Origin: an uncultured bacterium
Lineage (GTDB): Bacteria > Krumholzibacteriota > Krumholzibacteriia > JACNKJ01
Length of the DNA stretch: 64,000 nt
Direction of reading: 5' to 3'
NCBI GenBank assembly: GCA_963695095.1
Contig: CAVOFT010000001.1
Span: 1,718,902-1,782,901, forward strand
Shown here piece after piece: positions 1 to 64,000 of this stretch. The notes beneath the pieces were generated by a model. It was given only the letters and a program-made list of their open reading frames with translations. It was not told the origin of the DNA and did no database searches. The number at the start of each line of letters is the position of its first letter. Positions within the stretch are counted from its first letter, which is position 1. The position numbers and the translations under genes are program-made.

Positions 1-1
1 C

Positions 2-772
2 TTCTGGTTGACCGGCGAGAGCCAGTCCACCCTGGATGCCGACGACCGCGCCCTGCTCGGCAGCTATCTCGGCGGCGGCGGATCGCTGCTGGCCTCGGGC
101 GACGAAATCGCCTGGGATCTCTGCTCGCCGGCGAGTCCCAACCACACGGCCCAGACCGAGCAGTGGGTGGAGAGCTTCTTCGACATCACCTATCAGCTGG
201 ACTTCGGCGGCACCCAGGTCGAGGGCCTGCCCGGCAGCGACGTCGGCCACGGCCTGAGCTTCGCGCTCACGGATCCCAGCGCGGATCCCGATGTCATCGC
301 CTTGGCCCGCGCTGGCGCCGCGCAGTTCGCCTACGGCGGCGGCGGCGTCGCCGGTGCCCTCAGCAGCTCGGGCAAGCGAATCCTCTTTCTGGGCTTCGAT
401 CTGGCCGACGTGGCGCCGGGCTCCCTGGCGCCCCTGCTCGCCAATGCCCTGATCGCCCTCGCCGCGCCTTCGGCCGGCGAGCCCACTGCCCTGCCCGCTC
501 GGCTCGCCCTGCTGCCCAACCAGCCCAATCCCTTCAATCCGAAGACGACGCTGCGCTTCCAGGCCCCGGCCGGCGGCCTGGCTCGCCTCGAGGTGCTGGA
601 CCTGCGCGGCCGCGTCGTGAGCAGCCTCGGCGTGGAACTGACGGCGGGCGAGAATGCGCTCTCCTTCACGGCCGTGGATGCGGCGGGCCGCGCGCTCGCC
701 AGCGGAACCTATTTCTATCGCGTGGCGCTGAACGGGGAGACCGTCAGCGGCAAGATGACCCTGCTCAAGTAG
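2..772 (+). CDS. C-terminal part of a secreted protein with FlgD-Ig/T9SS-type C-terminal domain (5' end outside window)
   Basis: Frame is open to the window edge; ends in LLPNQPNPFNPKTTLRF...LASGTYFYRV...GKMTLLK, the typical C-terminal sorting/FlgD-Ig motif. Confidence 0.8.
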   Translation, partial: FWLTGESQSTLDADDRALLGSYLGGGGSLLASGDEIAWDLCSPASPNHTAQTEQWVESFFDITYQLDFGGTQVEGLPGSDVGHGLSFALTDPSADPDVIALARAGAAQFAYGGGGVAGALSSSGKRILFLGFDLADVAPGSLAPLLANALIALAAPSAGEPTALPARLALLPNQPNPFNPKTTLRFQAPAGGLARLEVLDLRGRVVSSLGVELTAGENALSFTAVDAAGRALASGTYFYRVALNGETVSGKMTLLK

Positions 773-794
773 GGAAGCCAGGAAAGGACGCCGG

Positions 795-1316
795 ATGCGA
801 CGCCTCGTCTTCGCTGCGCTCTGCCTGATGATGGCAGTCGGCGCGAACGCCGCCGAGAAGCAGGTGCCCAGCTTCACGCTGAGCGACCTGGACGGCAAGC
901 CGCACAGCTCTGAGACCCTGATCGGCGGCGGCCCCGTGCTGCTGAACTTCTGGGCGACCTGGTGCAAGCCCTGCCTGGCCGAGCAGCCCAAGCTCAAGGC
1001 CTTCCACGCCGAGTGGGCGGCCAAGGGCCTGCGCGTGCTGTCGATCAGCGTCGACGATCCGCGCACCGCCAAGCAGGTCAAGCCCTTCGTGCATCGGCAC
1101 GGCATCGAATTCCCCGTCTACCTCGACAGCAATCAGGACGCCTATCGCAAGCTGGGCGGCCGGGCGGTGCCCTTCAACGTGCTGGTCGGCTCCGGCGGCG
1201 AGCTGCTGTCGGTGACCATGGGCTACAAGGAGCAGGACGCCGAGACCTGGGGCTCCCTCATCGAAGCGGATCTTGCGGCGCGGGCTGCCGAAGGGGAGGC
1301 GAAGCAGGGTGATTAG
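795..1316 (+). CDS. TlpA/ResA-family thioredoxin-like disulfide reductase with signal peptide
   Basis: Signal peptide; PSFTLSDLDG; VLLNFWATWCKPC (CxxC); cis-Pro motif AVP. Confidence 0.9.
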   Translation: MRRLVFAALCLMMAVGANAAEKQVPSFTLSDLDGKPHSSETLIGGGPVLLNFWATWCKPCLAEQPKLKAFHAEWAAKGLRVLSISVDDPRTAKQVKPFVHRHGIEFPVYLDSNQDAYRKLGGRAVPFNVLVGSGGELLSVTMGYKEQDAETWGSLIEADLAARAAEGEAKQGD

Positions 1317-2814
1317 GCGGGGAGCGGCCCTCGCGGCCGTCGTCCTTCTCGGTCTCGCGGGCGCGAGCCCCGTGGCCGCGGAGGGCATCACGGTGCAGGC
1401 CAACAACGACCTGCAGGCTAGCCACGACGTCGAGACCGAGCGGGACATCGTCGAGGACTGGCTGGACCTGGACCTCTACGGCGAGAACTTCCAGCTCGGC
1501 CTGCGCTACTCGAGTTTCGCGCCGCCCGATCCCATCGTCTCCACGGACCTGAGGAGCAGCGAGGGCATCACGCATCGCTTCGCCGAACTGCAGCTCCAGG
1601 CGACGCGCCTGCGCGTGGGCACCTTCACCAAGCTCTTCGGCCGCGGCCTCATCTTCCGCAGCTACGAAAACCGCGACTTGCGCGTGGACACCAACCTCGA
1701 CGGCGTGCTGCTCGAGCGCGAGGGCGGCTGGTGGCGGGGGGCCCTGCTCTCCGGCCGCACGGAAACCGGGCAGATGGAGACGGGCGAGCGGAGTCGCGCC
1801 GACCGCTTCAGCGGCGCCGACCTGGAGGCCGCGCGCGGCCCCCTCACCCTGGGCGGTTCCTTCCTGACCTTCGAGCGGCCGGACTCGCCCGCGCGTCCGC
1901 AGCTGCAGGCCCTGCGCGCCAGCTTCACGCAGGGGCCCTTCGCGCTGGACTGGGAGGGCGCCCGCCATCTGCCCGACGAGGCGGCGAACGATGACCAGCG
2001 CGGCGCGGGGCACATCGTGGAGGGCTCCTACCTGGTGGGTCCGCTGGGCATCTATGCCGGCTACAAGCGCTACCGCGACCTGGCCGTGCTCACCCAGGAC
2101 CAGAAGCTGATGAACCAGCCGCCCCTGCTCATCCACGATCCGCGCGCCACCCTGATCTCCCGCCATCCCCACCAGCTCGACCCCGATGACGAGAAGGGTC
2201 TGGTGGCGGACATCTCCCTCGGCACGGAACTGGGCGAGTTCCTGGTGTCCTACGCCGAGACGCAGCATATCGACGAGCGCTTCGGCCAGAACAGCTTCCA
2301 GGAGTCCTTCCTCGAGTGGGATCGCATCGGGCTCGGCCCCTTCGAGTCCGCGCACTTCATTCTCGATTTCCAGAAGGTGCCCTACTTCGATGCCAGCGAC
2401 ATCGCGCGCCCGGAGTGGGTCTGGGACTACTACATGACGACGGTGCTGGACCTGCGCGTGCCGGTGCCACAGGGCACCGTCGTCGGCGTCTGGGAGCATC
2501 AGCACAAGCGCGCCGAGCACAGCGGCGAGTTCGACGACGAGCTCTTCGTGCTCGAGTACGAGCACGCCAGCGGTTGGAGCCTCGGCCTGCTCGGCGAATT
2601 CCTGAACTGGACCCGCGAGCAGCAGCTCATCGAGCAGCAGGTGGCGGAGCGCTCGCGCTGGAGCGGGGTCCAGGTGGCGGCGCCGCTGGGCGAACGCCAC
2701 AATCTGCGCCTCTATGCGGGTGGACGCCGCGCGGGCTACATCTGCGTCGGCGGTGTCTGTCGCTACGAGCCCGCCTTCGACGGCCTCGAGCTCTCGCTCA
2801 CGAGCCGCTTCTAG
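1309..2814 (+). CDS. DUF6029-like outer-membrane beta-barrel protein
   Basis: GTG at 1309 overlaps the TlpA end; signal peptide; FGRGLIFRSYE; C-terminal GGRRAGYICVGGVCRYEPAFDG...TSRF with terminal Phe. Confidence 0.7.
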   Translation: MIRRGAALAAVVLLGLAGASPVAAEGITVQANNDLQASHDVETERDIVEDWLDLDLYGENFQLGLRYSSFAPPDPIVSTDLRSSEGITHRFAELQLQATRLRVGTFTKLFGRGLIFRSYENRDLRVDTNLDGVLLEREGGWWRGALLSGRTETGQMETGERSRADRFSGADLEAARGPLTLGGSFLTFERPDSPARPQLQALRASFTQGPFALDWEGARHLPDEAANDDQRGAGHIVEGSYLVGPLGIYAGYKRYRDLAVLTQDQKLMNQPPLLIHDPRATLISRHPHQLDPDDEKGLVADISLGTELGEFLVSYAETQHIDERFGQNSFQESFLEWDRIGLGPFESAHFILDFQKVPYFDASDIARPEWVWDYYMTTVLDLRVPVPQGTVVGVWEHQHKRAEHSGEFDDELFVLEYEHASGWSLGLLGEFLNWTREQQLIEQQVAERSRWSGVQVAAPLGERHNLRLYAGGRRAGYICVGGVCRYEPAFDGLELSLTSRF

Positions 2815-4043
2815 CGCGGCTGGCTTCTTGCCGCTGCGATCGCCGCGAGGCGCGCCTGGTTCTCCGGGCTCTGCGCCTCGCGATCGTACTTCCCCTCCAG
2901 CGCGACACCGATGCCCAGGGCAGCCACGGCGTAGGCGGCGGCAAGGGCGCCCGCCGTCCAGCGTCGCCAGCCGGGGCGGGCCGCTGCCAGCAAGGCGGCG
3001 GCGAGCGCCGCCAGGGGCAGCGCCGCCCCATGCAGGTAGCGCAGCTCGAGCCAACCTCTCGGCACGGGTATCAAAGCGTAGGGCAGCAGCGCCACCAGCG
3101 CCCAGGCCGCGAGGAAGCGCTGGCCGGCGGGTGCCCGCCGCGTGAAGAGCCGCGCCAAGCAGCCCGCCGCCACCAGCGCGCCGAGAGTGAGCTGCGCGAA
3201 GGCCAGCAGCCGGGCGCCGCTCGATGCGAGCGCCGGGTCGAGGCCGGCCACTTGCAGGGGCAGCAGGGCCAGGCCGAGGTAGCGCAGGTAGCGGGGCAGG
3301 AGCGGGGTCAGGCCACCGCCCGCCACGCTGGTCTGGGCGGTGTCCACCCCGGCCGCGCCCGTCGCCCAGAACCAGAGCGCGAGGGCGGGCAAGAAGAGGA
3401 AAGCGCCCAGGGCCCAGTCCGCGCGCCGCGCGGGGCGCCCCGCCAGCAGGCGGCGCAGGAGGACCAGCGGGCCGATCAACAGCCCCGACTCGTGGAGGAA
3501 GGGCGCCGCGAGGGCGATGGCGACGAGGAGGGCGGTCCGCGATCGCTGGCGCCGCCAGCGCGCCGGCTCCGCGGGGCGCTCGGCGAGGAGCAGCGCGACG
3601 AGGAGCAGGACGAAGCCCAGCAGTCCGCCACTGGTGCAGGCCCAGGTCACCTGCTTGCCGAAGTGGAAGACGCCGGCGAAGAAGGCGAGGGCGGCGGCGC
3701 GGGCGGCGAGGGGGCCAAGCCCCAGGCGGCCGAGGAGCAAGAGGCCGAGGCCGGCCGCGGCCGCCTGCAGCAGCACGTTGAAGCCGAGGTAGAGCCCGCT
3801 CGCCAGGCCGAAGAGCCGATGCTCGAGCGCGAAGAGCGCGAGGGCCAGCGGCCGGTAGAAGGCGATGTCGGCCTGCGGCGCGAAGAGCGCGAGCGGCGTC
3901 GGGGCAGCGGCGACCGCGCTGAGAAAGGGAAAGTCGTCAGCACGAAAGCCGTTGTCGAAGCTGCGCGCATAGACGGCCAGCGCGAGCAGCGACGCGAGAC
4001 CGAGCATCAGCCCGACTCGCCGGCGCGGATTCAGCGCTCCCAC
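2811..4043 (-). CDS. Polytopic membrane protein, GT-C-like glycosyltransferase
   Basis: Multiple TM segments; FDNGFRADDF and FYRPL motifs after TM1; late ELRYLH motif. Confidence 0.6.
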   Translation of the reverse strand: MGALNPRRRVGLMLGLASLLALAVYARSFDNGFRADDFPFLSAVAAAPTPLALFAPQADIAFYRPLALALFALEHRLFGLASGLYLGFNVLLQAAAAGLGLLLLGRLGLGPLAARAAALAFFAGVFHFGKQVTWACTSGGLLGFVLLLVALLLAERPAEPARWRRQRSRTALLVAIALAAPFLHESGLLIGPLVLLRRLLAGRPARRADWALGAFLFLPALALWFWATGAAGVDTAQTSVAGGGLTPLLPRYLRYLGLALLPLQVAGLDPALASSGARLLAFAQLTLGALVAAGCLARLFTRRAPAGQRFLAAWALVALLPYALIPVPRGWLELRYLHGAALPLAALAAALLAAARPGWRRWTAGALAAAYAVAALGIGVALEGKYDREAQSPENQARLAAIAAARSQPR

Positions 4044-4093
4044 TCAGCCACCTTTCGGCGCGCCGCCGCTCGAGGGGCGCGCCCCTGCGCGCC

Positions 4094-7060
4094 CTAGCGC
4101 AGGAGCGTCAGCTTCGGTCCGGCCAGGCGCTGGCCGTCCGCACTCAGCCGCGTGAAGTAGAGGCCGGCGGCCAGCGGGCGACCCGCGTCGTCGCGGCCAT
4201 CCCAGACGAGGGCCAGTTCGCCGGCCGGCTGGCCGCTGCGGGCGATGCTGCGCACGCGGCGTCCGCTGGCGGCGAAGATGTCCAGGCGCAGTTCGCGGGC
4301 GCCGGCGGCGAGCGCGAAGCGCAGGGTCGTCGCCGCACGCACAGGGTTGGGCCAGGCGGCGCCGGCGCTGACCAGCGGCGGCTGCTCGGGCGCCGCCGTG
4401 AGGTCCTCGAGGAAGTGCGAGACCCAGGTGCTCCAGGCGCTGGCGCCGAGGGCGTACTCGTGGATCATCCAGAACTCGACGCCGCCCGGATCGACGGCCA
4501 CCGCGCTGTAGTCGCCCCAGCGATTCTGCGTGTAGGCGGCCAGGCTGTCCTTGAGGCGCACGGGCGCCTGCATGGTGCCCGCCGGATCGCCGGCGGCGCG
4601 GTAGGCGCGCTGCATCGAGTAGTACTCGCTGGTCGAGGAATAGGCGAAGCACATGGCGGCGTCGCCCAGGGCGTTCACGCTGATCGAGTTGAAGGTGGCA
4701 TAGCCGGTGCCGCCCGGCAGCACGTCGCCCGTCTGCACGAGCGTGGGCGGGTTGCCGCTGGCGGGCCAGCCGTTCATCGCGAACTGGTACCAGCGCGCCA
4801 CGCTGGTGGTGCGCGCCGAGGTCGGCGCCGCGTGGTGGCAGGCCCAGAGGTAGCCGTCCCGGTAGACGCAGCTCCAGAAGCGGGCCTCGAAGGTGATCAC
4901 CTGCGTCGAGGTGCCCAGGCTGCGCGCGCTGGGCGGCGTCCACCAGGTGGGCACGGTGAGCGCGGTGGAGACCAGATTGGGCGCGCCGAGCGGGTTCTGC
5001 ACCGCCCAGAAGGTGATCGTGCTGGCGCTCAGGCTCTCGTTGGCGTGGAGCATGTACATCGCCGGCGCGTCGGTGACCTGGACCGGCAGGCCCATCGACT
5101 GGGTGCCCGTGTGCAGCACGCTGGTGGTCGCCGCCGCGCCGCCGCCGAGCACGCTGGCCTTGTCCAGGATGTAGACCAGGTAGGTGTCGGGCGAGAAGAA
5201 GTCCGCCGTGAGGTAGACGGCCTGCTCGTCGACGGCCATGTTCGGCGAGTCGATGTCGTTCCCGGCCAGGCTGGTCACGTTGAAGCGGTACTTGTGCCAG
5301 CTGCCGGTGGGGTCGCCGGTGGCCGATACGGCGAAGAGGAAGTAGGACTGTCCGCTCGTGCGCTCGCAGGCCATGGCCATGAAACGCGCGGCCAGCGGGT
5401 CGAAGATCACTTCCGGATCGAAGACGAAGCCGCCGGCTCCCAGCGCGCCCCAGAAGCCGCCCGCGCCCTCGATGGGCTCCTGCCAGAGCGGCGTGCCGTC
5501 CTTGAGGAAGGCGGCCAGCGCGCCGTTCACCGTGGCCACCACGTGGTTCGCGCCGACGGCCATGTGCGGATCGGGCGGGGTCCAGCCCGTGTTGGCGATC
5601 GCCTGCCAGCCGGCATCGCGGCCGCCGCCGCCGGGCCAGGCCGTCTCGGCGTCGAGAGCGCCGGCCTGGAAATCGGGATCGAAGACCGGCGGCTGATGGG
5701 GGAGCGCGGCCCCGGATGCGAAGCTCGTGGCGCCGGCGAGGCCCGCGGCGGGCGCGAGGCGCTCGGCGAGGCCGGCCAGCGCGAGGCGCCCGGTCAGGGC
5801 CAGGCGGGCCAGCGGGTTCGCGGGCACAGGCAGCAGCAAGGTGAGGTTGGCGGCACTCGTGTCGCCCTGGCCCGCATCGCCCGCCCAGGCGACGGCCAGC
5901 CGGCCGTCCTCGCCCAGGACGAGGCGCTCGACGCCCGTAGCCGCGGCCATCGCCTGCCAGCCGGCAGCGAGGGCATTGACCCGGAAGGCGGGACCCCGCG
6001 CCGCACCGTCCGCGCCATAGCGGCGCGCGTAGACGTCGGCCTCGCGGCCGTCGGCGCTGAGCTGATTCCAGGCGACCGCGAGCTCGCCCGCCGCATTGCT
6101 CGCCAGGGCGACGCCACTCTGCCAGCCGCCCTGCTCGGCGCCGGGCGCCAGCGCGGCCAGCGCAAGCGAGCCCGCGGCCACGCGGCCCAGGCGCACGCGC
6201 CAGTCGATACCCTCGCGCGCCATCCAGGCCAGGGCCAGCTCACCGCCGGCGAGCGCGGCCAGGCTCGGCTCGATGCCGCCGGCGGCGAGGAGCCGCTCGT
6301 CGCCCAGCGGGCGCCCCGCGGCGTCGAAGCAGCGCAGCAACACGCCGCCGGCCTCGGGCAGGCCCGGCACCTGGCGCTGCCAGGCGACGGCGAAGCCACC
6401 GCCAGGGAGGGCGGCAAGACTCGGCAGGCGATCCAGGGCGCCCGCGCCGTCGCTGAGGGCCAGCTCGCCGCCGAGCGGGGTGCCCGCGGCGTCGACAAGG
6501 CGGCCACGGAGACGGCTGGTCCCGGGCTCCGCGCCGGGGCTCGCCCACACCGCCAAGCGCCGGCCCTCGGCGCCGGACAGGGCCAGCACGGCCGGCGTCT
6601 CCTGGGAACCAGCGATTGTGGTATTCAGTAGCAGCTCGTCGCCGCCTTCCCGTCGACTGAGAATCCCCTGCGCAGAACCATCGAGGCCCCAGGCCTCCCA
6701 GACCATCCAAGCGCCACCGGGCCCGGAGGCCACCGCCGGATGCTGATGATGCGTGCCGCGGCCGAGGTTCACGGCCAGCTCGCCGCCCCGGGGGCTGCCC
6801 CAGGCGTCCAGCCGCCGCGCGTACACGCCATAGCGGCCTTCCTGCTGGCGGCGGCTCTCCCAGACCGCGAGCAGACCGCCGTCGGGCTCCAGGGTCAGGG
6901 CCACCTGCTCTTGCCCACTGCCGCGGAAGTCGTTCAGGCGCAGTTCGCGGCGCAGGTAGTGATCGGCGCCGGCGCTGAGGCCATCGGCGGCCAGCGCCAG
7001 CGAGGGCGCGAGGAGGGCAATGGCAAGCAATCCGCAACGGCGGGCGAGGCGCGGCAACAT
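4094..7060 (-). CDS. Large secreted protein: repeat (probable beta-propeller) domain, second propeller-like domain, FlgD-Ig C-terminal domain
   Basis: ATG 7060 with GGAGG RBS; signal peptide; about 7 repeats like ExxxNxxxxGxQxxPxVA..G...VW; PPDPHMAVG, FDP, DSPNMAVD and RWGDYS motifs; C-terminal WPNP...WDGRDDAGRPLAAGLYF. Confidence 0.8.
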   Translation of the reverse strand: MLPRLARRCGLLAIALLAPSLALAADGLSAGADHYLRRELRLNDFRGSGQEQVALTLEPDGGLLAVWESRRQQEGRYGVYARRLDAWGSPRGGELAVNLGRGTHHQHPAVASGPGGAWMVWEAWGLDGSAQGILSRREGGDELLLNTTIAGSQETPAVLALSGAEGRRLAVWASPGAEPGTSRLRGRLVDAAGTPLGGELALSDGAGALDRLPSLAALPGGGFAVAWQRQVPGLPEAGGVLLRCFDAAGRPLGDERLLAAGGIEPSLAALAGGELALAWMAREGIDWRVRLGRVAAGSLALAALAPGAEQGGWQSGVALASNAAGELAVAWNQLSADGREADVYARRYGADGAARGPAFRVNALAAGWQAMAAATGVERLVLGEDGRLAVAWAGDAGQGDTSAANLTLLLPVPANPLARLALTGRLALAGLAERLAPAAGLAGATSFASGAALPHQPPVFDPDFQAGALDAETAWPGGGGRDAGWQAIANTGWTPPDPHMAVGANHVVATVNGALAAFLKDGTPLWQEPIEGAGGFWGALGAGGFVFDPEVIFDPLAARFMAMACERTSGQSYFLFAVSATGDPTGSWHKYRFNVTSLAGNDIDSPNMAVDEQAVYLTADFFSPDTYLVYILDKASVLGGGAAATTSVLHTGTQSMGLPVQVTDAPAMYMLHANESLSASTITFWAVQNPLGAPNLVSTALTVPTWWTPPSARSLGTSTQVITFEARFWSCVYRDGYLWACHHAAPTSARTTSVARWYQFAMNGWPASGNPPTLVQTGDVLPGGTGYATFNSISVNALGDAAMCFAYSSTSEYYSMQRAYRAAGDPAGTMQAPVRLKDSLAAYTQNRWGDYSAVAVDPGGVEFWMIHEYALGASAWSTWVSHFLEDLTAAPEQPPLVSAGAAWPNPVRAATTLRFALAAGARELRLDIFAASGRRVRSIARSGQPAGELALVWDGRDDAGRPLAAGLYFTRLSADGQRLAGPKLTLLR

Positions 7061-7112
7061 GGGGACCTCCGGGGAGCGACTGAGGGATGGCGAGAGGAGC
7101 GCACGAAGCTCC

Positions 7113-7187
7113 ATTATATCGCGGCGCGCCCGCTTTCCCAAGCCCTTTGCGCTCGGCTTGACGCGCTTGCAACCCTGTGTTAACAAT
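7113..7187. promoter_or_regulatory. Divergent sigma70-like promoters
   Basis: Minus strand: TTGGGA(7141-7136)-N17-TATAAT(7118-7113). Plus strand: TTGACG(7158-7163)-N17-TAACAAT. AT-rich island between divergent genes. Confidence 0.55.
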
Positions 7188-7241
7188 GCCCCGCCGGCCT
7201 TCCGGCCGCCTGTAGCCGGGCCCTTCCCACCCACAGAAGGA

Positions 7242-8576
7242 ATGCTGAACTCCTTGACCGCCTCCCGCCACCATGGCCGGCCACTGCCGATCCTCCTCCT
7301 CGTCGGCCTCGCCGTCAGTCTGGGCTGTCTGGAGCCTGGCGACACGCCCCTGGGTCCCGACAACGGCATGGCGCCCATCCCCGCCGAGGCCCGGGTCTTC
7401 GAGCTCGCCGGCGAGGCCCTCGGCCTGCGGGTGACGCGGCTGGAGGAGAGCCGGCCGCTCTTTGCCACGCAGGTCATCTACTGCGGCTTCGATTCCACCA
7501 GCGGCTTCCGTTCCGAGCCCGTCTTTCGCTTCGATTGCAGCAGGCTCGATCCCTACATCTCCGGAATCGCGCGCGCGCAGCTGCTGCCCACCTTTCCCAG
7601 CCCGAATGCGGCCAAACCCTGGCTGGGCGACAACCCCGACCTGGGCCGCGCGGTCAGCGTTCGCGTCTGGCGACTGCCCGACCTGGACTTCGAGAGCGAA
7701 GTGCTCACGGGGGTAAGCGCCGTGTCCGGCGCCTGGCCGCTCAGCGCCGATGCCGTGCAGCTGGAGGTCAGCGGCACGCTTCCCCTGCCCCCCGACAGCG
7801 TGGATGCCTGGATCGCCGAAGGCGCCGTGGTGAACCTGGCCCTCGGCTACGAGGACGCGCTGAGCGAGACGGGTCTCCTGCGTCTATTCAGCACCCGCTC
7901 GGACTCGACGCCGACGGTGCTGCAGATCGAGGCCGTGTCGAGCGTGGAGGCCACCCAGTCCATCAAGCCCACGCTCGACGGCCAGCTCGCCGACAAGCTC
8001 GACAGCGGCGTCGAGTTCGCCGATCGCCTGCTGCTCGCCACGGGTATCACGCGGGACGCGCATCTGATCTTCGAGCTGCCGGATTCCCTGCGCGATCCGA
8101 CGATCATCCTCGTGCGGGCCATCCTGGAACTCTGGCCGGACAGCAGCGGCCTGGTCGGCATGAGCCCGCTCGATCGCCGGGACAACGAACTCGGCGGGGT
8201 CTACTTCAACGAGGGTGGGCTCACCGTCGCCCTCCAGGCCGTCGACGACAGCCTGCCCGGCTCGCCCGGCATCGAGGAGGGCCTCTTGCTCGAGTCGCGC
8301 CTGCCCGTCTTCGAGTACTTCCTCAGTTACGGAGACGACGCGGAGCACACTCAGCTCACGGAGACCCAGCTGACGATGCCGCTGCGGCTGCCGCTCACGA
8401 AGTGGCTGCAGGCCTGGATGAACGGCAGCGATGAGAACGTCGGCATCACCTTGCGCCTGAGCGGCGCCGAAGAGCGCCTGCGCCAGGTCGCCTACCACCT
8501 GAATGCCAGCGCCCCCCTGGACGGGCTGAAGCCCCGCCTGGAGCTCATCTACCTGAAGAGGCCCGACTTTGACTAG
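7242..8576 (+). CDS. Lipoprotein of unknown function (loosely DUF4270-like)
   Basis: Lipobox LAVSLG-C; acidic beta-rich body ending KPRLELIY; coding-like codon usage. Confidence 0.65.
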   Translation: MLNSLTASRHHGRPLPILLLVGLAVSLGCLEPGDTPLGPDNGMAPIPAEARVFELAGEALGLRVTRLEESRPLFATQVIYCGFDSTSGFRSEPVFRFDCSRLDPYISGIARAQLLPTFPSPNAAKPWLGDNPDLGRAVSVRVWRLPDLDFESEVLTGVSAVSGAWPLSADAVQLEVSGTLPLPPDSVDAWIAEGAVVNLALGYEDALSETGLLRLFSTRSDSTPTVLQIEAVSSVEATQSIKPTLDGQLADKLDSGVEFADRLLLATGITRDAHLIFELPDSLRDPTIILVRAILELWPDSSGLVGMSPLDRRDNELGGVYFNEGGLTVALQAVDDSLPGSPGIEEGLLLESRLPVFEYFLSYGDDAEHTQLTETQLTMPLRLPLTKWLQAWMNGSDENVGITLRLSGAEERLRQVAYHLNASAPLDGLKPRLELIYLKRPDFD

Positions 8577-9819
8577 GCGCCGGATCGCAGGGCTGGGGCT
8601 CGTCCTCGCCGCCCTCGCGGCGGCGCCTGGCGCGCGCGGCGAGAGCCTGCTCGAGTTGCTGCCGCCGGGCGAGCCGCTCGTGCCCCTGGACGCCCATGCC
8701 ATCGCCCTGGGCGGCGCGTCCGAGGCGCGCTGGGAGCTGGAGAGCGGCCTGCCCTCCAATCCCGCGCAGCTCGTGGCCATCGAGGGCGTCAGCTTCGCCA
8801 CCGTCCTTCAGCTGCGCCGCGGCCTGCGCGATCTGCCGGGCGAGGGCCCGGACTGGGACGAGACCCGCCAGGACTTTCCGGCCTTCCAGATCAGCGCCTC
8901 CCTGCCGCGGGGCCTGCGCCTGGGCCTGGGCTACCGCGCCGATCTGCGCAGCCGGGGCGCTTACGGCTTCACCGTGCCCTTCGCACTCGACGGCGCGATC
9001 GATCACTACGCCGTGGACTACACGCAGAGCGGCGGCCTCTCGCGCTTTCCGATCAGCCTGGCAATGCCCTTGGGCGAGAACTACCGCGCCGGCATCGGCC
9101 TCAATCTCTACCGCGGCAATCTCACCCAGGAGTGGGCCTACGATTTTCCCAATGCCGTCAGTGGCGATTCCGACCTCGGCTATCAGGATCGCAAGGTGCG
9201 CCGCCAGGCGAGCTGGTCCGGCACCGGCCTGGTCTGCGGCCTGCAGGCCCGGCCCCTGGGCCCGGCCACGGTGTTCTCGCTGCGCTGGGACAGCGGCGCC
9301 GACCTCAACGGCGATTCCCAGATCGAGACAGCCGGCGAGGCCGATCTCGAGTCGATGCAGCTCGACGGTCGCATGCCGGCCCGCTGGGCGCTCGGCGCGG
9401 CGCAGCGCCTGCCGCGCGGCGCCATCGTCTCCCTGCAGTGGGAGCACGAGGCCTGGGCGAACTACGCGGCGCCGCTGGCCGTCCGCGACCTGGCCGATGT
9501 CGATCGCCTCTCTCTGGGGCTCGAGTGGCTCTGGGGCGAGGCCGGTCGCGGAGCCCGCGCCCAGCGCCAGCTGCCCCTGCGGCTGGGGCTGCGCCGCGGC
9601 AACTGGCCGGCGCCCGACCCGCTGACGGGCAGCGAGGTCGTCGAGACGACCTTCGCGCTCGGCAGCGGAGTGGATCTGCCGGCCGGGCGAGGCTCCCTCG
9701 ACCTCACGTTCTTCTGGCAGCAACTTGCCGTGGAGGGTGGCGAAGGCGAGCGCCGCTTCGGGTTCGCGCTCAGCCTGCGCACCACCGAGACCTGGTCGCG
9801 GCGCACCCAGCCCTATTAG
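8569..9819 (+). CDS. Putative outer-membrane beta-barrel protein (FadL/PorV-like)
   Basis: Signal peptide; AIALGG...SNPA N-terminal motif; amphipathic beta strands; C-terminal TTETW. Confidence 0.6.
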   Translation: MTRRRIAGLGLVLAALAAAPGARGESLLELLPPGEPLVPLDAHAIALGGASEARWELESGLPSNPAQLVAIEGVSFATVLQLRRGLRDLPGEGPDWDETRQDFPAFQISASLPRGLRLGLGYRADLRSRGAYGFTVPFALDGAIDHYAVDYTQSGGLSRFPISLAMPLGENYRAGIGLNLYRGNLTQEWAYDFPNAVSGDSDLGYQDRKVRRQASWSGTGLVCGLQARPLGPATVFSLRWDSGADLNGDSQIETAGEADLESMQLDGRMPARWALGAAQRLPRGAIVSLQWEHEAWANYAAPLAVRDLADVDRLSLGLEWLWGEAGRGARAQRQLPLRLGLRRGNWPAPDPLTGSEVVETTFALGSGVDLPAGRGSLDLTFFWQQLAVEGGEGERRFGFALSLRTTETWSRRTQPY

Positions 9820-9868
9820 GCGGGCGCCGCGACGACCGCCGGCTTCGCTCATGAGCCAAGGAGAGACC

Positions 9869-10696
9869 ATGAACCTGCGCAACCTGTTGCCCTCCGCTGT
9901 CGGCGTGCTGGCGCTGGCCGTCTTCGCGCTGGCCGGCTGTCAGAGCGAGCTGGCTCAGTCGGATCTCGACGCCTTCGAGGCGCTGCCGCGCGCCGAGCGG
10001 GTGCTGCGCCTGGAGCAAGAGCTGGCCAAGCACCCCGCCGATCCGCGCCTGCCGGGACTGCTGGCGAAGGCCCGCTACGAGGACTATGCCGAGCTGCCGC
10101 CTCTGGAGCGCATCGAGGCGATCAAGGCGGCGCTGCGCGCCGACCCCGAGAGCGCCATCATCTCCAAGATGCTGGGGGATGCCTACTACGACCACGCCGG
10201 CGGCGAGGGGGGCGCCAGCTACACGGATAGCGCGCTCTTTGCCTACGAGAACGCCGCGCTGAAGCAGCCCAGCTTCCTGGCCGCGGTGGGCAGCGTCGGC
10301 GCTCTCTACGACGAGAAGGAAGATTTCGAGCAGGCGATCGCCTGGTACGAGAAGGCGCTCGCCCTCTCGCCCGAGCACGTGCCGACCCTCTGCAACCTCG
10401 GCGCCGGCCACTACAACCGGGGCGAGTACGCCGTTGCCGTCGACTTCTACCGGCGGGCCCTCGCCCTCGATCCGCAGAGCCAGGATGCGCACTACAATCT
10501 CGGCGTCGCCTTCGCCGAGGCCACCATCTACCGGGAGGCGATCGTCGAGTGGCGGACGGTGGTGGCCATCGACAGCACGACCGCCGTGGCCAAGCAGGCG
10601 GCCAAGAACGCCACGCTGCTGCAAGAGGTCCTCGACGAAACCGTCTACAAGGGCGGCAGGAAGAGCCGCCGCATCAATCTCGGCGGCGACGAGTAG
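9869..10696 (+). CDS. TPR-repeat lipoprotein
   Basis: RBS AAGGAG; lipobox LAG-C; TPRs (AIAWYEKALALSP, YRRALALDP, AHYNLGVAF). Confidence 0.85.
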   Translation: MNLRNLLPSAVGVLALAVFALAGCQSELAQSDLDAFEALPRAERVLRLEQELAKHPADPRLPGLLAKARYEDYAELPPLERIEAIKAALRADPESAIISKMLGDAYYDHAGGEGGASYTDSALFAYENAALKQPSFLAAVGSVGALYDEKEDFEQAIAWYEKALALSPEHVPTLCNLGAGHYNRGEYAVAVDFYRRALALDPQSQDAHYNLGVAFAEATIYREAIVEWRTVVAIDSTTAVAKQAAKNATLLQEVLDETVYKGGRKSRRINLGGDE

Positions 10697-10750
10697 GCCG
10701 GGTGGACCCGCTGTCCGCCGCGGCTCGGCAACTGTCCTTCAGGAGGAACC

Positions 10751-11815
10751 ATGAAGCGAATCGTTCATGTGCTGGGCACGGGCACCATCGGGGAGCCTCT
10801 GATCGGCCTGCTGGTGGAACACAAGCGCGAGCTGGGCTTCGACGATGTGACCTTCCACAAGCGCACGCCGACGGCCCTGGATCAGCCGAAGATCAAGGAC
10901 CTCATTCGCCGCGGCGCCGCGCTCTGCGCCGATGACGACGCGCGCGCCGGATTCGCGGCCATGGACCTGGAAGTCAGCCACAGCGCCGAATCGGCGATCG
11001 AGCGCGCCCAGGTGATCATCGACTGCACTCCCTCCGGCAACGCGATGAAGGAGAGCGTCTACAATCGCTTCGACGACGGCCGGCGGCTCTTCATCGCCCA
11101 GGGCAGCGAGTTCGGCTTCGGCAAGCCCTACGCCCGCGGCATCAACGACGACACGCTCGTGCACGGCCAGGATCACTTCATCCAGGTCGTGAGCTGCAAC
11201 ACGCACAACATCTCGGCGATCATCCAGAACGTGGCCCTGGAGCCGCACGGCGAGGACAATCTCGTGCGCGGCCGCTTCCTCTGCCTGCGCCGGGCGAACG
11301 ACATCAGCCAGGCCGGCAGCTTCATTCCCGCGCCCGAGGTGGGCAAGCACGGCGACCCGCGCTTCGGCACCCATCACGCCCGCGACGCCTACCACCTCTA
11401 CAAGACCAAGGGCCTGGAGCTGGACCTGTTCTCCAGCGCGATGAAGCTGAACACGCAGTACATGCACATCATCCACTTCGCCCTCAATCTGCGCCGGCCC
11501 ACCGACAAGGAGACCGTGCTCGAGCAGATCCGCGGCAACGACCGCCTCTCGCGCACGAATCAGGCCAGCGCCGGCGTGGTCTTCTCCTTCGGCCGCGACC
11601 ACGGCCACTACGGGCGCATCCTCAACCAGACGGTCTTCGCCATGCAGAGCCTGCACGTGAGCGAGGACGGCAAGGAAGTGTCCGGCTACTGCTTCACGCC
11701 CCAGGACGGCAACAGCCTGCTCAGCAGCGCGGCGGCCGCCGTCTGGCACTTCTATCCGGAGGAGACGGCGCCCCGGCTGGAGTGCCTCAAGCGCTTCTTC
11801 TTCAGCGAGGTCTGA
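10751..11815 (+). CDS. Archaeal-type (class II) glyceraldehyde-3-phosphate dehydrogenase-like protein
   Basis: RBS AGGAGG; GTGTIG Rossmann motif; IIDCTP; QGSE; catalytic VVSCNT; RRAND; HHARD; YMH, all in the class II GAPDH motif order. Confidence 0.75.
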   Translation: MKRIVHVLGTGTIGEPLIGLLVEHKRELGFDDVTFHKRTPTALDQPKIKDLIRRGAALCADDDARAGFAAMDLEVSHSAESAIERAQVIIDCTPSGNAMKESVYNRFDDGRRLFIAQGSEFGFGKPYARGINDDTLVHGQDHFIQVVSCNTHNISAIIQNVALEPHGEDNLVRGRFLCLRRANDISQAGSFIPAPEVGKHGDPRFGTHHARDAYHLYKTKGLELDLFSSAMKLNTQYMHIIHFALNLRRPTDKETVLEQIRGNDRLSRTNQASAGVVFSFGRDHGHYGRILNQTVFAMQSLHVSEDGKEVSGYCFTPQDGNSLLSSAAAAVWHFYPEETAPRLECLKRFFFSEV

Positions 11816-11820
11816 GTCGC

Positions 11821-12693
11821 TCAGCGCTCATCGGCGACCAGGCTGTCCAGGGGCAGCGGCGTGAAGAGGGCCCGCTCCCCGCGGGGGCCCTCCGTCCAGT
11901 CCAGGCGACCGCTGGGCTTCTCCCGCTCATGCTCGAAGTAGACGAACCAGTCCTCCTCGCGCTGGCGGGCGAGGAGGCGCTCCTTCGTGTCGAGGGTCAT
12001 GAGCGGGAAGAGATCGTAGCTCATGATCCAGGCCGGCGGCAGGTGGCTGCTGGTGGGGATGAGGTCGCCGGCGTAGAAGAGCCGCCGGCCGCCGGGCAGA
12101 TCGATGAGCAGGGACTGGTGATGGGCGGTGTGGCCCGGCGTCGGCAGCAGGGTCACGCCGGGCAGGATCTCCACTTCGCCCTCGATGAGCTCGAGCTGGC
12201 CGGCCTCGGCCACGGGCAGGAAGTTGCGCGCCAGGTAGCTCGCGCGGCTGAGCGCGTGGGGCTGGATCGCGTCCTCCCACTCGCCGCGCTGCACGAAATA
12301 GCGCGCCCGGGGGAAGCTCGGCCGGGCGCGCCCCGCCGCGTCCAGGCGCGTGTTGCCGCCGCAGTGGTCGAAGTGCAGATGCGTGTTGACGACGTGCGTG
12401 ACCTGCTCCGGGGCGACGCCGCAGGCGGCCAGGGCGCCGAAGAGGTCCGTCTCGCGCTCGATGGGGAACTGGGCCAGGAAGCGGGCGTCCTCCTTGTCGC
12501 CGAGACCGCTGTCGATGAGCAGCGTGAAGTCCGCGCCGCGCACCAGGAGGCAGTTGAGCCCGAGCAGGATGCGGTTCTCGCCGTCGGCGGGCTCGCGCTG
12601 CTCCCAGAGCACGCGGGGGACGACGCCGAACATGGCCCCGCCGTCCAGGCGGAAGCGGCCGTCGCTGACGGTATCGAGGCGAAGCGCGTGCAT
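11821..12693 (-). CDS. MBL-fold metallo-hydrolase (YtnP-like)
   Basis: FRLDGGAMFGVVP; THLHFDHCGG; PGHTAHHQ; AGDLIP. Confidence 0.9.
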   Translation of the reverse strand: MHALRLDTVSDGRFRLDGGAMFGVVPRVLWEQREPADGENRILLGLNCLLVRGADFTLLIDSGLGDKEDARFLAQFPIERETDLFGALAACGVAPEQVTHVVNTHLHFDHCGGNTRLDAAGRARPSFPRARYFVQRGEWEDAIQPHALSRASYLARNFLPVAEAGQLELIEGEVEILPGVTLLPTPGHTAHHQSLLIDLPGGRRLFYAGDLIPTSSHLPPAWIMSYDLFPLMTLDTKERLLARQREEDWFVYFEHEREKPSGRLDWTEGPRGERALFTPLPLDSLVADER

Positions 12694-12800
12694 CGGGCTC
12701 CTTGCGCGGTGGGGGCTTGCGCATAGCTTACGCAGGCGGCCGGCGGACGCAAGCTCCCAGCCCGCTGGGCGCGGGACCCGGCGTCCCGAAAGGAGCGGCC

Positions 12801-13634
12801 ATGGCGAGCGAACCCTGGACGGCGAGCCTGCACGAGCGCCTGCTGGCCGGCCTGGCCCGCGTGGGCGACTACCAGCTGGCGCAGCTGGGCAACCTCGCGC
12901 CCGCCGGCCTGCGCGAGAAGAGCGGTGCCGGCGATCTCGTCACCGCCGTCGACATCGAGAGCGAGGCGCGCCTGGCCGAACTGCTCTCGTCGCTGCTGCC
13001 GGCGGCCGGTCTGCTCGGGGAGGAGGGCCTGCGCCAGGCGGCGGCGGGCGAGCTGGTCTGGCTCGTCGATCCCCTGGACGGCACCACCAATTTCGCGCAC
13101 GAGCATCCCTTCTTCTGCATCAGCGTGGCCCTCGTGGCCGGGCGCCGGCCGCTCCTGGGGGCCGTTCATGCGCCGCGCCTGGGCGAGACCTTTCACGGCT
13201 GGGGCGGGCGCGCCTGGCTGGGCGAACGGCTGCTGGCCGCGAGCGCGCGCCGGCTGCCGCGGGAAGCCCTGTTCGCCACCGGCTTCGCCGACCGCCGCCA
13301 CGCTGCGGGCGGTGAGAACCTGGGCAACCTGGAGCGCGTGCTCTGCGCAAGTCGGGGTTTGCGCCGGGCGGGCAGCGCCGCCCTCGACCTGGCCTACACG
13401 GCGGCCGGCCGGCTCGACGGCTTCTGGGAGATGGGCCTCAATCCCTGGGATGTCGGCGCCGGCATCTACCTCGTCCGCGCCGCAGGGGGCCGCATCAGCG
13501 ATTTTCACGGCGGCGACGATGCCCTGGCCGGCGATCACATCGTGGCCAGCAACGGCCATCTCCACGAGTGGCTGCTCGCTCAGCTCGCGCTGGCGCCCGT
13601 CTTCGACCGCGCGCCGGCGCCGCTGCTCGACTAG
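12801..13634 (+). CDS. suhB: Inositol monophosphatase family protein
   Basis: DLVTAVD; WLVDPLDGTTNFAH; RRAGSAALDL; WDVGAG; RBS AAGGAG. Confidence 0.9.
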   Translation: MASEPWTASLHERLLAGLARVGDYQLAQLGNLAPAGLREKSGAGDLVTAVDIESEARLAELLSSLLPAAGLLGEEGLRQAAAGELVWLVDPLDGTTNFAHEHPFFCISVALVAGRRPLLGAVHAPRLGETFHGWGGRAWLGERLLAASARRLPREALFATGFADRRHAAGGENLGNLERVLCASRGLRRAGSAALDLAYTAAGRLDGFWEMGLNPWDVGAGIYLVRAAGGRISDFHGGDDALAGDHIVASNGHLHEWLLAQLALAPVFDRAPAPLLD

Positions 13635-14332
13635 GGTCCGGGGGCCGCGGGGCAAGGGTCTGTCCCGGCCCCGCGCGCCCGCGGCCGGAGGGCGACCAGG
13701 CGCAGGGCCTGACGGCGAGCGCCGGCGGGGGCCCGCAGCGGCAGTTCCCGCAGCTCGAAGTCGACGGCGAGGCGCTCCAGGCAGGGCGCGGCGACGGCGC
13801 GACCCGGCTCGGCGATGAAGGCCTGGCCATCGGCGGCCAGCGCGGCGGCAAGGAAGCGCGCCAGGGGCTCGGCGAAGGTGCGTTCGTAGAGGATGTCGGC
13901 GGCGAGCAAGGTGGCGTAGCGGACGGGCGGCGCTTCGTTCCAGTCGAGCTGGCGCACGCGCCGCGGGTCGAGTCCATTCCGGGCCAGGTTCACTCGCGCC
14001 AGGGCGCAGGCGTCGGGGTCGCGATCGGCGAGCTCGAGGTCCCAGCCCAGGCGCAGGGCGACCAGGCCGACCAGCCCGAGGCCGCAGCCCAGCTCGAGGC
14101 TGGGCCCCGGCCGGCGGGGGCCCCGCCCGGCAAGGAGCCAGGCGGCCAGGGCCAGGCTGCTCGGCCACAGCTCGGCCCAGTAGGGGATGCGCGCTTCGGC
14201 GTCCGAAGCGGTCGGGTCCTGTCGCTCGAGCAGGGCATCCACCGAGGGCGGTCTGAGGAGGGTCATGGTGCCCGGCAATCCCGGCAGTCGCAGGCGCTCT
14301 TCATGGAGGGGCAAGTCGGAAATCGGCGGCAT
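13631..14332 (-). CDS. Class I SAM-dependent methyltransferase (METTL21/lysine methyltransferase-like)
   Basis: IPYWAELWPSS; LELGCGLGL motif I; LDW; LAADILYE. Confidence 0.85.
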   Translation of the reverse strand: MPPISDLPLHEERLRLPGLPGTMTLLRPPSVDALLERQDPTASDAEARIPYWAELWPSSLALAAWLLAGRGPRRPGPSLELGCGLGLVGLVALRLGWDLELADRDPDACALARVNLARNGLDPRRVRQLDWNEAPPVRYATLLAADILYERTFAEPLARFLAAALAADGQAFIAEPGRAVAAPCLERLAVDFELRELPLRAPAGARRQALRLVALRPRARGAGTDPCPAAPGP

Positions 14333-14349
14333 CGGCGGAGCCGGCCTTT

Positions 14350-14410
14350 CATGGTAAGTGCTTTAGACACCTATCGTTTGCTATAACCCGAGGGCTGTGC
14401 TTAATTATGC
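14350..14410. promoter_or_regulatory. AT-rich divergent promoter region upstream of the ccs genes
   Basis: Local AT-rich island with an extended -10-like TGcTATAAC and a TTAATT element. Confidence 0.35.
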
Positions 14411-14480
14411 GCGTCCCTGGCAGCCGGGGTCCCTGCGGGTGGCTCGGTGCCGACCCGCGATCCCCAACGAGGATGGCTCC

Positions 14481-16190
14481 ATGAACGAACGCCTGCGCCG
14501 CCTGCCCCTCATCAGAGCGCTCGGCTCCCTGCAGTTGATGATCGCCCTCACCCTGATCTTCGCGCTCGCCAGCGGTGTGGCCACCTTCATCGAGTCGGCC
14601 TCCGGGACGCCTGCGGCGCGGGGGCTGGTCTACGATGCGCTCTGGTTCGAGCTGACGATCGCGCTGCTGATCGTCAACCTGACCATCCTGCTCTTCACGC
14701 ACGCGCCCTACCGGCCCAGCCAGTACGGGTTCTTCCTGGTCCACCTGTCCGTGATCGTCATCCTCATCAGCGCCGGCGTCACGCGCTACTTCGGCTACGA
14801 AGGCATGATGCACATCCGCGAGGGCCAGTCCAGCAGCAGCATCCAGTCCACGCGCGAGTACATCCAGGCGAGCCTGGGCGAGGAGACGGACGGCTTCCCG
14901 GTCCAGCTCTGGCGGGCCGGGCCGAGCCGCGCGGGCGGCAAGCTCCAGCTCGGCGATCAGAACTACCGCGTGCGCGTCGTGGAGTACTGGCCGCGCTTCG
15001 CCGAAGAACTGCAGCCCGCCGAAACGGGCGCGGCGGCCCTCGGCTTCGCCGTCGCCGGCGAGCAGGGCATGCAGCGCCAGCAGCTGCGCGCGGGCGAGAG
15101 CCTGCGCGCCGGCCAGGTGCAGCTGCACTTCCTGCCCGGGGATTTCCCCCCCGCGGGCGCCGCCTCTCCGCTGGGCAGTATCCGCGCGACGCTGAGCGGT
15201 CAGAGCGTCTCCCTGCCCGTCAGCCGCGATCCCGTCCAGAGCGCCGTGATCGCCGGCTTCACCCTGAGCATCAGCGAGTTCCACCCCGACTACGCGCGCC
15301 GCAGCGAGCGGCCCGAGCCGGAGAGCCTGAGCAACCCGATGGTGCGCGTGGCCATCGTGGGGCCGGACGGTAGCCGCGGGGAGCGGGTGCTCTTCGCCTT
15401 CTTCCCCGACTTCGGCATGGACCACGCCGGCACGGCGGCCTTCAGCGAACTGGGTCTGGTCTACGAGTACGGCCAGACGCTGGAGCTCTCGGCGGCCGGC
15501 GACGTCCTGCGCGCGCGGGCGAGCTTCCCGCTCGAGGTCGTGAACATGGCGAGCGGCGCCACGGATCTCGTGCGGCCTGCGGCCGAGATCTTCTCGCCCA
15601 CGCTGATGACCCTGCATCGCGCCGGCGGCTTCTCCTTCGTGCCCACCCTGTTCATGCCGCATGCGAGCTGGCAGCCCACGCTGAGCGCGGACGAGCACGC
15701 GCCGGCCGCCGTCCGCCTGCGCGTGGCAGCTGCCGGTGGCGCGGAGGCGGAGACGATCGTCCGCGAAGGCGAGCCCGCGGCGCTCGAGCTGAGCGGGCGC
15801 GAGCTCAGCTTCAGCTACGGGCCCAAGCGCATCGAGGTGCCCTACCGCCTCCAGCTCGACGACTTCCTGCTGATCACCTATCCGGGCAGCAGCAACCCCG
15901 CCAGCTACGAGAGCCACGTGCAGCTCTTCGACGAGGCGGCCGGCATCGCCGGCCGGCCCGTGCGCATCTACATGAACCATCCGCTCACCTACCGCGGCTA
16001 CAAGCACTTCCAGTCCTCCTACGACCAGGACCACCGCGGCACCGTGCTCTCCGTCAACCATGATCCGGGCAAGTGGCCCACCTACATCGGCTACATGATG
16101 ATCGGCCTGGGCTTCCTGTTGATCCTGTTCAAGGGACTGCTGGGCCGCTTCGAGTCGCCCCGCCCCACAGCCATGAAGGAGATCCGATGA
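14481..16190 (+). CDS. resB: Cytochrome c biogenesis protein ResB/CcsB (system II)
   Basis: ATFIES...VYDALWFE; HLSVIVILISAGVTRYFGYEG; YPGSSNPASYES; IYMNHPL; FQSSYD; NHDPG. Confidence 0.85.
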   Translation: MNERLRRLPLIRALGSLQLMIALTLIFALASGVATFIESASGTPAARGLVYDALWFELTIALLIVNLTILLFTHAPYRPSQYGFFLVHLSVIVILISAGVTRYFGYEGMMHIREGQSSSSIQSTREYIQASLGEETDGFPVQLWRAGPSRAGGKLQLGDQNYRVRVVEYWPRFAEELQPAETGAAALGFAVAGEQGMQRQQLRAGESLRAGQVQLHFLPGDFPPAGAASPLGSIRATLSGQSVSLPVSRDPVQSAVIAGFTLSISEFHPDYARRSERPEPESLSNPMVRVAIVGPDGSRGERVLFAFFPDFGMDHAGTAAFSELGLVYEYGQTLELSAAGDVLRARASFPLEVVNMASGATDLVRPAAEIFSPTLMTLHRAGGFSFVPTLFMPHASWQPTLSADEHAPAAVRLRVAAAGGAEAETIVREGEPAALELSGRELSFSYGPKRIEVPYRLQLDDFLLITYPGSSNPASYESHVQLFDEAAGIAGRPVRIYMNHPLTYRGYKHFQSSYDQDHRGTVLSVNHDPGKWPTYIGYMMIGLGFLLILFKGLLGRFESPRPTAMKEIR

Positions 16191-18046
16191 TCGCCCGCCG
16201 CCCCGCGCGCCTCGCGCTCGCCGCGGTCCTGGCGCTGCTGCTCGGCCAGCTCGCCGGGCCCGGCCGCCTGGCCGCCCAGTATGGTGGGGAGGAGGAGGGG
16301 AGCGCGACCGCGCCCGCCCAGGCCGAAAGCATGGGCGGTGCCGAGGCCGCCGACCCGCATGCTGGCCACGTGCACACGCCCGCGCCGCCGGCCGCGCCGA
16401 CGAAGAACTTCCTCTCGCCGGAGAGCCGCGCGGCCCTGCGCCGGCTCAGCGTCCAGGATTTCCAGGGGCGCATGAAGCCGCTGGACACGCTGAGCCGCGA
16501 GATGGTGATGAAGATCACCAAGCGCTCGCACTTCGACGGCTGGGAGCCCGTGGACCTCTACCTGAGCTGGATGCTCTCGCCGCGTTACTGGTTCGACAAG
16601 CCGGTGGTCGCTGTCCGCTTCCCGGGCCTGAAGGACCGCCTCGGCGTCGATGCCGCGACGCGGGCCGTCAGCGCGGCCAGCCTGCTGGACGCCTCGGGCC
16701 AGTATCTGCTCAGCGAGGATGTCGAAAGCGCCCTGCGCACCGCCGATCGCGAGCGCAGCAAGCTGCAGCGGCAGCTGCTCACCTTCGACGAGCGCGTCAA
16801 CCTGCTCTTCATGAACTTCCAGCGCAGCACCTTGCGCATCTATCCGGTTCCGGAAGACGCGAACCACACCTGGCTGGCCATGGACCGCCTCAGCCAGCAG
16901 CTGCGCGGAGATGCGCGCTTCGAGGAGTTCCGCCGGGCCGACCAGGCGCTGTTCTCGGCGCTCGCCGCCGGCGACGACGGCGAGATCCGGGCAGCGGCGG
17001 CCATCGTCCGCGCCCTGCAGGACAAGTACGGCGCCGCCGTCGAGGTGAAGGACCAGGCGCTGGCCGCCGAGCTCTTCCTCAATGACCGGCAGCCCTTCGT
17101 GCGGGTGATTCCCGTCTACTTCCTGGCCTGGGCCCTGCTGCTCGCGGCCTACATCCTCAGCCTGGCGCGCCGCCGCGGCGAGGGCTTTCGCCTGCGCCAC
17201 CCCCTCTACCTGATCGGGTCCCTCGCCTACTGGCTCGCCCTGCTCGCCCACGTGACTGCCTTCGTGTTGCGCTGGATCGCCTCGGGGCGGGCGCCCCTGT
17301 CCAACGGTTACGAGTCGCTGATCTGGATCAGCCTGATGGTGGGTATCGCCGGCTTCCTCTTCGAGCTCAAGGACCGCCACGCCCTGATCGCCAGCCTGGG
17401 CGCCCTGCTCACCGCGGTGGTGCTCTCGGTCTCGCTGCTGTCCACCTTCGACCCGGCAATCGGGCCGCTGGTGCCGGTGCTCGCAAGCTACTGGCTGAAC
17501 ATCCACGTCACCATCATCACGAGCAGCTACGGCTTCCTCGGGCTTTCCGCCCTGGTCGCCATGAGCATCCTCGTGCTCTATCTCTTCAAGGCGCCCGGCC
17601 GCACGACCGTGCAGGGCGCCATCCAGCGGCTGCATACGATGCACTGGTACGTGATGGTGAGCGGCCTGGGCCTGCTCAGCGTGGGCACCTTGCTGGGCGG
17701 CGTCTGGGCCAACGAATCCTGGGGCCGCTACTGGGGCTGGGACGCCAAGGAGACCTGGAGCCTGGTCACGATCCTCGTCTACGCGGCGGTCACGCACATG
17801 CGCTTCATCCGCAGCGTGAGCGGGCCCTGGCCTGTGGCGACAGCGAGCTTCCTGTCCATCGCCTCGGTGATCATGACCTACTTCGGCGTGAACTACTTCC
17901 TGACCGGCCTGCACTCCTACGCTGCGGGGGCTCCGGTCCAGCTACCCAGCTGGGTTTACGTCGCCGTCGCCCTCGCCTTGCTGCTCATCCTCGCCTCCTG
18001 GGCCGTGGATCGCCGCCGCGATTGGGGGCAGGGGAAGCCCGCGTGA
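16187..18046 (+). CDS. ccsA: Cytochrome c biogenesis protein CcsA (WWD domain)
   Basis: GRMKPLDT; RWIASGRAPLSNGYES; SYWLNIHV; GGVWANESWGRYWGWDAKETW; GLHSY; ATGA overlap with resB. Confidence 0.92.
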   Translation: MIARRPARLALAAVLALLLGQLAGPGRLAAQYGGEEEGSATAPAQAESMGGAEAADPHAGHVHTPAPPAAPTKNFLSPESRAALRRLSVQDFQGRMKPLDTLSREMVMKITKRSHFDGWEPVDLYLSWMLSPRYWFDKPVVAVRFPGLKDRLGVDAATRAVSAASLLDASGQYLLSEDVESALRTADRERSKLQRQLLTFDERVNLLFMNFQRSTLRIYPVPEDANHTWLAMDRLSQQLRGDARFEEFRRADQALFSALAAGDDGEIRAAAAIVRALQDKYGAAVEVKDQALAAELFLNDRQPFVRVIPVYFLAWALLLAAYILSLARRRGEGFRLRHPLYLIGSLAYWLALLAHVTAFVLRWIASGRAPLSNGYESLIWISLMVGIAGFLFELKDRHALIASLGALLTAVVLSVSLLSTFDPAIGPLVPVLASYWLNIHVTIITSSYGFLGLSALVAMSILVLYLFKAPGRTTVQGAIQRLHTMHWYVMVSGLGLLSVGTLLGGVWANESWGRYWGWDAKETWSLVTILVYAAVTHMRFIRSVSGPWPVATASFLSIASVIMTYFGVNYFLTGLHSYAAGAPVQLPSWVYVAVALALLLILASWAVDRRRDWGQGKPA

Positions 18047-18300
18047 GCGAGCGGCTGCGCATCACCGTCAAGCTCTTCGGTGCCTACCGCGACGCGGTGG
18101 GCGCCGAGTGCCTTGCGCGGGAAGTGAGCGCCGGCAGCACGCTGGAGGACGCCTGGCAGGCGCTCTGCGCTGACTGGCCCGATCTGGCGCCCCTGGCCGG
18201 CGCCCGCCTGGCCGCGATCAATCTCGACTACGCAGAGGGGAAGGCGCGGCTCGCCGATGGCGACGAGCTGGCCTTCTTCCCGCCGGTCTCGGGAGGCTGA
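18043..18300 (+). CDS. moaD: MoaD/ThiS-family sulfur carrier
   Basis: VKLFG N-terminus; C-terminal LAFFPPVSGG; adjacent to moaE. Confidence 0.9.
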   Translation: MSERLRITVKLFGAYRDAVGAECLAREVSAGSTLEDAWQALCADWPDLAPLAGARLAAINLDYAEGKARLADGDELAFFPPVSGG

Positions 18301-18301
18301 G

Positions 18302-18715
18302 GTGACGGAGGCCCCGCACTTTCTGATCACCAGCGAGCCCCTCGCGCTCGAACCGTTGCTGGCCGCCGTGGCCGCCCCTGAGCACGGCGCCGTCGTCGGC
18401 TTCCTCGGCGTCGTGCGCGCCGAGTCGGGGCTCGGCGCCCTCGACTACGAAGCCTATCCGGAGATGGCCGAGCGCAGCATGGCCGCGATCGCCGCCGAAC
18501 TGGCCGAGCGCCACGGGCCGCTGGCCCTGGCTGCTCATCACCGCGTCGGCCGCCTGGGCGTAGGGGAGATCTCCTTCGCCCTGGCCGTCGGCGCCGCCCA
18601 CCGGCGCGAGGCCTTCCTCGCCGCCGCCGCCTTCGTGGACCGACTCAAGGAGATCGTCCCCGTCTGGAAGACGGATCTCCCCGAGATCGCCGTGGACGAG
18701 GAGGAGCGAAGATGA
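18302..18715 (+). CDS. moaE: Molybdopterin synthase catalytic subunit
   Basis: GAVVGFLGVVR; LDYEAYPEMA; HRVG; AHRREAF; LKEIVPVWK. Confidence 0.9.
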   Translation: MTEAPHFLITSEPLALEPLLAAVAAPEHGAVVGFLGVVRAESGLGALDYEAYPEMAERSMAAIAAELAERHGPLALAAHHRVGRLGVGEISFALAVGAAHRREAFLAAAAFVDRLKEIVPVWKTDLPEIAVDEEERR

Positions 18716-20206
18716 TGCGCATCAGCGTCGATGCGGCGGCTGCGGTCGCCGAACACGCCACGATCGTGGTTTTCGCAAAGGAGGGAGGCGGCATCGAGGC
18801 GGCCGGCCGCAGCCTGCCGGTGGCGGCGCGCGCTGCCGAGCTCCAGGCGCTCGGCGACTTCCGCGCCAAGCGCGGGGCGACCTGCCTGCATCTACGACGA
18901 CGCGCCGAGCGGCGGCCCGCGCCGCTGGCTGCTCGCGGGTCTGGGCACGGAGGCCCAGCAGGGCCCGCGCAGCTGGCGCACGGCCGCGGCCGCGGCGCAG
19001 ACGGCCCTCGCCGAGCTGGGCGCCACCGAGGCCCTGCTCCTGCTCCCCGCGGGCGCGGACGCCGGCGAAGTGGCCACGGGCCTGCTGCTCTCCGGCTACA
19101 AGTACGACCGCTACTTCAAGAACGGCGACGCCAAGGCAAAGCACCTGGAGTCCGCCCTGCTGCTGCCGGCGCCGGGCGCCGACGCGGCCGCGATCACGGC
19201 AGCCGTGGCGCGGGCGACCCGTCACGCCGCAGGAGTGGCCCTGGCCCGCGAACTGCTGAACGGCCCGGGCAACAGCGTCACGCCGGAAGCGCTCGCCGAG
19301 GCTGGGCGCGCGATCGCGGCCTTGCCCGGTGGCCGCGTGCGCTGCCAGGTGCTCGGTGAGGCCGAGCTGGCAGCCGAGAACTGCCGAGCCATCCTGGCCG
19401 TCGGCGCGGGTAGCGCCGAGGCGAGCCGCCTGATCGTCCTCGACTACAAGCCCGCCGGTCCGTCGCCGGCCAAGACCCTCGTCCTCGTCGGCAAGGGCGT
19501 CACCTTCGACAGTGGCGGCATCAGCATCAAGCCCTCCGCCGACATGCACGAGATGAAGTGGGACATGGGCGGCGCCGCCGCCGTGCTGGGTGTTTTCCGG
19601 ACCCTCGCGGATACGCAGCTGCCCCTGCGCGTGATCGGCCTCGTGCCCGCCGTCGAGAACATGCCGGGCAGCCGCGCCTATCGGCCCGGGGACATCATCG
19701 TCGCCCGCAGCGGCCTGTCCATCGAGGTCAAGAACACGGACGCCGAGGGGCGCCTGATCCTGGCCGACGCCCTCGACTACGCGAAGCAGTACGACCCGGA
19801 CCTGCTCATCGACCTGGCCACGCTGACCGGCGCCTGCGTCGTCGCCCTCGCCCACGAGGCGGCCGGCCTGATGGCCAACGCCCGCGGCGAAGCCTATGCG
19901 GAAGCGCTGCGCGCGAGCGGCGAGCGCGTGGGCGAGCGGCTCTGGCCCCTGCCGCTCTGGGAAGACTACGACGAGCTGATCAAGAGCGAGGTGGCCGACA
20001 TCTGCAACACGGGCGGCCGCCACGGCGGCGCGATCACCGCGGGCAAGTTCCTGCAGCGCTTCGCCGATCACGCGCCCTGGATCCACCTGGACATCGCCGG
20101 CACGGCCTGGACGGGAAAAGATCGGGACATCACGCCCAAGGGGGGCAACGGCTTCGGCGTAAGGCTCCTGCTCGATTTCTTGGAAAGCGGCGGCCTGGGC
20201 GGCTAG
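18712..20206 (+). CDS. pepA: Leucyl aminopeptidase (M17), with one apparent frameshift near 18885
   Basis: VGKGVTFDSGG; MKWDMGGAA; NTDAEGRL; DLATLTGA; WIHLDIAG; the N-terminus is in the frame of ORF 18712. Confidence 0.88.
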
Positions 20207-21442
20207 CTGTCGAGAGTCACGGCCGCGACGAGATCGTCCATCACGCGCGCCCGCTCGAAGCGGGGCAGCACGAAGCGCTGTCCCGCTTCGCCCATTCTGC
20301 GCGCGGCCGCGGGATCTGCGCGCAGGGCGGCGATGGCGGCGCGGAAACTCTCGAGATCTTCAGGCTCGGCGTAGAGACCGCCGCCGCTCTCCTCGAGCAG
20401 GGCGCGCGCCTCGCCCGGCACGGCCAGCAACACGGGCGGCGTAGAGGCCAGGTAGTCGAAGAGCTTGCTCGGCACGAAGCTCGCGAAGATGGGATCTCGC
20501 CTGAGGGTCACGAGCAGCAGGTCCGAGGCATTGAGGAAAGGCGCCGCCTGGTCGGTGGGCACCTGGGGATGCAGGATGACGCGCGGCGCCAGGCCCTCGG
20601 CGGCCACGCGCGCGGCCAGGTGGGCGGCGAGAGGGCCGTCGCCCAGAAAGAGGAAGGCCACGCGCTCGTCCTCGCGATAGCTGGCGGCCAGGTCGAGCGA
20701 GGAAGTCCATGCCCTGGGCGATGCCGAAGAGCCCCGCGAAGGTGACGAGGTAGGCGTCCGGCGCGATGCCCAGGCGCGCGCGCAGCGCGGGGTCCACGCG
20801 TTCGGGCCCGAAGAGCTCCCGCTGCGTGCCGTTGGGGAACCAGGCGAGCTTCGCGGCCGGCACGCCCTTCGCCTCGATCGCCGCGCCGAAGGCCCGCGTG
20901 ACGACGGTGATGAAGCGCGCCCGCCGGTAGAGCCAGCGCTCCAGCGCCGCGGCGAGGCCCAGCGCTCGCGGGTTCTTCAGCTCGCCGAGGGCGACGGCCG
21001 CGTCGGGCCAGAGGTCGCGCACGTCCATGACGAAGGGCGCCCGGCGCAGGATGGCCAGCGCCGCCCCCGCGGCCGCCACCGGCAGGGGCGGGCTGGTGGC
21101 GACCACCAGGTCCACCTTGCCCAGGCGGCGGAACGCACAGAGCGTGGCCATCAGCATGTAGGAGAGGTAGAAGGCGAGCCGCGTGCGGAAGGTCTTCACC
21201 GGGCTCGCCGCCACGCGCACGCGCAGGACGCGGAAGTCGTCGAGCTGGTCCCACTCCGTCCAGCGACCGCGGTAGCGTTCGGGGATCACGCCCTGGGGAT
21301 GATTCGGAAACTCGCAGATCACGGTGACGCGGTGGCCCGCGCGCGCGAAGGCGCGGGCCAGCTCGCGGGCGCGCGTCTGCGTGGCCCCCACCTCGGGGTG
21401 GAAGTACTGGGAGAGGACGAGGACGCCGAGTCTGCGCTTCAT
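20203..21442 (-). CDS. GT4 glycosyltransferase (WbuB-like), frameshift near 20700
   Basis: LSQYFHPEVGA; VATSPPL; DVRDLWPD; PSKLFDYLA in the second frame. Confidence 0.85.
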
Positions 21443-22628
21443 GGCGCGACTCCAGCGGCTGCCTGCGCGAGCACGCCGGCGTAGATGCGCTCGAGCGCTT
21501 CGGCGTGCGGCTCCCAGCCCCAGCCCGCGGCGCGGGCGTGGGCGGCCGCGGCCAGTCGCCGGCGCAGCGCTTCGTCCCGCGCGAGGCGGAGCAGCGCCGC
21601 GGAGAGGGTGGCGACCTCGGCGTCCGCGAGCAGCAGCCCTTCGCGTTCGTGCTCGACCAGGTCGGCGATGCCCTCGTCCACGGGGGCGATGACCGGCAGG
21701 CCGGCCGCCATCGCCTCCAGGTAGACGATGCCGAAGGCCTCGCCCGCGGCGGGCAGCGCGAAGACGTCCGCCTCGCGGTAGGCTGCGGCCAGCGCGCTGC
21801 GGCCCAGGCGCGGCTCCCAGTTCGCGGCGAGGCCCAGCCGGACCGCCTGGGCGCGCAGGCGGCCGGCCTCGGGGCCCTCGCCGACCAGGGTCAGCGTGGC
21901 GGCCTCGCCGGCGGCGGCGAGCTGGGCCATCGCCGCCAGCAGGCGATCCACGTTCTTGCTCGGGACGAGGTTGGCCACGCAGAGCACGCGCAGGGGCCCG
22001 CGGCGCGGGCCGGCCGGCGCGGGCGCGAGAAGAGCTCGCGGCGATAGCCGTTCCAGAGCACATGAGCGTGGGCGGTGGCGAGGCCGGCCTCCCGCGCGCG
22101 CTCGCGCGCGAGGCCGCTGGGGAAGATGAGCGCAGCCGCGGCGCCGAAGGCTGCCGCCAGCTCGGCCCGCACGGCCGGCGACCAGCGGGCGGCCCGCAGC
22201 ACGTCCGAGCCGTGACTGGTGATCAGGTAGGGCAGGCCGAGGGCCGCAGCCAGGCGGCGGGCGGCGGCCCCGTCGGGCACGCCGGCGTGGGCGTGGACGA
22301 GATCGTAGCCCTCGGCCCGCAGCGGCGCGGGATCGATGGCGGCGGCCAGGCGGCGGCCGGCGCCGGCGAAGGCCAGGCGGCGGGGCAAGAGCAGGTAGCG
22401 GGGGTGCCGGACGGACAGGCCATCCAGGTCACGAGTGGCGGGGATGGCGGCCAGGCGCTGCCAGTCGGCGCTCAGCCAGGCCAGGCCGGGCGGCGTGCGC
22501 GGAATCCCCGCGATCACCCTGAGCGCGTGCCCGCGCGCCGCCAGGGCGAGCGCCTCCTCGTGCACGAAGACGCCGTAGTGCTCGCGGCCCGGCTGCGGAT
22601 ACATGTGGCTGAGGACGAGGATGCGCAC
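21439..22628 (-). CDS. GT4 glycosyltransferase, frameshift near 22010
   Basis: RILVLSHMYP; DLVHAH; ITSHGSDV; then VANLVPSKN and EAFGIVYLEAMAAG in a second frame. Confidence 0.85.
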
Positions 22629-22636
22629 GGGCGGCG

Positions 22637-22708
22637 AGGGTAGCACCCGCACCCCCGGCAGGCAAGCGAGTACCGGCGCTTGCCTCTGCCGCCGGCAGCG
22701 TCTACCCT
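22637..22708. promoter_or_regulatory. Mirror-image divergent promoters TTGCCT-N17-TACCCT on both strands
   Basis: Minus: TTGCCT 22665-22660 and TACCCT 22642-22637. Plus: TTGCCT 22680-22685 and TACCCT 22703-22708. Both -10 boxes lie 6-8 nt before the start codon. Confidence 0.55.
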
Positions 22709-22714
22709 GGGCGC

Positions 22715-23101
22715 ATGGTGATCGGCATCGGCATCGACATCGCGAGTCCGGCGCGCCTGAGGCAGGCCTGGGGCCGGCGCGGGCCGCGCCTGCTCGCGCG
22801 GCTCTTCACGGCGGCCGAGCGCGCCGACTGCGAGCGCGCCCGCGATCCCTGGCCCGCCTATGCCGCCCGCTTCGCGGCCAAGGAGGCCCTGCTCAAGGCC
22901 CTCGGCACGGGCCTGCGCCAGGGGCTCTCCTGGCAGCAGATCGAAGTGCGCCACGAGCGCAGCGGCAAGCCGCTGCTCGCGCTGAGCGGACGCGCCGCGG
23001 CCAGGGCCGCCGCCCTGGGCGCTACCCGCATCCACGTCAGCCTCAGCGATTTGCCCGAACTGTCCGCCGCGCAGGTCATCCTCGAAGGCGAGGGCAGCTG
23101 A
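22715..23101 (+). CDS. acpS: Holo-[acyl-carrier-protein] synthase
   Basis: IGIGID; FTAAE; AARFAAKEALLKALGTG; GKP; IHVSLSD. Confidence 0.93.
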   Translation: MVIGIGIDIASPARLRQAWGRRGPRLLARLFTAAERADCERARDPWPAYAARFAAKEALLKALGTGLRQGLSWQQIEVRHERSGKPLLALSGRAAARAAALGATRIHVSLSDLPELSAAQVILEGEGS

Positions 23102-23105
23102 TGCC

Positions 23106-23157
23106 TGAGCGGGGCTGCAGACTATGAATGAGCGGGGCTGCGGACTATGAATGAGCG
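23106..23157 (+). repeat. Tandem repeat, 23-bp unit, about 2.3 copies
   Basis: TGAGCGGGGCTGCAGACTATGAA / TGAGCGGGGCTGCGGACTATGAA / TGAGCG (one mismatch between the full copies). Confidence 0.95.
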
Positions 23158-23692
23158 CTGGGTGGACGGCTTCAACGTCATGCATCGCCTGGCCGACTGC
23201 GCCGAGCTGCTCGCGAGCGACCTCGAGGCCGCCAGGCGGCGCTTCCTCGGCCGGCTGGCGCCGCTGGTCTACGACAGCGGCGAGCGCTGGACGGTGGTCT
23301 TCGACGGGCCGCGCGCGGGGCGCGCCCGCGCGCCGGGGCCCATCGAAGTCGTCTACGCGCCGGACGCCGACGCCTGGCTCGTCGCCGCCCTCGAGCAGCA
23401 CCCGCGCCCGGCGCGGGTGACCGTGGTGAGCAGCGACGAGAAGGACATCGGCCGCCGGGCGCGCGCCCTCGGCGCCACCGTGCAGTCGGCGGCCGCCCTC
23501 GTGCGCGCCATGACGCAGGGGAGGGACGAGCCGCCGCCCGGGCCCGAAAAGCCCGAGCAGGTCAGCGCGGAGGACGTCGACTACTGGCTCGACGCCTTCG
23601 GCGGCGGCGCCTCGGGCGAACCGAAGCGCCGCTTCGACACGCTGGGCGGCGACCCGCCCCCGGATGCGGAGGAGACCCCGGAGCGCGCCTGA
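23147..23692 (+). CDS. NYN-domain (YacP/Rae1-like) endoribonuclease
   Basis: VDGFNV; VVFDG; DAD; VVSSD motifs; C-terminal EDVDYWLDAF. Confidence 0.8.
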   Translation: MNERWVDGFNVMHRLADCAELLASDLEAARRRFLGRLAPLVYDSGERWTVVFDGPRAGRARAPGPIEVVYAPDADAWLVAALEQHPRPARVTVVSSDEKDIGRRARALGATVQSAAALVRAMTQGRDEPPPGPEKPEQVSAEDVDYWLDAFGGGASGEPKRRFDTLGGDPPPDAEETPERA

Positions 23693-23693
23693 G

Positions 23694-26370
23694 CTAGGGC
23701 CCTGCGTCCGCTGCGCCGCTCGCATCGAGCAGAAGGTGCAGCGTGACGTCGATGCTGTCATCCAGGCCGCGCCGCGCCAGACGCGGCTTGCCGTCCAGCA
23801 CCAGGTAGACGATGGGCGCGGGGCCCTCGGGGCCCGCGAGCGAGGCGGCCGCCGGCGGCGGCAGCACGGCGAGTTCGCCGGGGAGGCCGGCCGCTGACAG
23901 CGCCGCGCGCCAGGGCGCGGGGTCGGCCAGTGGCCCTGACACGCCACTGAGGAAGACGGGCAGGAAGGGCAAGCTGCGGGCAGTCAGGCGCGGCGCCAAA
24001 CGCCCGCAGGCCGTGATCATCCGCGCGGCCGGCTCGCCGGCCGGGAAGAGCAGACAGAGGCGATCAGCCGCCGCCGGCAGGCCGCCGGCGGCGAGGGCGG
24101 CCTCGATCGCTGCGGGCGTGGCCCCGGCGAAGGCGCTCTCACCGAGCTCCCAGCCGGGTCCCACATCCAGCGGCAGGCTGACCTGGGTGAGTGCCCCGGA
24201 CTCCACGCGGAAGCGCTTCAGTCGCCCGTAGACGCTGCCGCCGGGCACGCGATTGGCCGTGCTGAAGATGAACTCCCCCGCATCCCAGTCCTGCTCACCC
24301 AGGATGGGTTCCCACCAGGGGCTCTGGCAAGCCCCGCCCTTCAGGCGCGCCACGTTGAAGTGGCGGTAGGATTCGGCCAGCGAGTCAGGCAGCCCGCCGC
24401 GGGTCACGGTGAGCGCGAGCCGGCCGAGGGCGGGTCCCGCGTCGCCGGCGGCCGCGATGAGCGCGGCGGCCTCGGGTTCCAGCGCGCGCCACTCGCCCAG
24501 CCACAGCTCGCAGACGGCGTAGCGCAGGCGGGCCGGCCAGCCGTTGCGTCGCAAGAGGCCCACCAGGCAGACGGCGAGGTCGTCCTTCGTGCCGAGCCCA
24601 AGGGCCCAGCACTGGGCGGGATCGAGCGGGCTGCCGTGATAGCTGCCCGGCTCCACCTGCACCCGGGCGTGGAAGGTGGCGAGCAGCGCGTCCAGGCTGG
24701 ACTCCAGGTCGGTCGCCAGGGGGAGGAGCGGCAGCCCACTGCGCCAGGCGGCGGCCGCCTCGCGGTCGATGCGATTGGGCAGCAGCCCCGCGCGGACGAT
24801 GCTGTCCGGCAGGGCGAGGCCGAGCGCTGCCAGCCGCCTGCGCTGGGCCTGGGCGACGGCGAGCTCGGAGGCGATGGTCTCCTCGTCGAGCTCGATGAGA
24901 TCCTTGTCATCCATCGCCTCGAGCACGGCGAGCAGATCCTCGCGGGCCGGGGAGTCCGGCGCCGCAGCCAGCAGCGCGAAGAGCAGCGAAGCGCGCGCCA
25001 GCGGCTTGTCAGCCAGAAGCGCGGCAAACCTTCCGGCCTGCCGCGCGGGCAGTGCCTCCAGGCGCGCGCTCTCTTCCGGGCGAGGCCGCGCGCAACTTGC
25101 GGCGATCGGCCTCGCGCGCCGCGATGCCGCGGGCGAGGGCGGCTTCCTCCGCTGCGCTGACGAGGTCCAGATCGCGGGCGGGCGCGCGTCGCCCTCGGGG
25201 TAGCGGAGCCAGAAGCCGGGGGCGGCCTCGAGGTCGTAGCGATCGGTCGCATTCAGCGTGACATCGAGGCGAGCGCCGCCGGCGCCGCCGACGACGCGCA
25301 GGTAGAGCGTGGAGTCGCTGCCCGCGGTCAGGGCGTACTCGCCGGGGCCGAGCACGATCTCGTCGCCGCTCGCGACCTTGGCCAGCGGGCGCAGGCTGCC
25401 GAAGTTGAGCACGTTGACGGTCAGCTCGGGCGCGCAGCTCGCCGCCAGCGCCGGGGCGAGGGCGGCGCGCAGGCGGATGGGATCGCCGTAGACGGCCGTC
25501 GAGTTGATGAGGGTCGCGCCCTGCTCGGCGCGATAGAGGGGCTCCGGCGCCGGATCGAACTCGCCGTAGGCCGCCGAGCGCACGAAGCCCGCGCGGCGCG
25601 CGGCGCCGGTGAACCAGGCGCGGTCCAGGCAGCGGTCGGGCTCGCAGCCGCCGAGATAGTGCCAGGCGCCGTCTGTCCACACCTCGACCCAGGCGTGGTT
25701 GCTGTCGGTGAAGGTCCAGTAGGGCGTGGCGCAGCTGCGCGCGGGCAGCCCCGCCGCGCGCAGCGCGCAGACGGCGAGGATGGTCTCCTCCTCGCAGCGG
25801 CCCAGCCCGCGGGCGATGGTGCCGAGGGGGCCGAGGTCGCGGCCGCTCGACGGCGTGTAGGTGGCCTGCTCGCGGCACCAGCGGTTGACGGCCAGCGCCG
25901 CGGCCTCCATCGAGGGCGCGCCGGCGATGCGCGGCGCCAGCGCACGGGCGAAGGCGGCCCGCCAGGCCTGCGCCGGCTCCTGGCTGACGCGATGCGGCAC
26001 CACGAAGCGCAGCCAGAGCGCGCGCGGCATCTGCCTCGCGCCAGGGCGACTGGCGATAGGCGGCCGCGGCGTGCTCGACGTGCTCGCGCAGGAGGGGCAG
26101 GTCCAGCGCGGCGCAGTCGGACAGCGGCAGCCAGGCGAGGATCCAGCGCGCGGCCTCGTCCTCCAGGCTGCCGGCGGGCAGGGTCTCCAGCCAGGCGGCG
26201 ATGCGCTGGCCGTCGAGGTGGCGGGCCAGCGTGGCCTCGACGCGGGCGTCCAGCGCGTCGGCGGGGGCGCGGCGCGACGCGGCCGCCGCGGGCCCGGCCA
26301 GGGCGACGACGAGGGCGAGGGCGAGGCAAGCGTGAAGGCGGCGAAGCGGCGGGCGGTGCGGCGAGGCCAT
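23694..26370 (-). CDS. Secreted transglutaminase-like domain protein (frameshifts near 26035 and 25080-25175)
   Basis: Signal peptide; FVVPHRVSQEP; GRCEEE; NHAWVEVW; WHYLGGCEP. Confidence 0.8.
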
Positions 26371-26490
26371 TGGCGACCTCGCACTCGGGAATGGGGGAAT
26401 CGCGCGCGAGTCTGCGCCGCGCGTGGGCGCGGACAAGCGCTTTCGGCTCGCGCTTGGCGGCGGCGCCGCTCGCTCTGCTAGGCTGGCCCG

Positions 26491-27286
26491 ATGCGAGAGG
26501 AGAGCCGCGTGAAGCTGGCGAGCTGGAACGTCAACGGCATTCGCGCCGTCCAGCGCAAGGGCGCGCTGGACTGGATCTGGAACTCGGACCTGGACGCGGT
26601 CTGCCTGCAGGAGACCAAGGCCCATCCCGAGCAGCTCGAGCCGGCGCTCACCGCGCCGCCTGGCTGGCGCGCGCAGCTGGGCCGCGGCCGAGAAGAAGGG
26701 CTACAGCGGCGTGGCCACCTATCGTGCGCGAGGGGATCGGCCGTGGCCGGCGAGCGCGCGGGCTTCGGGGTGAAGCGCTTCGACAGCGAGGGGCGCACGC
26801 TGGTCACCGACTTCGGCGCCTTTCTCCTCTACAACGTCTACTTCCCCAACGGCAAGGCCAGCGAGGAGCGCCTCGCCTACAAGATGGACTTCTACGCCGC
26901 CTTCCGGAAGCACGTGAACGCGCAGGTGAAGAGCGGCAGGCGCGTGGTGATTTGCGGCGACGTCAACACGGCCCACCGGCCCATCGATCTCGCGCGGCCC
27001 GAGGAGAACGAGAAGATCAGCGGCTTCCTGCCCGAGGAGCGCGCCTGGCTGGACGCCTTCACCAAGGACGGCTGGGTCGACACCTTTCGCGCAGTGCAGG
27101 GCGACACGCCGGACGTCTACACCTGGTGGAGCCAGCGCTCGGGCGCGCGCCTGCGCAACATCGGCTGGCGCATCGACTACTTCTTCGTGGACGCGGGGCT
27201 GCGCCCGGCCCTGCTGCGATGCCTGGATCCGGCCCGAGCTCATGGGCTCCGATCACTGCCCGCTGGGCATCGAGCTCTCGCTCTAG
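26491..27286 (+). CDS. xth: Exodeoxyribonuclease III / AP endonuclease (frameshifts near 26680-26730 and 27220)
   Basis: SWNVNGIR; CLQETK; KGYSGVA (other frame); YFPNG; GDVNTAH; GWRIDY; GSDHCP then stop at 27286 (other frame). Confidence 0.9.
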
Positions 27287-27858
27287 CCGCTCGCCGGCAA
27301 GTCCTCCGGTCGGTTCCAGTTCCGCAGGGCAGCGGCGGGCAGGTCGATCGCCTGGTGCGGTAGATCGCCGATGAGCGCATGCAGGGCGAGGCGTCCGGCC
27401 GCGAGGGCGGCCTCGGCGGCATCCAGGCAGGCCGGATCCCAGATGGAGGGCAGGGGACAGAGCCGCCCCGCCTCGCTCGCCACCGTGAGTGGCGCCTTGC
27501 CCGCGCCGTGCGCAGCGATCAGCGTGCCGAGCGCGGCCGCATCCAAGTAGGGCAGGTCCGCGGGCAGCAGCAACAGTGCGGCGCCGCCGGCTGCGCGCAG
27601 GCCGGCGACGAGTGCGCCTAGCGGGCCCGTGCCGGGGGTCGCATCGGCCAGCTCCTGCACGCCGAACTCGGGGTAGCGACGGCCGTCGCCGCTGAGGAGG
27701 ACCGCCCGCGAGGCCGCACCGGCCGCGAGCGCGATCGCGTACTCGAGGAGGCTGCCGCCAGCCGGGTGGGGGAGCAATGCCTTGTCGCGGCCCATGCGGC
27801 GACTCGCGCCGCCGCAGAGGAGGCCGGCCAGCAGCTCGCGGGGGTGGAAAGCGTCCAT
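27283..27858 (-). CDS. mobA: Molybdenum cofactor guanylyltransferase
   Basis: LCGGASRRMGRDKALL; GPLGAL; ADLP; NWNRPEDL. Confidence 0.88.
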   Translation of the reverse strand: MDAFHPRELLAGLLCGGASRRMGRDKALLPHPAGGSLLEYAIALAAGAASRAVLLSGDGRRYPEFGVQELADATPGTGPLGALVAGLRAAGGAALLLLPADLPYLDAAALGTLIAAHGAGKAPLTVASEAGRLCPLPSIWDPACLDAAEAALAAGRLALHALIGDLPHQAIDLPAAALRNWNRPEDLPASG

Positions 27859-27864
27859 GCCCTC

Positions 27865-27893
27865 AGGCTAACGGGCGCGCGGACCGGCGGCAA
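27865..27893 (-). promoter_or_regulatory. Putative leaderless promoter of mobA
   Basis: TTGCCG(27893-27888)-N17-TAGCCT(27870-27865)-N6-ATG. Confidence 0.5.
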
Positions 27894-27900
27894 GCGCGTG

Positions 27901-29094
27901 CTAGCAGCCGCCGCCGGGCTGCTTCTTCTTCGCGCCGCCCCCGGGGGCGGGCGCGGGCGGCGGCGCCGCCACGGGCGGAGCTGCCGCCTCGGCGCCGCTG
28001 AAGTAGGCGGCGAGCTGCCGCTGCCGCTCGGCCTCGGGGCCGAGGGCCGCCTCAGGGGGCGTGAGCACCTCGGCCTGCCAGGCGGCGGCGCCACCGCGCA
28101 GGCTGCGGTAGCGGAGCGTGCTGGGCCAGGTGGCGGGTAGCGGCGGCGCCTCGCCGGCAGCGGTGATGAGCAGCACCGTGCTGCCCGGCGCCGCGCTCGC
28201 AAGGGCAGCCGGCGGCTCGGCGTCGGCGAGCTGCACGGGCTGGGCGCCCGGAATGGCCGCCGCCTCGCGCGCGGATTCCTCCCTCAGATCGAGCAGGGTG
28301 AGCGGCGCCGCAGTCGAGCCCGCCACGAGGGTTTCGGCCAGCTCGGCGGGCGCCATGGGCTCGGCCAGCTGGGGCGGACTGGGCGGCGTCGCCACCGGCG
28401 CCGGCGCGAAGCCGGCGGCCAGGGCGACGAGGGCCAGCGATCCCATCAGCAGTAGCTTCACGCGGCGGCCGCCGGTGGGCGTGAGCGCTACGGGCGCGAA
28501 GCGCGGCGCCAGCTTGCGCTCCAGGGATTCGGCGCCGACGAAGGCCGCCGTCGCCACGGCCACGATGACGAGCGCGAGCCAGGGCGCCGGCATGCCGAGC
28601 AGGGCCGGCAGCAGCGAGCGGCCCTGGAAGCCGGCCGCGTAGAGCGCGCGCAGGGGCGCGAGCCACTCCATGCCGAAGGCGAACAGCAGCGTGCCGGCGA
28701 AGACGCCGGCCACGGCGGCGAGGCCGTCCAGGCGACCCGAGGCGAGGGAGACCACCGCCGTTCCCGGACAGAGGCCGCTCACGGCGAAGCCGATGCCCAC
28801 GAGGAAGCCGCCGATGAGCTGGCCCCAGAGGAAGGTCGGGTTGATGTAGAGCAGCTCGAGGTTCACGAGGCCGAAGGCGGCGGCCGCATAGAGGCCGACC
28901 ATGGCCACGAGCACGGCCGTGAACATCACCTTGAAGACGGTCATGTCGTAGCCGTAGAACTGCGCGGCCAGCTTGCGCGCGTTGCCGAAGCCGGCCCGCT
29001 CCAGCGCGAGGCCGAAGCCGAAGCCGAGCAGCAGGGCCGTCAGCAGGCCCACTTCCTCGCCGTAGAAGCCCTGGGCACCGAGGGGGAAGATCAT
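27901..29094 (-). CDS. YeeE/YedE sulfur transporter fused to a rhodanese-like domain with a C-terminal GGGC tail
   Basis: FGLALERAGFG; VFKVMFTA; GLCPGT; LLDLR...IPGA...LRGGAAAW; ends KKKQPGGGC. Confidence 0.8.
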   Translation of the reverse strand: MIFPLGAQGFYGEEVGLLTALLLGFGFGLALERAGFGNARKLAAQFYGYDMTVFKVMFTAVLVAMVGLYAAAAFGLVNLELLYINPTFLWGQLIGGFLVGIGFAVSGLCPGTAVVSLASGRLDGLAAVAGVFAGTLLFAFGMEWLAPLRALYAAGFQGRSLLPALLGMPAPWLALVIVAVATAAFVGAESLERKLAPRFAPVALTPTGGRRVKLLLMGSLALVALAAGFAPAPVATPPSPPQLAEPMAPAELAETLVAGSTAAPLTLLDLREESAREAAAIPGAQPVQLADAEPPAALASAAPGSTVLLITAAGEAPPLPATWPSTLRYRSLRGGAAAWQAEVLTPPEAALGPEAERQRQLAAYFSGAEAAAPPVAAPPPAPAPGGGAKKKQPGGGC

Positions 29095-29603
29095 AGCCAC
29101 TGCCTCCTCACGAAGAAGGCCGTCGCGTAGGCGCCGGCGAAGAAGAGCATCATGAAGACCCAGCTGCCGGCGGCCAGCGCCGCGCCGCCCGAGAGCGCCT
29201 GGCCGGAGGTGCAGCCCCTCGCCAGGCCCGCGCCCACGCCCATGACGATGCCGCCGGCGAAGGCCAGCCACAGCCGCGTCTGGACGCTCACGCGCGGTCC
29301 GCGCTCGACGGCGCCCTTGAGGCGCCCCGCGCTCAAGGCGCCGATGAAGCCGCCGAGCAGGACGCCGACCACCTCGACGACCAGCCAGTTGCGCAGGGGA
29401 TTGGCCCCATCGGCGACATAGCCGCCCAGGGCGGGGTTGGCCGCGGTCCAGGCGGGCGCGGCCTCGTGGGCGGCCAGGGCGATCACGCGCTTGGGCAGGG
29501 CGCTGGCGCCCAGCCCCTGTCCCGCGACGAGGAAGGTGGCGAGCAGGGTCAGTCCCAGCAGCAGGCCGGCCAGGTAGGGGTTCCAGTAGTTCTTCGCGTG
29601 CAT
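29091..29603 (-). CDS. YeeE/YedE family sulfur transporter (half)
   Basis: YWNPYLAG; GLGAS; GAGLARGCTSGQALSG. Confidence 0.85.
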   Translation of the reverse strand: MHAKNYWNPYLAGLLLGLTLLATFLVAGQGLGASALPKRVIALAAHEAAPAWTAANPALGGYVADGANPLRNWLVVEVVGVLLGGFIGALSAGRLKGAVERGPRVSVQTRLWLAFAGGIVMGVGAGLARGCTSGQALSGGAALAAGSWVFMMLFFAGAYATAFFVRRQWL

Positions 29604-29613
29604 GGGCTACTCC

Positions 29614-30576
29614 TTACTTGCTCGACAGCGGGCCCACCCAGCCCGCCGCCTGGCCGGCGAAGACGAGGATCCAGCGCAGGGCGAAACCGCCGGCGAGGAC
29701 GAACAGGGCCGTGGCCCGCCCCGGCGTCGCACGCCGCTTGTACTCGATGGCCTCGCCGATGAAGGGGACGACGAGCCCGAGGGCGACGACGAGGGTCCAG
29801 AAGGCCGCCGTGTAGGGGCCGCCGAAGAAGAGCCGCGCCGCCGATTGCGCCGCCAGCCCGCCCACGGCCAGGCCGAGGAGCCAGAGCGCGAGGATGCCCA
29901 GCTCGGCGCCGATGACGGCCATGTCGACGGCGCTGGCCAGGCGCCGCTCCTCGTCGCGCAGGCCGAAGAGCAGGATGAAGGCGGCGCCGCTGGAGAGCCC
30001 CGAGGCGAGGAAGAGCGGGCCCAGCAGCGGCGAGTTCCACAGCGGCCGCGCGGCGAAGGCGCCCAGCAGGATACCCGTGTAGACGGCGAGCAGGATCCCC
30101 AGGTTCATCGTCGCGAAGGCGAGGCCGCGCGCGTGGCCGGCGGCCCAGCGCGCCAGCGGCGCCAGGCGCGGCCAGCGAGCGAGGGCGCGGCGGCGCCAGG
30201 CGGCCGGGCTCTCGTTCCAGGCGAAGGCCAGCGACACCGGGTAGACGGCGATGAGGATCCAGGCGCCCCAGGACATCGGCGTCTCCGGCCGCAGGATGAA
30301 GTAGAAGCGGAAGGCGTTGAAGCGGTTGGCCAGGTCCAGCCACAGGAAGAGCATGCCGAGCGAAAGCAGGAGGGGCGCCAGCCAGGGCAGGCGCTCGAGG
30401 CTGGCCGATCGCTCGCGGGCCGGCTTCCAGAGCCGATAGGCGCCGAGCAGGACCATCAGGCCGGCCACCAGGCCGCCGAGGAACAGGTAGACCGCCACCT
30501 CGCCATGCCAGACCTGCAGGTCCGGGTCGATGAGCGGGTTGTGGCGCGTCGTCGTCATCTCCATCGCGGGCCTCAC
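29614..30576 (-). CDS. psrC: NrfD/PsrC-type membrane anchor subunit
   Basis: VYLFLGGL; WLDL; PMSWGAWIL; YTGILL; RPLWNSPLL; LRW. Confidence 0.88.
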   Translation of the reverse strand: MRPAMEMTTTRHNPLIDPDLQVWHGEVAVYLFLGGLVAGLMVLLGAYRLWKPARERSASLERLPWLAPLLLSLGMLFLWLDLANRFNAFRFYFILRPETPMSWGAWILIAVYPVSLAFAWNESPAAWRRRALARWPRLAPLARWAAGHARGLAFATMNLGILLAVYTGILLGAFAARPLWNSPLLGPLFLASGLSSGAAFILLFGLRDEERRLASAVDMAVIGAELGILALWLLGLAVGGLAAQSAARLFFGGPYTAAFWTLVVALGLVVPFIGEAIEYKRRATPGRATALFVLAGGFALRWILVFAGQAAGWVGPLSSK

Positions 30577-31121
30577 TTGAGGTAGTAGTGCTGCGGCTCG
30601 GTGCCGGCGTCCGGCAGCAGCACGGTCCAGGCGCGGCGGGCCAGGGCCCGGCTGATCTCGCTGTCCGGGTCATTCAGGTCGCCGAAGAGGATGCTCGTCG
30701 TCGGGCAGATCTCCTGGCAGCTCGTGGTGGTCCGGCCGCTCTCGATCCGGTGCAGGCAGAAGGTGCACTTGTCGACGGTGTGCGTGCGGGGATCCACGAA
30801 GCGGGCGCCGTAGGGACAGGCCGTGATGCAGGCCTTGCAGCCCGAGCACTTGGCGTCGTTGATCTGCACCGTGCCGCCGGGCCCGTAGTGCGAGCTGCCC
30901 GTGGGGCAGGCGCGCACGCAGGGGGCGTCGGCGCAGTGGTTGCACCGCTCCGACCTGAGCAGGGTGGCGAGGGCAGGATACACGCCGCTCGTCTCGGTGA
31001 CGATCCAGTCGCGCGTGTGGCCGGCGGCCACGCCGTTCTCCTCCTTGCAGCCGATGACGCAGGCCGCGCAGCCCACGCAGGTGAGCGTGTCCACGGCCAT
31101 GCCGTAGCGGGGACCCTTCAT
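30573..31121 (-). CDS. psrB: 4Fe-4S dicluster subunit (PsrB/NrfC-like)
   Basis: CVGCAACVIGC; CNHCADAPCVRACP; CSGCKACITACPY; KCTFC; CQEICP. Confidence 0.9.
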   Translation of the reverse strand: MKGPRYGMAVDTLTCVGCAACVIGCKEENGVAAGHTRDWIVTETSGVYPALATLLRSERCNHCADAPCVRACPTGSSHYGPGGTVQINDAKCSGCKACITACPYGARFVDPRTHTVDKCTFCLHRIESGRTTTSCQEICPTTSILFGDLNDPDSEISRALARRAWTVLLPDAGTEPQHYYLK

Positions 31122-33400
31122 GCCGGCACCTCCTGATCCGCGCGCCGGGCGGCGGTCGCGGCGTGCTCGTCGCCGCCGGCCGCGCCGCTCTCGTCCCGCA
31201 CGAAGGTGACGAAGTTCACGTTCATGCCGGTGCCGCCCATGATGGGGTCGACCGCGACGCGCGTGCAGAGCTCGGCGCTGTCGATGCCGCGCCCGTAGGC
31301 GAAGCTCAGCTCCTTGGCCTGGCGGCCGTAGCCGTGGACGAGGTAGACCGCGTCGGCGCGAATGCGCTCGGTCACCCGCACGGGCGCGCTGAAGGCCGAG
31401 AGCACGCCGTCCTGGTTCTGCAGGCGCACGCGGTCGCCCATGGCCAGGCCCCAGTGGGCGGCGACGCGCGTGTTCACCCACACCTCGTTCTCGGCGAAGA
31501 CCTCCGACAGCAGGCGGTTGTTCGTGGTGCGCCCGAAGCTGTGCACGGGCGCGCGCCCGAAGAGCAGGCGGTAGTAGCCGGCGGGCGGCTCGGCGGGCGG
31601 CGTGTACACGGGCAGCGGGTCGAAGCCGGCGGCGGCCAGGGCCGTCGAGTAGAGCTCGATCTTGCCCGTCTCGGTGGGGAAGCTGGGCAGGGCGCCTTCT
31701 TCGTAGCTGAGGGGCTGCGCGGGCATGGTGATCACGCCGTCGCGCTGCAGGGCGTCGCAGTCCAGGCCGGCGGCGTGCAAGCGTGCCTGCGCGTACTCCA
31801 TGCTGTCGATCCAGGGGAAGAAATCCGCCAGGCCGAGTCGCGTCGCCAGCTCCTTGGCGATCCACCAGCCCGGCTTGCTGTCGTACATGGGCGGCACCAC
31901 TTCCTGGCGCACGGCGATGTAGGGCTCGCGATAGGGCGGGTTGTGCAGCTCGTCGCAGCGCTCGAGGTAGGTGGCCTCGGGCAGCACCACGTCGGCCAGT
32001 CCGCAGATCTCGGCGGGCAGCACGTCCACGGCGACGAGGAAGTCCAGCTTCTGGATCGCCTCGCGGGTGCGCTGGGGATCGGGCAGGGTGGTGGGCAGAT
32101 TGGAGCCGTAGACCATCCAGGCCTTGAGGTCGTAGGCCGCCAGGCCGGGAATCGTCGCGTCGCAGAGGCCCTGGGCGAGCACCTCGTCGGCAAGCGGGAT
32201 AGTCGCTGGCCAGGGGCTGATCGGCGGCGCCGCGCTCGGGCGGCCGATAGCCGGGATAGGCGTAGGCGGGCAGCTCGATCTGCGCGGGGACGATGTAGCC
32301 GCCGCGCCGGCCCCAGGCGCCCAGCAGCGCGTTCAGGATGGCGATCGCCCGACTGCGCTGCGTGTCGTCGCCGTACCAGGTGACATGGCGACCCGGATGG
32401 ATGAGGGTCGCCGGCCGCGCGCCGGCGATGAGGCGGGCGGTCTCGCGGATCAGGCCCGGCTCGATGCCCGTGCGCGGGTAGGCCCACTCCGGGCTGAAGG
32501 GCGCCACGTGCGCCTCGAGCTGCTCGAAACCGTAGGCGTAGCGCTCGATGTAGTCCCGGTCGTAGAGCCCTTCCTTGATGATCACGTGCATCCAGGCGAG
32601 CAGGAGCGCGAGGTCCGTGCCCGGCTTGATGGGCAGCCAGTAGCGCGCCTTCGCGGCCGCGGTCGAGAAGCGCGGATCGACGACGATGAGATCCGCCCCG
32701 CCGCGCAGGAAGTCGGCGAAGTCCTGCACCTGGGTGTTGTGCATGTTCTCGCCCAGGTGCGAGCCGATGAGCATGAGGCAGCGAGCGTCGGCGATGTCCG
32801 TGCGCTCGGGCGATCTCGACGCCCTCGCCGAAGGTGAGGCTGAAGCCCACGTCGCGCGGCCCGCGGCACTGGGCGTAGGAGGGCGCGGCGATGTTGGGGG
32901 AGCCGTAGGCCTTGAACAGGTGCTTCATCCAGTTGCCGCCGTAGCCGTGATAGAAGAGGGCGAGCGCGCTGGCGCCGTGCTCCTGCTTGATGCGGCCGAA
33001 GTGCTCGGCCACGTCGTCCAGGGCGTCCGTCCCAGCTGACGGGCGCGAAGCGCTGCTCGCCGTTCTTGCGGAGGCGCACGAGGGGCTGCTTGAGGCGGTC
33101 CGGGTCGTAGAGCAGACCCGTGCCGCCGGCGCCCCGCGGGCAGAGCCGGCCGCGGGAGAGCGGGTGCTTCGGGTTGCCCTTGATCTTGGTGACCCGCCCG
33201 TCCTTGACGTGGGCGAGGATGCCGCACTTCCAGAAGCACAGCTCGCAGAAGCTGGCGACGACGCGGTCGCCATCGGTGCCGGGGTCGCCGACGGGATTGG
33301 CGTAGGCACCGTACCAGTCGCTGGTCAGGCCGCCCAGCAGCGCCGCGCCGCCGACACCGGCCCCGCCGATCCTGAGAAAATCGCGCCGATTCATGCTCAT
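31118..33400 (-). CDS. psrA: Tat-exported molybdopterin oxidoreductase, polysulfide/thiosulfate reductase catalytic subunit (frameshifts near 33030, 32815, 32190)
   Basis: NRRDFL Tat motif; CELCFWKC...LCPRG Fe-S motif; AQCRG Cys ligand; IKPGTDLA; ADVVLPEATYLER; TGKIEL. Confidence 0.85.
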
Positions 33401-33738
33401 GCCTGGTCCTCCTGGGGCCTGGCCTCGGCGCTGTCGCTATGCAACCAGTCGCAGACGGTGGTCACGAGGGTGCCGATCACGCTGCCGCTCGCAGAGAGCG
33501 CCACCTCGCCCGAGGGGCCGCGCCGCGTGCCGGCCACCAGATCCAGCTCGCGCAGGGGCAGGATCAGCCGGGCCACGCTGGACTGCGGCCGCCCGGTGGC
33601 GGCGATCAGTTCCTTCTGGCTGGCGGGTCCCTCGGCCAGGCGGCAGGCGATCTCGAGCCGACCCGGGTGGGCGAGGGCCTTGAAGACCTGGGCGGCGCGG
33701 GCGATGTCCTCGGGCGTCCGCTTCAGCTTCGGGTCCAT
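33397..33738 (-). CDS. ArsR/SmtB-family regulator (BigR/SqrR-like)
   Basis: FKALAHPGRLEIACRLAEG; second Cys near the C-terminus (TTVCDW); first gene of the psr operon. Confidence 0.85.
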   Translation of the reverse strand: MDPKLKRTPEDIARAAQVFKALAHPGRLEIACRLAEGPASQKELIAATGRPQSSVARLILPLRELDLVAGTRRGPSGEVALSASGSVIGTLVTTVCDWLHSDSAEARPQEDQA

Positions 33739-33774
33739 GGAATCGCCTCCCTAGAACAGTGGTAAACAAACCCA

Positions 33775-33818
33775 GATATCCGCATATCCGAAAATACGAG
33801 TTCCCCGGCACCTGTCAA
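33775..33818 (-). promoter_or_regulatory. Promoter and putative operator of the arsR-psr operon
   Basis: TTGACA(33818-33813)-N16-TATTTT(33796-33791); just downstream, the inverted repeat GATAT-CCGC-ATATC and tandem ATATCCG. Confidence 0.55.
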
Positions 33819-34006
33819 GCCCACCCAGGGCGCGGGGCGGCAAGGCCAGGGCTGACGCCGCAGACTGCACGGCCCCGCAAACCCGGCAACTAGTGCTTGA
33901 TTGCAAGCGATTTTGGTGCAAAGCTTTGCGGCGCTCGATGGCGACTGGTCCTGGCGTCAGCTTTGCTTGACCTTGGTCTGGCGGCCGCCTTCCCTGGAGG
34001 ATACGC

Positions 34007-35053
34007 TTGCTGCTTCGCCTGCCCTCGCTGGGAGTCCTCTTCCTGTTCGTGGTCACCTTGGCCTCGGGGGCGGCCTGCGGGCCGACGGATGGCGAGGCTC
34101 CGAGCGACCCCGCGGACCCCGAGATTCCGCCCGAGCCCGCCTACGCCACGCACGTGCTAGCCTACGGCAGCGCCCTGGCGAGGCTGGATCAGGGGCAGCT
34201 CGCGCCTTTCGACCACATCATCCTGGAGGCCCAGGCCCTGGCGGAGCTGGAGCCGCGTTACCACGCGCGAGCCCTGCTCTACTTCAATCCGTGGGGGAAG
34301 AGCAGCTACAGCGACAGCCTGCGCAGCTGGCCCGAGTGGCAGCCCGCGCCGCGCGAACTCGGCCAGCCGGACATCCTGCTCAACGGGAGCGTCTACTGCT
34401 ACCGGTTCGACGACGCCCACGTCGCCGCCTTCCTCGGCTGGATCGAGAGCTATCTCGCCGCGCGCGGGGGCGAGGTGGCGGGCGTCTTCCTCGATGACTT
34501 CGGCTTCGAGCGCCAGTGGTGGACGGGCGCGGCCGCCGACAAGGACTCGGTCTGGGGGCCCTACGACGGCCGTCCCGGCTGGCGCGAGGCGCCCTACGAC
34601 TGGAACCGCCAGCGCATCGCCGCCCTCGAGGCCGGGGCGCTCGCGCTCGTGCTCGAGCACTGCGGCCCCGAGGGTCTGCTCGTGGTCAACGGCGTCGCGC
34701 GCACGCTGCCGGGCGTGCGCCGCTTCGCCGAAGACGTCGGCGCGCCCAATTCCGAGGAATGGGAGCGGCTCGAGACGCCTGGCGTCGATCCCCTGCGCTA
34801 TGTCGAGGCGGGCGACTTCCTGCAGGTCAACGGCATCGGGGCCAGCGGCCTCTGGGGCGACTGGGCGAGCACGCCGGCAGGAGCGGGCGAGGCCAATCTC
34901 GCCCGGGCCTGCGCCCTGGCCCAGCGGCGGGATGCCAGCGTGGGCCTGGCCTACGGCGAGACGCCGGCAGGCGGCGGCAGCCTCTACTCGCTCTTCCTGC
35001 GCCCGGATGCGGAGGGCCAGACCTGGCCGCGCTACTTCGGCGATTCGCCCTGA
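34007..35053 (+). CDS. Hypothetical lipoprotein, possibly glycoside hydrolase-like
   Basis: RBS GGAGG; lipobox GAA-C; AGVFLDDF motif; Trp-rich. Confidence 0.55.
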   Translation: MLLRLPSLGVLFLFVVTLASGAACGPTDGEAPSDPADPEIPPEPAYATHVLAYGSALARLDQGQLAPFDHIILEAQALAELEPRYHARALLYFNPWGKSSYSDSLRSWPEWQPAPRELGQPDILLNGSVYCYRFDDAHVAAFLGWIESYLAARGGEVAGVFLDDFGFERQWWTGAAADKDSVWGPYDGRPGWREAPYDWNRQRIAALEAGALALVLEHCGPEGLLVVNGVARTLPGVRRFAEDVGAPNSEEWERLETPGVDPLRYVEAGDFLQVNGIGASGLWGDWASTPAGAGEANLARACALAQRRDASVGLAYGETPAGGGSLYSLFLRPDAEGQTWPRYFGDSP

Positions 35054-35640
35054 GCGGCCGGCCCGCCGGCGCGGCGATCGGGCAGGTAGCAGTCGCCGAG
35101 CTCGGGCGCGCCGCCGGGCAGGAGGCCGTGCCGCGCGCAGTGCTGATAGAGCAGGGCGGCGGCGCTCGAGGCCACATTGAGGCTGTTCTTGAGGCCGAGC
35201 ATGGGCAGGTGCAGCACGGCGTCGGCCTGGCGCAGCAGCTCGCGATCCACCCCCAGCACCTCGTGGCCGAAGACGAAGCAGCAGCGCAGGGGCCCGTCCC
35301 AGTCCACGATGGACCGGCTCTGCGGCGTGCGCTCCACGGCGACGAGTGCGAAACCGTCCTCGCGCGCGCGACCGACGGCGTCGAAGACGCGCAGATCGTG
35401 GCTCCAGGGCACGCAGGCCGTGCTGCCGAGAGCGGTCTTCTCGAGCTTGCCGTTGGGCGGGAAGGCGCTGATCCCGACCAGATAGAGCTGCGCCAGGCGC
35501 AGGGCATCCGCCGTGCGGAAGATGTCGCCCACGTTGTAGGCGCTGCGGATGTTGTCGAGCAGCAGGGCCACGGGCGTGCGGGTGCCGCCCGGGTCGGCGG
35601 GGCGGTCCTTCCACATCGCGTGCAGGGGATCCAGGTTCAC
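35032..35640 (-). CDS. TrmH/SpoU-family RNA 2'-O-methyltransferase
   Basis: LDNIRSAYNVG; KTALG; VFGHEVLG; LPMLGLKNSLNVA. Confidence 0.9.
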   Translation of the reverse strand: MNLDPLHAMWKDRPADPGGTRTPVALLLDNIRSAYNVGDIFRTADALRLAQLYLVGISAFPPNGKLEKTALGSTACVPWSHDLRVFDAVGRAREDGFALVAVERTPQSRSIVDWDGPLRCCFVFGHEVLGVDRELLRQADAVLHLPMLGLKNSLNVASSAAALLYQHCARHGLLPGGAPELGDCYLPDRRAGGPAAQGESPK

Positions 35641-35669
35641 CCTCTCTCCTCGGCCCGGGGACGGCTCCC

Positions 35670-35756
35670 ACTCTAGCGGCTGCCGCGCGCGGGCGCAATC
35701 GGCGCGGCGGCGCCGCGGCTCGGCGCTTGCCGCGCCTGGGCTCGCCTGCTACACCT
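35670..35756. promoter_or_regulatory. Divergent sigma70-like promoters
   Basis: Minus: TTGCGC(35698-35693)-N17-TAGAGT. Plus: TTGCCG(35727-35732)-N17-TACACC. Confidence 0.45.
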
Positions 35757-35798
35757 TCCGCGCTCGCGCCCGGCTCGGGCGCGCGAGGGAGGTTCCCC

Positions 35799-36899
35799 GT
35801 GTTCCCCGACCGATTCGCAGCACCGGCCGTCGCCGGGGCCCTCCTGGCCGGGCTCCTGCTGGCGGGCCTGCCGCGCGCGGGGGCTGCGGGCGAGTCGCCC
35901 TACTACTTCTACCACGGCCGCAGCTACGGGAGCGAGGCCATGGTCCAGCCCCTGCGCATGATCGTCAACAGCGGCTACGGCATCATGCAGCTGGACAATC
36001 GCAGCCACGCCATCTGGGAAGTGGACTACGCGCGGGGCTGGCGCACCCTGAGCCGCAACCTCGGGCACCCCGTCACGGCCATCGAGCAGGAGGGCTGGGG
36101 CGATTTCCTGCTCAAGGAAGTGGTGCCCTTCAGCACGAACACCGCCGAAGCGCGCTACTGGCCGAACTATACCCAGCACCTGATCGGCGGCGGCATGAGC
36201 TACCGCCTGCTCCACGAGTGGTTCCGCTGGCATGCCTACCCGCGGCCCCGCCTGTGGGCGATCGGCTCGATCACCGCCTATCACGTGCTGAACGAGGTGG
36301 TGGAGCTGGACGCCTACGACGGCTACACGACGGACCCCATCGCCGACCTCTACCTCTTCGATCCGCTCAGCTGTCTGCTCTTCAGCTCCGACCGCGTGGC
36401 CAGCTTCTTCGCCGAGACCTTGCAGATGCAGGACTGGTCCTTCCAGCCCGCCTATGTCCCGCGCGACGCGACGCTGCACAACAACGGGCAGAACTTCGCC
36501 TTCAAGTACGCGCTGCCCTGGAGCGAGCGCTGGAGCCTGTTCTACCACTTCGGCACCCACGGCGAGTTCGGGCTGTCGCGGCGCAGCGCCAGCGGGCTGG
36601 CCTGGTCGGCCGGGGCCGGGCTGAAGGCCAAGGACCTGCTCGATCTGGAGGCCGGCACGCGCGCCGTCGATCTGGCCCTGGTCGGCGGCCTCTGGGTGGA
36701 TCGAGAAGGCTCCCTCCTCGCTTCGCTGATCGCCGCCGCCACCAAGGAGTACCGGCTACGCCTGAACGTCTACCCGGGCGTCTTCAAGGTGGGCTGCGTT
36801 TCGCCGAGCTTTTTTCTGGTGATGGACCAGGAAGAGCGTATCCTCGTCGGCATGGGCCTCGCCCGCCTGCCGGTGGGGGTGGGCCTGCCCCTCTACTAG
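35799..36899 (+). CDS. Hypothetical exported/outer-membrane protein
   Basis: Signal peptide; aromatic-rich; WPNYTQHLIGGG; coding-like codon usage. Confidence 0.65.
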   Translation: MFPDRFAAPAVAGALLAGLLLAGLPRAGAAGESPYYFYHGRSYGSEAMVQPLRMIVNSGYGIMQLDNRSHAIWEVDYARGWRTLSRNLGHPVTAIEQEGWGDFLLKEVVPFSTNTAEARYWPNYTQHLIGGGMSYRLLHEWFRWHAYPRPRLWAIGSITAYHVLNEVVELDAYDGYTTDPIADLYLFDPLSCLLFSSDRVASFFAETLQMQDWSFQPAYVPRDATLHNNGQNFAFKYALPWSERWSLFYHFGTHGEFGLSRRSASGLAWSAGAGLKAKDLLDLEAGTRAVDLALVGGLWVDREGSLLASLIAAATKEYRLRLNVYPGVFKVGCVSPSFFLVMDQEERILVGMGLARLPVGVGLPLY

Positions 36900-36948
36900 C
36901 GTCCCCGGCCCGCGCGAAGCGCGCCGGACGCTCTCCCCGAGGACGCGG

Positions 36949-39900
36949 ATGAGCCAGAGCGCGAACGGCAATCCCTGGCGCGAGCTCGAGCGCGAACTCA
37001 ACCCTCGCCAGCGCGAGGCCGTCTTCAGCACGGCTGCGCATTGCCTGGTGCTGGCCGGCCCGGGCACGGGCAAGACGCGCACGCTCGTCAATCGCGCGGT
37101 CTATCTCGTCAGCGCGGCCGGCGAGGAGCCGGGGGCCATCCTGACGCTCACCTTCACGCGCAAGGCCGCGCAGGTGATGCTGGAGCGGCTCGCGCGCTAC
37201 CTCGGCGAGAGCGCGGGCGCCCTGCGCACGGGCACCTTCCACCATTTCTGCCTCGAGCTGCTGCGCGGGCAGGCCGGTCGGGGGGCGGTGCCCCGCGACT
37301 TCAGCGTGGCGGACGAAGCGCGGCAACTGCGCGCGCTCGAGCGCGCCTGGAACCGCCTCGACTTCTCGGCCCGGCCGCCGGACGAGCGCGAGCTGCGCTT
37401 CCTGCTGGGCCGCTTCGGCGCCCATCGCGCCCAGCGCGAGCCCGGGCAGCTCAGCGCGCTGCAGCTGGAGCTCTTCGCCGAGTACCAGCGCCTCCTGCGC
37501 GATGAGCGCGCCATCGACTTCGACGACATTCTCGATCTCAGCCGGCAGCTGCTCACGGAGGACGCGGCGCTGCTGGCCGCCACGCGCGCGCGCTGGCGCC
37601 GCGTGCTCGTCGACGAGTTCCAGGACACGGATGCGCTCCAGTACCAGCTCCTGCGCCTGCTGGTGCCGGCCGCCGGCAGCAGCTTCGTCGTCGCCGACGA
37701 CCAGCAGTCCATCTACGCCTGGCGGGGCGCCGACCGCCGTAACGTCGCGCGCTACCGCGAGGATTACGCGCCGGTCGAATTGCGCCTGGAGGAGAACTAC
37801 CGCAATCGCGACGCCATCCTGGGCGGCGCGCTGGCGGTGCTGGCCGCGGGCGGCGAGCCCCCGCGCGAACTCGTCAGCCGCGCGCCCGGCACAGGCAGCC
37901 TGCGCCTGGAGGCCTTTCCCAGCGAGCGCGAGGAGGCCGACTTCCTCGCCGCGGACATCCGCCGCGCCCGCGCTCGCGAGCGGCGCCTGCGCTGGGGAGA
38001 CATCGCCATCCTCTACCCCAAGCACGCGATCGGCGAGTACCTGGAGACCCGGCTGATGGCCGAGCGCCTGCCCGTCGAGCTGGTCTCCGGCCGGGCCCTG
38101 CTCGCGCAGGAGCGCATCCGGCGCGTGGTGGCCGCCCTGCGCCTGCTCCGCCACGGCGGCGACGACGAGGCCCTGGCCACCCTGCTCGCCGGCCAGCTCG
38201 ACGAGAGCGCCTATGCCCTGCTCCGGCGCGTCGCCCGTCACGCCGGCGACTCCCTGCGCGCCGGCCTCGACCGCCTGCTGCGCGGGGCGGGCCAGCTGCG
38301 CAGCTTGCGCGAGCGCTGGCAGGCCTTTCAGGCGGGTCCCGGGGCCGAAGCGGCGGACGACGCCCGCTGGCTGGCCGCCTGGCGGGCGGCCTTCCCGGCG
38401 GGCTACGAGCTCGAGGCCTACCTCGATGCGGAGGGCGCCGGCCTGGAGATCGCCGCCCCGGCCGAGATCGATGCCGGGGCGCAGCGGCGGGCCCTCCTCG
38501 CGGCCGGCGAGCGCCTCGAACAGCTCTCGCGCCTGCCCTGGCTGCTCGATGGCGTCGTGGCTCGCCTGGGCAACCTCCGCGCCGGCCAGGGGGGACGCAG
38601 CCTGAGTCAGCTCGTGCGCGAGATCCTCCTGGACTTCGTCGATCCGGACGCGGGCGCGGGCGAGCTGCCCGGTGACCCGGCCGCGGTGCCGGGGCTTGCG
38701 GCCCTGCTCGATGCGCTGCGCGAGCAGCTGCGGCGCGGGCGCCGCGTGCTCGTGGAGACGCCCGGCGCGCCGGCCGAGGCGAGCCAGCTGCTGGTGGACC
38801 TGCTGCGCGGCGGGCTCGAGCCCTGGCACGCCCAGTGCCTCGTGGCCCGGGACGAGAAGGCAGGCTCGCCGCCCTCCGACAGCCTGCGCCTCTCGGCCGC
38901 GGGCGATCGCCTGCGCCTCACCGGTCTGCCGCAGGGTGCGCTGGAGGCCGGCGGCGCCCCGGCGGCGCTGCTCGTCTTTCGCCTCTACCAGCTGTGGCGG
39001 GGCGCCGAGCACCGGCCGCTCAAGGACTTCGTGCTCTTCGATCTCGAAACGACGGGGGTGGATCCCCAGCGCTGCGAGCTGATCGAGGTGGCGGCCATCC
39101 GCTACGAGGACGGCCGCGAGAGCGCGCACTACAGCTCGCTGCTGAGGCCGCAGGGAGCCATTCCCGCCGAGGCGACCCGGGTGCACGGCATCACGGACGC
39201 CATGGTGGCCGCCGCGCCCGCGCCCGCTCAGGCGCTGCCAGCCTTCCTCGCCTTTCTCGGCGAGCGCGATCTCGTGGCGCACAACGGCGCCAGCTTCGAC
39301 TTCCCCCTGCTGCGCCGGGTCGCGCGCGAGCAGGGCCTGGCGCCTCCGCGCAACGCCCTCTTCGACAGCCTGGCCCTGGCCCGGCGGCTCTTCCCCGGCG
39401 AGAAGAACGACCTGGGCGCCCTGATGGCCCGCTTCGGCGTCAAGGCCGCGGCGCGCCACCGGGCCCTCGAGGATTGCCGCGCGCTGGCGGCCGTCTTCGC
39501 CGAACTCCAGGCGGCGCAGCTGGCGGCGCTTCGCCGGCGAGTGGGCCGCGAGGCGCTCGCCCCCGCGGCGCTGGCCCTGCTGCTCATGGAGGGCGAGCGC
39601 TTGCAGGCGCTCGCCGCGCGCGACGCGGACAGCTACGCCCTCTTCCAGGCGGGGGTGCGCCGGCTCCTCGCCAGCGGCAGCGGCTGGCTCGACCGCCTGC
39701 TGCCCGGCGATGCCCAGGCGTCGCCCGCCGCCGCCCGCCGGGCCCTGGAGGCCGCCCTGCTCGCCGCCGCGGGGCTGGACGGCGAGGCGCCGGACCTCTT
39801 CACCGGCCTGCGCAGCGAAGAGGAGCGCTTCCTCGCCCTGGTGCCGCGCTTCGATGAGCTCTTCCTCGGCGATTCGCTGGCCGCCTTTCTCGATTTCCTC

Positions 39901-40218
39901 GCGCTCTACCAGGCGCCGGACCTGGCCGGGGGCGGCGACGCGGTGCAGCTGATGACCATCCATGCGGCGAAGGGCCTGGAGTTCGAGCGCGTCTACATCG
40001 TGGGCCTGGAGGAGAACGTGCTGCCCGGCTTCTACGCGCTGCGCTCGGGGGACCCGGAGGAGCTGGCCGAGGAGCGGCGCCTGCTCTTCGTGGCGATGAC
40101 GCGCGCGGCGAGCGCCCTCACCCTGACGCGCGTGGACAGCCGCGGCGGCTTTCGCCAGGCGCCCAGCCGCTTCCTGGCCGGCCTCGCCCCGGCGGGCAGC
40201 GAGGCGGCGGCGCCGTGA
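36949..40218 (+). CDS. UvrD/PcrA-family SF1 helicase with inserted DEDDh 3'-5' exonuclease domain
   Basis: Helicase: LNPRQ, LAGPGTGKT, TFTRKAA, VDEFQD, DDQQSIYAWRGA, LEENYR, TIHAAKGLEF, EERRLLFVAMTRA. Exonuclease: FDLETTG, AHNGASFD, HRALED. Confidence 0.9.
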   Translation: MSQSANGNPWRELERELNPRQREAVFSTAAHCLVLAGPGTGKTRTLVNRAVYLVSAAGEEPGAILTLTFTRKAAQVMLERLARYLGESAGALRTGTFHHFCLELLRGQAGRGAVPRDFSVADEARQLRALERAWNRLDFSARPPDERELRFLLGRFGAHRAQREPGQLSALQLELFAEYQRLLRDERAIDFDDILDLSRQLLTEDAALLAATRARWRRVLVDEFQDTDALQYQLLRLLVPAAGSSFVVADDQQSIYAWRGADRRNVARYREDYAPVELRLEENYRNRDAILGGALAVLAAGGEPPRELVSRAPGTGSLRLEAFPSEREEADFLAADIRRARARERRLRWGDIAILYPKHAIGEYLETRLMAERLPVELVSGRALLAQERIRRVVAALRLLRHGGDDEALATLLAGQLDESAYALLRRVARHAGDSLRAGLDRLLRGAGQLRSLRERWQAFQAGPGAEAADDARWLAAWRAAFPAGYELEAYLDAEGAGLEIAAPAEIDAGAQRRALLAAGERLEQLSRLPWLLDGVVARLGNLRAGQGGRSLSQLVREILLDFVDPDAGAGELPGDPAAVPGLAALLDALREQLRRGRRVLVETPGAPAEASQLLVDLLRGGLEPWHAQCLVARDEKAGSPPSDSLRLSAAGDRLRLTGLPQGALEAGGAPAALLVFRLYQLWRGAEHRPLKDFVLFDLETTGVDPQRCELIEVAAIRYEDGRESAHYSSLLRPQGAIPAEATRVHGITDAMVAAAPAPAQALPAFLAFLGERDLVAHNGASFDFPLLRRVAREQGLAPPRNALFDSLALARRLFPGEKNDLGALMARFGVKAAARHRALEDCRALAAVFAELQAAQLAALRRRVGREALAPAALALLLMEGERLQALAARDADSYALFQAGVRRLLASGSGWLDRLLPGDAQASPAAARRALEAALLAAAGLDGEAPDLFTGLRSEEERFLALVPRFDELFLGDSLAAFLDFLALYQAPDLAGGGDAVQLMTIHAAKGLEFERVYIVGLEENVLPGFYALRSGDPEELAEERRLLFVAMTRAASALTLTRVDSRGGFRQAPSRFLAGLAPAGSEAAAP

Positions 40219-41135
40219 GCCCGCGCCGGCACTGGAGCCTGCCGCGCGGGCTGCTCCGCGCGCTGCGCGCGCTGGCCATCGCAGCGCTGGCGCTCCTCGT
40301 GCTGCGGGCCGTGGCGCTGCCGCTCGCGCGCCAGCGCCAGGCGCGGCGCGTGGAGAGCGCAACCCTCATCGCCCTGCTGCCCGCCGGCCTGGAGTCCTGG
40401 TGCCTCGAGCGTCCCGCGCTGCGGCGGGCGCCGGCCCTGCTCTGGCCCAGCCCTGAGGGTCGCCTGCGCGAGCGCGCGCTCGCCTGGGGCTTGCCGCTGG
40501 CGGCGCTGGAAGCCGACTCCCTGCTCAGGCTCACGCCCTTCGGCGGCGAGTGGCTCTGCGCGCGGCGCGCCGACGGAGCCTGGCTACTCGTCGGCGCGCG
40601 CGATCGCCTGGGCGTTGCCCAGCCGACGGTGGAGGGGGAGACGCTCAGCCTCCCGGCCAGGGGCATCAGCTTGCGCCTGGCCGGCACGCGCTTCCTCGTC
40701 GCCTCCGATCCGGCCCTGCTCGCTGCTGGGGGGCCGCGCTGGCTCGACGCCCAGCGGCCCTGGCTCGAGCGCGACGACCTGCTGCTGGGCGCGGACTGGC
40801 TGGAATTCCAGGCGGCCGGCGAGGGCGGCGCCCTGCTCGGCGCCAAGTGGCTGCGGCGCAGCCTCCTGTGCGAGGGCCTGGCCTGGGACTGCGCCGCGGG
40901 AGACGGCGACCGCCGGCTGGCCGCGCTCTGTCCGGGTCCCGCGCCGGCGCCCGTGCCGGATAGCCTCCTGGCGGCGCTGCCGCTCCTGCGCCGCAGCGGT
41001 CCCTTCGCTCCCGATGGGCGCGCGCTGCCCCTCGTGGCCAGCGGTCAGGCCGAGGCCGCGGGCCTCAGCAGCGCCGAGCGGCGCTGGCGCGCGGGGTCGG
41101 CGGCCGGCCTCGCCCGCGTGCTCAGTCTGCGCTGA
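40215..41135 (+). CDS. Hypothetical membrane-anchored protein
   Basis: GTGA overlap with the helicase; N-terminal TM segment; fills the gap before the nuo promoter. Confidence 0.5.
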   Translation: MSPRRHWSLPRGLLRALRALAIAALALLVLRAVALPLARQRQARRVESATLIALLPAGLESWCLERPALRRAPALLWPSPEGRLRERALAWGLPLAALEADSLLRLTPFGGEWLCARRADGAWLLVGARDRLGVAQPTVEGETLSLPARGISLRLAGTRFLVASDPALLAAGGPRWLDAQRPWLERDDLLLGADWLEFQAAGEGGALLGAKWLRRSLLCEGLAWDCAAGDGDRRLAALCPGPAPAPVPDSLLAALPLLRRSGPFAPDGRALPLVASGQAEAAGLSSAERRWRAGSAAGLARVLSLR

Positions 41136-41165
41136 TAAAGTCGGCGCCGCGCGGGGAAATTGCCA

Positions 41166-41194
41166 TTGACAGTGCCCAGGCTCCCGAACAGTAT
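41166..41194 (+). promoter_or_regulatory. Putative nuo operon promoter
   Basis: TTGACA(41166-41171)-N17-CAGTAT. Confidence 0.5.
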
Positions 41195-41221
41195 GTCACG
41201 GATTGTGATGAAAGGTGCGAG

Positions 41222-41650
41222 ATGAGCCTGATCGCCGCCGCGGACAGCTTCGCCGCCGGCTCCTATCTTCCCATCGCCATCCTCATCCTGGTCGCCCTGC
41301 TCCTGTCGGGCGCCATGGTGGCGGCCAGCCGCTATGTCGGCCGGCGGCTGGACGCGCCGGGGAAGGCCACGCCCTACGAGTCGGGGATGGAGCCCAAGGG
41401 CGACGCCCGCGAGCGCTTCTCCGTGAAGTTCTACCTGGTCGCCATCCTGTTCATCCTCTTCGACATCGAGGTCGTCTTCCTCTACCCCTGGGCGGTTCAG
41501 CTCAAGCAGCTCGGCCGCTTCGGGCTCATCGAGATGGGCATCTTCCTGCTCATCCTCATGGTCGGCTACTTCTACATCCGCGGCAGCGGCGCCCTGGACT
41601 GGGACCGCGGCGGCCTCTACGAGCGGCGGGGGCCCGATGTCGACGCCTGA
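41222..41650 (+). CDS. nuoA: NADH-quinone oxidoreductase subunit A
   Basis: PYESG; FSVKFYLVAILFILFDIEVVFLYPWA; GALDW. Confidence 0.95.
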   Translation: MSLIAAADSFAAGSYLPIAILILVALLLSGAMVAASRYVGRRLDAPGKATPYESGMEPKGDARERFSVKFYLVAILFILFDIEVVFLYPWAVQLKQLGRFGLIEMGIFLLILMVGYFYIRGSGALDWDRGGLYERRGPDVDA

Positions 41651-42137
41651 GGAGCTGGCCGCCTTCGCCGCCCAGGCCCAGCGCTGCTTCGGGGCGGCGC
41701 TGCTGGAGCTCGAGCAGGCGAGGGGCGAGCTGACCCTGCGCGTGGGGCCGGAGGACCTGCTCGCGCTCCTGACCTGGGCCCGCGATGAGGCCGAGCCGCG
41801 CCTGAGCATGCTCACGGACATCAGCGGCGTCGACGGGCTGGGCCTGGGCTGGCAGCCCCGCTTTCGCGTCAGCTACCATCTGCTCAGCCTGGCCACGGGG
41901 CTGCGCCTGCGCGTGCAGGCCGATACCGTCGCGACGGAGACGGGCTGGGCGCTGCCCACCGCCACCGGGCTCTGGCCCATGGCCGACTGGAACGAGCGCG
42001 AGGTCTGGGACCTGATGGGCATCGCCTTCACAGGGCATCCGGATCCACGGCGCATCCTGCTGCACGAGGACTATGCGCTGGGCCATCCCCTGCGCAAGGA
42101 AGTTCCCACCCGCGGCGTGGGCGACGACAACCGCTAG
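41637..42137 (+). CDS. nuoC: NADH-quinone oxidoreductase subunit C (stand-alone)
   Basis: DISGVD; RFRVSYHLLS; WNEREVWDLMGIAFTGHPDPRRILL; GHPLRK. Confidence 0.92.
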   Translation: MSTPEELAAFAAQAQRCFGAALLELEQARGELTLRVGPEDLLALLTWARDEAEPRLSMLTDISGVDGLGLGWQPRFRVSYHLLSLATGLRLRVQADTVATETGWALPTATGLWPMADWNEREVWDLMGIAFTGHPDPRRILLHEDYALGHPLRKEVPTRGVGDDNR

Positions 42138-42211
42138 CTGCGACGCGCAGGCCGCAGGGCGCGGCCGCCCGGCCGGCGCCGGGCCGGTCTCGCGAAACGA
42201 GGAGTGAGGGC

Positions 42212-42676
42212 ATGGTCGCTGAGGCCGTCCAGCGCGAGATCGACGCCATCGTGGCGCGCTACCCGGATCCGCGTTCGGCGCTGCTGCCCATCCTGCACCT
42301 GCTGCAGCGGGAGGAGGGCTGGCTCAGCCCCGCCGCCCAGAGCTGGGCCGCCGAGCGCCTGGCGCTCAGTCCGGCGATGGTGCAGGGCGTGGTCACCTTC
42401 TACACGATGTTCAACGCCGAGCCGGTGGGCCGCCACCTGATCCAGCTCTGCCGCACCCTGAGCTGCGAGCTGCGCGGCTCGCTGGACATCCGCGCCGCCC
42501 TGAAGCAGCGCCTGGGCATCGGTCCCGGCGAGACCAGCGCCGACGGCCGCTTCACGCTGGTGGAGGTGGAGTGCCTGGGCGCCTGCGGCACGGCGCCCGC
42601 GATGATGATCGGAGAGACCTACTACGAGAATCTGACGGCCGCCGGCCTGGATGCGCTGCTGGCCGCGCATCCCTGA
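42212..42676 (+). CDS. nuoE: NADH-quinone oxidoreductase subunit E
   Basis: SALLPIL; TFYTMF; CRTLSC; ECLGAC 2Fe-2S ligands. Confidence 0.95.
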   Translation: MVAEAVQREIDAIVARYPDPRSALLPILHLLQREEGWLSPAAQSWAAERLALSPAMVQGVVTFYTMFNAEPVGRHLIQLCRTLSCELRGSLDIRAALKQRLGIGPGETSADGRFTLVEVECLGACGTAPAMMIGETYYENLTAAGLDALLAAHP

Positions 42677-42699
42677 CGAGGCCACCCGGCGAGGACGCA

Positions 42700-43979
<1,280 letters not shown>

Positions 43980-43980
<1 letters not shown>

Positions 43981-45011
43981 TGGCCGACCTCATCATCACG
44001 GTGGCGAAGATCCTGGCCATCGTGCTCGTCGTCCTGCTCGGGGTGGCCTACATGACCCTGGCCGAGCGCAAGGTCTCGGCCTTCATCCAGTGGCGGAAGG
44101 GGCCCAACCGCGTCGGTCCCTGGGGCCTGCTGCAGCCCATCGCCGACGGCCTCAAGTTCGTCCTCAAGGAGGACTTCACGCCGCCGGGCGCGAACCGGGC
44201 GCTGCACACGCTGGCCCCCATGCTGGTGATGATGCCGGCGCTGATCACCTACGCGGTCATCCCCTTCGGCGGCACCCTGCCCATCCTGGGCCACGAGGTG
44301 CGCCTGATCGTGGCTGACTTGTCCATTGGTATCCTCTTCATTTTCGCCATCGCCAGCCTCGGCGTCTACGGCATCGCCGTGGGCGGCTGGTCGAGCAACA
44401 ACAAGTACGCCCTCCTCGGCAGCTTGCGCGCCAGCGCGCAGATGATCAGCTACGAGATCGCCTTGGGCCTGGCCGTGATCCCGGTGATCATGTTCGTCGG
44501 CTCGCTGAAGCTCACGGACATCGTCGCCCACCAGGGGGCCAATCCCTGGTTCGTCCTCAGCCAGCCGCTGAGTTGCCTGCTCTTCGTGATCGCCGCCTTC
44601 GCCGAGACCAACCGCCTGCCCTTCGACCTGCCCGAGGCGGAGTCCGAGCTGGTGGCCGGCTACCACACCGAGTACAGCTCGATGAAGTTCGCCATGTTCA
44701 TGCTCGGCGAGTACGTCAACATGATGACGGCCAGCGCGCTGATCGTGACGCTCTTCTTCGGCGGCTATCACCTACCCTGGGTAGAGGGCCTGGCCTTCTT
44801 CGGCGCCCACCCCGGCTGGCTGGCGCTGCTGCAGATCGCCACCTTCCTGGCCAAGGTCTGCGTCTGGCTCTTCATCTTCCTGTGGGTGCGCTGGTCGCTG
44901 CCGCGCTTCCGCTACGATCAGCTGATGGGTCTGGGCTGGCGCGTGCTGCTGCCCCTCGCCCTGGCCAACCTGGCCTTCTACGGTCTGTGGACCCTCAAGG
45001 ACCTGCAGTAG
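43980..45011 (+). CDS. nuoH: NADH-quinone oxidoreductase subunit H
   Basis: ERK; GPNRVGPWGLLQPIADGLK; AETNRLPFDLPEAESELVAGY; PRFRYDQLM. Confidence 0.96.
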
Positions 45012-45020
45012 GGAGGGCGC

Positions 45021-45512
45021 GTGAAAGAGCTTCTCTTCTATTTCTTCGCCGTCCTCGCCCTGGTCTCGGGGCTGCTCGTGATCACGCGGCGCAATCCGCT
45101 CACCGCTGCGCTCTACCTGGTGCTCGCCTTCTTCTCGCTGGCCGGGATCTACGTCCTGCTCGACGCCTTCTTCCTGGCCGCGGTGCAGGTGGCGGTCTAC
45201 GCGGGCGCCATCATGGTGCTCTTCCTCTTCGTGATCATGCTGCTCAATCTGGGCCCCGACGACCTGCCGCCGATCATGACCCGCAAGGTGCGCTGGGTCT
45301 ACGCGGCCGCCAGCGCTCTGCTCGTAGTGGTCTTCCTGGCCCTCGATCTGGGCCGCCGGCTGCCGCCGCCGGCACCGGGGCCCGCGGGCGAGGTGGGGGC
45401 CATCGGCGAGCGCCTCTTCGGCGCCTACCTGCTGCCCTTCGAAATCACCGCCGTCCTGCTCCTGGTGGCCATCGTCGGTTCCGTGGTGCTGGCCCACCGC
45501 GAGTCCAAGTGA
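45021..45512 (+). CDS. nuoJ: NADH-quinone oxidoreductase subunit J
   Basis: QVAVYAGAIMVLFLFVIMLL; YLLPFE. Confidence 0.95.
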   Translation: MKELLFYFFAVLALVSGLLVITRRNPLTAALYLVLAFFSLAGIYVLLDAFFLAAVQVAVYAGAIMVLFLFVIMLLNLGPDDLPPIMTRKVRWVYAAASALLVVVFLALDLGRRLPPPAPGPAGEVGAIGERLFGAYLLPFEITAVLLLVAIVGSVVLAHRESK

Positions 45513-45530
45513 AGCGCTAGGAGGCGCGCC

Positions 45531-45833
45531 GTGATCGATCTCAACCATGCGCTCGTCGTCTCCTTCCTGCTCTTCGGCATCGGCGTGGCCGGCGTGCTGC
45601 TGCGCCGCAACGCGATCGTCGTCTTCATGTCCATCGAGCTGATGCTCAACGCGGTCAACCTGGCGCTCGTCACCTTCTCTCGCCTGCGCGGCGACCTCGA
45701 CGCCCAGGTGCTCTGCTTCTTCGTGATGGCGGTGGCGGCCGCGGAGGCGGCCATCGGTCTCGGCCTCGTCATCGCGCTGTTCAGGCGGCACGAGAGCATC
45801 GACCTCGACCGGGCGACCCTGCTCAGGAGCTAG
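45531..45833 (+). CDS. nuoK: NADH-quinone oxidoreductase subunit K
   Basis: [19 protein letters not shown]; AAAEAAIGL. Confidence 0.96.
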
Positions 45834-45835
45834 GC

Positions 45836-47783
<1,948 letters not shown>

Positions 47784-47792
47784 GGGGGAAGG

Positions 47793-49384
<1,592 letters not shown>

Positions 49385-49390
49385 GCCACC

Positions 49391-50836
49391 GTGGACTCGA
49401 GCCTCAGCCTGGCCGCCCCCGCCATCGTGCTCGTGCTCGCGGCGATGCTCGTGCTGCTCGTCGAGCTGCCCCGGCGCCGCCGCGGCGGCGGCGAGGGCTG
49501 GCTCTCGGATGCCATTGCCCTCGCCGGCTTCGCCGTGGCGGCAGTGCTCGTCCTGCGCCAGTGGGGCGCGCCCAGCAGCCTCGGCTTCGGCGGCCGCTGG
49601 GTGCAGGATGGTCTGGCCACCTATTTCCACCTGCTCTTCCTGGGCATCGGCGCCGCCACCCAGCTGATGGCGATGCCCTACCTGCGCCGGGAGGCGCTGC
49701 CGCGGCTGGAGTTCCTCGCCCTGCTGCTCTTCGCCGTCACCGGCATGCTGCTCATGGCCGCCGCCACCGAGCTGATCACCTTCTTCCTCGCCCTGGAACT
49801 CCTCTCGATGGCGCTCTACGTGCTGGCCGGCTACCAGCGCCGCCAGGCGCGCAGCATCGAGGCGGCGATCAAGTACTTCCTGCTCGGCGCCTTCGCCAGC
49901 GCGCTCCTGCTCATGGGCATGGCCCTGCACTGGGGGGCCACGGGCAGCCTCGCCCTGCACGCGGCCGCGCCGGTGGGCGCCGGCGCCCAGTTCAGTCCCG
50001 CCCTGGCGCGGGCCGGCTTCTGGCTCATCCTCGTCGGCTTCGCCTTCAAGGTGAGCGCCGTGCCCTTCCACTTCTGGACGGCCGATGTCTACGACGGCAG
50101 TCCGGCGCCGGTGGCCGCCCTGATGGCGACGGGCACGAAGGCGGCCGCCTTCGCCGGGCTGCTGCGCCTGCTGGGCCCGGGTCTGGCGCCGCCGCCGGCC
50201 GAGTGGGTGCCCGTGCTCTGGTGGCTGGCCGTGCTGACGATGTCGGTGGGCAACCTGATGGCCATCGTGCAGAGCAATCTCAAGCGCATGCTGGCCTTCT
50301 CCAGCGTCGCCCACGCGGGCTACCTGCTGGTGGCGGTCGTGACCGCCACGCAGGGCGCGGCGCGGGCGCTGCTCTTCTATCTGGTGGCCTACACGCTGAT
50401 GAACCTGGGCGCCTTCGCCGTGCTCAGCCTCGTCGCCCGCAAGGGCGAGGAGTACCAGTCCATCTACGACTATGCGGGCCTCGCCCGGCGGCAGCCCGCC
50501 CTCGCGATCCTGATGAGCGTCTTCCTCTTCGCCCTGGCCGGGATCCCGCCCACGGCGGGCTTCACGGGCAAGTTCGTCATCTTCGCCGAGGCGGTGCGCG
50601 CCGGTCTGCTGCCCCTGGCGATCATCGCCGTGCTCAACAGCCTGGTCTCGGTCTACTACTACCTGCGGGTCATCTACCTGATGACCATGAAGGAGGAGTG
50701 GGAGGAGACACCGGCCTTCGGCGTGCCGGCACCCGTGGCGCTGGTCCTGGCCGGCGCCCTGCTGCTCGTGCTCTGGCTGGGGCTGGCCCCCGGCCAGCTG
50801 CTGGCGGCCGCTGCCTATGCGGCGCGCGCGCTCTGA
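49391..50836 (+). CDS. nuoN: NADH-quinone oxidoreductase subunit N
   Basis: EAAIKYFLLG; FKVSAVPFHFWTADVYDG; KRMLAFSS; GIPPTAGFTGK; YYYLR. Confidence 0.95.
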   Translation: MDSSLSLAAPAIVLVLAAMLVLLVELPRRRRGGGEGWLSDAIALAGFAVAAVLVLRQWGAPSSLGFGGRWVQDGLATYFHLLFLGIGAATQLMAMPYLRREALPRLEFLALLLFAVTGMLLMAAATELITFFLALELLSMALYVLAGYQRRQARSIEAAIKYFLLGAFASALLLMGMALHWGATGSLALHAAAPVGAGAQFSPALARAGFWLILVGFAFKVSAVPFHFWTADVYDGSPAPVAALMATGTKAAAFAGLLRLLGPGLAPPPAEWVPVLWWLAVLTMSVGNLMAIVQSNLKRMLAFSSVAHAGYLLVAVVTATQGAARALLFYLVAYTLMNLGAFAVLSLVARKGEEYQSIYDYAGLARRQPALAILMSVFLFALAGIPPTAGFTGKFVIFAEAVRAGLLPLAIIAVLNSLVSVYYYLRVIYLMTMKEEWEETPAFGVPAPVALVLAGALLLVLWLGLAPGQLLAAAAYAARAL

Positions 50837-50848
50837 GTCCGGGCTCGC

Positions 50849-50878
50849 TTGACCGCGTGCGCGGCCCGGGCGTAGACT
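50849..50878 (+). promoter_or_regulatory. Putative promoter of the S55 peptidase operon
   Basis: TTGACC(50849-50854)-N18-TAGACT. Confidence 0.4.
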
Positions 50879-50931
50879 CGCGCCCCCGCCCGCCCGGCCT
50901 TCCCTCGAGGACCTTCGCAAAGGATGGCTGC

Positions 50932-52779
50932 ATGCCTCGCCCCCTCCGCTTCGGCGCCGCAGCCGCCGCCCTCGCGCTTCTCCTGGCTGCGGGCGGCCCG
51001 CCGGCCTCGGCCGCGGAGCTCTTTCCGCTCGCGGAACTCAGGCCCGGACTGCGGGGCGAAGGCTTCAGCGTCTTCGCGGGGGACAGCATCAGTCGCTTCC
51101 CGGTGGAGATCGTCGATCGCATCGTCGGGCGCGCGCCCCACGAGCTGATCCTCGTGCGCTGCCTGGGCGAGCAGCTGGCGCGCGACGGCATCAGCCAGGG
51201 CATGAGCGGCAGCCCGGTCTACGTGGAGGGCCGCTGGCTGGGGGCCATCGCCTACAACTTCAGCTTCGCCAAGGAACCGCTGGCCCTGGTGACGCCGGCC
51301 GCCGCCATGCTCGCCCTGGGCGATCGGGCGCGGGGGACAGGGCCTCGCGCCGCCGGGGGCAGCCAGCGGACGCTGCCTTATCTGGCCGCGGACTGGTCGC
51401 CCGCGCTCGCGCCGCTGGCGCTGCCCGCCGCTGGTCCCCTGCCGCTGGCCGTGGGCGGACTGGCGCCGGCGGCCATGCAGCGCCTGACGGAGCGCTATCG
51501 GCCGGCCGGCCTCGAGTTCATGCCCCTGGGTGTCGCGGCCGGCACCGCCAGCTCCGGCAGCGAGGAGAGCGCGCCGGCCTTGCTTCCCGGCGCGGCCCTG
51601 GCCGTCGAGCTCCTGCGCGGGCCGATCACGACGGCGGCGCTGGGCACGCTCAGCCACGTGGAGGGCGACAAGCTCTGGGCCTTCGGCCATCCCTTCCTCG
51701 GCGAGGGTCCGAGCGAACTGCCCCTGGCCGCGGCCCACATCCACGCCGTGCTGCCCAGCCTCTTCAACTCCTTCAAGCTCGGCACGATGGGGGAGCGCGT
51801 GGGCAGCCTGCTCGTCGACGGCGAGGCGGGCATCTACGGCCAGCTCGGCCCCGGTCCCTCCCTGCTGCCCCTGCGCGTGCAGCTCAGCCGCGCGGGGGGC
51901 CGCGAGAGCGCGGCCTTCGAGCTGGTCCGCCACCGGCAGCTCACTCCCCTGCTCGCCCGCCTCGCCCTGGACGGCTGGCTGCCCGCCCATCTCGGCGAGC
52001 AGGAGCAGGGCGCCCTGGAGCTGGTCCTCGGCCTGGCGCCGGCCCGCGGCGAGCCCGCCATGCCGCCCTTGCGCCTCGAGGAGCGCTTCGCCGGCCGGGG
52101 CAGCGCGCAGGCGGCGGGAGCCTGGCTGCAATCCCTGCTGCAAGCGCTCGCGGAGAGCCCCGAGGGTCCCCTGCCGCTGGACTCCCTCAGCGTGGAACTC
52201 ACCTGGCGCGGCGGCGAGGAGCCCCTGCGCCTGCATGACCTCAGCCTGCAGCGGGAGGCCGTGCGCGGCGGCGAGCCCTGGCAGCTCTGCCTCCGCCTCG
52301 CCCAGGACGGCGAACCGGGCCAGGCCGCCCCCCGCGAGTGGCGCCTGGCCTTTCCGGATCCCGCGCTCGGCCCCATCGAGCGGCTCGTCGGCGCCCTGCC
52401 GCCCGGGGACTACCGGCTGCACGTCGCCGACGGCACCAGCTTCGAGCGCTGGAACGCCGCCCGCCAGCCCGCGCTCTACACCGTCGACGACCATGCGGCG
52501 CTGCTTGCGCTGCTCGGGCGGCTGGCGAGCAGCGGCGAGTGGGTGCTCTGGCTCGAGGCCCCGGGCGAGGACCGCGTGGCGGCCGGCCGCGAGTTCAACC
52601 TGCCTCTGCGCTATCGCGCGCTGGCGCCCGTCTCGCGCCGCGAAGCCATCCTGAGTCCCAAGGAGCCGCGGCGGATCCTGGCCCTGCAGCGCCTCGAGGT
52701 GCCGGCCGGCGCCGCCGCGGCCGGACACCTCTCGATGCCGGTCACCGTTCTGGACACCCCGCGAAGGAGCAAGCCGTGA
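50932..52779 (+). CDS. SpoIVB peptidase S55 domain protein (exported)
   Basis: Signal peptide; LRPGLRGEGFSVF; ISQGMSGSPVY; GAIAY; AFGHPF. Confidence 0.85.
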   Translation: MPRPLRFGAAAAALALLLAAGGPPASAAELFPLAELRPGLRGEGFSVFAGDSISRFPVEIVDRIVGRAPHELILVRCLGEQLARDGISQGMSGSPVYVEGRWLGAIAYNFSFAKEPLALVTPAAAMLALGDRARGTGPRAAGGSQRTLPYLAADWSPALAPLALPAAGPLPLAVGGLAPAAMQRLTERYRPAGLEFMPLGVAAGTASSGSEESAPALLPGAALAVELLRGPITTAALGTLSHVEGDKLWAFGHPFLGEGPSELPLAAAHIHAVLPSLFNSFKLGTMGERVGSLLVDGEAGIYGQLGPGPSLLPLRVQLSRAGGRESAAFELVRHRQLTPLLARLALDGWLPAHLGEQEQGALELVLGLAPARGEPAMPPLRLEERFAGRGSAQAAGAWLQSLLQALAESPEGPLPLDSLSVELTWRGGEEPLRLHDLSLQREAVRGGEPWQLCLRLAQDGEPGQAAPREWRLAFPDPALGPIERLVGALPPGDYRLHVADGTSFERWNAARQPALYTVDDHAALLALLGRLASSGEWVLWLEAPGEDRVAAGREFNLPLRYRALAPVSRREAILSPKEPRRILALQRLEVPAGAAAAGHLSMPVTVLDTPRRSKP

Positions 52780-54878
52780 TCCTGCTGCGCGCCGCCCGAG
52801 TCGGCCTCGCCCTTCTCCTCCTGTTGCCCGCCGCCGCCGGCGCCGTGCGCACGGAGTACTATCGCTACGCCCGCATGGAGGACTACCAGGACGCCAGCTT
52901 CCGCGAACTCGTCCTGGCCGACGACGGCAGCTGGCGCCTCGGCGCGCGCTGGCAGGAACTGCTGGCCGACGAGGTCGACTACTTCTCCGAACTCGCCGAC
53001 GATGGCAAGACCCTGCTCCTGGTCGGCGGCGGCAATCCGGGCAAGCTGGTGCTCTTCGACAAGGCGGGCGGGCGCCACCGCCAGATCCACAGCGCCCCCG
53101 ACGAGCTCTTCGCCTGCGCCGAGAACCTGGGTCCGGGCGAGTGGATGGCGGGCGCCGGTCCCGGCGGCACGGTCCACCGCGTCAACGCGGCGGGGGAAGT
53201 GACGACGGCGATCGCCACGGGCGAGGAGTTCGTCTGGGACCTGCTCAAGGACGGCCAGACGCTCTGGATCGCCACCGGGAGCCGCGGGGCCATCCTCAGG
53301 CACGATCTCAAGAGCGGCGCCACGGAGACCTTCGCCACCCTGCCTGACCAGAGCGTTTTCTGCCTGGCCCTGGACGGCGAGGGCCGCCTCCTCGCCGGCA
53401 CCAGCGGCGCGGGTCTGCTCTATCGCTTCGCGCGGGACGGGAAGCGCGAGCAGCTCGCGGACTTCGATGCCGAGGAAGTGCAGGCGCTCGTCGCCGAAGC
53501 GGATGGCGCCATCGTCGTGGCGGTGGCCCAGGCCGAGCCCGACTGCGAGGAGAACTGCGCGGCCGTCTACCGTCTCCAGCCAGATGGCCTGCTCGAGAAG
53601 TTGCTCGGCTCGGATTCGGCCTTCATCGGCGATCTGCTGCCGAGCCCGGCGGGCGGGCTCTGGGTGGCCGCCGGCGACCCCGGCGAACTGGACCGTCTCA
53701 CGGGCCCCTATCACGGCGAGGTGCTGGGCGTCGAGCCCGAGCGCTATTACAGCGACCTCGCTCTGGACGCCGACGGCGAGACGCTCTGGCTCCTGCAGTC
53801 CAAGCCGGCCCGGCTCCTGCGCATCGGCGGCCGCGCCGAGACGGGTACCTTGACCTCGGAGGTGCTCGACCTGAACAACCGCAGCCGGATGGGCTCGCTG
53901 TGGCTCGAGGCCGAAGTGCCGCGGGGCTGCGGCTTCACGGTGGAGGCCCGCGCCGGCCATGGCGCGGAGCCCGGCGAGGGCTGGACGGACTGGGCCTCCG
54001 GCGCGAGCGAGACGGGTGGGGCGGGTCTGGGCTACCGCTTCGCGCTGCCCACTGCGCGCTACTTCCAGTGGCGCATCCGCTTCGAGGGCGCGGGCGAGCG
54101 GAGCCCGCACCTCCATCGGGTGACGGCCAGCTTCCTGCCCCTGAACCGCGCGCCCCTGGTGGGCAATTTCAATCTGCTGCGGCCGGAGGCGGGGCCCTTC
54201 GAAGACGCCATCGACCTGGGCGGCCGCCCCTTCACGCAGGTGCTCGAGCGCGGCGTCCGCGTGCAGTACCAGCAGAAGAGCGGACCCGACCTTGCGGCGG
54301 ATCCGGACCTGGCCGCCTGGCGCGGGCTGCGCGAACTGCACTGGGACTGGCTGGACCCGGACGCGGACCGCCTGCGCGGGCGCATCGACCTGCAGCGCGA
54401 GGGCGAAACGCGCTGGCAGACCCTGGTGGAGGACTGGACGAGCAACACCTACACCTGGGACACGCGCGGCCTGCCCGATGGCCGCTATCGCCTGCGCCTC
54501 GTCGTCGACGACGGCCTGGACAACGGCGCCGGCTTCGCGCGGACCAGCGAAGTGGAGAGCGAGCGCGTGCTCCTGGACAGCGAGCCGCCGGTCTGCGCGC
54601 TGGCGCTGGAGCGCCGGGAGGGGTCACTGCGCCTGCGCGGCAGCGTGGCGGATGCCGCGAGCCTGCTCACGCAGGTGCAGCTGCGCGTGGGGGAGGAGCC
54701 CTGGCGTCGCCTCACCCAGTCCGACGGCCTCATGGACCGCCAGCGCCTGGACCTGGACCTCGATCTCGACCCGGCGCCCGCGGCCGCGCAGCTCGAGCTG
54801 CGCGCCGGCGACGAGTACGGCAACTGGGGCTACTTCCGCAGTGAGCTGCCGGTGCCGCCCGCCCGGTCCGGCCGCTAG
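52776..54878 (+). CDS. Exported beta-propeller plus Ig/Fn3-like domain protein
   Basis: GTGA overlap; signal peptide; propeller-type repeats ([16 protein letters not shown]); ARYFQWR; NRAP; [11 protein letters not shown]. Confidence 0.75.
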
Positions 54879-54880
54879 CG

Positions 54881-55975
54881 ATGGCGGGGCCTGCCGCCGG
54901 CTTCCGGCGCCTGCTTCTGCTCGCCGACGGCGCCCTGGCCAGGCCGAATGCGAAGACGGCCTTCGCCGTGCTGCGCTTCCAGCCGGAGCGAGCCGTGGCG
55001 CTGCTGGACCGCGAGACCGCCGGCTGCTCGGCCCAGGAGGTGCTGGGCTACGGGGGCGCGCTGCCCATCCTGGCCAGCGTCGCCGAGGCCCTGCCGCTGG
55101 CGCCCGACGGTCTGCTCGTCGGCGTCGCCCCGGCGGGCGGCGGCCTGCCCCCGGCCTACGTCCCCTTCTGCGTCGATGCCCTGGCCGCGGGTCTGGATCT
55201 CGCCAGCGGCCTGCATCGCTTTCTCGGTGAGGATCCCGAGTGGGCGTCGCGCGCGGCGAGCGGTGGCGCCCGCATCTGGGACCTGCGCCGACCGCCCGCA
55301 GCGCTGCGCGTGGCCACCGCGCCGCGGCCGCGGCGAGCGCGCGTGCTGCTCAGCGTGGGCAGCGACTGCAAGGTGGGCAAGATGACGGCCACCCTCCTCC
55401 TCGCCCGCGAGCTCGCAGCGCGCGGCCGGCGCGCGCGGGTGCTGGCCACGGGGCAGACCGGGCTCTTCCTCACCGGCGAGGGCATCTGCGTGGACGCCCT
55501 GCCGGCCGACTTCGTGGCCGGCGCCGTGCAGGCGGGTCTGGACGCCCTGGAGGGCGAGGCCGCGCCCGGTGCTACGCCGCCCGAGTGGCTGCTCGTCGAG
55601 GGCCAGGGTTCGCTCGCTCACCCCGCCTTCTCCGGCGTGAGCCTGGGCCTCCTCCACGGCAGCGCACCCGATGCGCTGCTGCTCTGCCATGAGGCCGGCC
55701 GGCGCCTCACCTCGCACATGGCGGACTGGCCGCTGCCGCCCCTGGCCGAAGTGCGCCGGCAGGTGGAAACCGCCGCGGCCTGGCTGAAGCCCGCTTCCGT
55801 CATCGCCGTGGCGCTGAACACGGCGGCCCTCGCCGAGAGCGCGGCGCGCGCCGCCTGCACGGAGCTCGCCGCCGAGCTCGGGCTCGCCGTCACCGATCCC
55901 CTGCGCTTCGGCGCGGCGGCCCTGGCCGACGCCCTGAGCGCCTTCCCGGGGAAGCAGAAGGAGGCTCCGGCATGA
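54881..55975 (+). CDS. DUF1611 domain protein (DgcN-like)
   Basis: AKTA; GVAPAGG; SGLH; [11 protein letters not shown]; ATGQTG; DFVAGA; [15 protein letters not shown]; DPLRFG. Confidence 0.88.
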
Positions 55976-57030
55976 AGCCGCGGCTCACGATCGAGACCCT
56001 GCGCCTGACGACGCGCTATCCCTTTGTCATCGCGCGGGGCGGGGCGCAGCAGTTCGAGAATCTCGTCCTCGCGATCGAGGCCGACGGCCTCGTGGGCGAG
56101 GGCGAGGGCAGTCCCACGCACTACTATGGCGAGACGCCGGCAATCAGCCGCGCGGCGCTGGAGTTCCTGCTCGCGGAGCTGGCGGAGCCGCTGGCGGCGG
56201 CGCTCGCCACGCTGTCGCCGGAGGCCATCGCGGCCCTCATGGCCGCCGCCGATCGCCGGCTGGCCGGCAATCCGGCCGCCAAGGCCGCCCTGGACGGCGC
56301 GCTCTGGGACCTCCACGGCAAGCAGCAGGGCGCGCCCGTCTGGCGGCTGCTCGGATTCACGGAGCCCGCGCGCCTGGCCAGCTCCTTCACCATCGCCCTG
56401 GCTGAGCCCGAACTGATGCTCGCGCGGGCCGAGGAGGCGGTGGCGGCCGGCTACGGCATCCTCAAGCTCAAGGCCGGCAGCGAGCGGGACATCGAGCTGG
56501 TGGAGGCCGTCGCCGCGGCCACGGGTGCGCGCCTGCGCGTGGACGCGAACGGGAGCTGGCGCGCCGCCGATGCCCTCGCCAAGCTCGAGCGCCTGGCCAT
56601 GGCCGGCGTCGAGTTCGTCGAGCAGCCGCTGGAGCTGGACGACCTCGCCGGCTACCGCGCCCTCGTCAGTCGCGCGCCGCTGCCCATCGTGCTCGACGAG
56701 AGCGTCCACGATGCGCTGGGCCTGGAGGTCTTCGGCGAGCTGGCCGACGGCATCAACCTGAAGATCTCCAAGCTGGGCGGGATCACGCGTTCGCTCGCCC
56801 TCGCCCGCAGCGCGCGGGTCTTGAACCTCGACCTGATGATGGGCTGCATGATCGAAAGCAGTCTGGGCATTGCCCAGGCGCTGCAGCTCGCGCCTTTGCT
56901 GCGCTGGGCGGACCTGGACGGCGCGCTGCTGCTCGCCGCCGACCCCTACGCGGGCTTGACCGAGGCGGCGGGGGTCTTCACCCTGGGCGAGGAACCGGGT
57001 CTGGGCGTTCATCGGAGGGAGGCTCGCTGA
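55972..57030 (+). CDS. Dipeptide (L-Ala-D/L-Glu) epimerase, enolase superfamily
   Basis: PFVIARG; ALWDL; KLK; RVDANG; VEQPL; DES; NLKISKLGG; GCMIES; DLDG. Confidence 0.9.
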
Positions 57031-57545
57031 TGCGACTCAAGCAGGTGGCCGTGATCGGAGACGCGGAGGCTTCCGAAGCCGCCCTCGTCTTCGCCGAAGC
57101 GCTGGGCCGCGCCATCGGACGCCACGGCTGGGCGCTCGTCTCGGGCGGCCGGGACGGCGTGATGGGCGCGGCCAGCCGCGGCTGCCGCGCGGCGGGGGGC
57201 ATCGTCGTCGGTATCCTGCCCAGCGCCGACGACAGCGCCGGCAACGAGCACTGCCAGGTGCTCCTGCCCACGGGCATGGGCTGGACGCGCAACAGTCTCA
57301 CCGCCCTGGCGGGGGACGTCGTCGTCGCCATCGGCGGCCGCGCCGGCACGCTCACCGAGATCGCCTATGCCTGGAGCTACGGCAAGCCCATCCTGGCCGC
57401 GACCGGCCTGGGCGGCTGGAGCGAGCGCCTGGCCGGCGAGGCCATCGACGACCGCCGACCCGACCGCCTGCAACCGGTGGCCACGGCGGCGGCGGCCGAG
57501 GCGGCCCTGCTGGCCCTGCTCGGCGAGGGCGAGGCCCGCGCGTGA
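57030..57545 (+). CDS. TIGR00725/LOG-like Rossmann-fold protein
   Basis: VAVIG; GGRDGVMGAASRG; VGILP; TGMGWTRN; GGRAGTLTE. Confidence 0.85.
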   Translation: MRLKQVAVIGDAEASEAALVFAEALGRAIGRHGWALVSGGRDGVMGAASRGCRAAGGIVVGILPSADDSAGNEHCQVLLPTGMGWTRNSLTALAGDVVVAIGGRAGTLTEIAYAWSYGKPILAATGLGGWSERLAGEAIDDRRPDRLQPVATAAAAEAALLALLGEGEARA

Positions 57546-58807
57546 GGCCGCTGCCGCGCATCCGCGAATCCGGACTCCGCGAGCTGCCCAGGCGCCTCGT
57601 CTGGCTTGGCCTGGCCCTGGCGCTGGCCGAACGCCTGCTGGCCTGGCTCCTGCTCGGCGCCGGCCTGCCCACGCACGGCTTCGAATCCGGGGTGATCGCG
57701 GACAACCTGCTCGCCGGGCGCGGCTACACGATGCCCTTCTACTACTGCGACGTGCCGATCCGCTCCTTCATCCCGCCGCTCTATCCGCTGCTGATGGCGG
57801 CCGCCAAGGCGCTCAGCCCGCACTGGGTGCTCCTGCTCCAGGGCCTGCAAATCGCAGCCTCCCTGCTCAACGCCCTGCTCGCCGGCGAGATCGCGGGCCG
57901 CTGGTTCGGTCGCCGCGCGATGATCGGCAGCTTCTTCCTCGTCGCGCTCTACCCGGTCTTCGCGGTCTACTCGCTGGCCATCTTCTCGACCACGCTGATC
58001 ATGACCTGGGTGCTCGTCCTGGTGAACCTGATGGATCGCGTCGAGGCCCCGCATCCCCTGCGCATGGGCGGCCTGACCGGACTCTTCCACGGCCTGGCCA
58101 TTCTCACCTCGCCGCCGCTGGGCCTGCTCGGCCTGCTCTTCCTGTTCCGGCTCTGGCGCTTCCGGCACCCGGGGCGGCTGCGGCGCACCCTGGCCTACCT
58201 GGCGGTGCTCGCCGCCGTCTGGAGCCCCTGGGTCCTGCGCAATGCGCGCGTCCATGGCACGCTCCTGCTGACCAGCACGAACGGCGGCTTCAACTTCCTG
58301 GTCGGCAACAACCCGCATGCGGGCGGCTACACCTGGGGCGAGTTCACCCTGGAGGACAGGTTCTGGCAGGTGGTGGAGCGCGAGCGCGTGGACACGCTGC
58401 CCGAGCCGGCCCTCGAGCGCTGGTTCTACCGCCGCGCCCTGGGCTACATCGCCGCCGATCCCTGGCACTACCTGGGCTTCTTCCTGCAGAAGGTCTACTA
58501 CTTCTGGTGGTGCCGCGACGTCACGCGCTTCGGCTATCCGACGCCCTGGAGCGTCGCCTACCAGTCGCTCTACGCCTTCCTGTTGCCATTCGTTCTGCTG
58601 GGCCTGCTGCTCTGGGCCCGCCGCTGGCGCCGGCTCTTTCCGGCCTACTTCCTGTTCGCCCAGTACAGTCTGCTCTACGGGCTCTACTTCGTGCGCAGCC
58701 GCTTCCGGTGGGAGATCGAGCCCCTGCTCCTGGTGTTCGCCGTGGCCGGCTGGCTGGAGATCCTGCGCCGCTTGCGCGGCGGCGCCCGCGCAGAGGAGGA
58801 GTGGTGA
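57542..58807 (+). CDS. GT-C (ArnT/PMT-like) membrane glycosyltransferase
   Basis: IADNLLAGRGY; PPLYP; PWVLRN; GGFNFLVGNNP; RFR; multiple TMs. Confidence 0.75.
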   Translation: MRPLPRIRESGLRELPRRLVWLGLALALAERLLAWLLLGAGLPTHGFESGVIADNLLAGRGYTMPFYYCDVPIRSFIPPLYPLLMAAAKALSPHWVLLLQGLQIAASLLNALLAGEIAGRWFGRRAMIGSFFLVALYPVFAVYSLAIFSTTLIMTWVLVLVNLMDRVEAPHPLRMGGLTGLFHGLAILTSPPLGLLGLLFLFRLWRFRHPGRLRRTLAYLAVLAAVWSPWVLRNARVHGTLLLTSTNGGFNFLVGNNPHAGGYTWGEFTLEDRFWQVVERERVDTLPEPALERWFYRRALGYIAADPWHYLGFFLQKVYYFWWCRDVTRFGYPTPWSVAYQSLYAFLLPFVLLGLLLWARRWRRLFPAYFLFAQYSLLYGLYFVRSRFRWEIEPLLLVFAVAGWLEILRRLRGGARAEEEW

Positions 58808-59232
58808 TCCATCCCATGCTCTGGGCCGCGCTCGCGAGCGGGCTGGCGGCCCAGCTCTACAAGGTGCTCGTCGAGAGTCTGCGCGAGCGGCGCCTGAAGC
58901 TCTACCGCTTCTTCGAAACCGGCGGCATGCCCAGCAGCCACACGGCCGTGGTGACCAGCCTCGCCGTCGGCGCCTGGCGGGTCAACGGCTTCGACTCGCC
59001 CTTGTTCGCGATCACGGCCGTCTTCAGCCTCTACTTCATCCTGGAGGCCACCGGTCTGCGCCAGGAGGTGGGCAAGCAGGCGCGGGTGCTCAACGAGATC
59101 CTCGACGAGCTGATCGACACCCGCCATTTCGCCCGCGAGCGCACCCGCGAGCTGCTCGGCCACACCTGGAGCGAGGTGGGCTGGGGCTTCTTGCTCGGCC
59201 TGGTGGTGACCGTGCTGCTGGTCCGACCCTGA
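58804..59232 (+). CDS. Divergent PAP2 family protein (DUF212)
   Basis: AQLYK; TGGMPSSHTA; ATGLRQEVGKQARVLN; ELLGHTWSEV. Confidence 0.9.
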   Translation: MIHPMLWAALASGLAAQLYKVLVESLRERRLKLYRFFETGGMPSSHTAVVTSLAVGAWRVNGFDSPLFAITAVFSLYFILEATGLRQEVGKQARVLNEILDELIDTRHFARERTRELLGHTWSEVGWGFLLGLVVTVLLVRP

Positions 59233-59260
59233 ACGCCGCCGATTCCCGAGCAGGAAATCC

Positions 59261-59360
59261 TTGACGGTTTTCGGACCTCGCCGCACCATCCGCAAGCGGA
59301 GACCCCGACAGCCCTGCGCGCCATCCGAGCGGGTCCTCCGGGCGCCCGGACTCAGGAGGT
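59261..59360 (+). promoter_or_regulatory. Promoter and structured leader of the parA-CBM48 operon
   Basis: TTGACG(59261-59266)-N17-CACCAT; 14-bp palindrome TCCGGGCGCCCGGA (59337-59350); RBS AGGAGGT. Confidence 0.5.
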
Positions 59361-59366
59361 AATCGG

Positions 59367-60449
59367 ATGAAGGTACTGGCCGTCGTCAATCAGAAGGGGG
59401 GCTGCGGCAAGACCACCCTGGCGATCCACCTTGCCGCCGCCTGGGCCAAGGAGGGCTTCCGGGTCCTGCTCGTGGACCTCGATCCCCAGGGTCATGCCTC
59501 GCTCGGCCTCGGCGTCGAAGTCGAGAACTGCGCTCGCGGCTCCTACGATCTGCTCAGCGATCCCGCGGCGACGCTGGCCGAGATGGCCGTGCCGGTCCAG
59601 GCCCATCTCGACCTGGTGCCCGGCGGCATCATCCTCTCGGCCGCCGAGCAGGAGCTGGCCCGCCAGCCCGGACGGGAGAGCCGTCTGCGCAGCGCACTCC
59701 TGCGCCACGGGGGCGCCTACGACTGGGTCGTGGTGGATACGGCGCCTGCGGTGGGGCTGCTGACCTTCAATGCCCTGGTGGCGGCCGATGCCCTGCTCGT
59801 GCCCGTCGACAGCAGCACCTTCACCCTGCACGGCCTGCAGAAGATTCTCGAGACCCTGGAAGTGCTCGAAGAGGAAACGCGCCGCCGGCCGGCCTGCTTC
59901 GTGGCGGCCAACCAGTTCGACCCGCGCACGCTCTTCAGCCGCGAGCTCTATGCCGAGCTGGCGGCCAACAGCCGGATCCGTCTGCTCGAAACGCGCGTGC
60001 GCAGCAGCGTCCGCGTCAAGATGGCCGCCGCCGGCGGCGTGCCCGTCATGGACCTGGCGCAGCCGGGGCCCGTCCGCCTGGACTTCGAGAACCTGGCCGA
60101 GGAGCTGTGGAACCATCTCACCGAGCTCAGCCTGGAGCGGGACCGCGAACTGGAGTCCCTGCTCTTCGGCCCCCAGCTCTGCGAGGAGGGCATCCGCTTC
60201 CGCCTGCGCGCCCCCGAGGCGCGCGAGGTCTATCTCACCGGCAGCTTCAACCACTGGAATCCCGGCGGCATCCCGCTCGCGCCGCGACCCGGGGCCAGCG
60301 GCGCCTGGGAGGTCGTGCTGCCCCTGACGCCGGGCAACTACGAGTACCGCTACATCGTCGACGGCCGGTGGGTGACCGATCCCAGCCATCAGCAGACCCG
60401 CCTCAACGACCTGGGCGTGGAGAACTCGCTGCTCGTCGTCGGCGGCTAG
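59367..60449 (+). CDS. ParA/Soj-family ATPase fused to a C-terminal AMPK-type glycogen-binding CBM48 domain
   Basis: ParA: NQKGGCGKTT, VDLDPQGHAS, VVDTAP, NALVAAD. CBM48: APEAREVYLTGSFNHW...GAWEVVLPLTPGNYEYRYIVDGRWVTDP...NS. Confidence 0.9.
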   Translation: MKVLAVVNQKGGCGKTTLAIHLAAAWAKEGFRVLLVDLDPQGHASLGLGVEVENCARGSYDLLSDPAATLAEMAVPVQAHLDLVPGGIILSAAEQELARQPGRESRLRSALLRHGGAYDWVVVDTAPAVGLLTFNALVAADALLVPVDSSTFTLHGLQKILETLEVLEEETRRRPACFVAANQFDPRTLFSRELYAELAANSRIRLLETRVRSSVRVKMAAAGGVPVMDLAQPGPVRLDFENLAEELWNHLTELSLERDRELESLLFGPQLCEEGIRFRLRAPEAREVYLTGSFNHWNPGGIPLAPRPGASGAWEVVLPLTPGNYEYRYIVDGRWVTDPSHQQTRLNDLGVENSLLVVGG

Positions 60450-60465
60450 CGCGAAGGGGCGCCGC

Positions 60466-61168
60466 ATGAGGCCGGCGAGCGGAGAGCGACGCCAGAGCAA
60501 TCACATCCGCAGCATTTCCTGGCTCTTCCTGAGCGAGGGCAAGCGGCGCGCCGGCCCTGCCCCTGGCACCGCCCACTGCCTGCTGCCGCCTCGCGGGAGC
60601 GCCCGGCTCGCCCTGGTTGCTCGCCCTGGCCGTGAATCTGGGCCTCGCCGCTCGCCAGCGGGGCGAGAGCGCCTGCCTCGAGTTGCCGGCCGCCAGCCTC
60701 CCGGTGGCGGCCCGTCTTCTCGGCGCGGCGCCGGAGGCCCTCGGCCTCGACTGGCGCAGCGGCGCCGCGGCGCCCGCCTGGCTGGAGCCGCTGCCGGCGC
60801 TCTATCTCGCCTCCGCGCTGCCTACGCTGCCGCTGGGCCTGCCCGCCTGCCGCTGGCGCTTCCAGCTCGGCGAGGGGCCGCTGCCGGGGGCAAGTCCCGT
60901 CCTCGCCCTGCTGGAAGGTCCCGAAGCGCTGCTGCCGGCGGCGGCGGGCGCGCCGCTCTTCCTGCTTGGCCTGGAGTGCCTGCCGGTGCCCCGCCCCGGG
61001 GTGACGGGGATCTGGGGGCCGCTGGCTCGGCACCAGCTCCTCGATCCGCGCCGCGAAGGCACGCCTGCCCTCCGCGCGGGGGACGCAGCGGTCGCCCGCC
61101 GCTATGGCGGCTTCCTGGAAGCGCTCCGTTCCATGCCGGCGCCCAGTCGGCAGGAGCAGCCCGCATGA
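60466..61168 (+). CDS. Hypothetical protein resembling a degenerate ParA/MinD-like fold (frameshift between about 60533 and 60615)
   Basis: N-terminus MRPASG..IRSISWLFLS in one frame; continues in the +1 frame as CRLAGAPGSPWLLALAVNLGLAARQRGESACLE; its stop overlaps the next ATG. Confidence 0.45.
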
Positions 61169-61488
61169 GCCCCGCCGCGCCCAGCCCTGCGCAGCTCCCG
61201 GCGATGGAGCCCGTGGTGGCCGTGCTCCTGCGGCGCTTCGAGCTGCAGCTCACCCAGCTCGACGCGCGCATCCGCCTCGAGGAGAGCCCCCTGCGCCGGG
61301 TCTATCGCCTCGACGATCAGGTGCTCGCCGTGCTGCATCTGCATCGGGACCTCTTCCGCCTGGAGACGGGCGGCGTACCGAGCTGGGAGGCCCGGATCCG
61401 CAGCCCGGAAGAGGCCCTGGCCGGCCTCGCCCGCGTGCTGGACCACTACTGGCGGCTCCTGGCGAGCGGCGCGCGGCGCGAAGCCTGA
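61165..61488 (+). CDS. Small hypothetical protein
   Basis: ATGA overlap; RBS AGGAG; globular-looking 107 aa with coding-like codon usage. Confidence 0.65.
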   Translation: MSPAAPSPAQLPAMEPVVAVLLRRFELQLTQLDARIRLEESPLRRVYRLDDQVLAVLHLHRDLFRLETGGVPSWEARIRSPEEALAGLARVLDHYWRLLASGARREA

Positions 61489-61596
61489 GCCGCGCCGCGG
61501 CCGTCCCGATGCCCCTGGACTTGCCCCTGAGCTTGCGGCATCATGGCGGCCGGATTTGTCGCCACGGCCGCCAGGCCGCCAACCCCGGAGAGAGCC

Positions 61597-63042
61597 ATGA
61601 AGGACAAGGTGCTCGCGGCCATCGAGACGGCGCGCCTGCGCGGCGCCGACTACGCCGATGCCCGCTGGGTCGAGACCCGCACGGAAGAGCTGATGGTGAA
61701 GAACGGCGCCCTCGCTCTGGCCGAGCTGCGCGGCACGCAGGGGGTCGGCATCCGCGTGCTCAAGGGCGGCGCCTGGGGTTTCGCCGCCACGGATCGCCTG
61801 GAAGGCGACAGCCTCCCCGCGGCCGCTGCGCGCGCCGTTGCCCTGGCCGAAGCCAGCGCGCGGGTGATGGCCGAGCCCGTGCGCCTGGCCGCCGAGCCGG
61901 CGGTCAAGGCCAGCTGGGCGACGCCGCGCGCCATCGATCCCTTCGCGGTCGCCCGCGAGGAGAAGCTCGATCTGCTCAGCCGCGTCGAGCGGGAGCTGCA
62001 TGTCGACGAGCGGGTGAAGGTGGGCCAGGCCCAGATGCTCTTCGACCAGCAGAAGATCCTCTTCGTCTCCAGCGAGGGCGCCGAACTCGAGCAGGACCTG
62101 CTCACCAGCGGCGGCGGCCTGGTCGCCATCGCGGCGGACGGCAACACCATCGAGCGCCGCAGCTGGCCCAACTCGGCCGGCGGCATGCACCTGGGCGCGG
62201 GCTACGAGGTGATCGCCGAGTATGCGCTCGCGGACAACGCCCGCCGGGCGGCGGAAGAGGCCGTGGCCCTGCTCGGCGCCGATCCCTGCCCGGTGGGGGA
62301 GCGGGACATCCTGCTCGACTGGTCGCAGCTCGCCCTGCAGATCCACGAGTCCTGCGGGCACGCCAGCGAGCTGGACCGCGTGCTCGGCATGGAGGCCAAC
62401 TTCGCCGGCCGCAGCTTCCTGACGCCCGAGAAGCTGGGCGTGTTCACCTACGGCTCGCCGCAGGTGAACCTGGTCGCCGACAATACCCTGCCCCGGGGCC
62501 TGGCCACGCGCGGCTGGGACGATGAGGGCGTGGCGGCGCAGAAGTGGCATGTCGTCGAGAACGGGCGCTTCGCCGCCTATCTCACCAGCCGCGAGCTGGC
62601 CGCGGTGGAGAAGAACCCGCGCAGTCGCGGCTGCAATCGGGCCGAGGGCTGGAATCGCATTCCCATCATCCGCATTCCGAACCTCGGCCTGGCACCGGGC
62701 AGCTGGGAGCTGGACGATCTCATCGCCGACAGCGAAGACGGCATCTGGATGGAGACGAACCGCAGCTGGAGCATCGACCAGATGCGGCTGAATTTCCAGT
62801 TCTCCACCGAGATCGGCTGGGAGATCAAGAAGGGCAAGAAGGCGCGCATGCTGCGCGGCTGCACCTACCAGGGGCGCACGCCGGACTTCTGGGCCGCCTG
62901 CGATGCCGTCTGCAGCGAGAAGTGGTGGCGGCCCTATGGCGTCCTCAACTGCGGCAAGGGAGAGCCAGGGCAGATCGCCCGCATGACGCACGGCTCGGCC
63001 CCGGCCCGCTTCCGCAAGATCCGCGTGGGGGTGAGCGAATGA
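61597..63042 (+). CDS. tldD: TldD family metalloprotease
   Basis: YADAR; GVGIRV; GAWGFA; IHESCGHASELD (HExxxH); WDDEG; CGKGEPGQ. Confidence 0.92.
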   Translation: MKDKVLAAIETARLRGADYADARWVETRTEELMVKNGALALAELRGTQGVGIRVLKGGAWGFAATDRLEGDSLPAAAARAVALAEASARVMAEPVRLAAEPAVKASWATPRAIDPFAVAREEKLDLLSRVERELHVDERVKVGQAQMLFDQQKILFVSSEGAELEQDLLTSGGGLVAIAADGNTIERRSWPNSAGGMHLGAGYEVIAEYALADNARRAAEEAVALLGADPCPVGERDILLDWSQLALQIHESCGHASELDRVLGMEANFAGRSFLTPEKLGVFTYGSPQVNLVADNTLPRGLATRGWDDEGVAAQKWHVVENGRFAAYLTSRELAAVEKNPRSRGCNRAEGWNRIPIIRIPNLGLAPGSWELDDLIADSEDGIWMETNRSWSIDQMRLNFQFSTEIGWEIKKGKKARMLRGCTYQGRTPDFWAACDAVCSEKWWRPYGVLNCGKGEPGQIARMTHGSAPARFRKIRVGVSE

Positions 63043-63998
63043 TCGGCGAGCAGGAATTCCGGGCGATCCGGGAGCGGGTGCTGAAGGCCAGCCAGGCTGA
63101 CGAAGTCGAGCTCACGCTGGGCGGCGGCCGCGAGGAGCTGACGCGCTTCGGCGAGAATCGCATCACCCAGAACGTCTCCGAGGAGCGCTACGAGCTGCGG
63201 GTGCGCGCGCGCCTGGGCAAGCGGCAGGGCCTGGCCACCACCAATGACCTCTCGCCGGCGGGGCTTGCCCGCTGTGTCGAGAACGCCGAAGCCATCGCCC
63301 GCATCCAGCCCGAGAGCGAGCGGGTGATCGAGTTCCAGGCGGGCGGCGAGCGCTGCGAGGACGGCGCCTGGGCCGCCGACACCGCTGCTATCGACGCTGC
63401 CGCCCGGGCCCGCTGGGTGGAGACGGCCGTCAAGGTGGCCGCCGGCCAGGGCATCGAGCTCGGCGGCATCGCGCTGGCGAGCGAGGGCTCCATCGGCGAC
63501 TACGGCGAGATCGAGCCCTTCGCCGTGGCCAACAGCGCGGGCCTGTTCCGCTTCGGCAAGAAGACGCGCGCCGTCTTCGAGGTGAGCGCGGCCAAGGCCG
63601 ACGGCGCCGGGCGCAGCCGCGTGCTGGCCAGGAGCGCGGCGGCGGTGGATCCCGCGCGCATCGCCGAGGACGCCTGCCGGCGCTGCCTGGAGAGCCGCGA
63701 GCCCGCCACGCTCGCGCCGGGGGACTACACGGTGATCTTCGAGGCCGAGGCCGCCCAGGATCTGCTCTTCTTCCTCACCTACCTTGGCTTCAACGGGCTG
63801 GCGGTGGCCGAGAAGCGCAGTCCGCTGGGCGAGCGGCTCGGCGAGCGCGTCTTCGGCGAGAACATCACGCTGCGCGAGGTGCCGTCGGATGCGAGGCTCT
63901 TCGGCCTCGGCTTCGATGCGGAGGGCGTGGATACGCAGGCGGTGACGCTCATCGACAAGGGCGTGCTCACGAGCTTCCTGCACGACCGCAGCAGCGCC
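63039..63998 (+). CDS. TldE/PmbA family protein (3' end outside window)
   Basis: ATGA overlap with tldD; LTRFGENRITQN; LAPGDYTVIFE; FDAEG. Confidence 0.85.
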   Translation, partial: MIGEQEFRAIRERVLKASQADEVELTLGGGREELTRFGENRITQNVSEERYELRVRARLGKRQGLATTNDLSPAGLARCVENAEAIARIQPESERVIEFQAGGERCEDGAWAADTAAIDAAARARWVETAVKVAAGQGIELGGIALASEGSIGDYGEIEPFAVANSAGLFRFGKKTRAVFEVSAAKADGAGRSRVLARSAAAVDPARIAEDACRRCLESREPATLAPGDYTVIFEAEAAQDLLFFLTYLGFNGLAVAEKRSPLGERLGERVFGENITLREVPSDARLFGLGFDAEGVDTQAVTLIDKGVLTSFLHDRSSA

Positions 63999-64000
63999 CG

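What the first reader, a model, noticed from the sequence alone, without database searches (positions are those of the whole stretch)
59367..60449. ParA/Soj ATPase fused to a glycogen-binding CBM48: candidate glycogen-granule positioning system
Seen: an intact deviant Walker A (KGGCGKTT), DLDPQ and Walker B (DTAP). Arginines sit at positions matching the Soj non-specific DNA-binding residues (FDPRT versus LDART; SSVR versus RNVR). The ATPase is joined directly to an AMPK-beta-like CBM48 with its aromatic residues (GSFNHW, GAW, YEYRYIVDGRWVTDP). No parB is adjacent and the gene has its own promoter and strong RBS. Known: orphan ParA/MinD ATPases position cargo such as carboxysomes (McdA) and chemoreceptor arrays, and CBM48 binds glycogen. 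Inference: the protein tethers alpha-glucan granules to the nucleoid to space or segregate carbon stores, or makes a ParA respond to glycogen status. I know of no characterised system of this kind.
Basis: partly seen in the sequence, partly recalled or inferred. Interest (0 to 1): 0.85.

Follow-up and report, generated by a model that had tools for sequence, protein, structure and literature searches.

The report
ParA ATPase fused to glycogen-binding module
A real, widely conserved bacterial gene joins a ParA-type positioning ATPase to a glycogen-binding module and sits in an operon with a partner carrying a ParB-like activating peptide, so it may organise sugar stores on the chromosome, though some carriers lack known glycogen enzymes.

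Summary
ORF 59367..60449 (+) encodes 360 aa: a Soj/ParA-like ATPase (KGGCGKT) joined to an AMPK-beta-type CBM48. Both domains score above Pfam thresholds, and the equivalents of the AMPK glycogen-binding residues are conserved.

It is not a lone gene. It heads an operon with X, a degenerate ParA/MinD fold without a Walker A whose conserved N-terminal motif resembles the ParA-binding peptide of ParB. X is frameshifted in this assembly. Y follows, a 107-aa alpha/beta protein.

The fusion occurs in 146 of 201 genomes of the window's phylum, almost always as a single copy, and its tree follows the taxonomic families. Full-length copies occur in many other phyla.

The architecture is already in print: an October 2026 preprint calls it a "ParA-CBM" immune system. 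My data argue against two of its premises here. The CBM is not fast-evolving, and the distribution in this phylum is broad and vertical.

- **For a glycogen link:** the conserved binding residues, glycogen gene clusters beside the gene in 8 of 79 cross-phylum loci, and co-absence with glgA in two genera.
- **Against:** five good genomes keep the cassette but show none of six alpha-glucan enzyme families.

Best reading, a nucleoid-linked alpha-glucan tethering or positioning system: about 0.45.

The parts
58816..59232 (+). DUF212 (divergent PAP2-family membrane protein), the conserved upstream neighbour
   Evidence: Pfam PF02681, E 2.3e-37. It lies directly upstream of the fusion in 15 of 20 fetched phylum loci and in 8 of 9 further loci. 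It also appears in 16 of 79 cross-phylum loci, all of Krumholzibacteriota-like, Gemmatimonadales or Fibrobacteraceae records. Whether it takes part in the function is unknown.
59354..59359 (+). Shine-Dalgarno-like AGGAGG, 7 nt before the ATG
   Evidence: Read directly from the sequence.
59367..60449 (+). ParA-CBM gene, 360 aa plus stop
   Evidence: ORF. Pfam AAA_31, CbiA, AMPK1_CBM and CBM_48 all score above their gathering thresholds.
59367..60125 (+). Soj/ParA-like ATPase domain (aa 1-253). Walker A KGGCGKTT is at 59394-59417.
   Evidence: The best solved relatives are chromosomal ParA/Soj: 8RAY at E 1.1e-36, then 1WCV/2BEK and 6IUB. K10, K15, D37, D39 and D124 are invariant in 43 of 43 phylum sequences. 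R187 is kept in 41 of 43, and positions 216 and 218 are R or K in 43 of 43.
60165..60440 (+). AMPK-beta-type CBM48 (aa 267-358), joined to the ATPase by a poorly conserved linker (aa 254-266, 60126-60164)
   Evidence: phmmer against the PDB aligns it to the AMPK beta1/beta2 CBMs at E about 1e-9. The alignment maps W100 to W297, K126 to R328, W133 to W335, G147 to G350 and N150 to N353. W297, W335, G350 and N353 are invariant, and R328 is kept in 40 of 43.
60466..61168 (+). X, the partner gene: a ParB-like N-terminal motif followed by a degenerate ParA/MinD fold with no Walker A. In this assembly it is broken by a +1 frameshift between 60537 and 60557.
   Evidence: tblastn with an intact relative gives two pieces in two frames, window 60466-60537 and 60557-61126 (frames also). 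X is intact in the same-genus genomes G169 and G006. The model has pLDDT 77, and all top Foldseek hits are ParA/MinD-family proteins: FleN, BcsQ, FlhG, NifH, MinD.
61165..61488 (+). Y, a 107-aa protein whose start overlaps the X stop (ATGA)
   Evidence: Overlap read from the sequence. An alignment of 35 sequences has an invariant R77. The model has pLDDT 89 and pTM 0.79, with an alpha-beta5-alpha topology. The best fold matches are YjbR at Z 8.7 and frataxin/YdhG-like proteins at Z 7.8, which is near background. No Pfam, PADLOC or Atlas match.

Best explanation
The locus encodes a three-gene ParA-type system: ParA-CBM, X and Y.

**Proposed cycle**
1. ParA-CBM binds ATP and forms a sandwich dimer, like Soj.
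2. The dimer binds DNA non-specifically through R187, R216 and K218, and so sits on the nucleoid.
3. Its two C-terminal CBM48 modules hold an intracellular alpha-glucan (glycogen). Polysaccharide particles are thereby tethered to the nucleoid, or distributed along it.
4. X is made from the same operon. It docks its ParB-like N-terminal motif on the ParA-CBM dimer, stimulates ATP hydrolysis and resets the tether. This would give the turnover that ParA/MinD positioning systems need.
5. Y is an accessory of unknown role. In other phyla an inactive NucS-like nuclease-fold domain takes its place.

**Shown here:** domain identities, residue conservation, operon structure, the degenerate ParA/MinD fold of X, the shared N-terminal motif, the distribution, and the vertical inheritance.

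**Inferred:** ATP-dependent dimerisation, DNA binding, glucan binding, activation by X, and the cellular outcome.
For: **1. ATPase.**
- The best solved relatives are chromosomal ParA/Soj (8RAY, E 1.1e-36).
- The signature Lys10, Lys15, D37, D39 and D124 are invariant.
- R187 and R216 align to the two basic residues that PMC3778016 names as important for Soj non-specific DNA binding, R189 and R218 (figure-legend passage; alignment). R187 is kept in 41 of 43, and position 216 is R or K in 43 of 43.

**2. CBM.**
- It aligns to the AMPK beta CBMs.
- W100G and K126Q abolish glycogen binding there, and W133L weakens it (PMC6274970 passages). The equivalents W297 and W335 are invariant, and R328 is kept in 40 of 43.
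- The CBM is at least as conserved as the ATPase within the phylum. Mean pairwise identity is 58.5% against 51.3%, and the CBM is the higher in 771 of 903 pairs.

**3. Partner X.**
- An X relative follows the fusion in all 20 fetched loci and in the window (tblastn E <= 0.01).
- Its N-terminal motif is found by pattern in 43 of 47 phylum loci. A 44th, L021, fails only because of a Trp that the window shares. It is also found in 40 of 76 cross-phylum loci, where it reads '..LGRGLEDVSHLFLS'.
- The genome's own canonical ParB begins '..VLGKGLDAILS'.
- PMC12462528 describes the ParB motif as aliphatic plus a central Arg or Lys, and as sufficient to stimulate ParA (passages).

**4. Complex prediction: weak support only.**
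- Score 0.58, against 0.02 for the best of 3 controls.
- The mark was reached by 58 of 80 solved complexes and 2 of 110 mismatched pairs. At 0.60 or under it was reached by only 7 of those 80 solved complexes, and by both mismatches that passed.
- The runs agree in at least 53% of their contacts, and the partner's pLDDT is at least 58.
- Likeness to solved ParA dimers may contribute to the score.

**5. Glycogen context.**
- In G029 the fusion is followed by a free CBM, two GT5 genes, GH57, GT35, GH57 and GH77.
- In G078 it is followed by X, Y, a free AMPK1_CBM protein and a GT5 fragment.
- Eight of 79 cross-phylum loci carry GlgA, GlgC, GH57, GT5 or GlgB-like genes within the fetched flanks. 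My rough chance estimate is about 2% per locus, giving a binomial P of about 2e-4. That 2% is my own assumption.
- In family f1 the fusion and glgA are each found in the same 6 of 11 genomes. Genera g2 (0 of 4) and g3 (0 of 1) lack both.
- Across the phylum, 117 of 146 carriers have glgA, against 28 of 55 non-carriers. This is not corrected for kinship.

**6. Housekeeping-like behaviour.**
- The fusion is in 146 of 201 genomes and 66 of 80 genera, and single-copy except in G078.
- The gene tree needs 7 family-label changes, the minimum possible, against a shuffled mean of 28.6 and 0 of 200 shuffles as low.
- Flanking genes are ordinary ones: TldD/PmbA, DUF1611 with an epimerase, NamZ, ClpB and SurA-like.
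Against: - **Carriers without glycogen enzymes.** G022, G028, G111, G059 and G078 are 91-96% complete and keep DUF212, ParA-CBM, X and Y. None gave a match to glgA TIGR02095, GT5 PF08323, GlgB TIGR01515, GT35 PF00343, GH57 PF03065 or GH13 PF00128. G180 and G035 lacked the five families tested on them. These genomes' sequences are in A5, so their CBM binding residues are still conserved. The ligand there cannot be glycogen made by known enzymes.
- **Weak family-level match.** Family f8 has the fusion in 10 of 12 genomes but glgA in 0 of 12. Family f5 has 8 of 23 against 1 of 23.
- **The domain has other uses in this phylum.** AMPK1_CBM-like domains also occur in an Omp85-family outer-membrane protein. 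A Pfam hit alone therefore does not prove glycogen binding.
- **Unusual design.** In known ParA cargo systems the adaptor binds the cargo, not the ATPase. Here it is unclear what X binds.
- **Broken genes in this assembly.** X is frameshifted and glgA is split over two frames. The system may be decaying in this strain, or the assembly may carry indel errors. This is unresolved.
- **Weak interaction evidence.** The complex prediction gave only weak support. No binding, localisation or expression data exist.
Confidence: 0.45

Rival explanations
1. The CBM-like domain binds something other than self-made glycogen, such as another glycan or a protein partner. The ParA-CBM/X/Y system would then position or regulate a different cargo, for example envelope-polysaccharide machinery, in the way BcsQ serves cellulose synthase.
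For: - The cassette, with conserved CBM residues, is kept in five genomes with no detectable alpha-glucan enzymes.
- DUF212, a PAP2-like membrane protein, is the most constant neighbour.
- Envelope-glycan genes lie nearby in several families: a PMT_2 glycosyltransferase in the window, and Wzy_C and Glycos_transf_4 in f4.
- NCBIfam gives a sub-threshold BcsQ match of 81 bits against a cut-off of 158.
- AMPK1_CBM-like domains are reused in an Omp85 protein of this genome.
Against: - The protein has no signal peptide or membrane segment. It starts directly with strand 1 and the Walker A, so the CBM is cytoplasmic, where glycogen is the known polysaccharide.
- The exact residues needed for glycogen binding in AMPK beta are the most conserved ones.
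- Glycogen clusters abut the gene in unrelated phyla.
- The envelope genes are conserved only within single families.
Confidence: 0.25
2. It is an anti-phage or anti-plasmid 'ParA-CBM' conflict system, as proposed in bioRxiv 10.64898/2026.10.19.760177. The CBM would sense an infection-linked carbohydrate change, and ParA multimerisation, helped by an inactive second ParA and an inactive nuclease-fold protein, would block the invader.
For: - The preprint describes exactly this gene set: ParA+AMPK1_CBM, a second inactive ParA and an inactive REase (passages).
- X evolves fast, with a mean column identity of 19% over 43 sequences.
- In other phyla the third gene has a NucS-like nuclease fold without the catalytic Lys. 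The Pfam NucS_C hit is weak (E 0.0023) and the motif was read from alignment A6.
- The family is scattered over many phyla.
Against: - Its stated argument, rapid divergence of the CBM, does not hold in my alignments. CBM against ATPase identity is 58.5% against 51.3% within the phylum, 46.3% against 47.8% in A2, and 39.3% against 43.5% across phyla. Columns conserved at 90% or more are 15 of 91 against 40 of 253.
- In this phylum the gene is in 146 of 201 genomes, single-copy, with a tree that matches the taxonomic families.
- Synteny is with ordinary genes, and I saw no mobile-element or defence genes among those annotated.
- No PADLOC model matches any of the components beyond a weak P-loop hit.
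- A ParB-type activating motif points to a normal ParA hydrolysis cycle.
- I could not see the preprint's supplements.
Confidence: 0.12
3. It is a glycogen-status sensor rather than a positioning device. Glucan binding by the CBM would modulate a Soj-like regulatory activity on DNA, by analogy with AMPK sensing glycogen.
For: - The CBM is of the AMPK-beta type, and glycogen inhibits AMPK through that module (PMC6274970 passages).
- The ATPase is closest to chromosomal Soj/ParA.
- The genome already has a canonical parAB pair, so this copy is free for another role.
Against: - No tool result points to a regulatory target.
- The dedicated partner with a ParB-like motif and the operon structure fit a self-contained ParA cycle.
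- The same counter-evidence from glycogen-less carriers applies.
Confidence: 0.08

Closest known systems
Chromosomal Soj/ParA with ParB (ParABS)
   Same: - A deviant Walker A ATPase most similar to solved Soj/ParA structures.
- Conserved basic residues at the Soj R189 and R218 positions.
- A partner whose N-terminus resembles the ParB ParA-binding motif.
   Different: - There is no ParB/Srx-HTH protein and no evidence of a parS site. The partner body is a Walker-A-less ParA/MinD fold, or in other phyla an inactive nuclease fold.
- The ATPase carries a C-terminal CBM48.
- The score is below NCBIfam's ParA_partition cut-off, 117 against 180 bits.
- The genome has a separate canonical parAB pair.
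McdA/McdB and other ParA/MinD cargo-positioning systems (recalled from general knowledge; McdA structures 6NOO/6NON appear at E about 5e-15)
   Same: An orphan ParA-type ATPase with a small, fast-evolving, operon-encoded partner. The proposed use of the nucleoid as a matrix to distribute a cytoplasmic storage or metabolic body is also shared.
   Different: - Here the putative cargo-binding module is fused to the ATPase itself, not to the adaptor.
- The ATPase is closer to Soj than to McdA.
- The Walker A keeps the signature lysine.
- Nothing here has been tested experimentally.
AMPK beta-subunit carbohydrate-binding module (CBM48; PDB 1Z0M, 1Z0N, 2F15 and others)
   Same: Alignable over about 70 residues at E about 1e-9. 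The glycogen-binding Trp, Lys and Trp positions are kept as W297, R328 and W335.
   Different: It is fused to a bacterial ParA instead of a kinase scaffold. Lys126 is Arg here (40 of 43). Binding has not been measured.
'ParA-CBM' conflict system, clade ConB5, of bioRxiv 10.64898/2026.10.19.760177
   Same: The same architecture (ParA + AMPK1_CBM), and the same accessory set of an inactive second ParA plus, in other phyla, an inactive REase-fold protein.
   Different: - In the window's phylum the third gene is Y, which shows no profile similarity to the nuclease-fold protein (hhalign probability 0.3%).
- The CBM is not fast-evolving, and the distribution is broad and vertical.
- The preprint's main text has no occurrence of 'N-terminal peptide' or 'activating peptide'. 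The ParB-like motif of X therefore appears unreported there, but I could not see its supplements.
FlhG/FleN and BcsQ (MinD/ParA-family proteins; top structural matches of X)
   Same: The X model matches FleN (5J1J, probability 0.99, TM 0.46), BcsQ and FlhG best. From recall, FlhG also uses an N-terminal helix to activate a partner NTPase.
   Different: X has no Walker A and scores below threshold for every Pfam P-loop family, or not at all. The matches are weak, with a best E of 3.7e-3.

Membership tests
ParA/Soj deviant Walker A ATPases (SIMIBI class) | Deviant Walker A KGGxxGK[ST] with the signature N-terminal lysine | tested here: met
   KGGCGKTT at aa 10-17. K10 and K15 are invariant in 43 of 43.
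ParA/Soj deviant Walker A ATPases (SIMIBI class) | Switch/Walker A' aspartates and the Walker B aspartate | tested here: met
   D37, D39 (DLDPQ) and D124 (VVVDTAP) are invariant in 43 of 43.
ParA/Soj deviant Walker A ATPases (SIMIBI class) | Curated family score | tested here: inconclusive
   Pfam AAA_31 scores 148.6 bits against 27, and CbiA 71 against 25.4, so both are met. The NCBIfam ParA_partition equivalog scores 117.4 bits against a cut-off of 180, so it is not met.
ParABS partition systems | An adjacent ParB (ParB/Srx + HTH) centromere-binding protein | tested here: not met
   The downstream ORFs have no Pfam family. The canonical parAB pair lies elsewhere in the genome.
ParABS partition systems | A partner N-terminal motif of aliphatic residues around a central Arg or Lys that binds and stimulates ParA | tested here: inconclusive
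   A motif of this kind is present on X in 43 of 47 phylum loci and 40 of 76 cross-phylum loci. It resembles the genome's own ParB N-terminus. The complex prediction gave weak support only. Stimulation cannot be tested with these tools.
ParABS partition systems | ATP-dependent non-specific DNA binding of the ATPase | not testable with these tools
   Only the conservation of R187, R/K216 and K/R218 at the Soj R189/R218 positions is shown.
CBM48 / AMPK1_CBM glycogen-binding modules | Family profile match above the curated threshold | tested here: met
   PF16561 scores 50 bits against 26.8, and PF02922 scores 43.4 against 22.4.
CBM48 / AMPK1_CBM glycogen-binding modules | Aromatic and basic ligand-binding residues (AMPK beta1 W100, K126, W133) | tested here: met
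   W297, R328 and W335 by the phmmer alignment. Their roles come from PMC6274970. Conservation is 43/43, 40/43 and 43/43.
CBM48 / AMPK1_CBM glycogen-binding modules | Actual binding of alpha-glucan | not testable with these tools
Some carriers lack known alpha-glucan enzymes.
ParA/MinD cargo-positioning systems (McdAB-like) | A cargo-bound adaptor that stimulates a nucleoid-bound ATPase | tested here: inconclusive
   A candidate activator (X) exists, but the putative cargo-binding domain is on the ATPase. What X binds is unknown.
'ParA-CBM' conflict system (preprint ConB5) | ParA fused to a C-terminal AMPK1_CBM, plus an inactive second ParA | tested here: met
   The description comes from the preprint passages.
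'ParA-CBM' conflict system (preprint ConB5) | An inactive REase-fold third protein | tested here: inconclusive
   In the window's phylum the third protein, Y, gave no nuclease fold among 50 listed structure matches and no profile similarity to the nuclease-fold proteins. In other phyla a NucS_C-like protein is present.
'ParA-CBM' conflict system (preprint ConB5) | A rapidly diverging CBM and a sporadic, defence-like distribution | tested here: not met
   The CBM is as conserved as the ATPase, or more so. The gene is in 146 of 201 genomes, with a tree congruent with the families. There are no PADLOC hits. Across phyla the distribution is patchy, and I did not quantify it.

The most novel reading that the evidence does not exclude
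This would be a widespread bacterial partition and positioning system for glycogen particles, found from Krumholzibacteriota to Planctomycetota, Omnitrophota, Desulfobacterota, Myxococcota and Rokubacteria. The ParA ATPase itself would carry the cargo-binding module. A pseudo-ParA or pseudo-nuclease partner with a borrowed ParB-type peptide would reset it on the nucleoid. That layout inverts the usual arrangement of ATPase, adaptor and cargo.
Probability: 0.35. Interest if true: 0.8.

Novelty: new variant of a known kind. Interest (0 to 1): 0.62.

Why it matters
How bacteria arrange and inherit glycogen particles is largely unexplored, whereas ParA/MinD systems are known for chromosomes, plasmids, carboxysomes and chemoreceptor arrays. 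This family offers a directly testable candidate: one small operon, clear point mutants (K10/K15, R187, W297/W335, and the X N-terminal motif), and simple read-outs.

It also sets two published-style readings against each other, housekeeping positioning and immunity, and comparative genomics alone cannot settle that. The design is mechanistically unusual for the ParA field. The cargo-binding domain is on the ATPase, and the activator is a dead paralogue carrying a ParB-like peptide.

If the glycogen-less carriers hold up, they point either to an unknown ligand of a CBM48-type module or to unrecognised alpha-glucan metabolism.

Tried and rejected
**Searches and scans that gave nothing**
- **Promoter and terminator scan of 58700-61700:** 0 and 0 sites, which is uninformative.
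- **PADLOC on ParA-CBM, X, Y, DUF212 and the free CBM:** only weak P-loop hits.
- **Pfam on X and Y:** nothing above threshold.
- **ESM Atlas for Y:** best score 0.80, below the level that means anything.
- **Foldseek for Y:** no hit at E <= 1e-3.
- **Y against the nuclease-fold third gene of other phyla:** hhalign probability 0.3%, so no relationship is shown.

**The frameshift in X**
- No public run holds half or more of the sampled words of 59300-61500; the best share is 0.11. No RNA holder is listed, so I did not use read laying.
- A DNA alignment with the two same-genus genomes shows a variable-length stretch at the site, and cannot tell an assembly error from a real mutation.

**Literature**
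- 'ParA'+'CBM48' returned 470 papers through prefix matching, and none of the 20 listed was relevant.
- 'ParA-like'+'glycogen'+'positioning' returned 5 papers, of which only the October 2026 preprint is relevant.
- 'McdA'+'glycogen granule' returned 14 papers, none relevant.
- On these three searches I found no experimental characterisation.

**Hits I set aside**
- The weak GT5-like tblastn hits of 24-29% identity in L092-L094, L099, L104, L107 and L108 are probably other glycosyltransferases. I did not count them as glycogen genes.
- L112, with a GlgX-like hit at E 3e-6 and a second CBM, was left out of the count of 8.
- Three of the 79 cross-phylum loci were dropped from the motif count because their downstream flank was under 300 nt.

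**A bias to keep in mind**
- The cross-phylum loci were found with two peptide patterns, one from the Walker A and one from the CBM.
- The invariance of K10, C13, K15, R328 and W335 in that set is therefore partly by construction.
- The unbiased sets are A2 and A5.

- Paper supplements were closed. The preprint's supplementary figures may hold details on ConB5 that I could not see.
Full report
**1. The observation**

- Pfam places AAA_31 at aa 1-171 (E 2.3e-43), and CbiA at aa 4-226.
- At the C-terminus Pfam places AMPK1_CBM (aa 284-358, 50 bits against a cut-off of 26.8) and CBM_48 (aa 267-335, 43.4 bits against 22.4).
- NCBIfam's ParA_partition model matches below its cut-off, 117 against 180 bits.
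- An AGGAGG lies 7 nt before the ATG.
- A sigma-70 consensus scan found nothing in the region.

**2. The two domains**

*ATPase*
- Its closest solved relatives are chromosomal ParA/Soj proteins: 8RAY at E 1.1e-36, Thermus Soj 1WCV/2BEK, and Helicobacter Soj 6IUB. McdA, ParF, MinD and MipZ score far lower.
- In 43 orthologues from the window's phylum (alignment A5), K10, K15, D37, D39 and D124 are invariant.
- The Walker A reads KGGCGKT with a cysteine in 41 of 43.
- R187 is kept in 41 of 43. Position 216 is R or K in 43 of 43, and so is position 218.

*CBM*
- It aligns to the AMPK beta1/beta2 carbohydrate-binding modules at E about 1e-9. The mapping is W100 to W297, K126 to R328, W133 to W335, G147 to G350 and N150 to N353.
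- PMC6274970 reports that W100G and K126Q abolish glycogen binding and that W133L weakens it (passages).
- W297, W335, G350 and N353 are invariant, and R328 is kept in 40 of 43.

**3. It is an operon, not a lone gene**
- Sixteen nucleotides after the stop, an ORF starts at 60466. Its product begins with a motif that recurs in every relative.
- In the window this gene, X, switches frame between 60537 and 60557 and ends at 61168. In the same-genus genomes G169 and G006 it is intact.
- The X stop overlaps (ATGA) the start of Y, at 61165..61488.
- By tblastn, an X relative follows the fusion in all 20 loci fetched with 8-kb flanks and in the window. Y follows in 14 of the 20 and in the window; it was not found in f4, f6 or the second copy of G078.
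- DUF212 precedes the fusion in 15 of 20 loci and in 8 of 9 further loci.

**4. What X and Y are**

*X*
- X has no Pfam family above threshold. Two cross-phylum members reach AAA_31 or ParA weakly or just above threshold.
- An AlphaFold2 model of the G169 X, built on 43 sequences, has pLDDT 77 and pTM 0.73.
- Its best Foldseek matches are all ParA/MinD-family proteins: FleN 5J1J (E 3.7e-3, probability 0.99), BcsQ, FlhG, NifH, MinD and MipZ.
- The Walker A position is degenerate in alignment A1.
- X therefore has a dead ParA/MinD fold, and it evolves fast (mean column identity 19%).

*The N-terminal motif of X*
- The most conserved part of X is an N-terminal motif. Within the phylum it reads like '..RHIRDIAHLYLS', '..LRDVSHLFLS' or '..NHIRSISWLFLS'.
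- A loose pattern finds it in 43 of 47 phylum loci. A 44th, L021, fails only because of a Trp that the window shares.
- It is also found in 40 of the 76 cross-phylum loci with enough flank, where it typically reads '..LGRGLEDVSHLFLS'.
- The genome's own canonical ParB, beside a canonical KGGVGKT ParA, begins '..KKVLGKGLDAILS'.
- PMC12462528 describes the ParB ParA-binding motif as aliphatic residues around a central Arg or Lys, and as sufficient to stimulate ParA (passages).
- I therefore read the X motif as a ParB-type ParA-binding and activating peptide. This rests on sequence likeness only.

*Complex prediction*
- A prediction of two ATPase domains, two ATP and X gave weak support.
- The score was 0.58 against 0.02 for the best of 3 controls.
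- The mark was reached by 58 of 80 solved complexes and 2 of 110 mismatches. At 0.60 or under it was reached by only 7 of those 80 solved complexes and by both passing mismatches.
- The runs agree in at least 53% of their contacts, and the partner's pLDDT is at least 58.
- The job also differs from the tool's calibration, because it used my own alignments and carried ATP.

*Y*
- The Y model is confident (pLDDT 89, pTM 0.79) and has an alpha-beta5-alpha sandwich topology.
- The best structural matches are YjbR (Z 8.7) and frataxin/YdhG-like proteins (Z 7.8), which the tool says is near background.

*Other phyla*
- In other phyla the gene after X is instead a NucS_C-like nuclease-fold protein without the catalytic lysine.
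- In Rokubacteria-, Gemmatimonadales-, Acidobacteria- and Desulfobacterales-labelled records, the ParB-like motif is fused directly to that fold.
- Y shows no profile similarity to that protein.

**5. Distribution**
- In a sample of 201 genomes of the window's phylum, 146 have a full-length match at E <= 1e-40. That is 93 of 125 high-quality genomes and 66 of 80 genera.
- Every carrier has one copy, except G078, which has two. The nearest named records are Krumholzibacteriota.
- A maximum-likelihood tree of 46 copies needs 7 changes of family label, the minimum possible for 8 families. The shuffled mean is 28.6, and 0 of 200 shuffles were as low.
- Flanking genes are ordinary and syntenic within families. 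In f1 they are DUF1611, an MR_MLE epimerase, SLOG, PMT_2 and TldD/PmbA. In f3 they are an APH kinase, NamZ, SBP_bac_5 and ClpB. In f4 they are a helicase, a SurA-like protein, Wzy_C and a GT4-family transferase.
The best 79 loci all carry full-length fusions (at least 341 of 360 residues matched, 33-76% identity).
- Those loci come from records labelled Krumholzibacteriota, Eisenbacteria, Latescibacterota, Gemmatimonadales, Fibrobacteraceae, Desulfobacterota/Thermodesulfobacteriota, Myxococcota, several Planctomycetota orders, Omnitrophota, Rokubacteria, Acidobacteria, Margulisiibacteriota and others.

**6. What is in print**
[quoted passage not shown] - Its main text has no occurrence of 'N-terminal peptide' or 'activating peptide'. 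I could not see its supplements.
- My measurements do not reproduce the rapid divergence:

| Set | CBM identity | ATPase identity |
|---|---|---|
| Within the phylum (A5) | 58.5% | 51.3% |
| Mixed set (A2) | 46.3% | 47.8% |
| Across phyla | 39.3% | 43.5% |

- Across phyla, columns conserved at 90% or more number 15 of 91 in the CBM and 40 of 253 in the ATPase. That set was partly selected with a CBM pattern.
- No PADLOC model matches.

**7. The glycogen link: evidence for**
- The own genome has glgA (split over two frames), two glgC-like genes, a GlgX-like isoamylase, two GH57 genes and a GT35-like gene.
- In G029 the fusion is followed by a free CBM, two GT5 genes, GH57, GT35, GH57 and a GH77-like gene.
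- In G078 it is followed by X, Y, a free AMPK1_CBM protein (64 bits) and a GT5 N-terminal fragment.
- Eight of 79 cross-phylum loci have GlgA, GlgC, GT5, GH57 or GlgB-like genes within the fetched flanks: L090 (which is G029), L097, L105, L111, L131, L134, L136 and L161. With my own rough expectation of 2% per locus, this is unlikely by chance.
- In family f1 the fusion and glgA are found in the same 6 of 11 genomes.
- Across the sample, 117 of 146 carriers have glgA, against 28 of 55 non-carriers. Kin are not independent, so this overstates the association.

**8. The glycogen link: evidence against**
- Family f8 has the fusion in 10 of 12 genomes and TIGR02095-type glgA in 0 of 12. Family f5 has 8 of 23 against 1 of 23.
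- G022, G028, G111, G059 and G078 are 91-96% complete. None gave a match to glgA, GT5, GlgB, GT35, GH57 or GH13, although the control genomes rang in each search.
- All five nevertheless keep ParA-CBM, X and Y, and four of them (all but the G078 loci) also keep DUF212. Their CBM residues are conserved.
- AMPK1_CBM-like domains also occur in an Omp85-family protein.

This is why I hold the glycogen reading at under one half, and give a quarter to 'another ligand or cargo'.

**9. Mechanism and verdict**

The best-supported model is a ParA cycle.
- The ATP dimer sits on DNA.
- Two CBMs hold alpha-glucan.
- The ParB-like peptide of X triggers hydrolysis and release.

This would tether or distribute polysaccharide particles on the nucleoid. 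It works like a ParA/MinD positioning system but is not a member of ParABS: there is no ParB and the equivalog score is below threshold. It is the same gene set as the preprint's 'ParA-CBM' system, whose immune reading I consider less likely for this clade. The frameshifts in X and in glgA remain unexplained for this assembly.

- **Novelty:** a new variant of a known kind. It has already been noted computationally and has not been tested experimentally.
- **Added here:** the ParB-like motif, the conservation pattern of the CBM, the vertical inheritance, the glycogen-cluster adjacency, and the glycogen-less carriers.

Noticed in passing
window 60537-60557 (inside X, 60466-61168): A +1 frameshift splits the partner gene X in this assembly. 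X is intact in the two same-genus genomes G169 and G006. Whether this is an assembly indel or a real pseudogene is not resolved.
   Followed up: partly
G000:C1:1991031-1992480 (locus L082): The genome's only TIGR02095-type glycogen synthase matches in two pieces, in different frames, 31 nt apart. The same-genus G006 has it in one frame. Together with X, that makes two broken genes of the putative glycogen system in one 2-contig assembly.
   Followed up: partly
L070 (G029:C33) 7829-17670: A compact and divergent alpha-glucan cluster lies directly after the ParA-CBM gene: a free AMPK1_CBM protein, two GT5-like synthases, GH57, a GT35-like phosphorylase, GH57 and a GH77-like enzyme. This locus has no X, Y or DUF212.
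   Followed up: partly
L124, L141, L142, L144, L114, L109, L121 (cross-phylum loci), first gene after ParA-CBM: In these records the ParB-like N-terminal motif is fused directly to an apparently inactive NucS-like nuclease fold instead of to a dead ParA fold. The activating peptide thus seems to be a movable module.
   Followed up: partly
window 59394-59417 and alignments A2, A5: The Walker A of this family carries a cysteine (KGGCGKT) in 41 of 43 phylum sequences and in 18 of 18 sequences of the mixed set. The genome's own canonical ParA has valine at that position. The significance is unknown.
   Followed up: no
L080:9121-10746 (-) = G000:C1, about 2609120-2610745: An Omp85-family outer-membrane protein carries an AMPK1_CBM-like domain (34.7 bits) and lies next to a GlgX-like isoamylase. 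Similar ORFs of about 690 aa with this domain occur in the glycogen-less genomes.
   Followed up: partly
L002 (G000:C1:149067-152747): A canonical parA (259 aa, KGGVGKT) and parB (321 aa) pair lies downstream of a 278-aa ORF that I did not annotate. A third ParA-like gene lies at C1:2770857-2771597 and was not examined.
   Followed up: partly
window 54881-58807 and 61543-64000: The syntenic flanks in family f1 are a DUF1611 P-loop protein with an MR_MLE-type epimerase, a SLOG cluster-4 protein and a PMT_2 GT-C glycosyltransferase upstream, and a TldD/PmbA pair downstream. ORF ends abut or overlap by a few bases (55972/55972, 57030, 57542/57545), which suggests a long co-directional gene string.
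   Followed up: no
L063 and L064 (G078:C1, two places): One complete genome carries two ParA-CBM copies that group with the G029 copy in the tree. The second copy is followed by a 646-aa ORF that joins an X-like N-terminus to a polytopic membrane region, and it contains a masked stretch.
   Followed up: no
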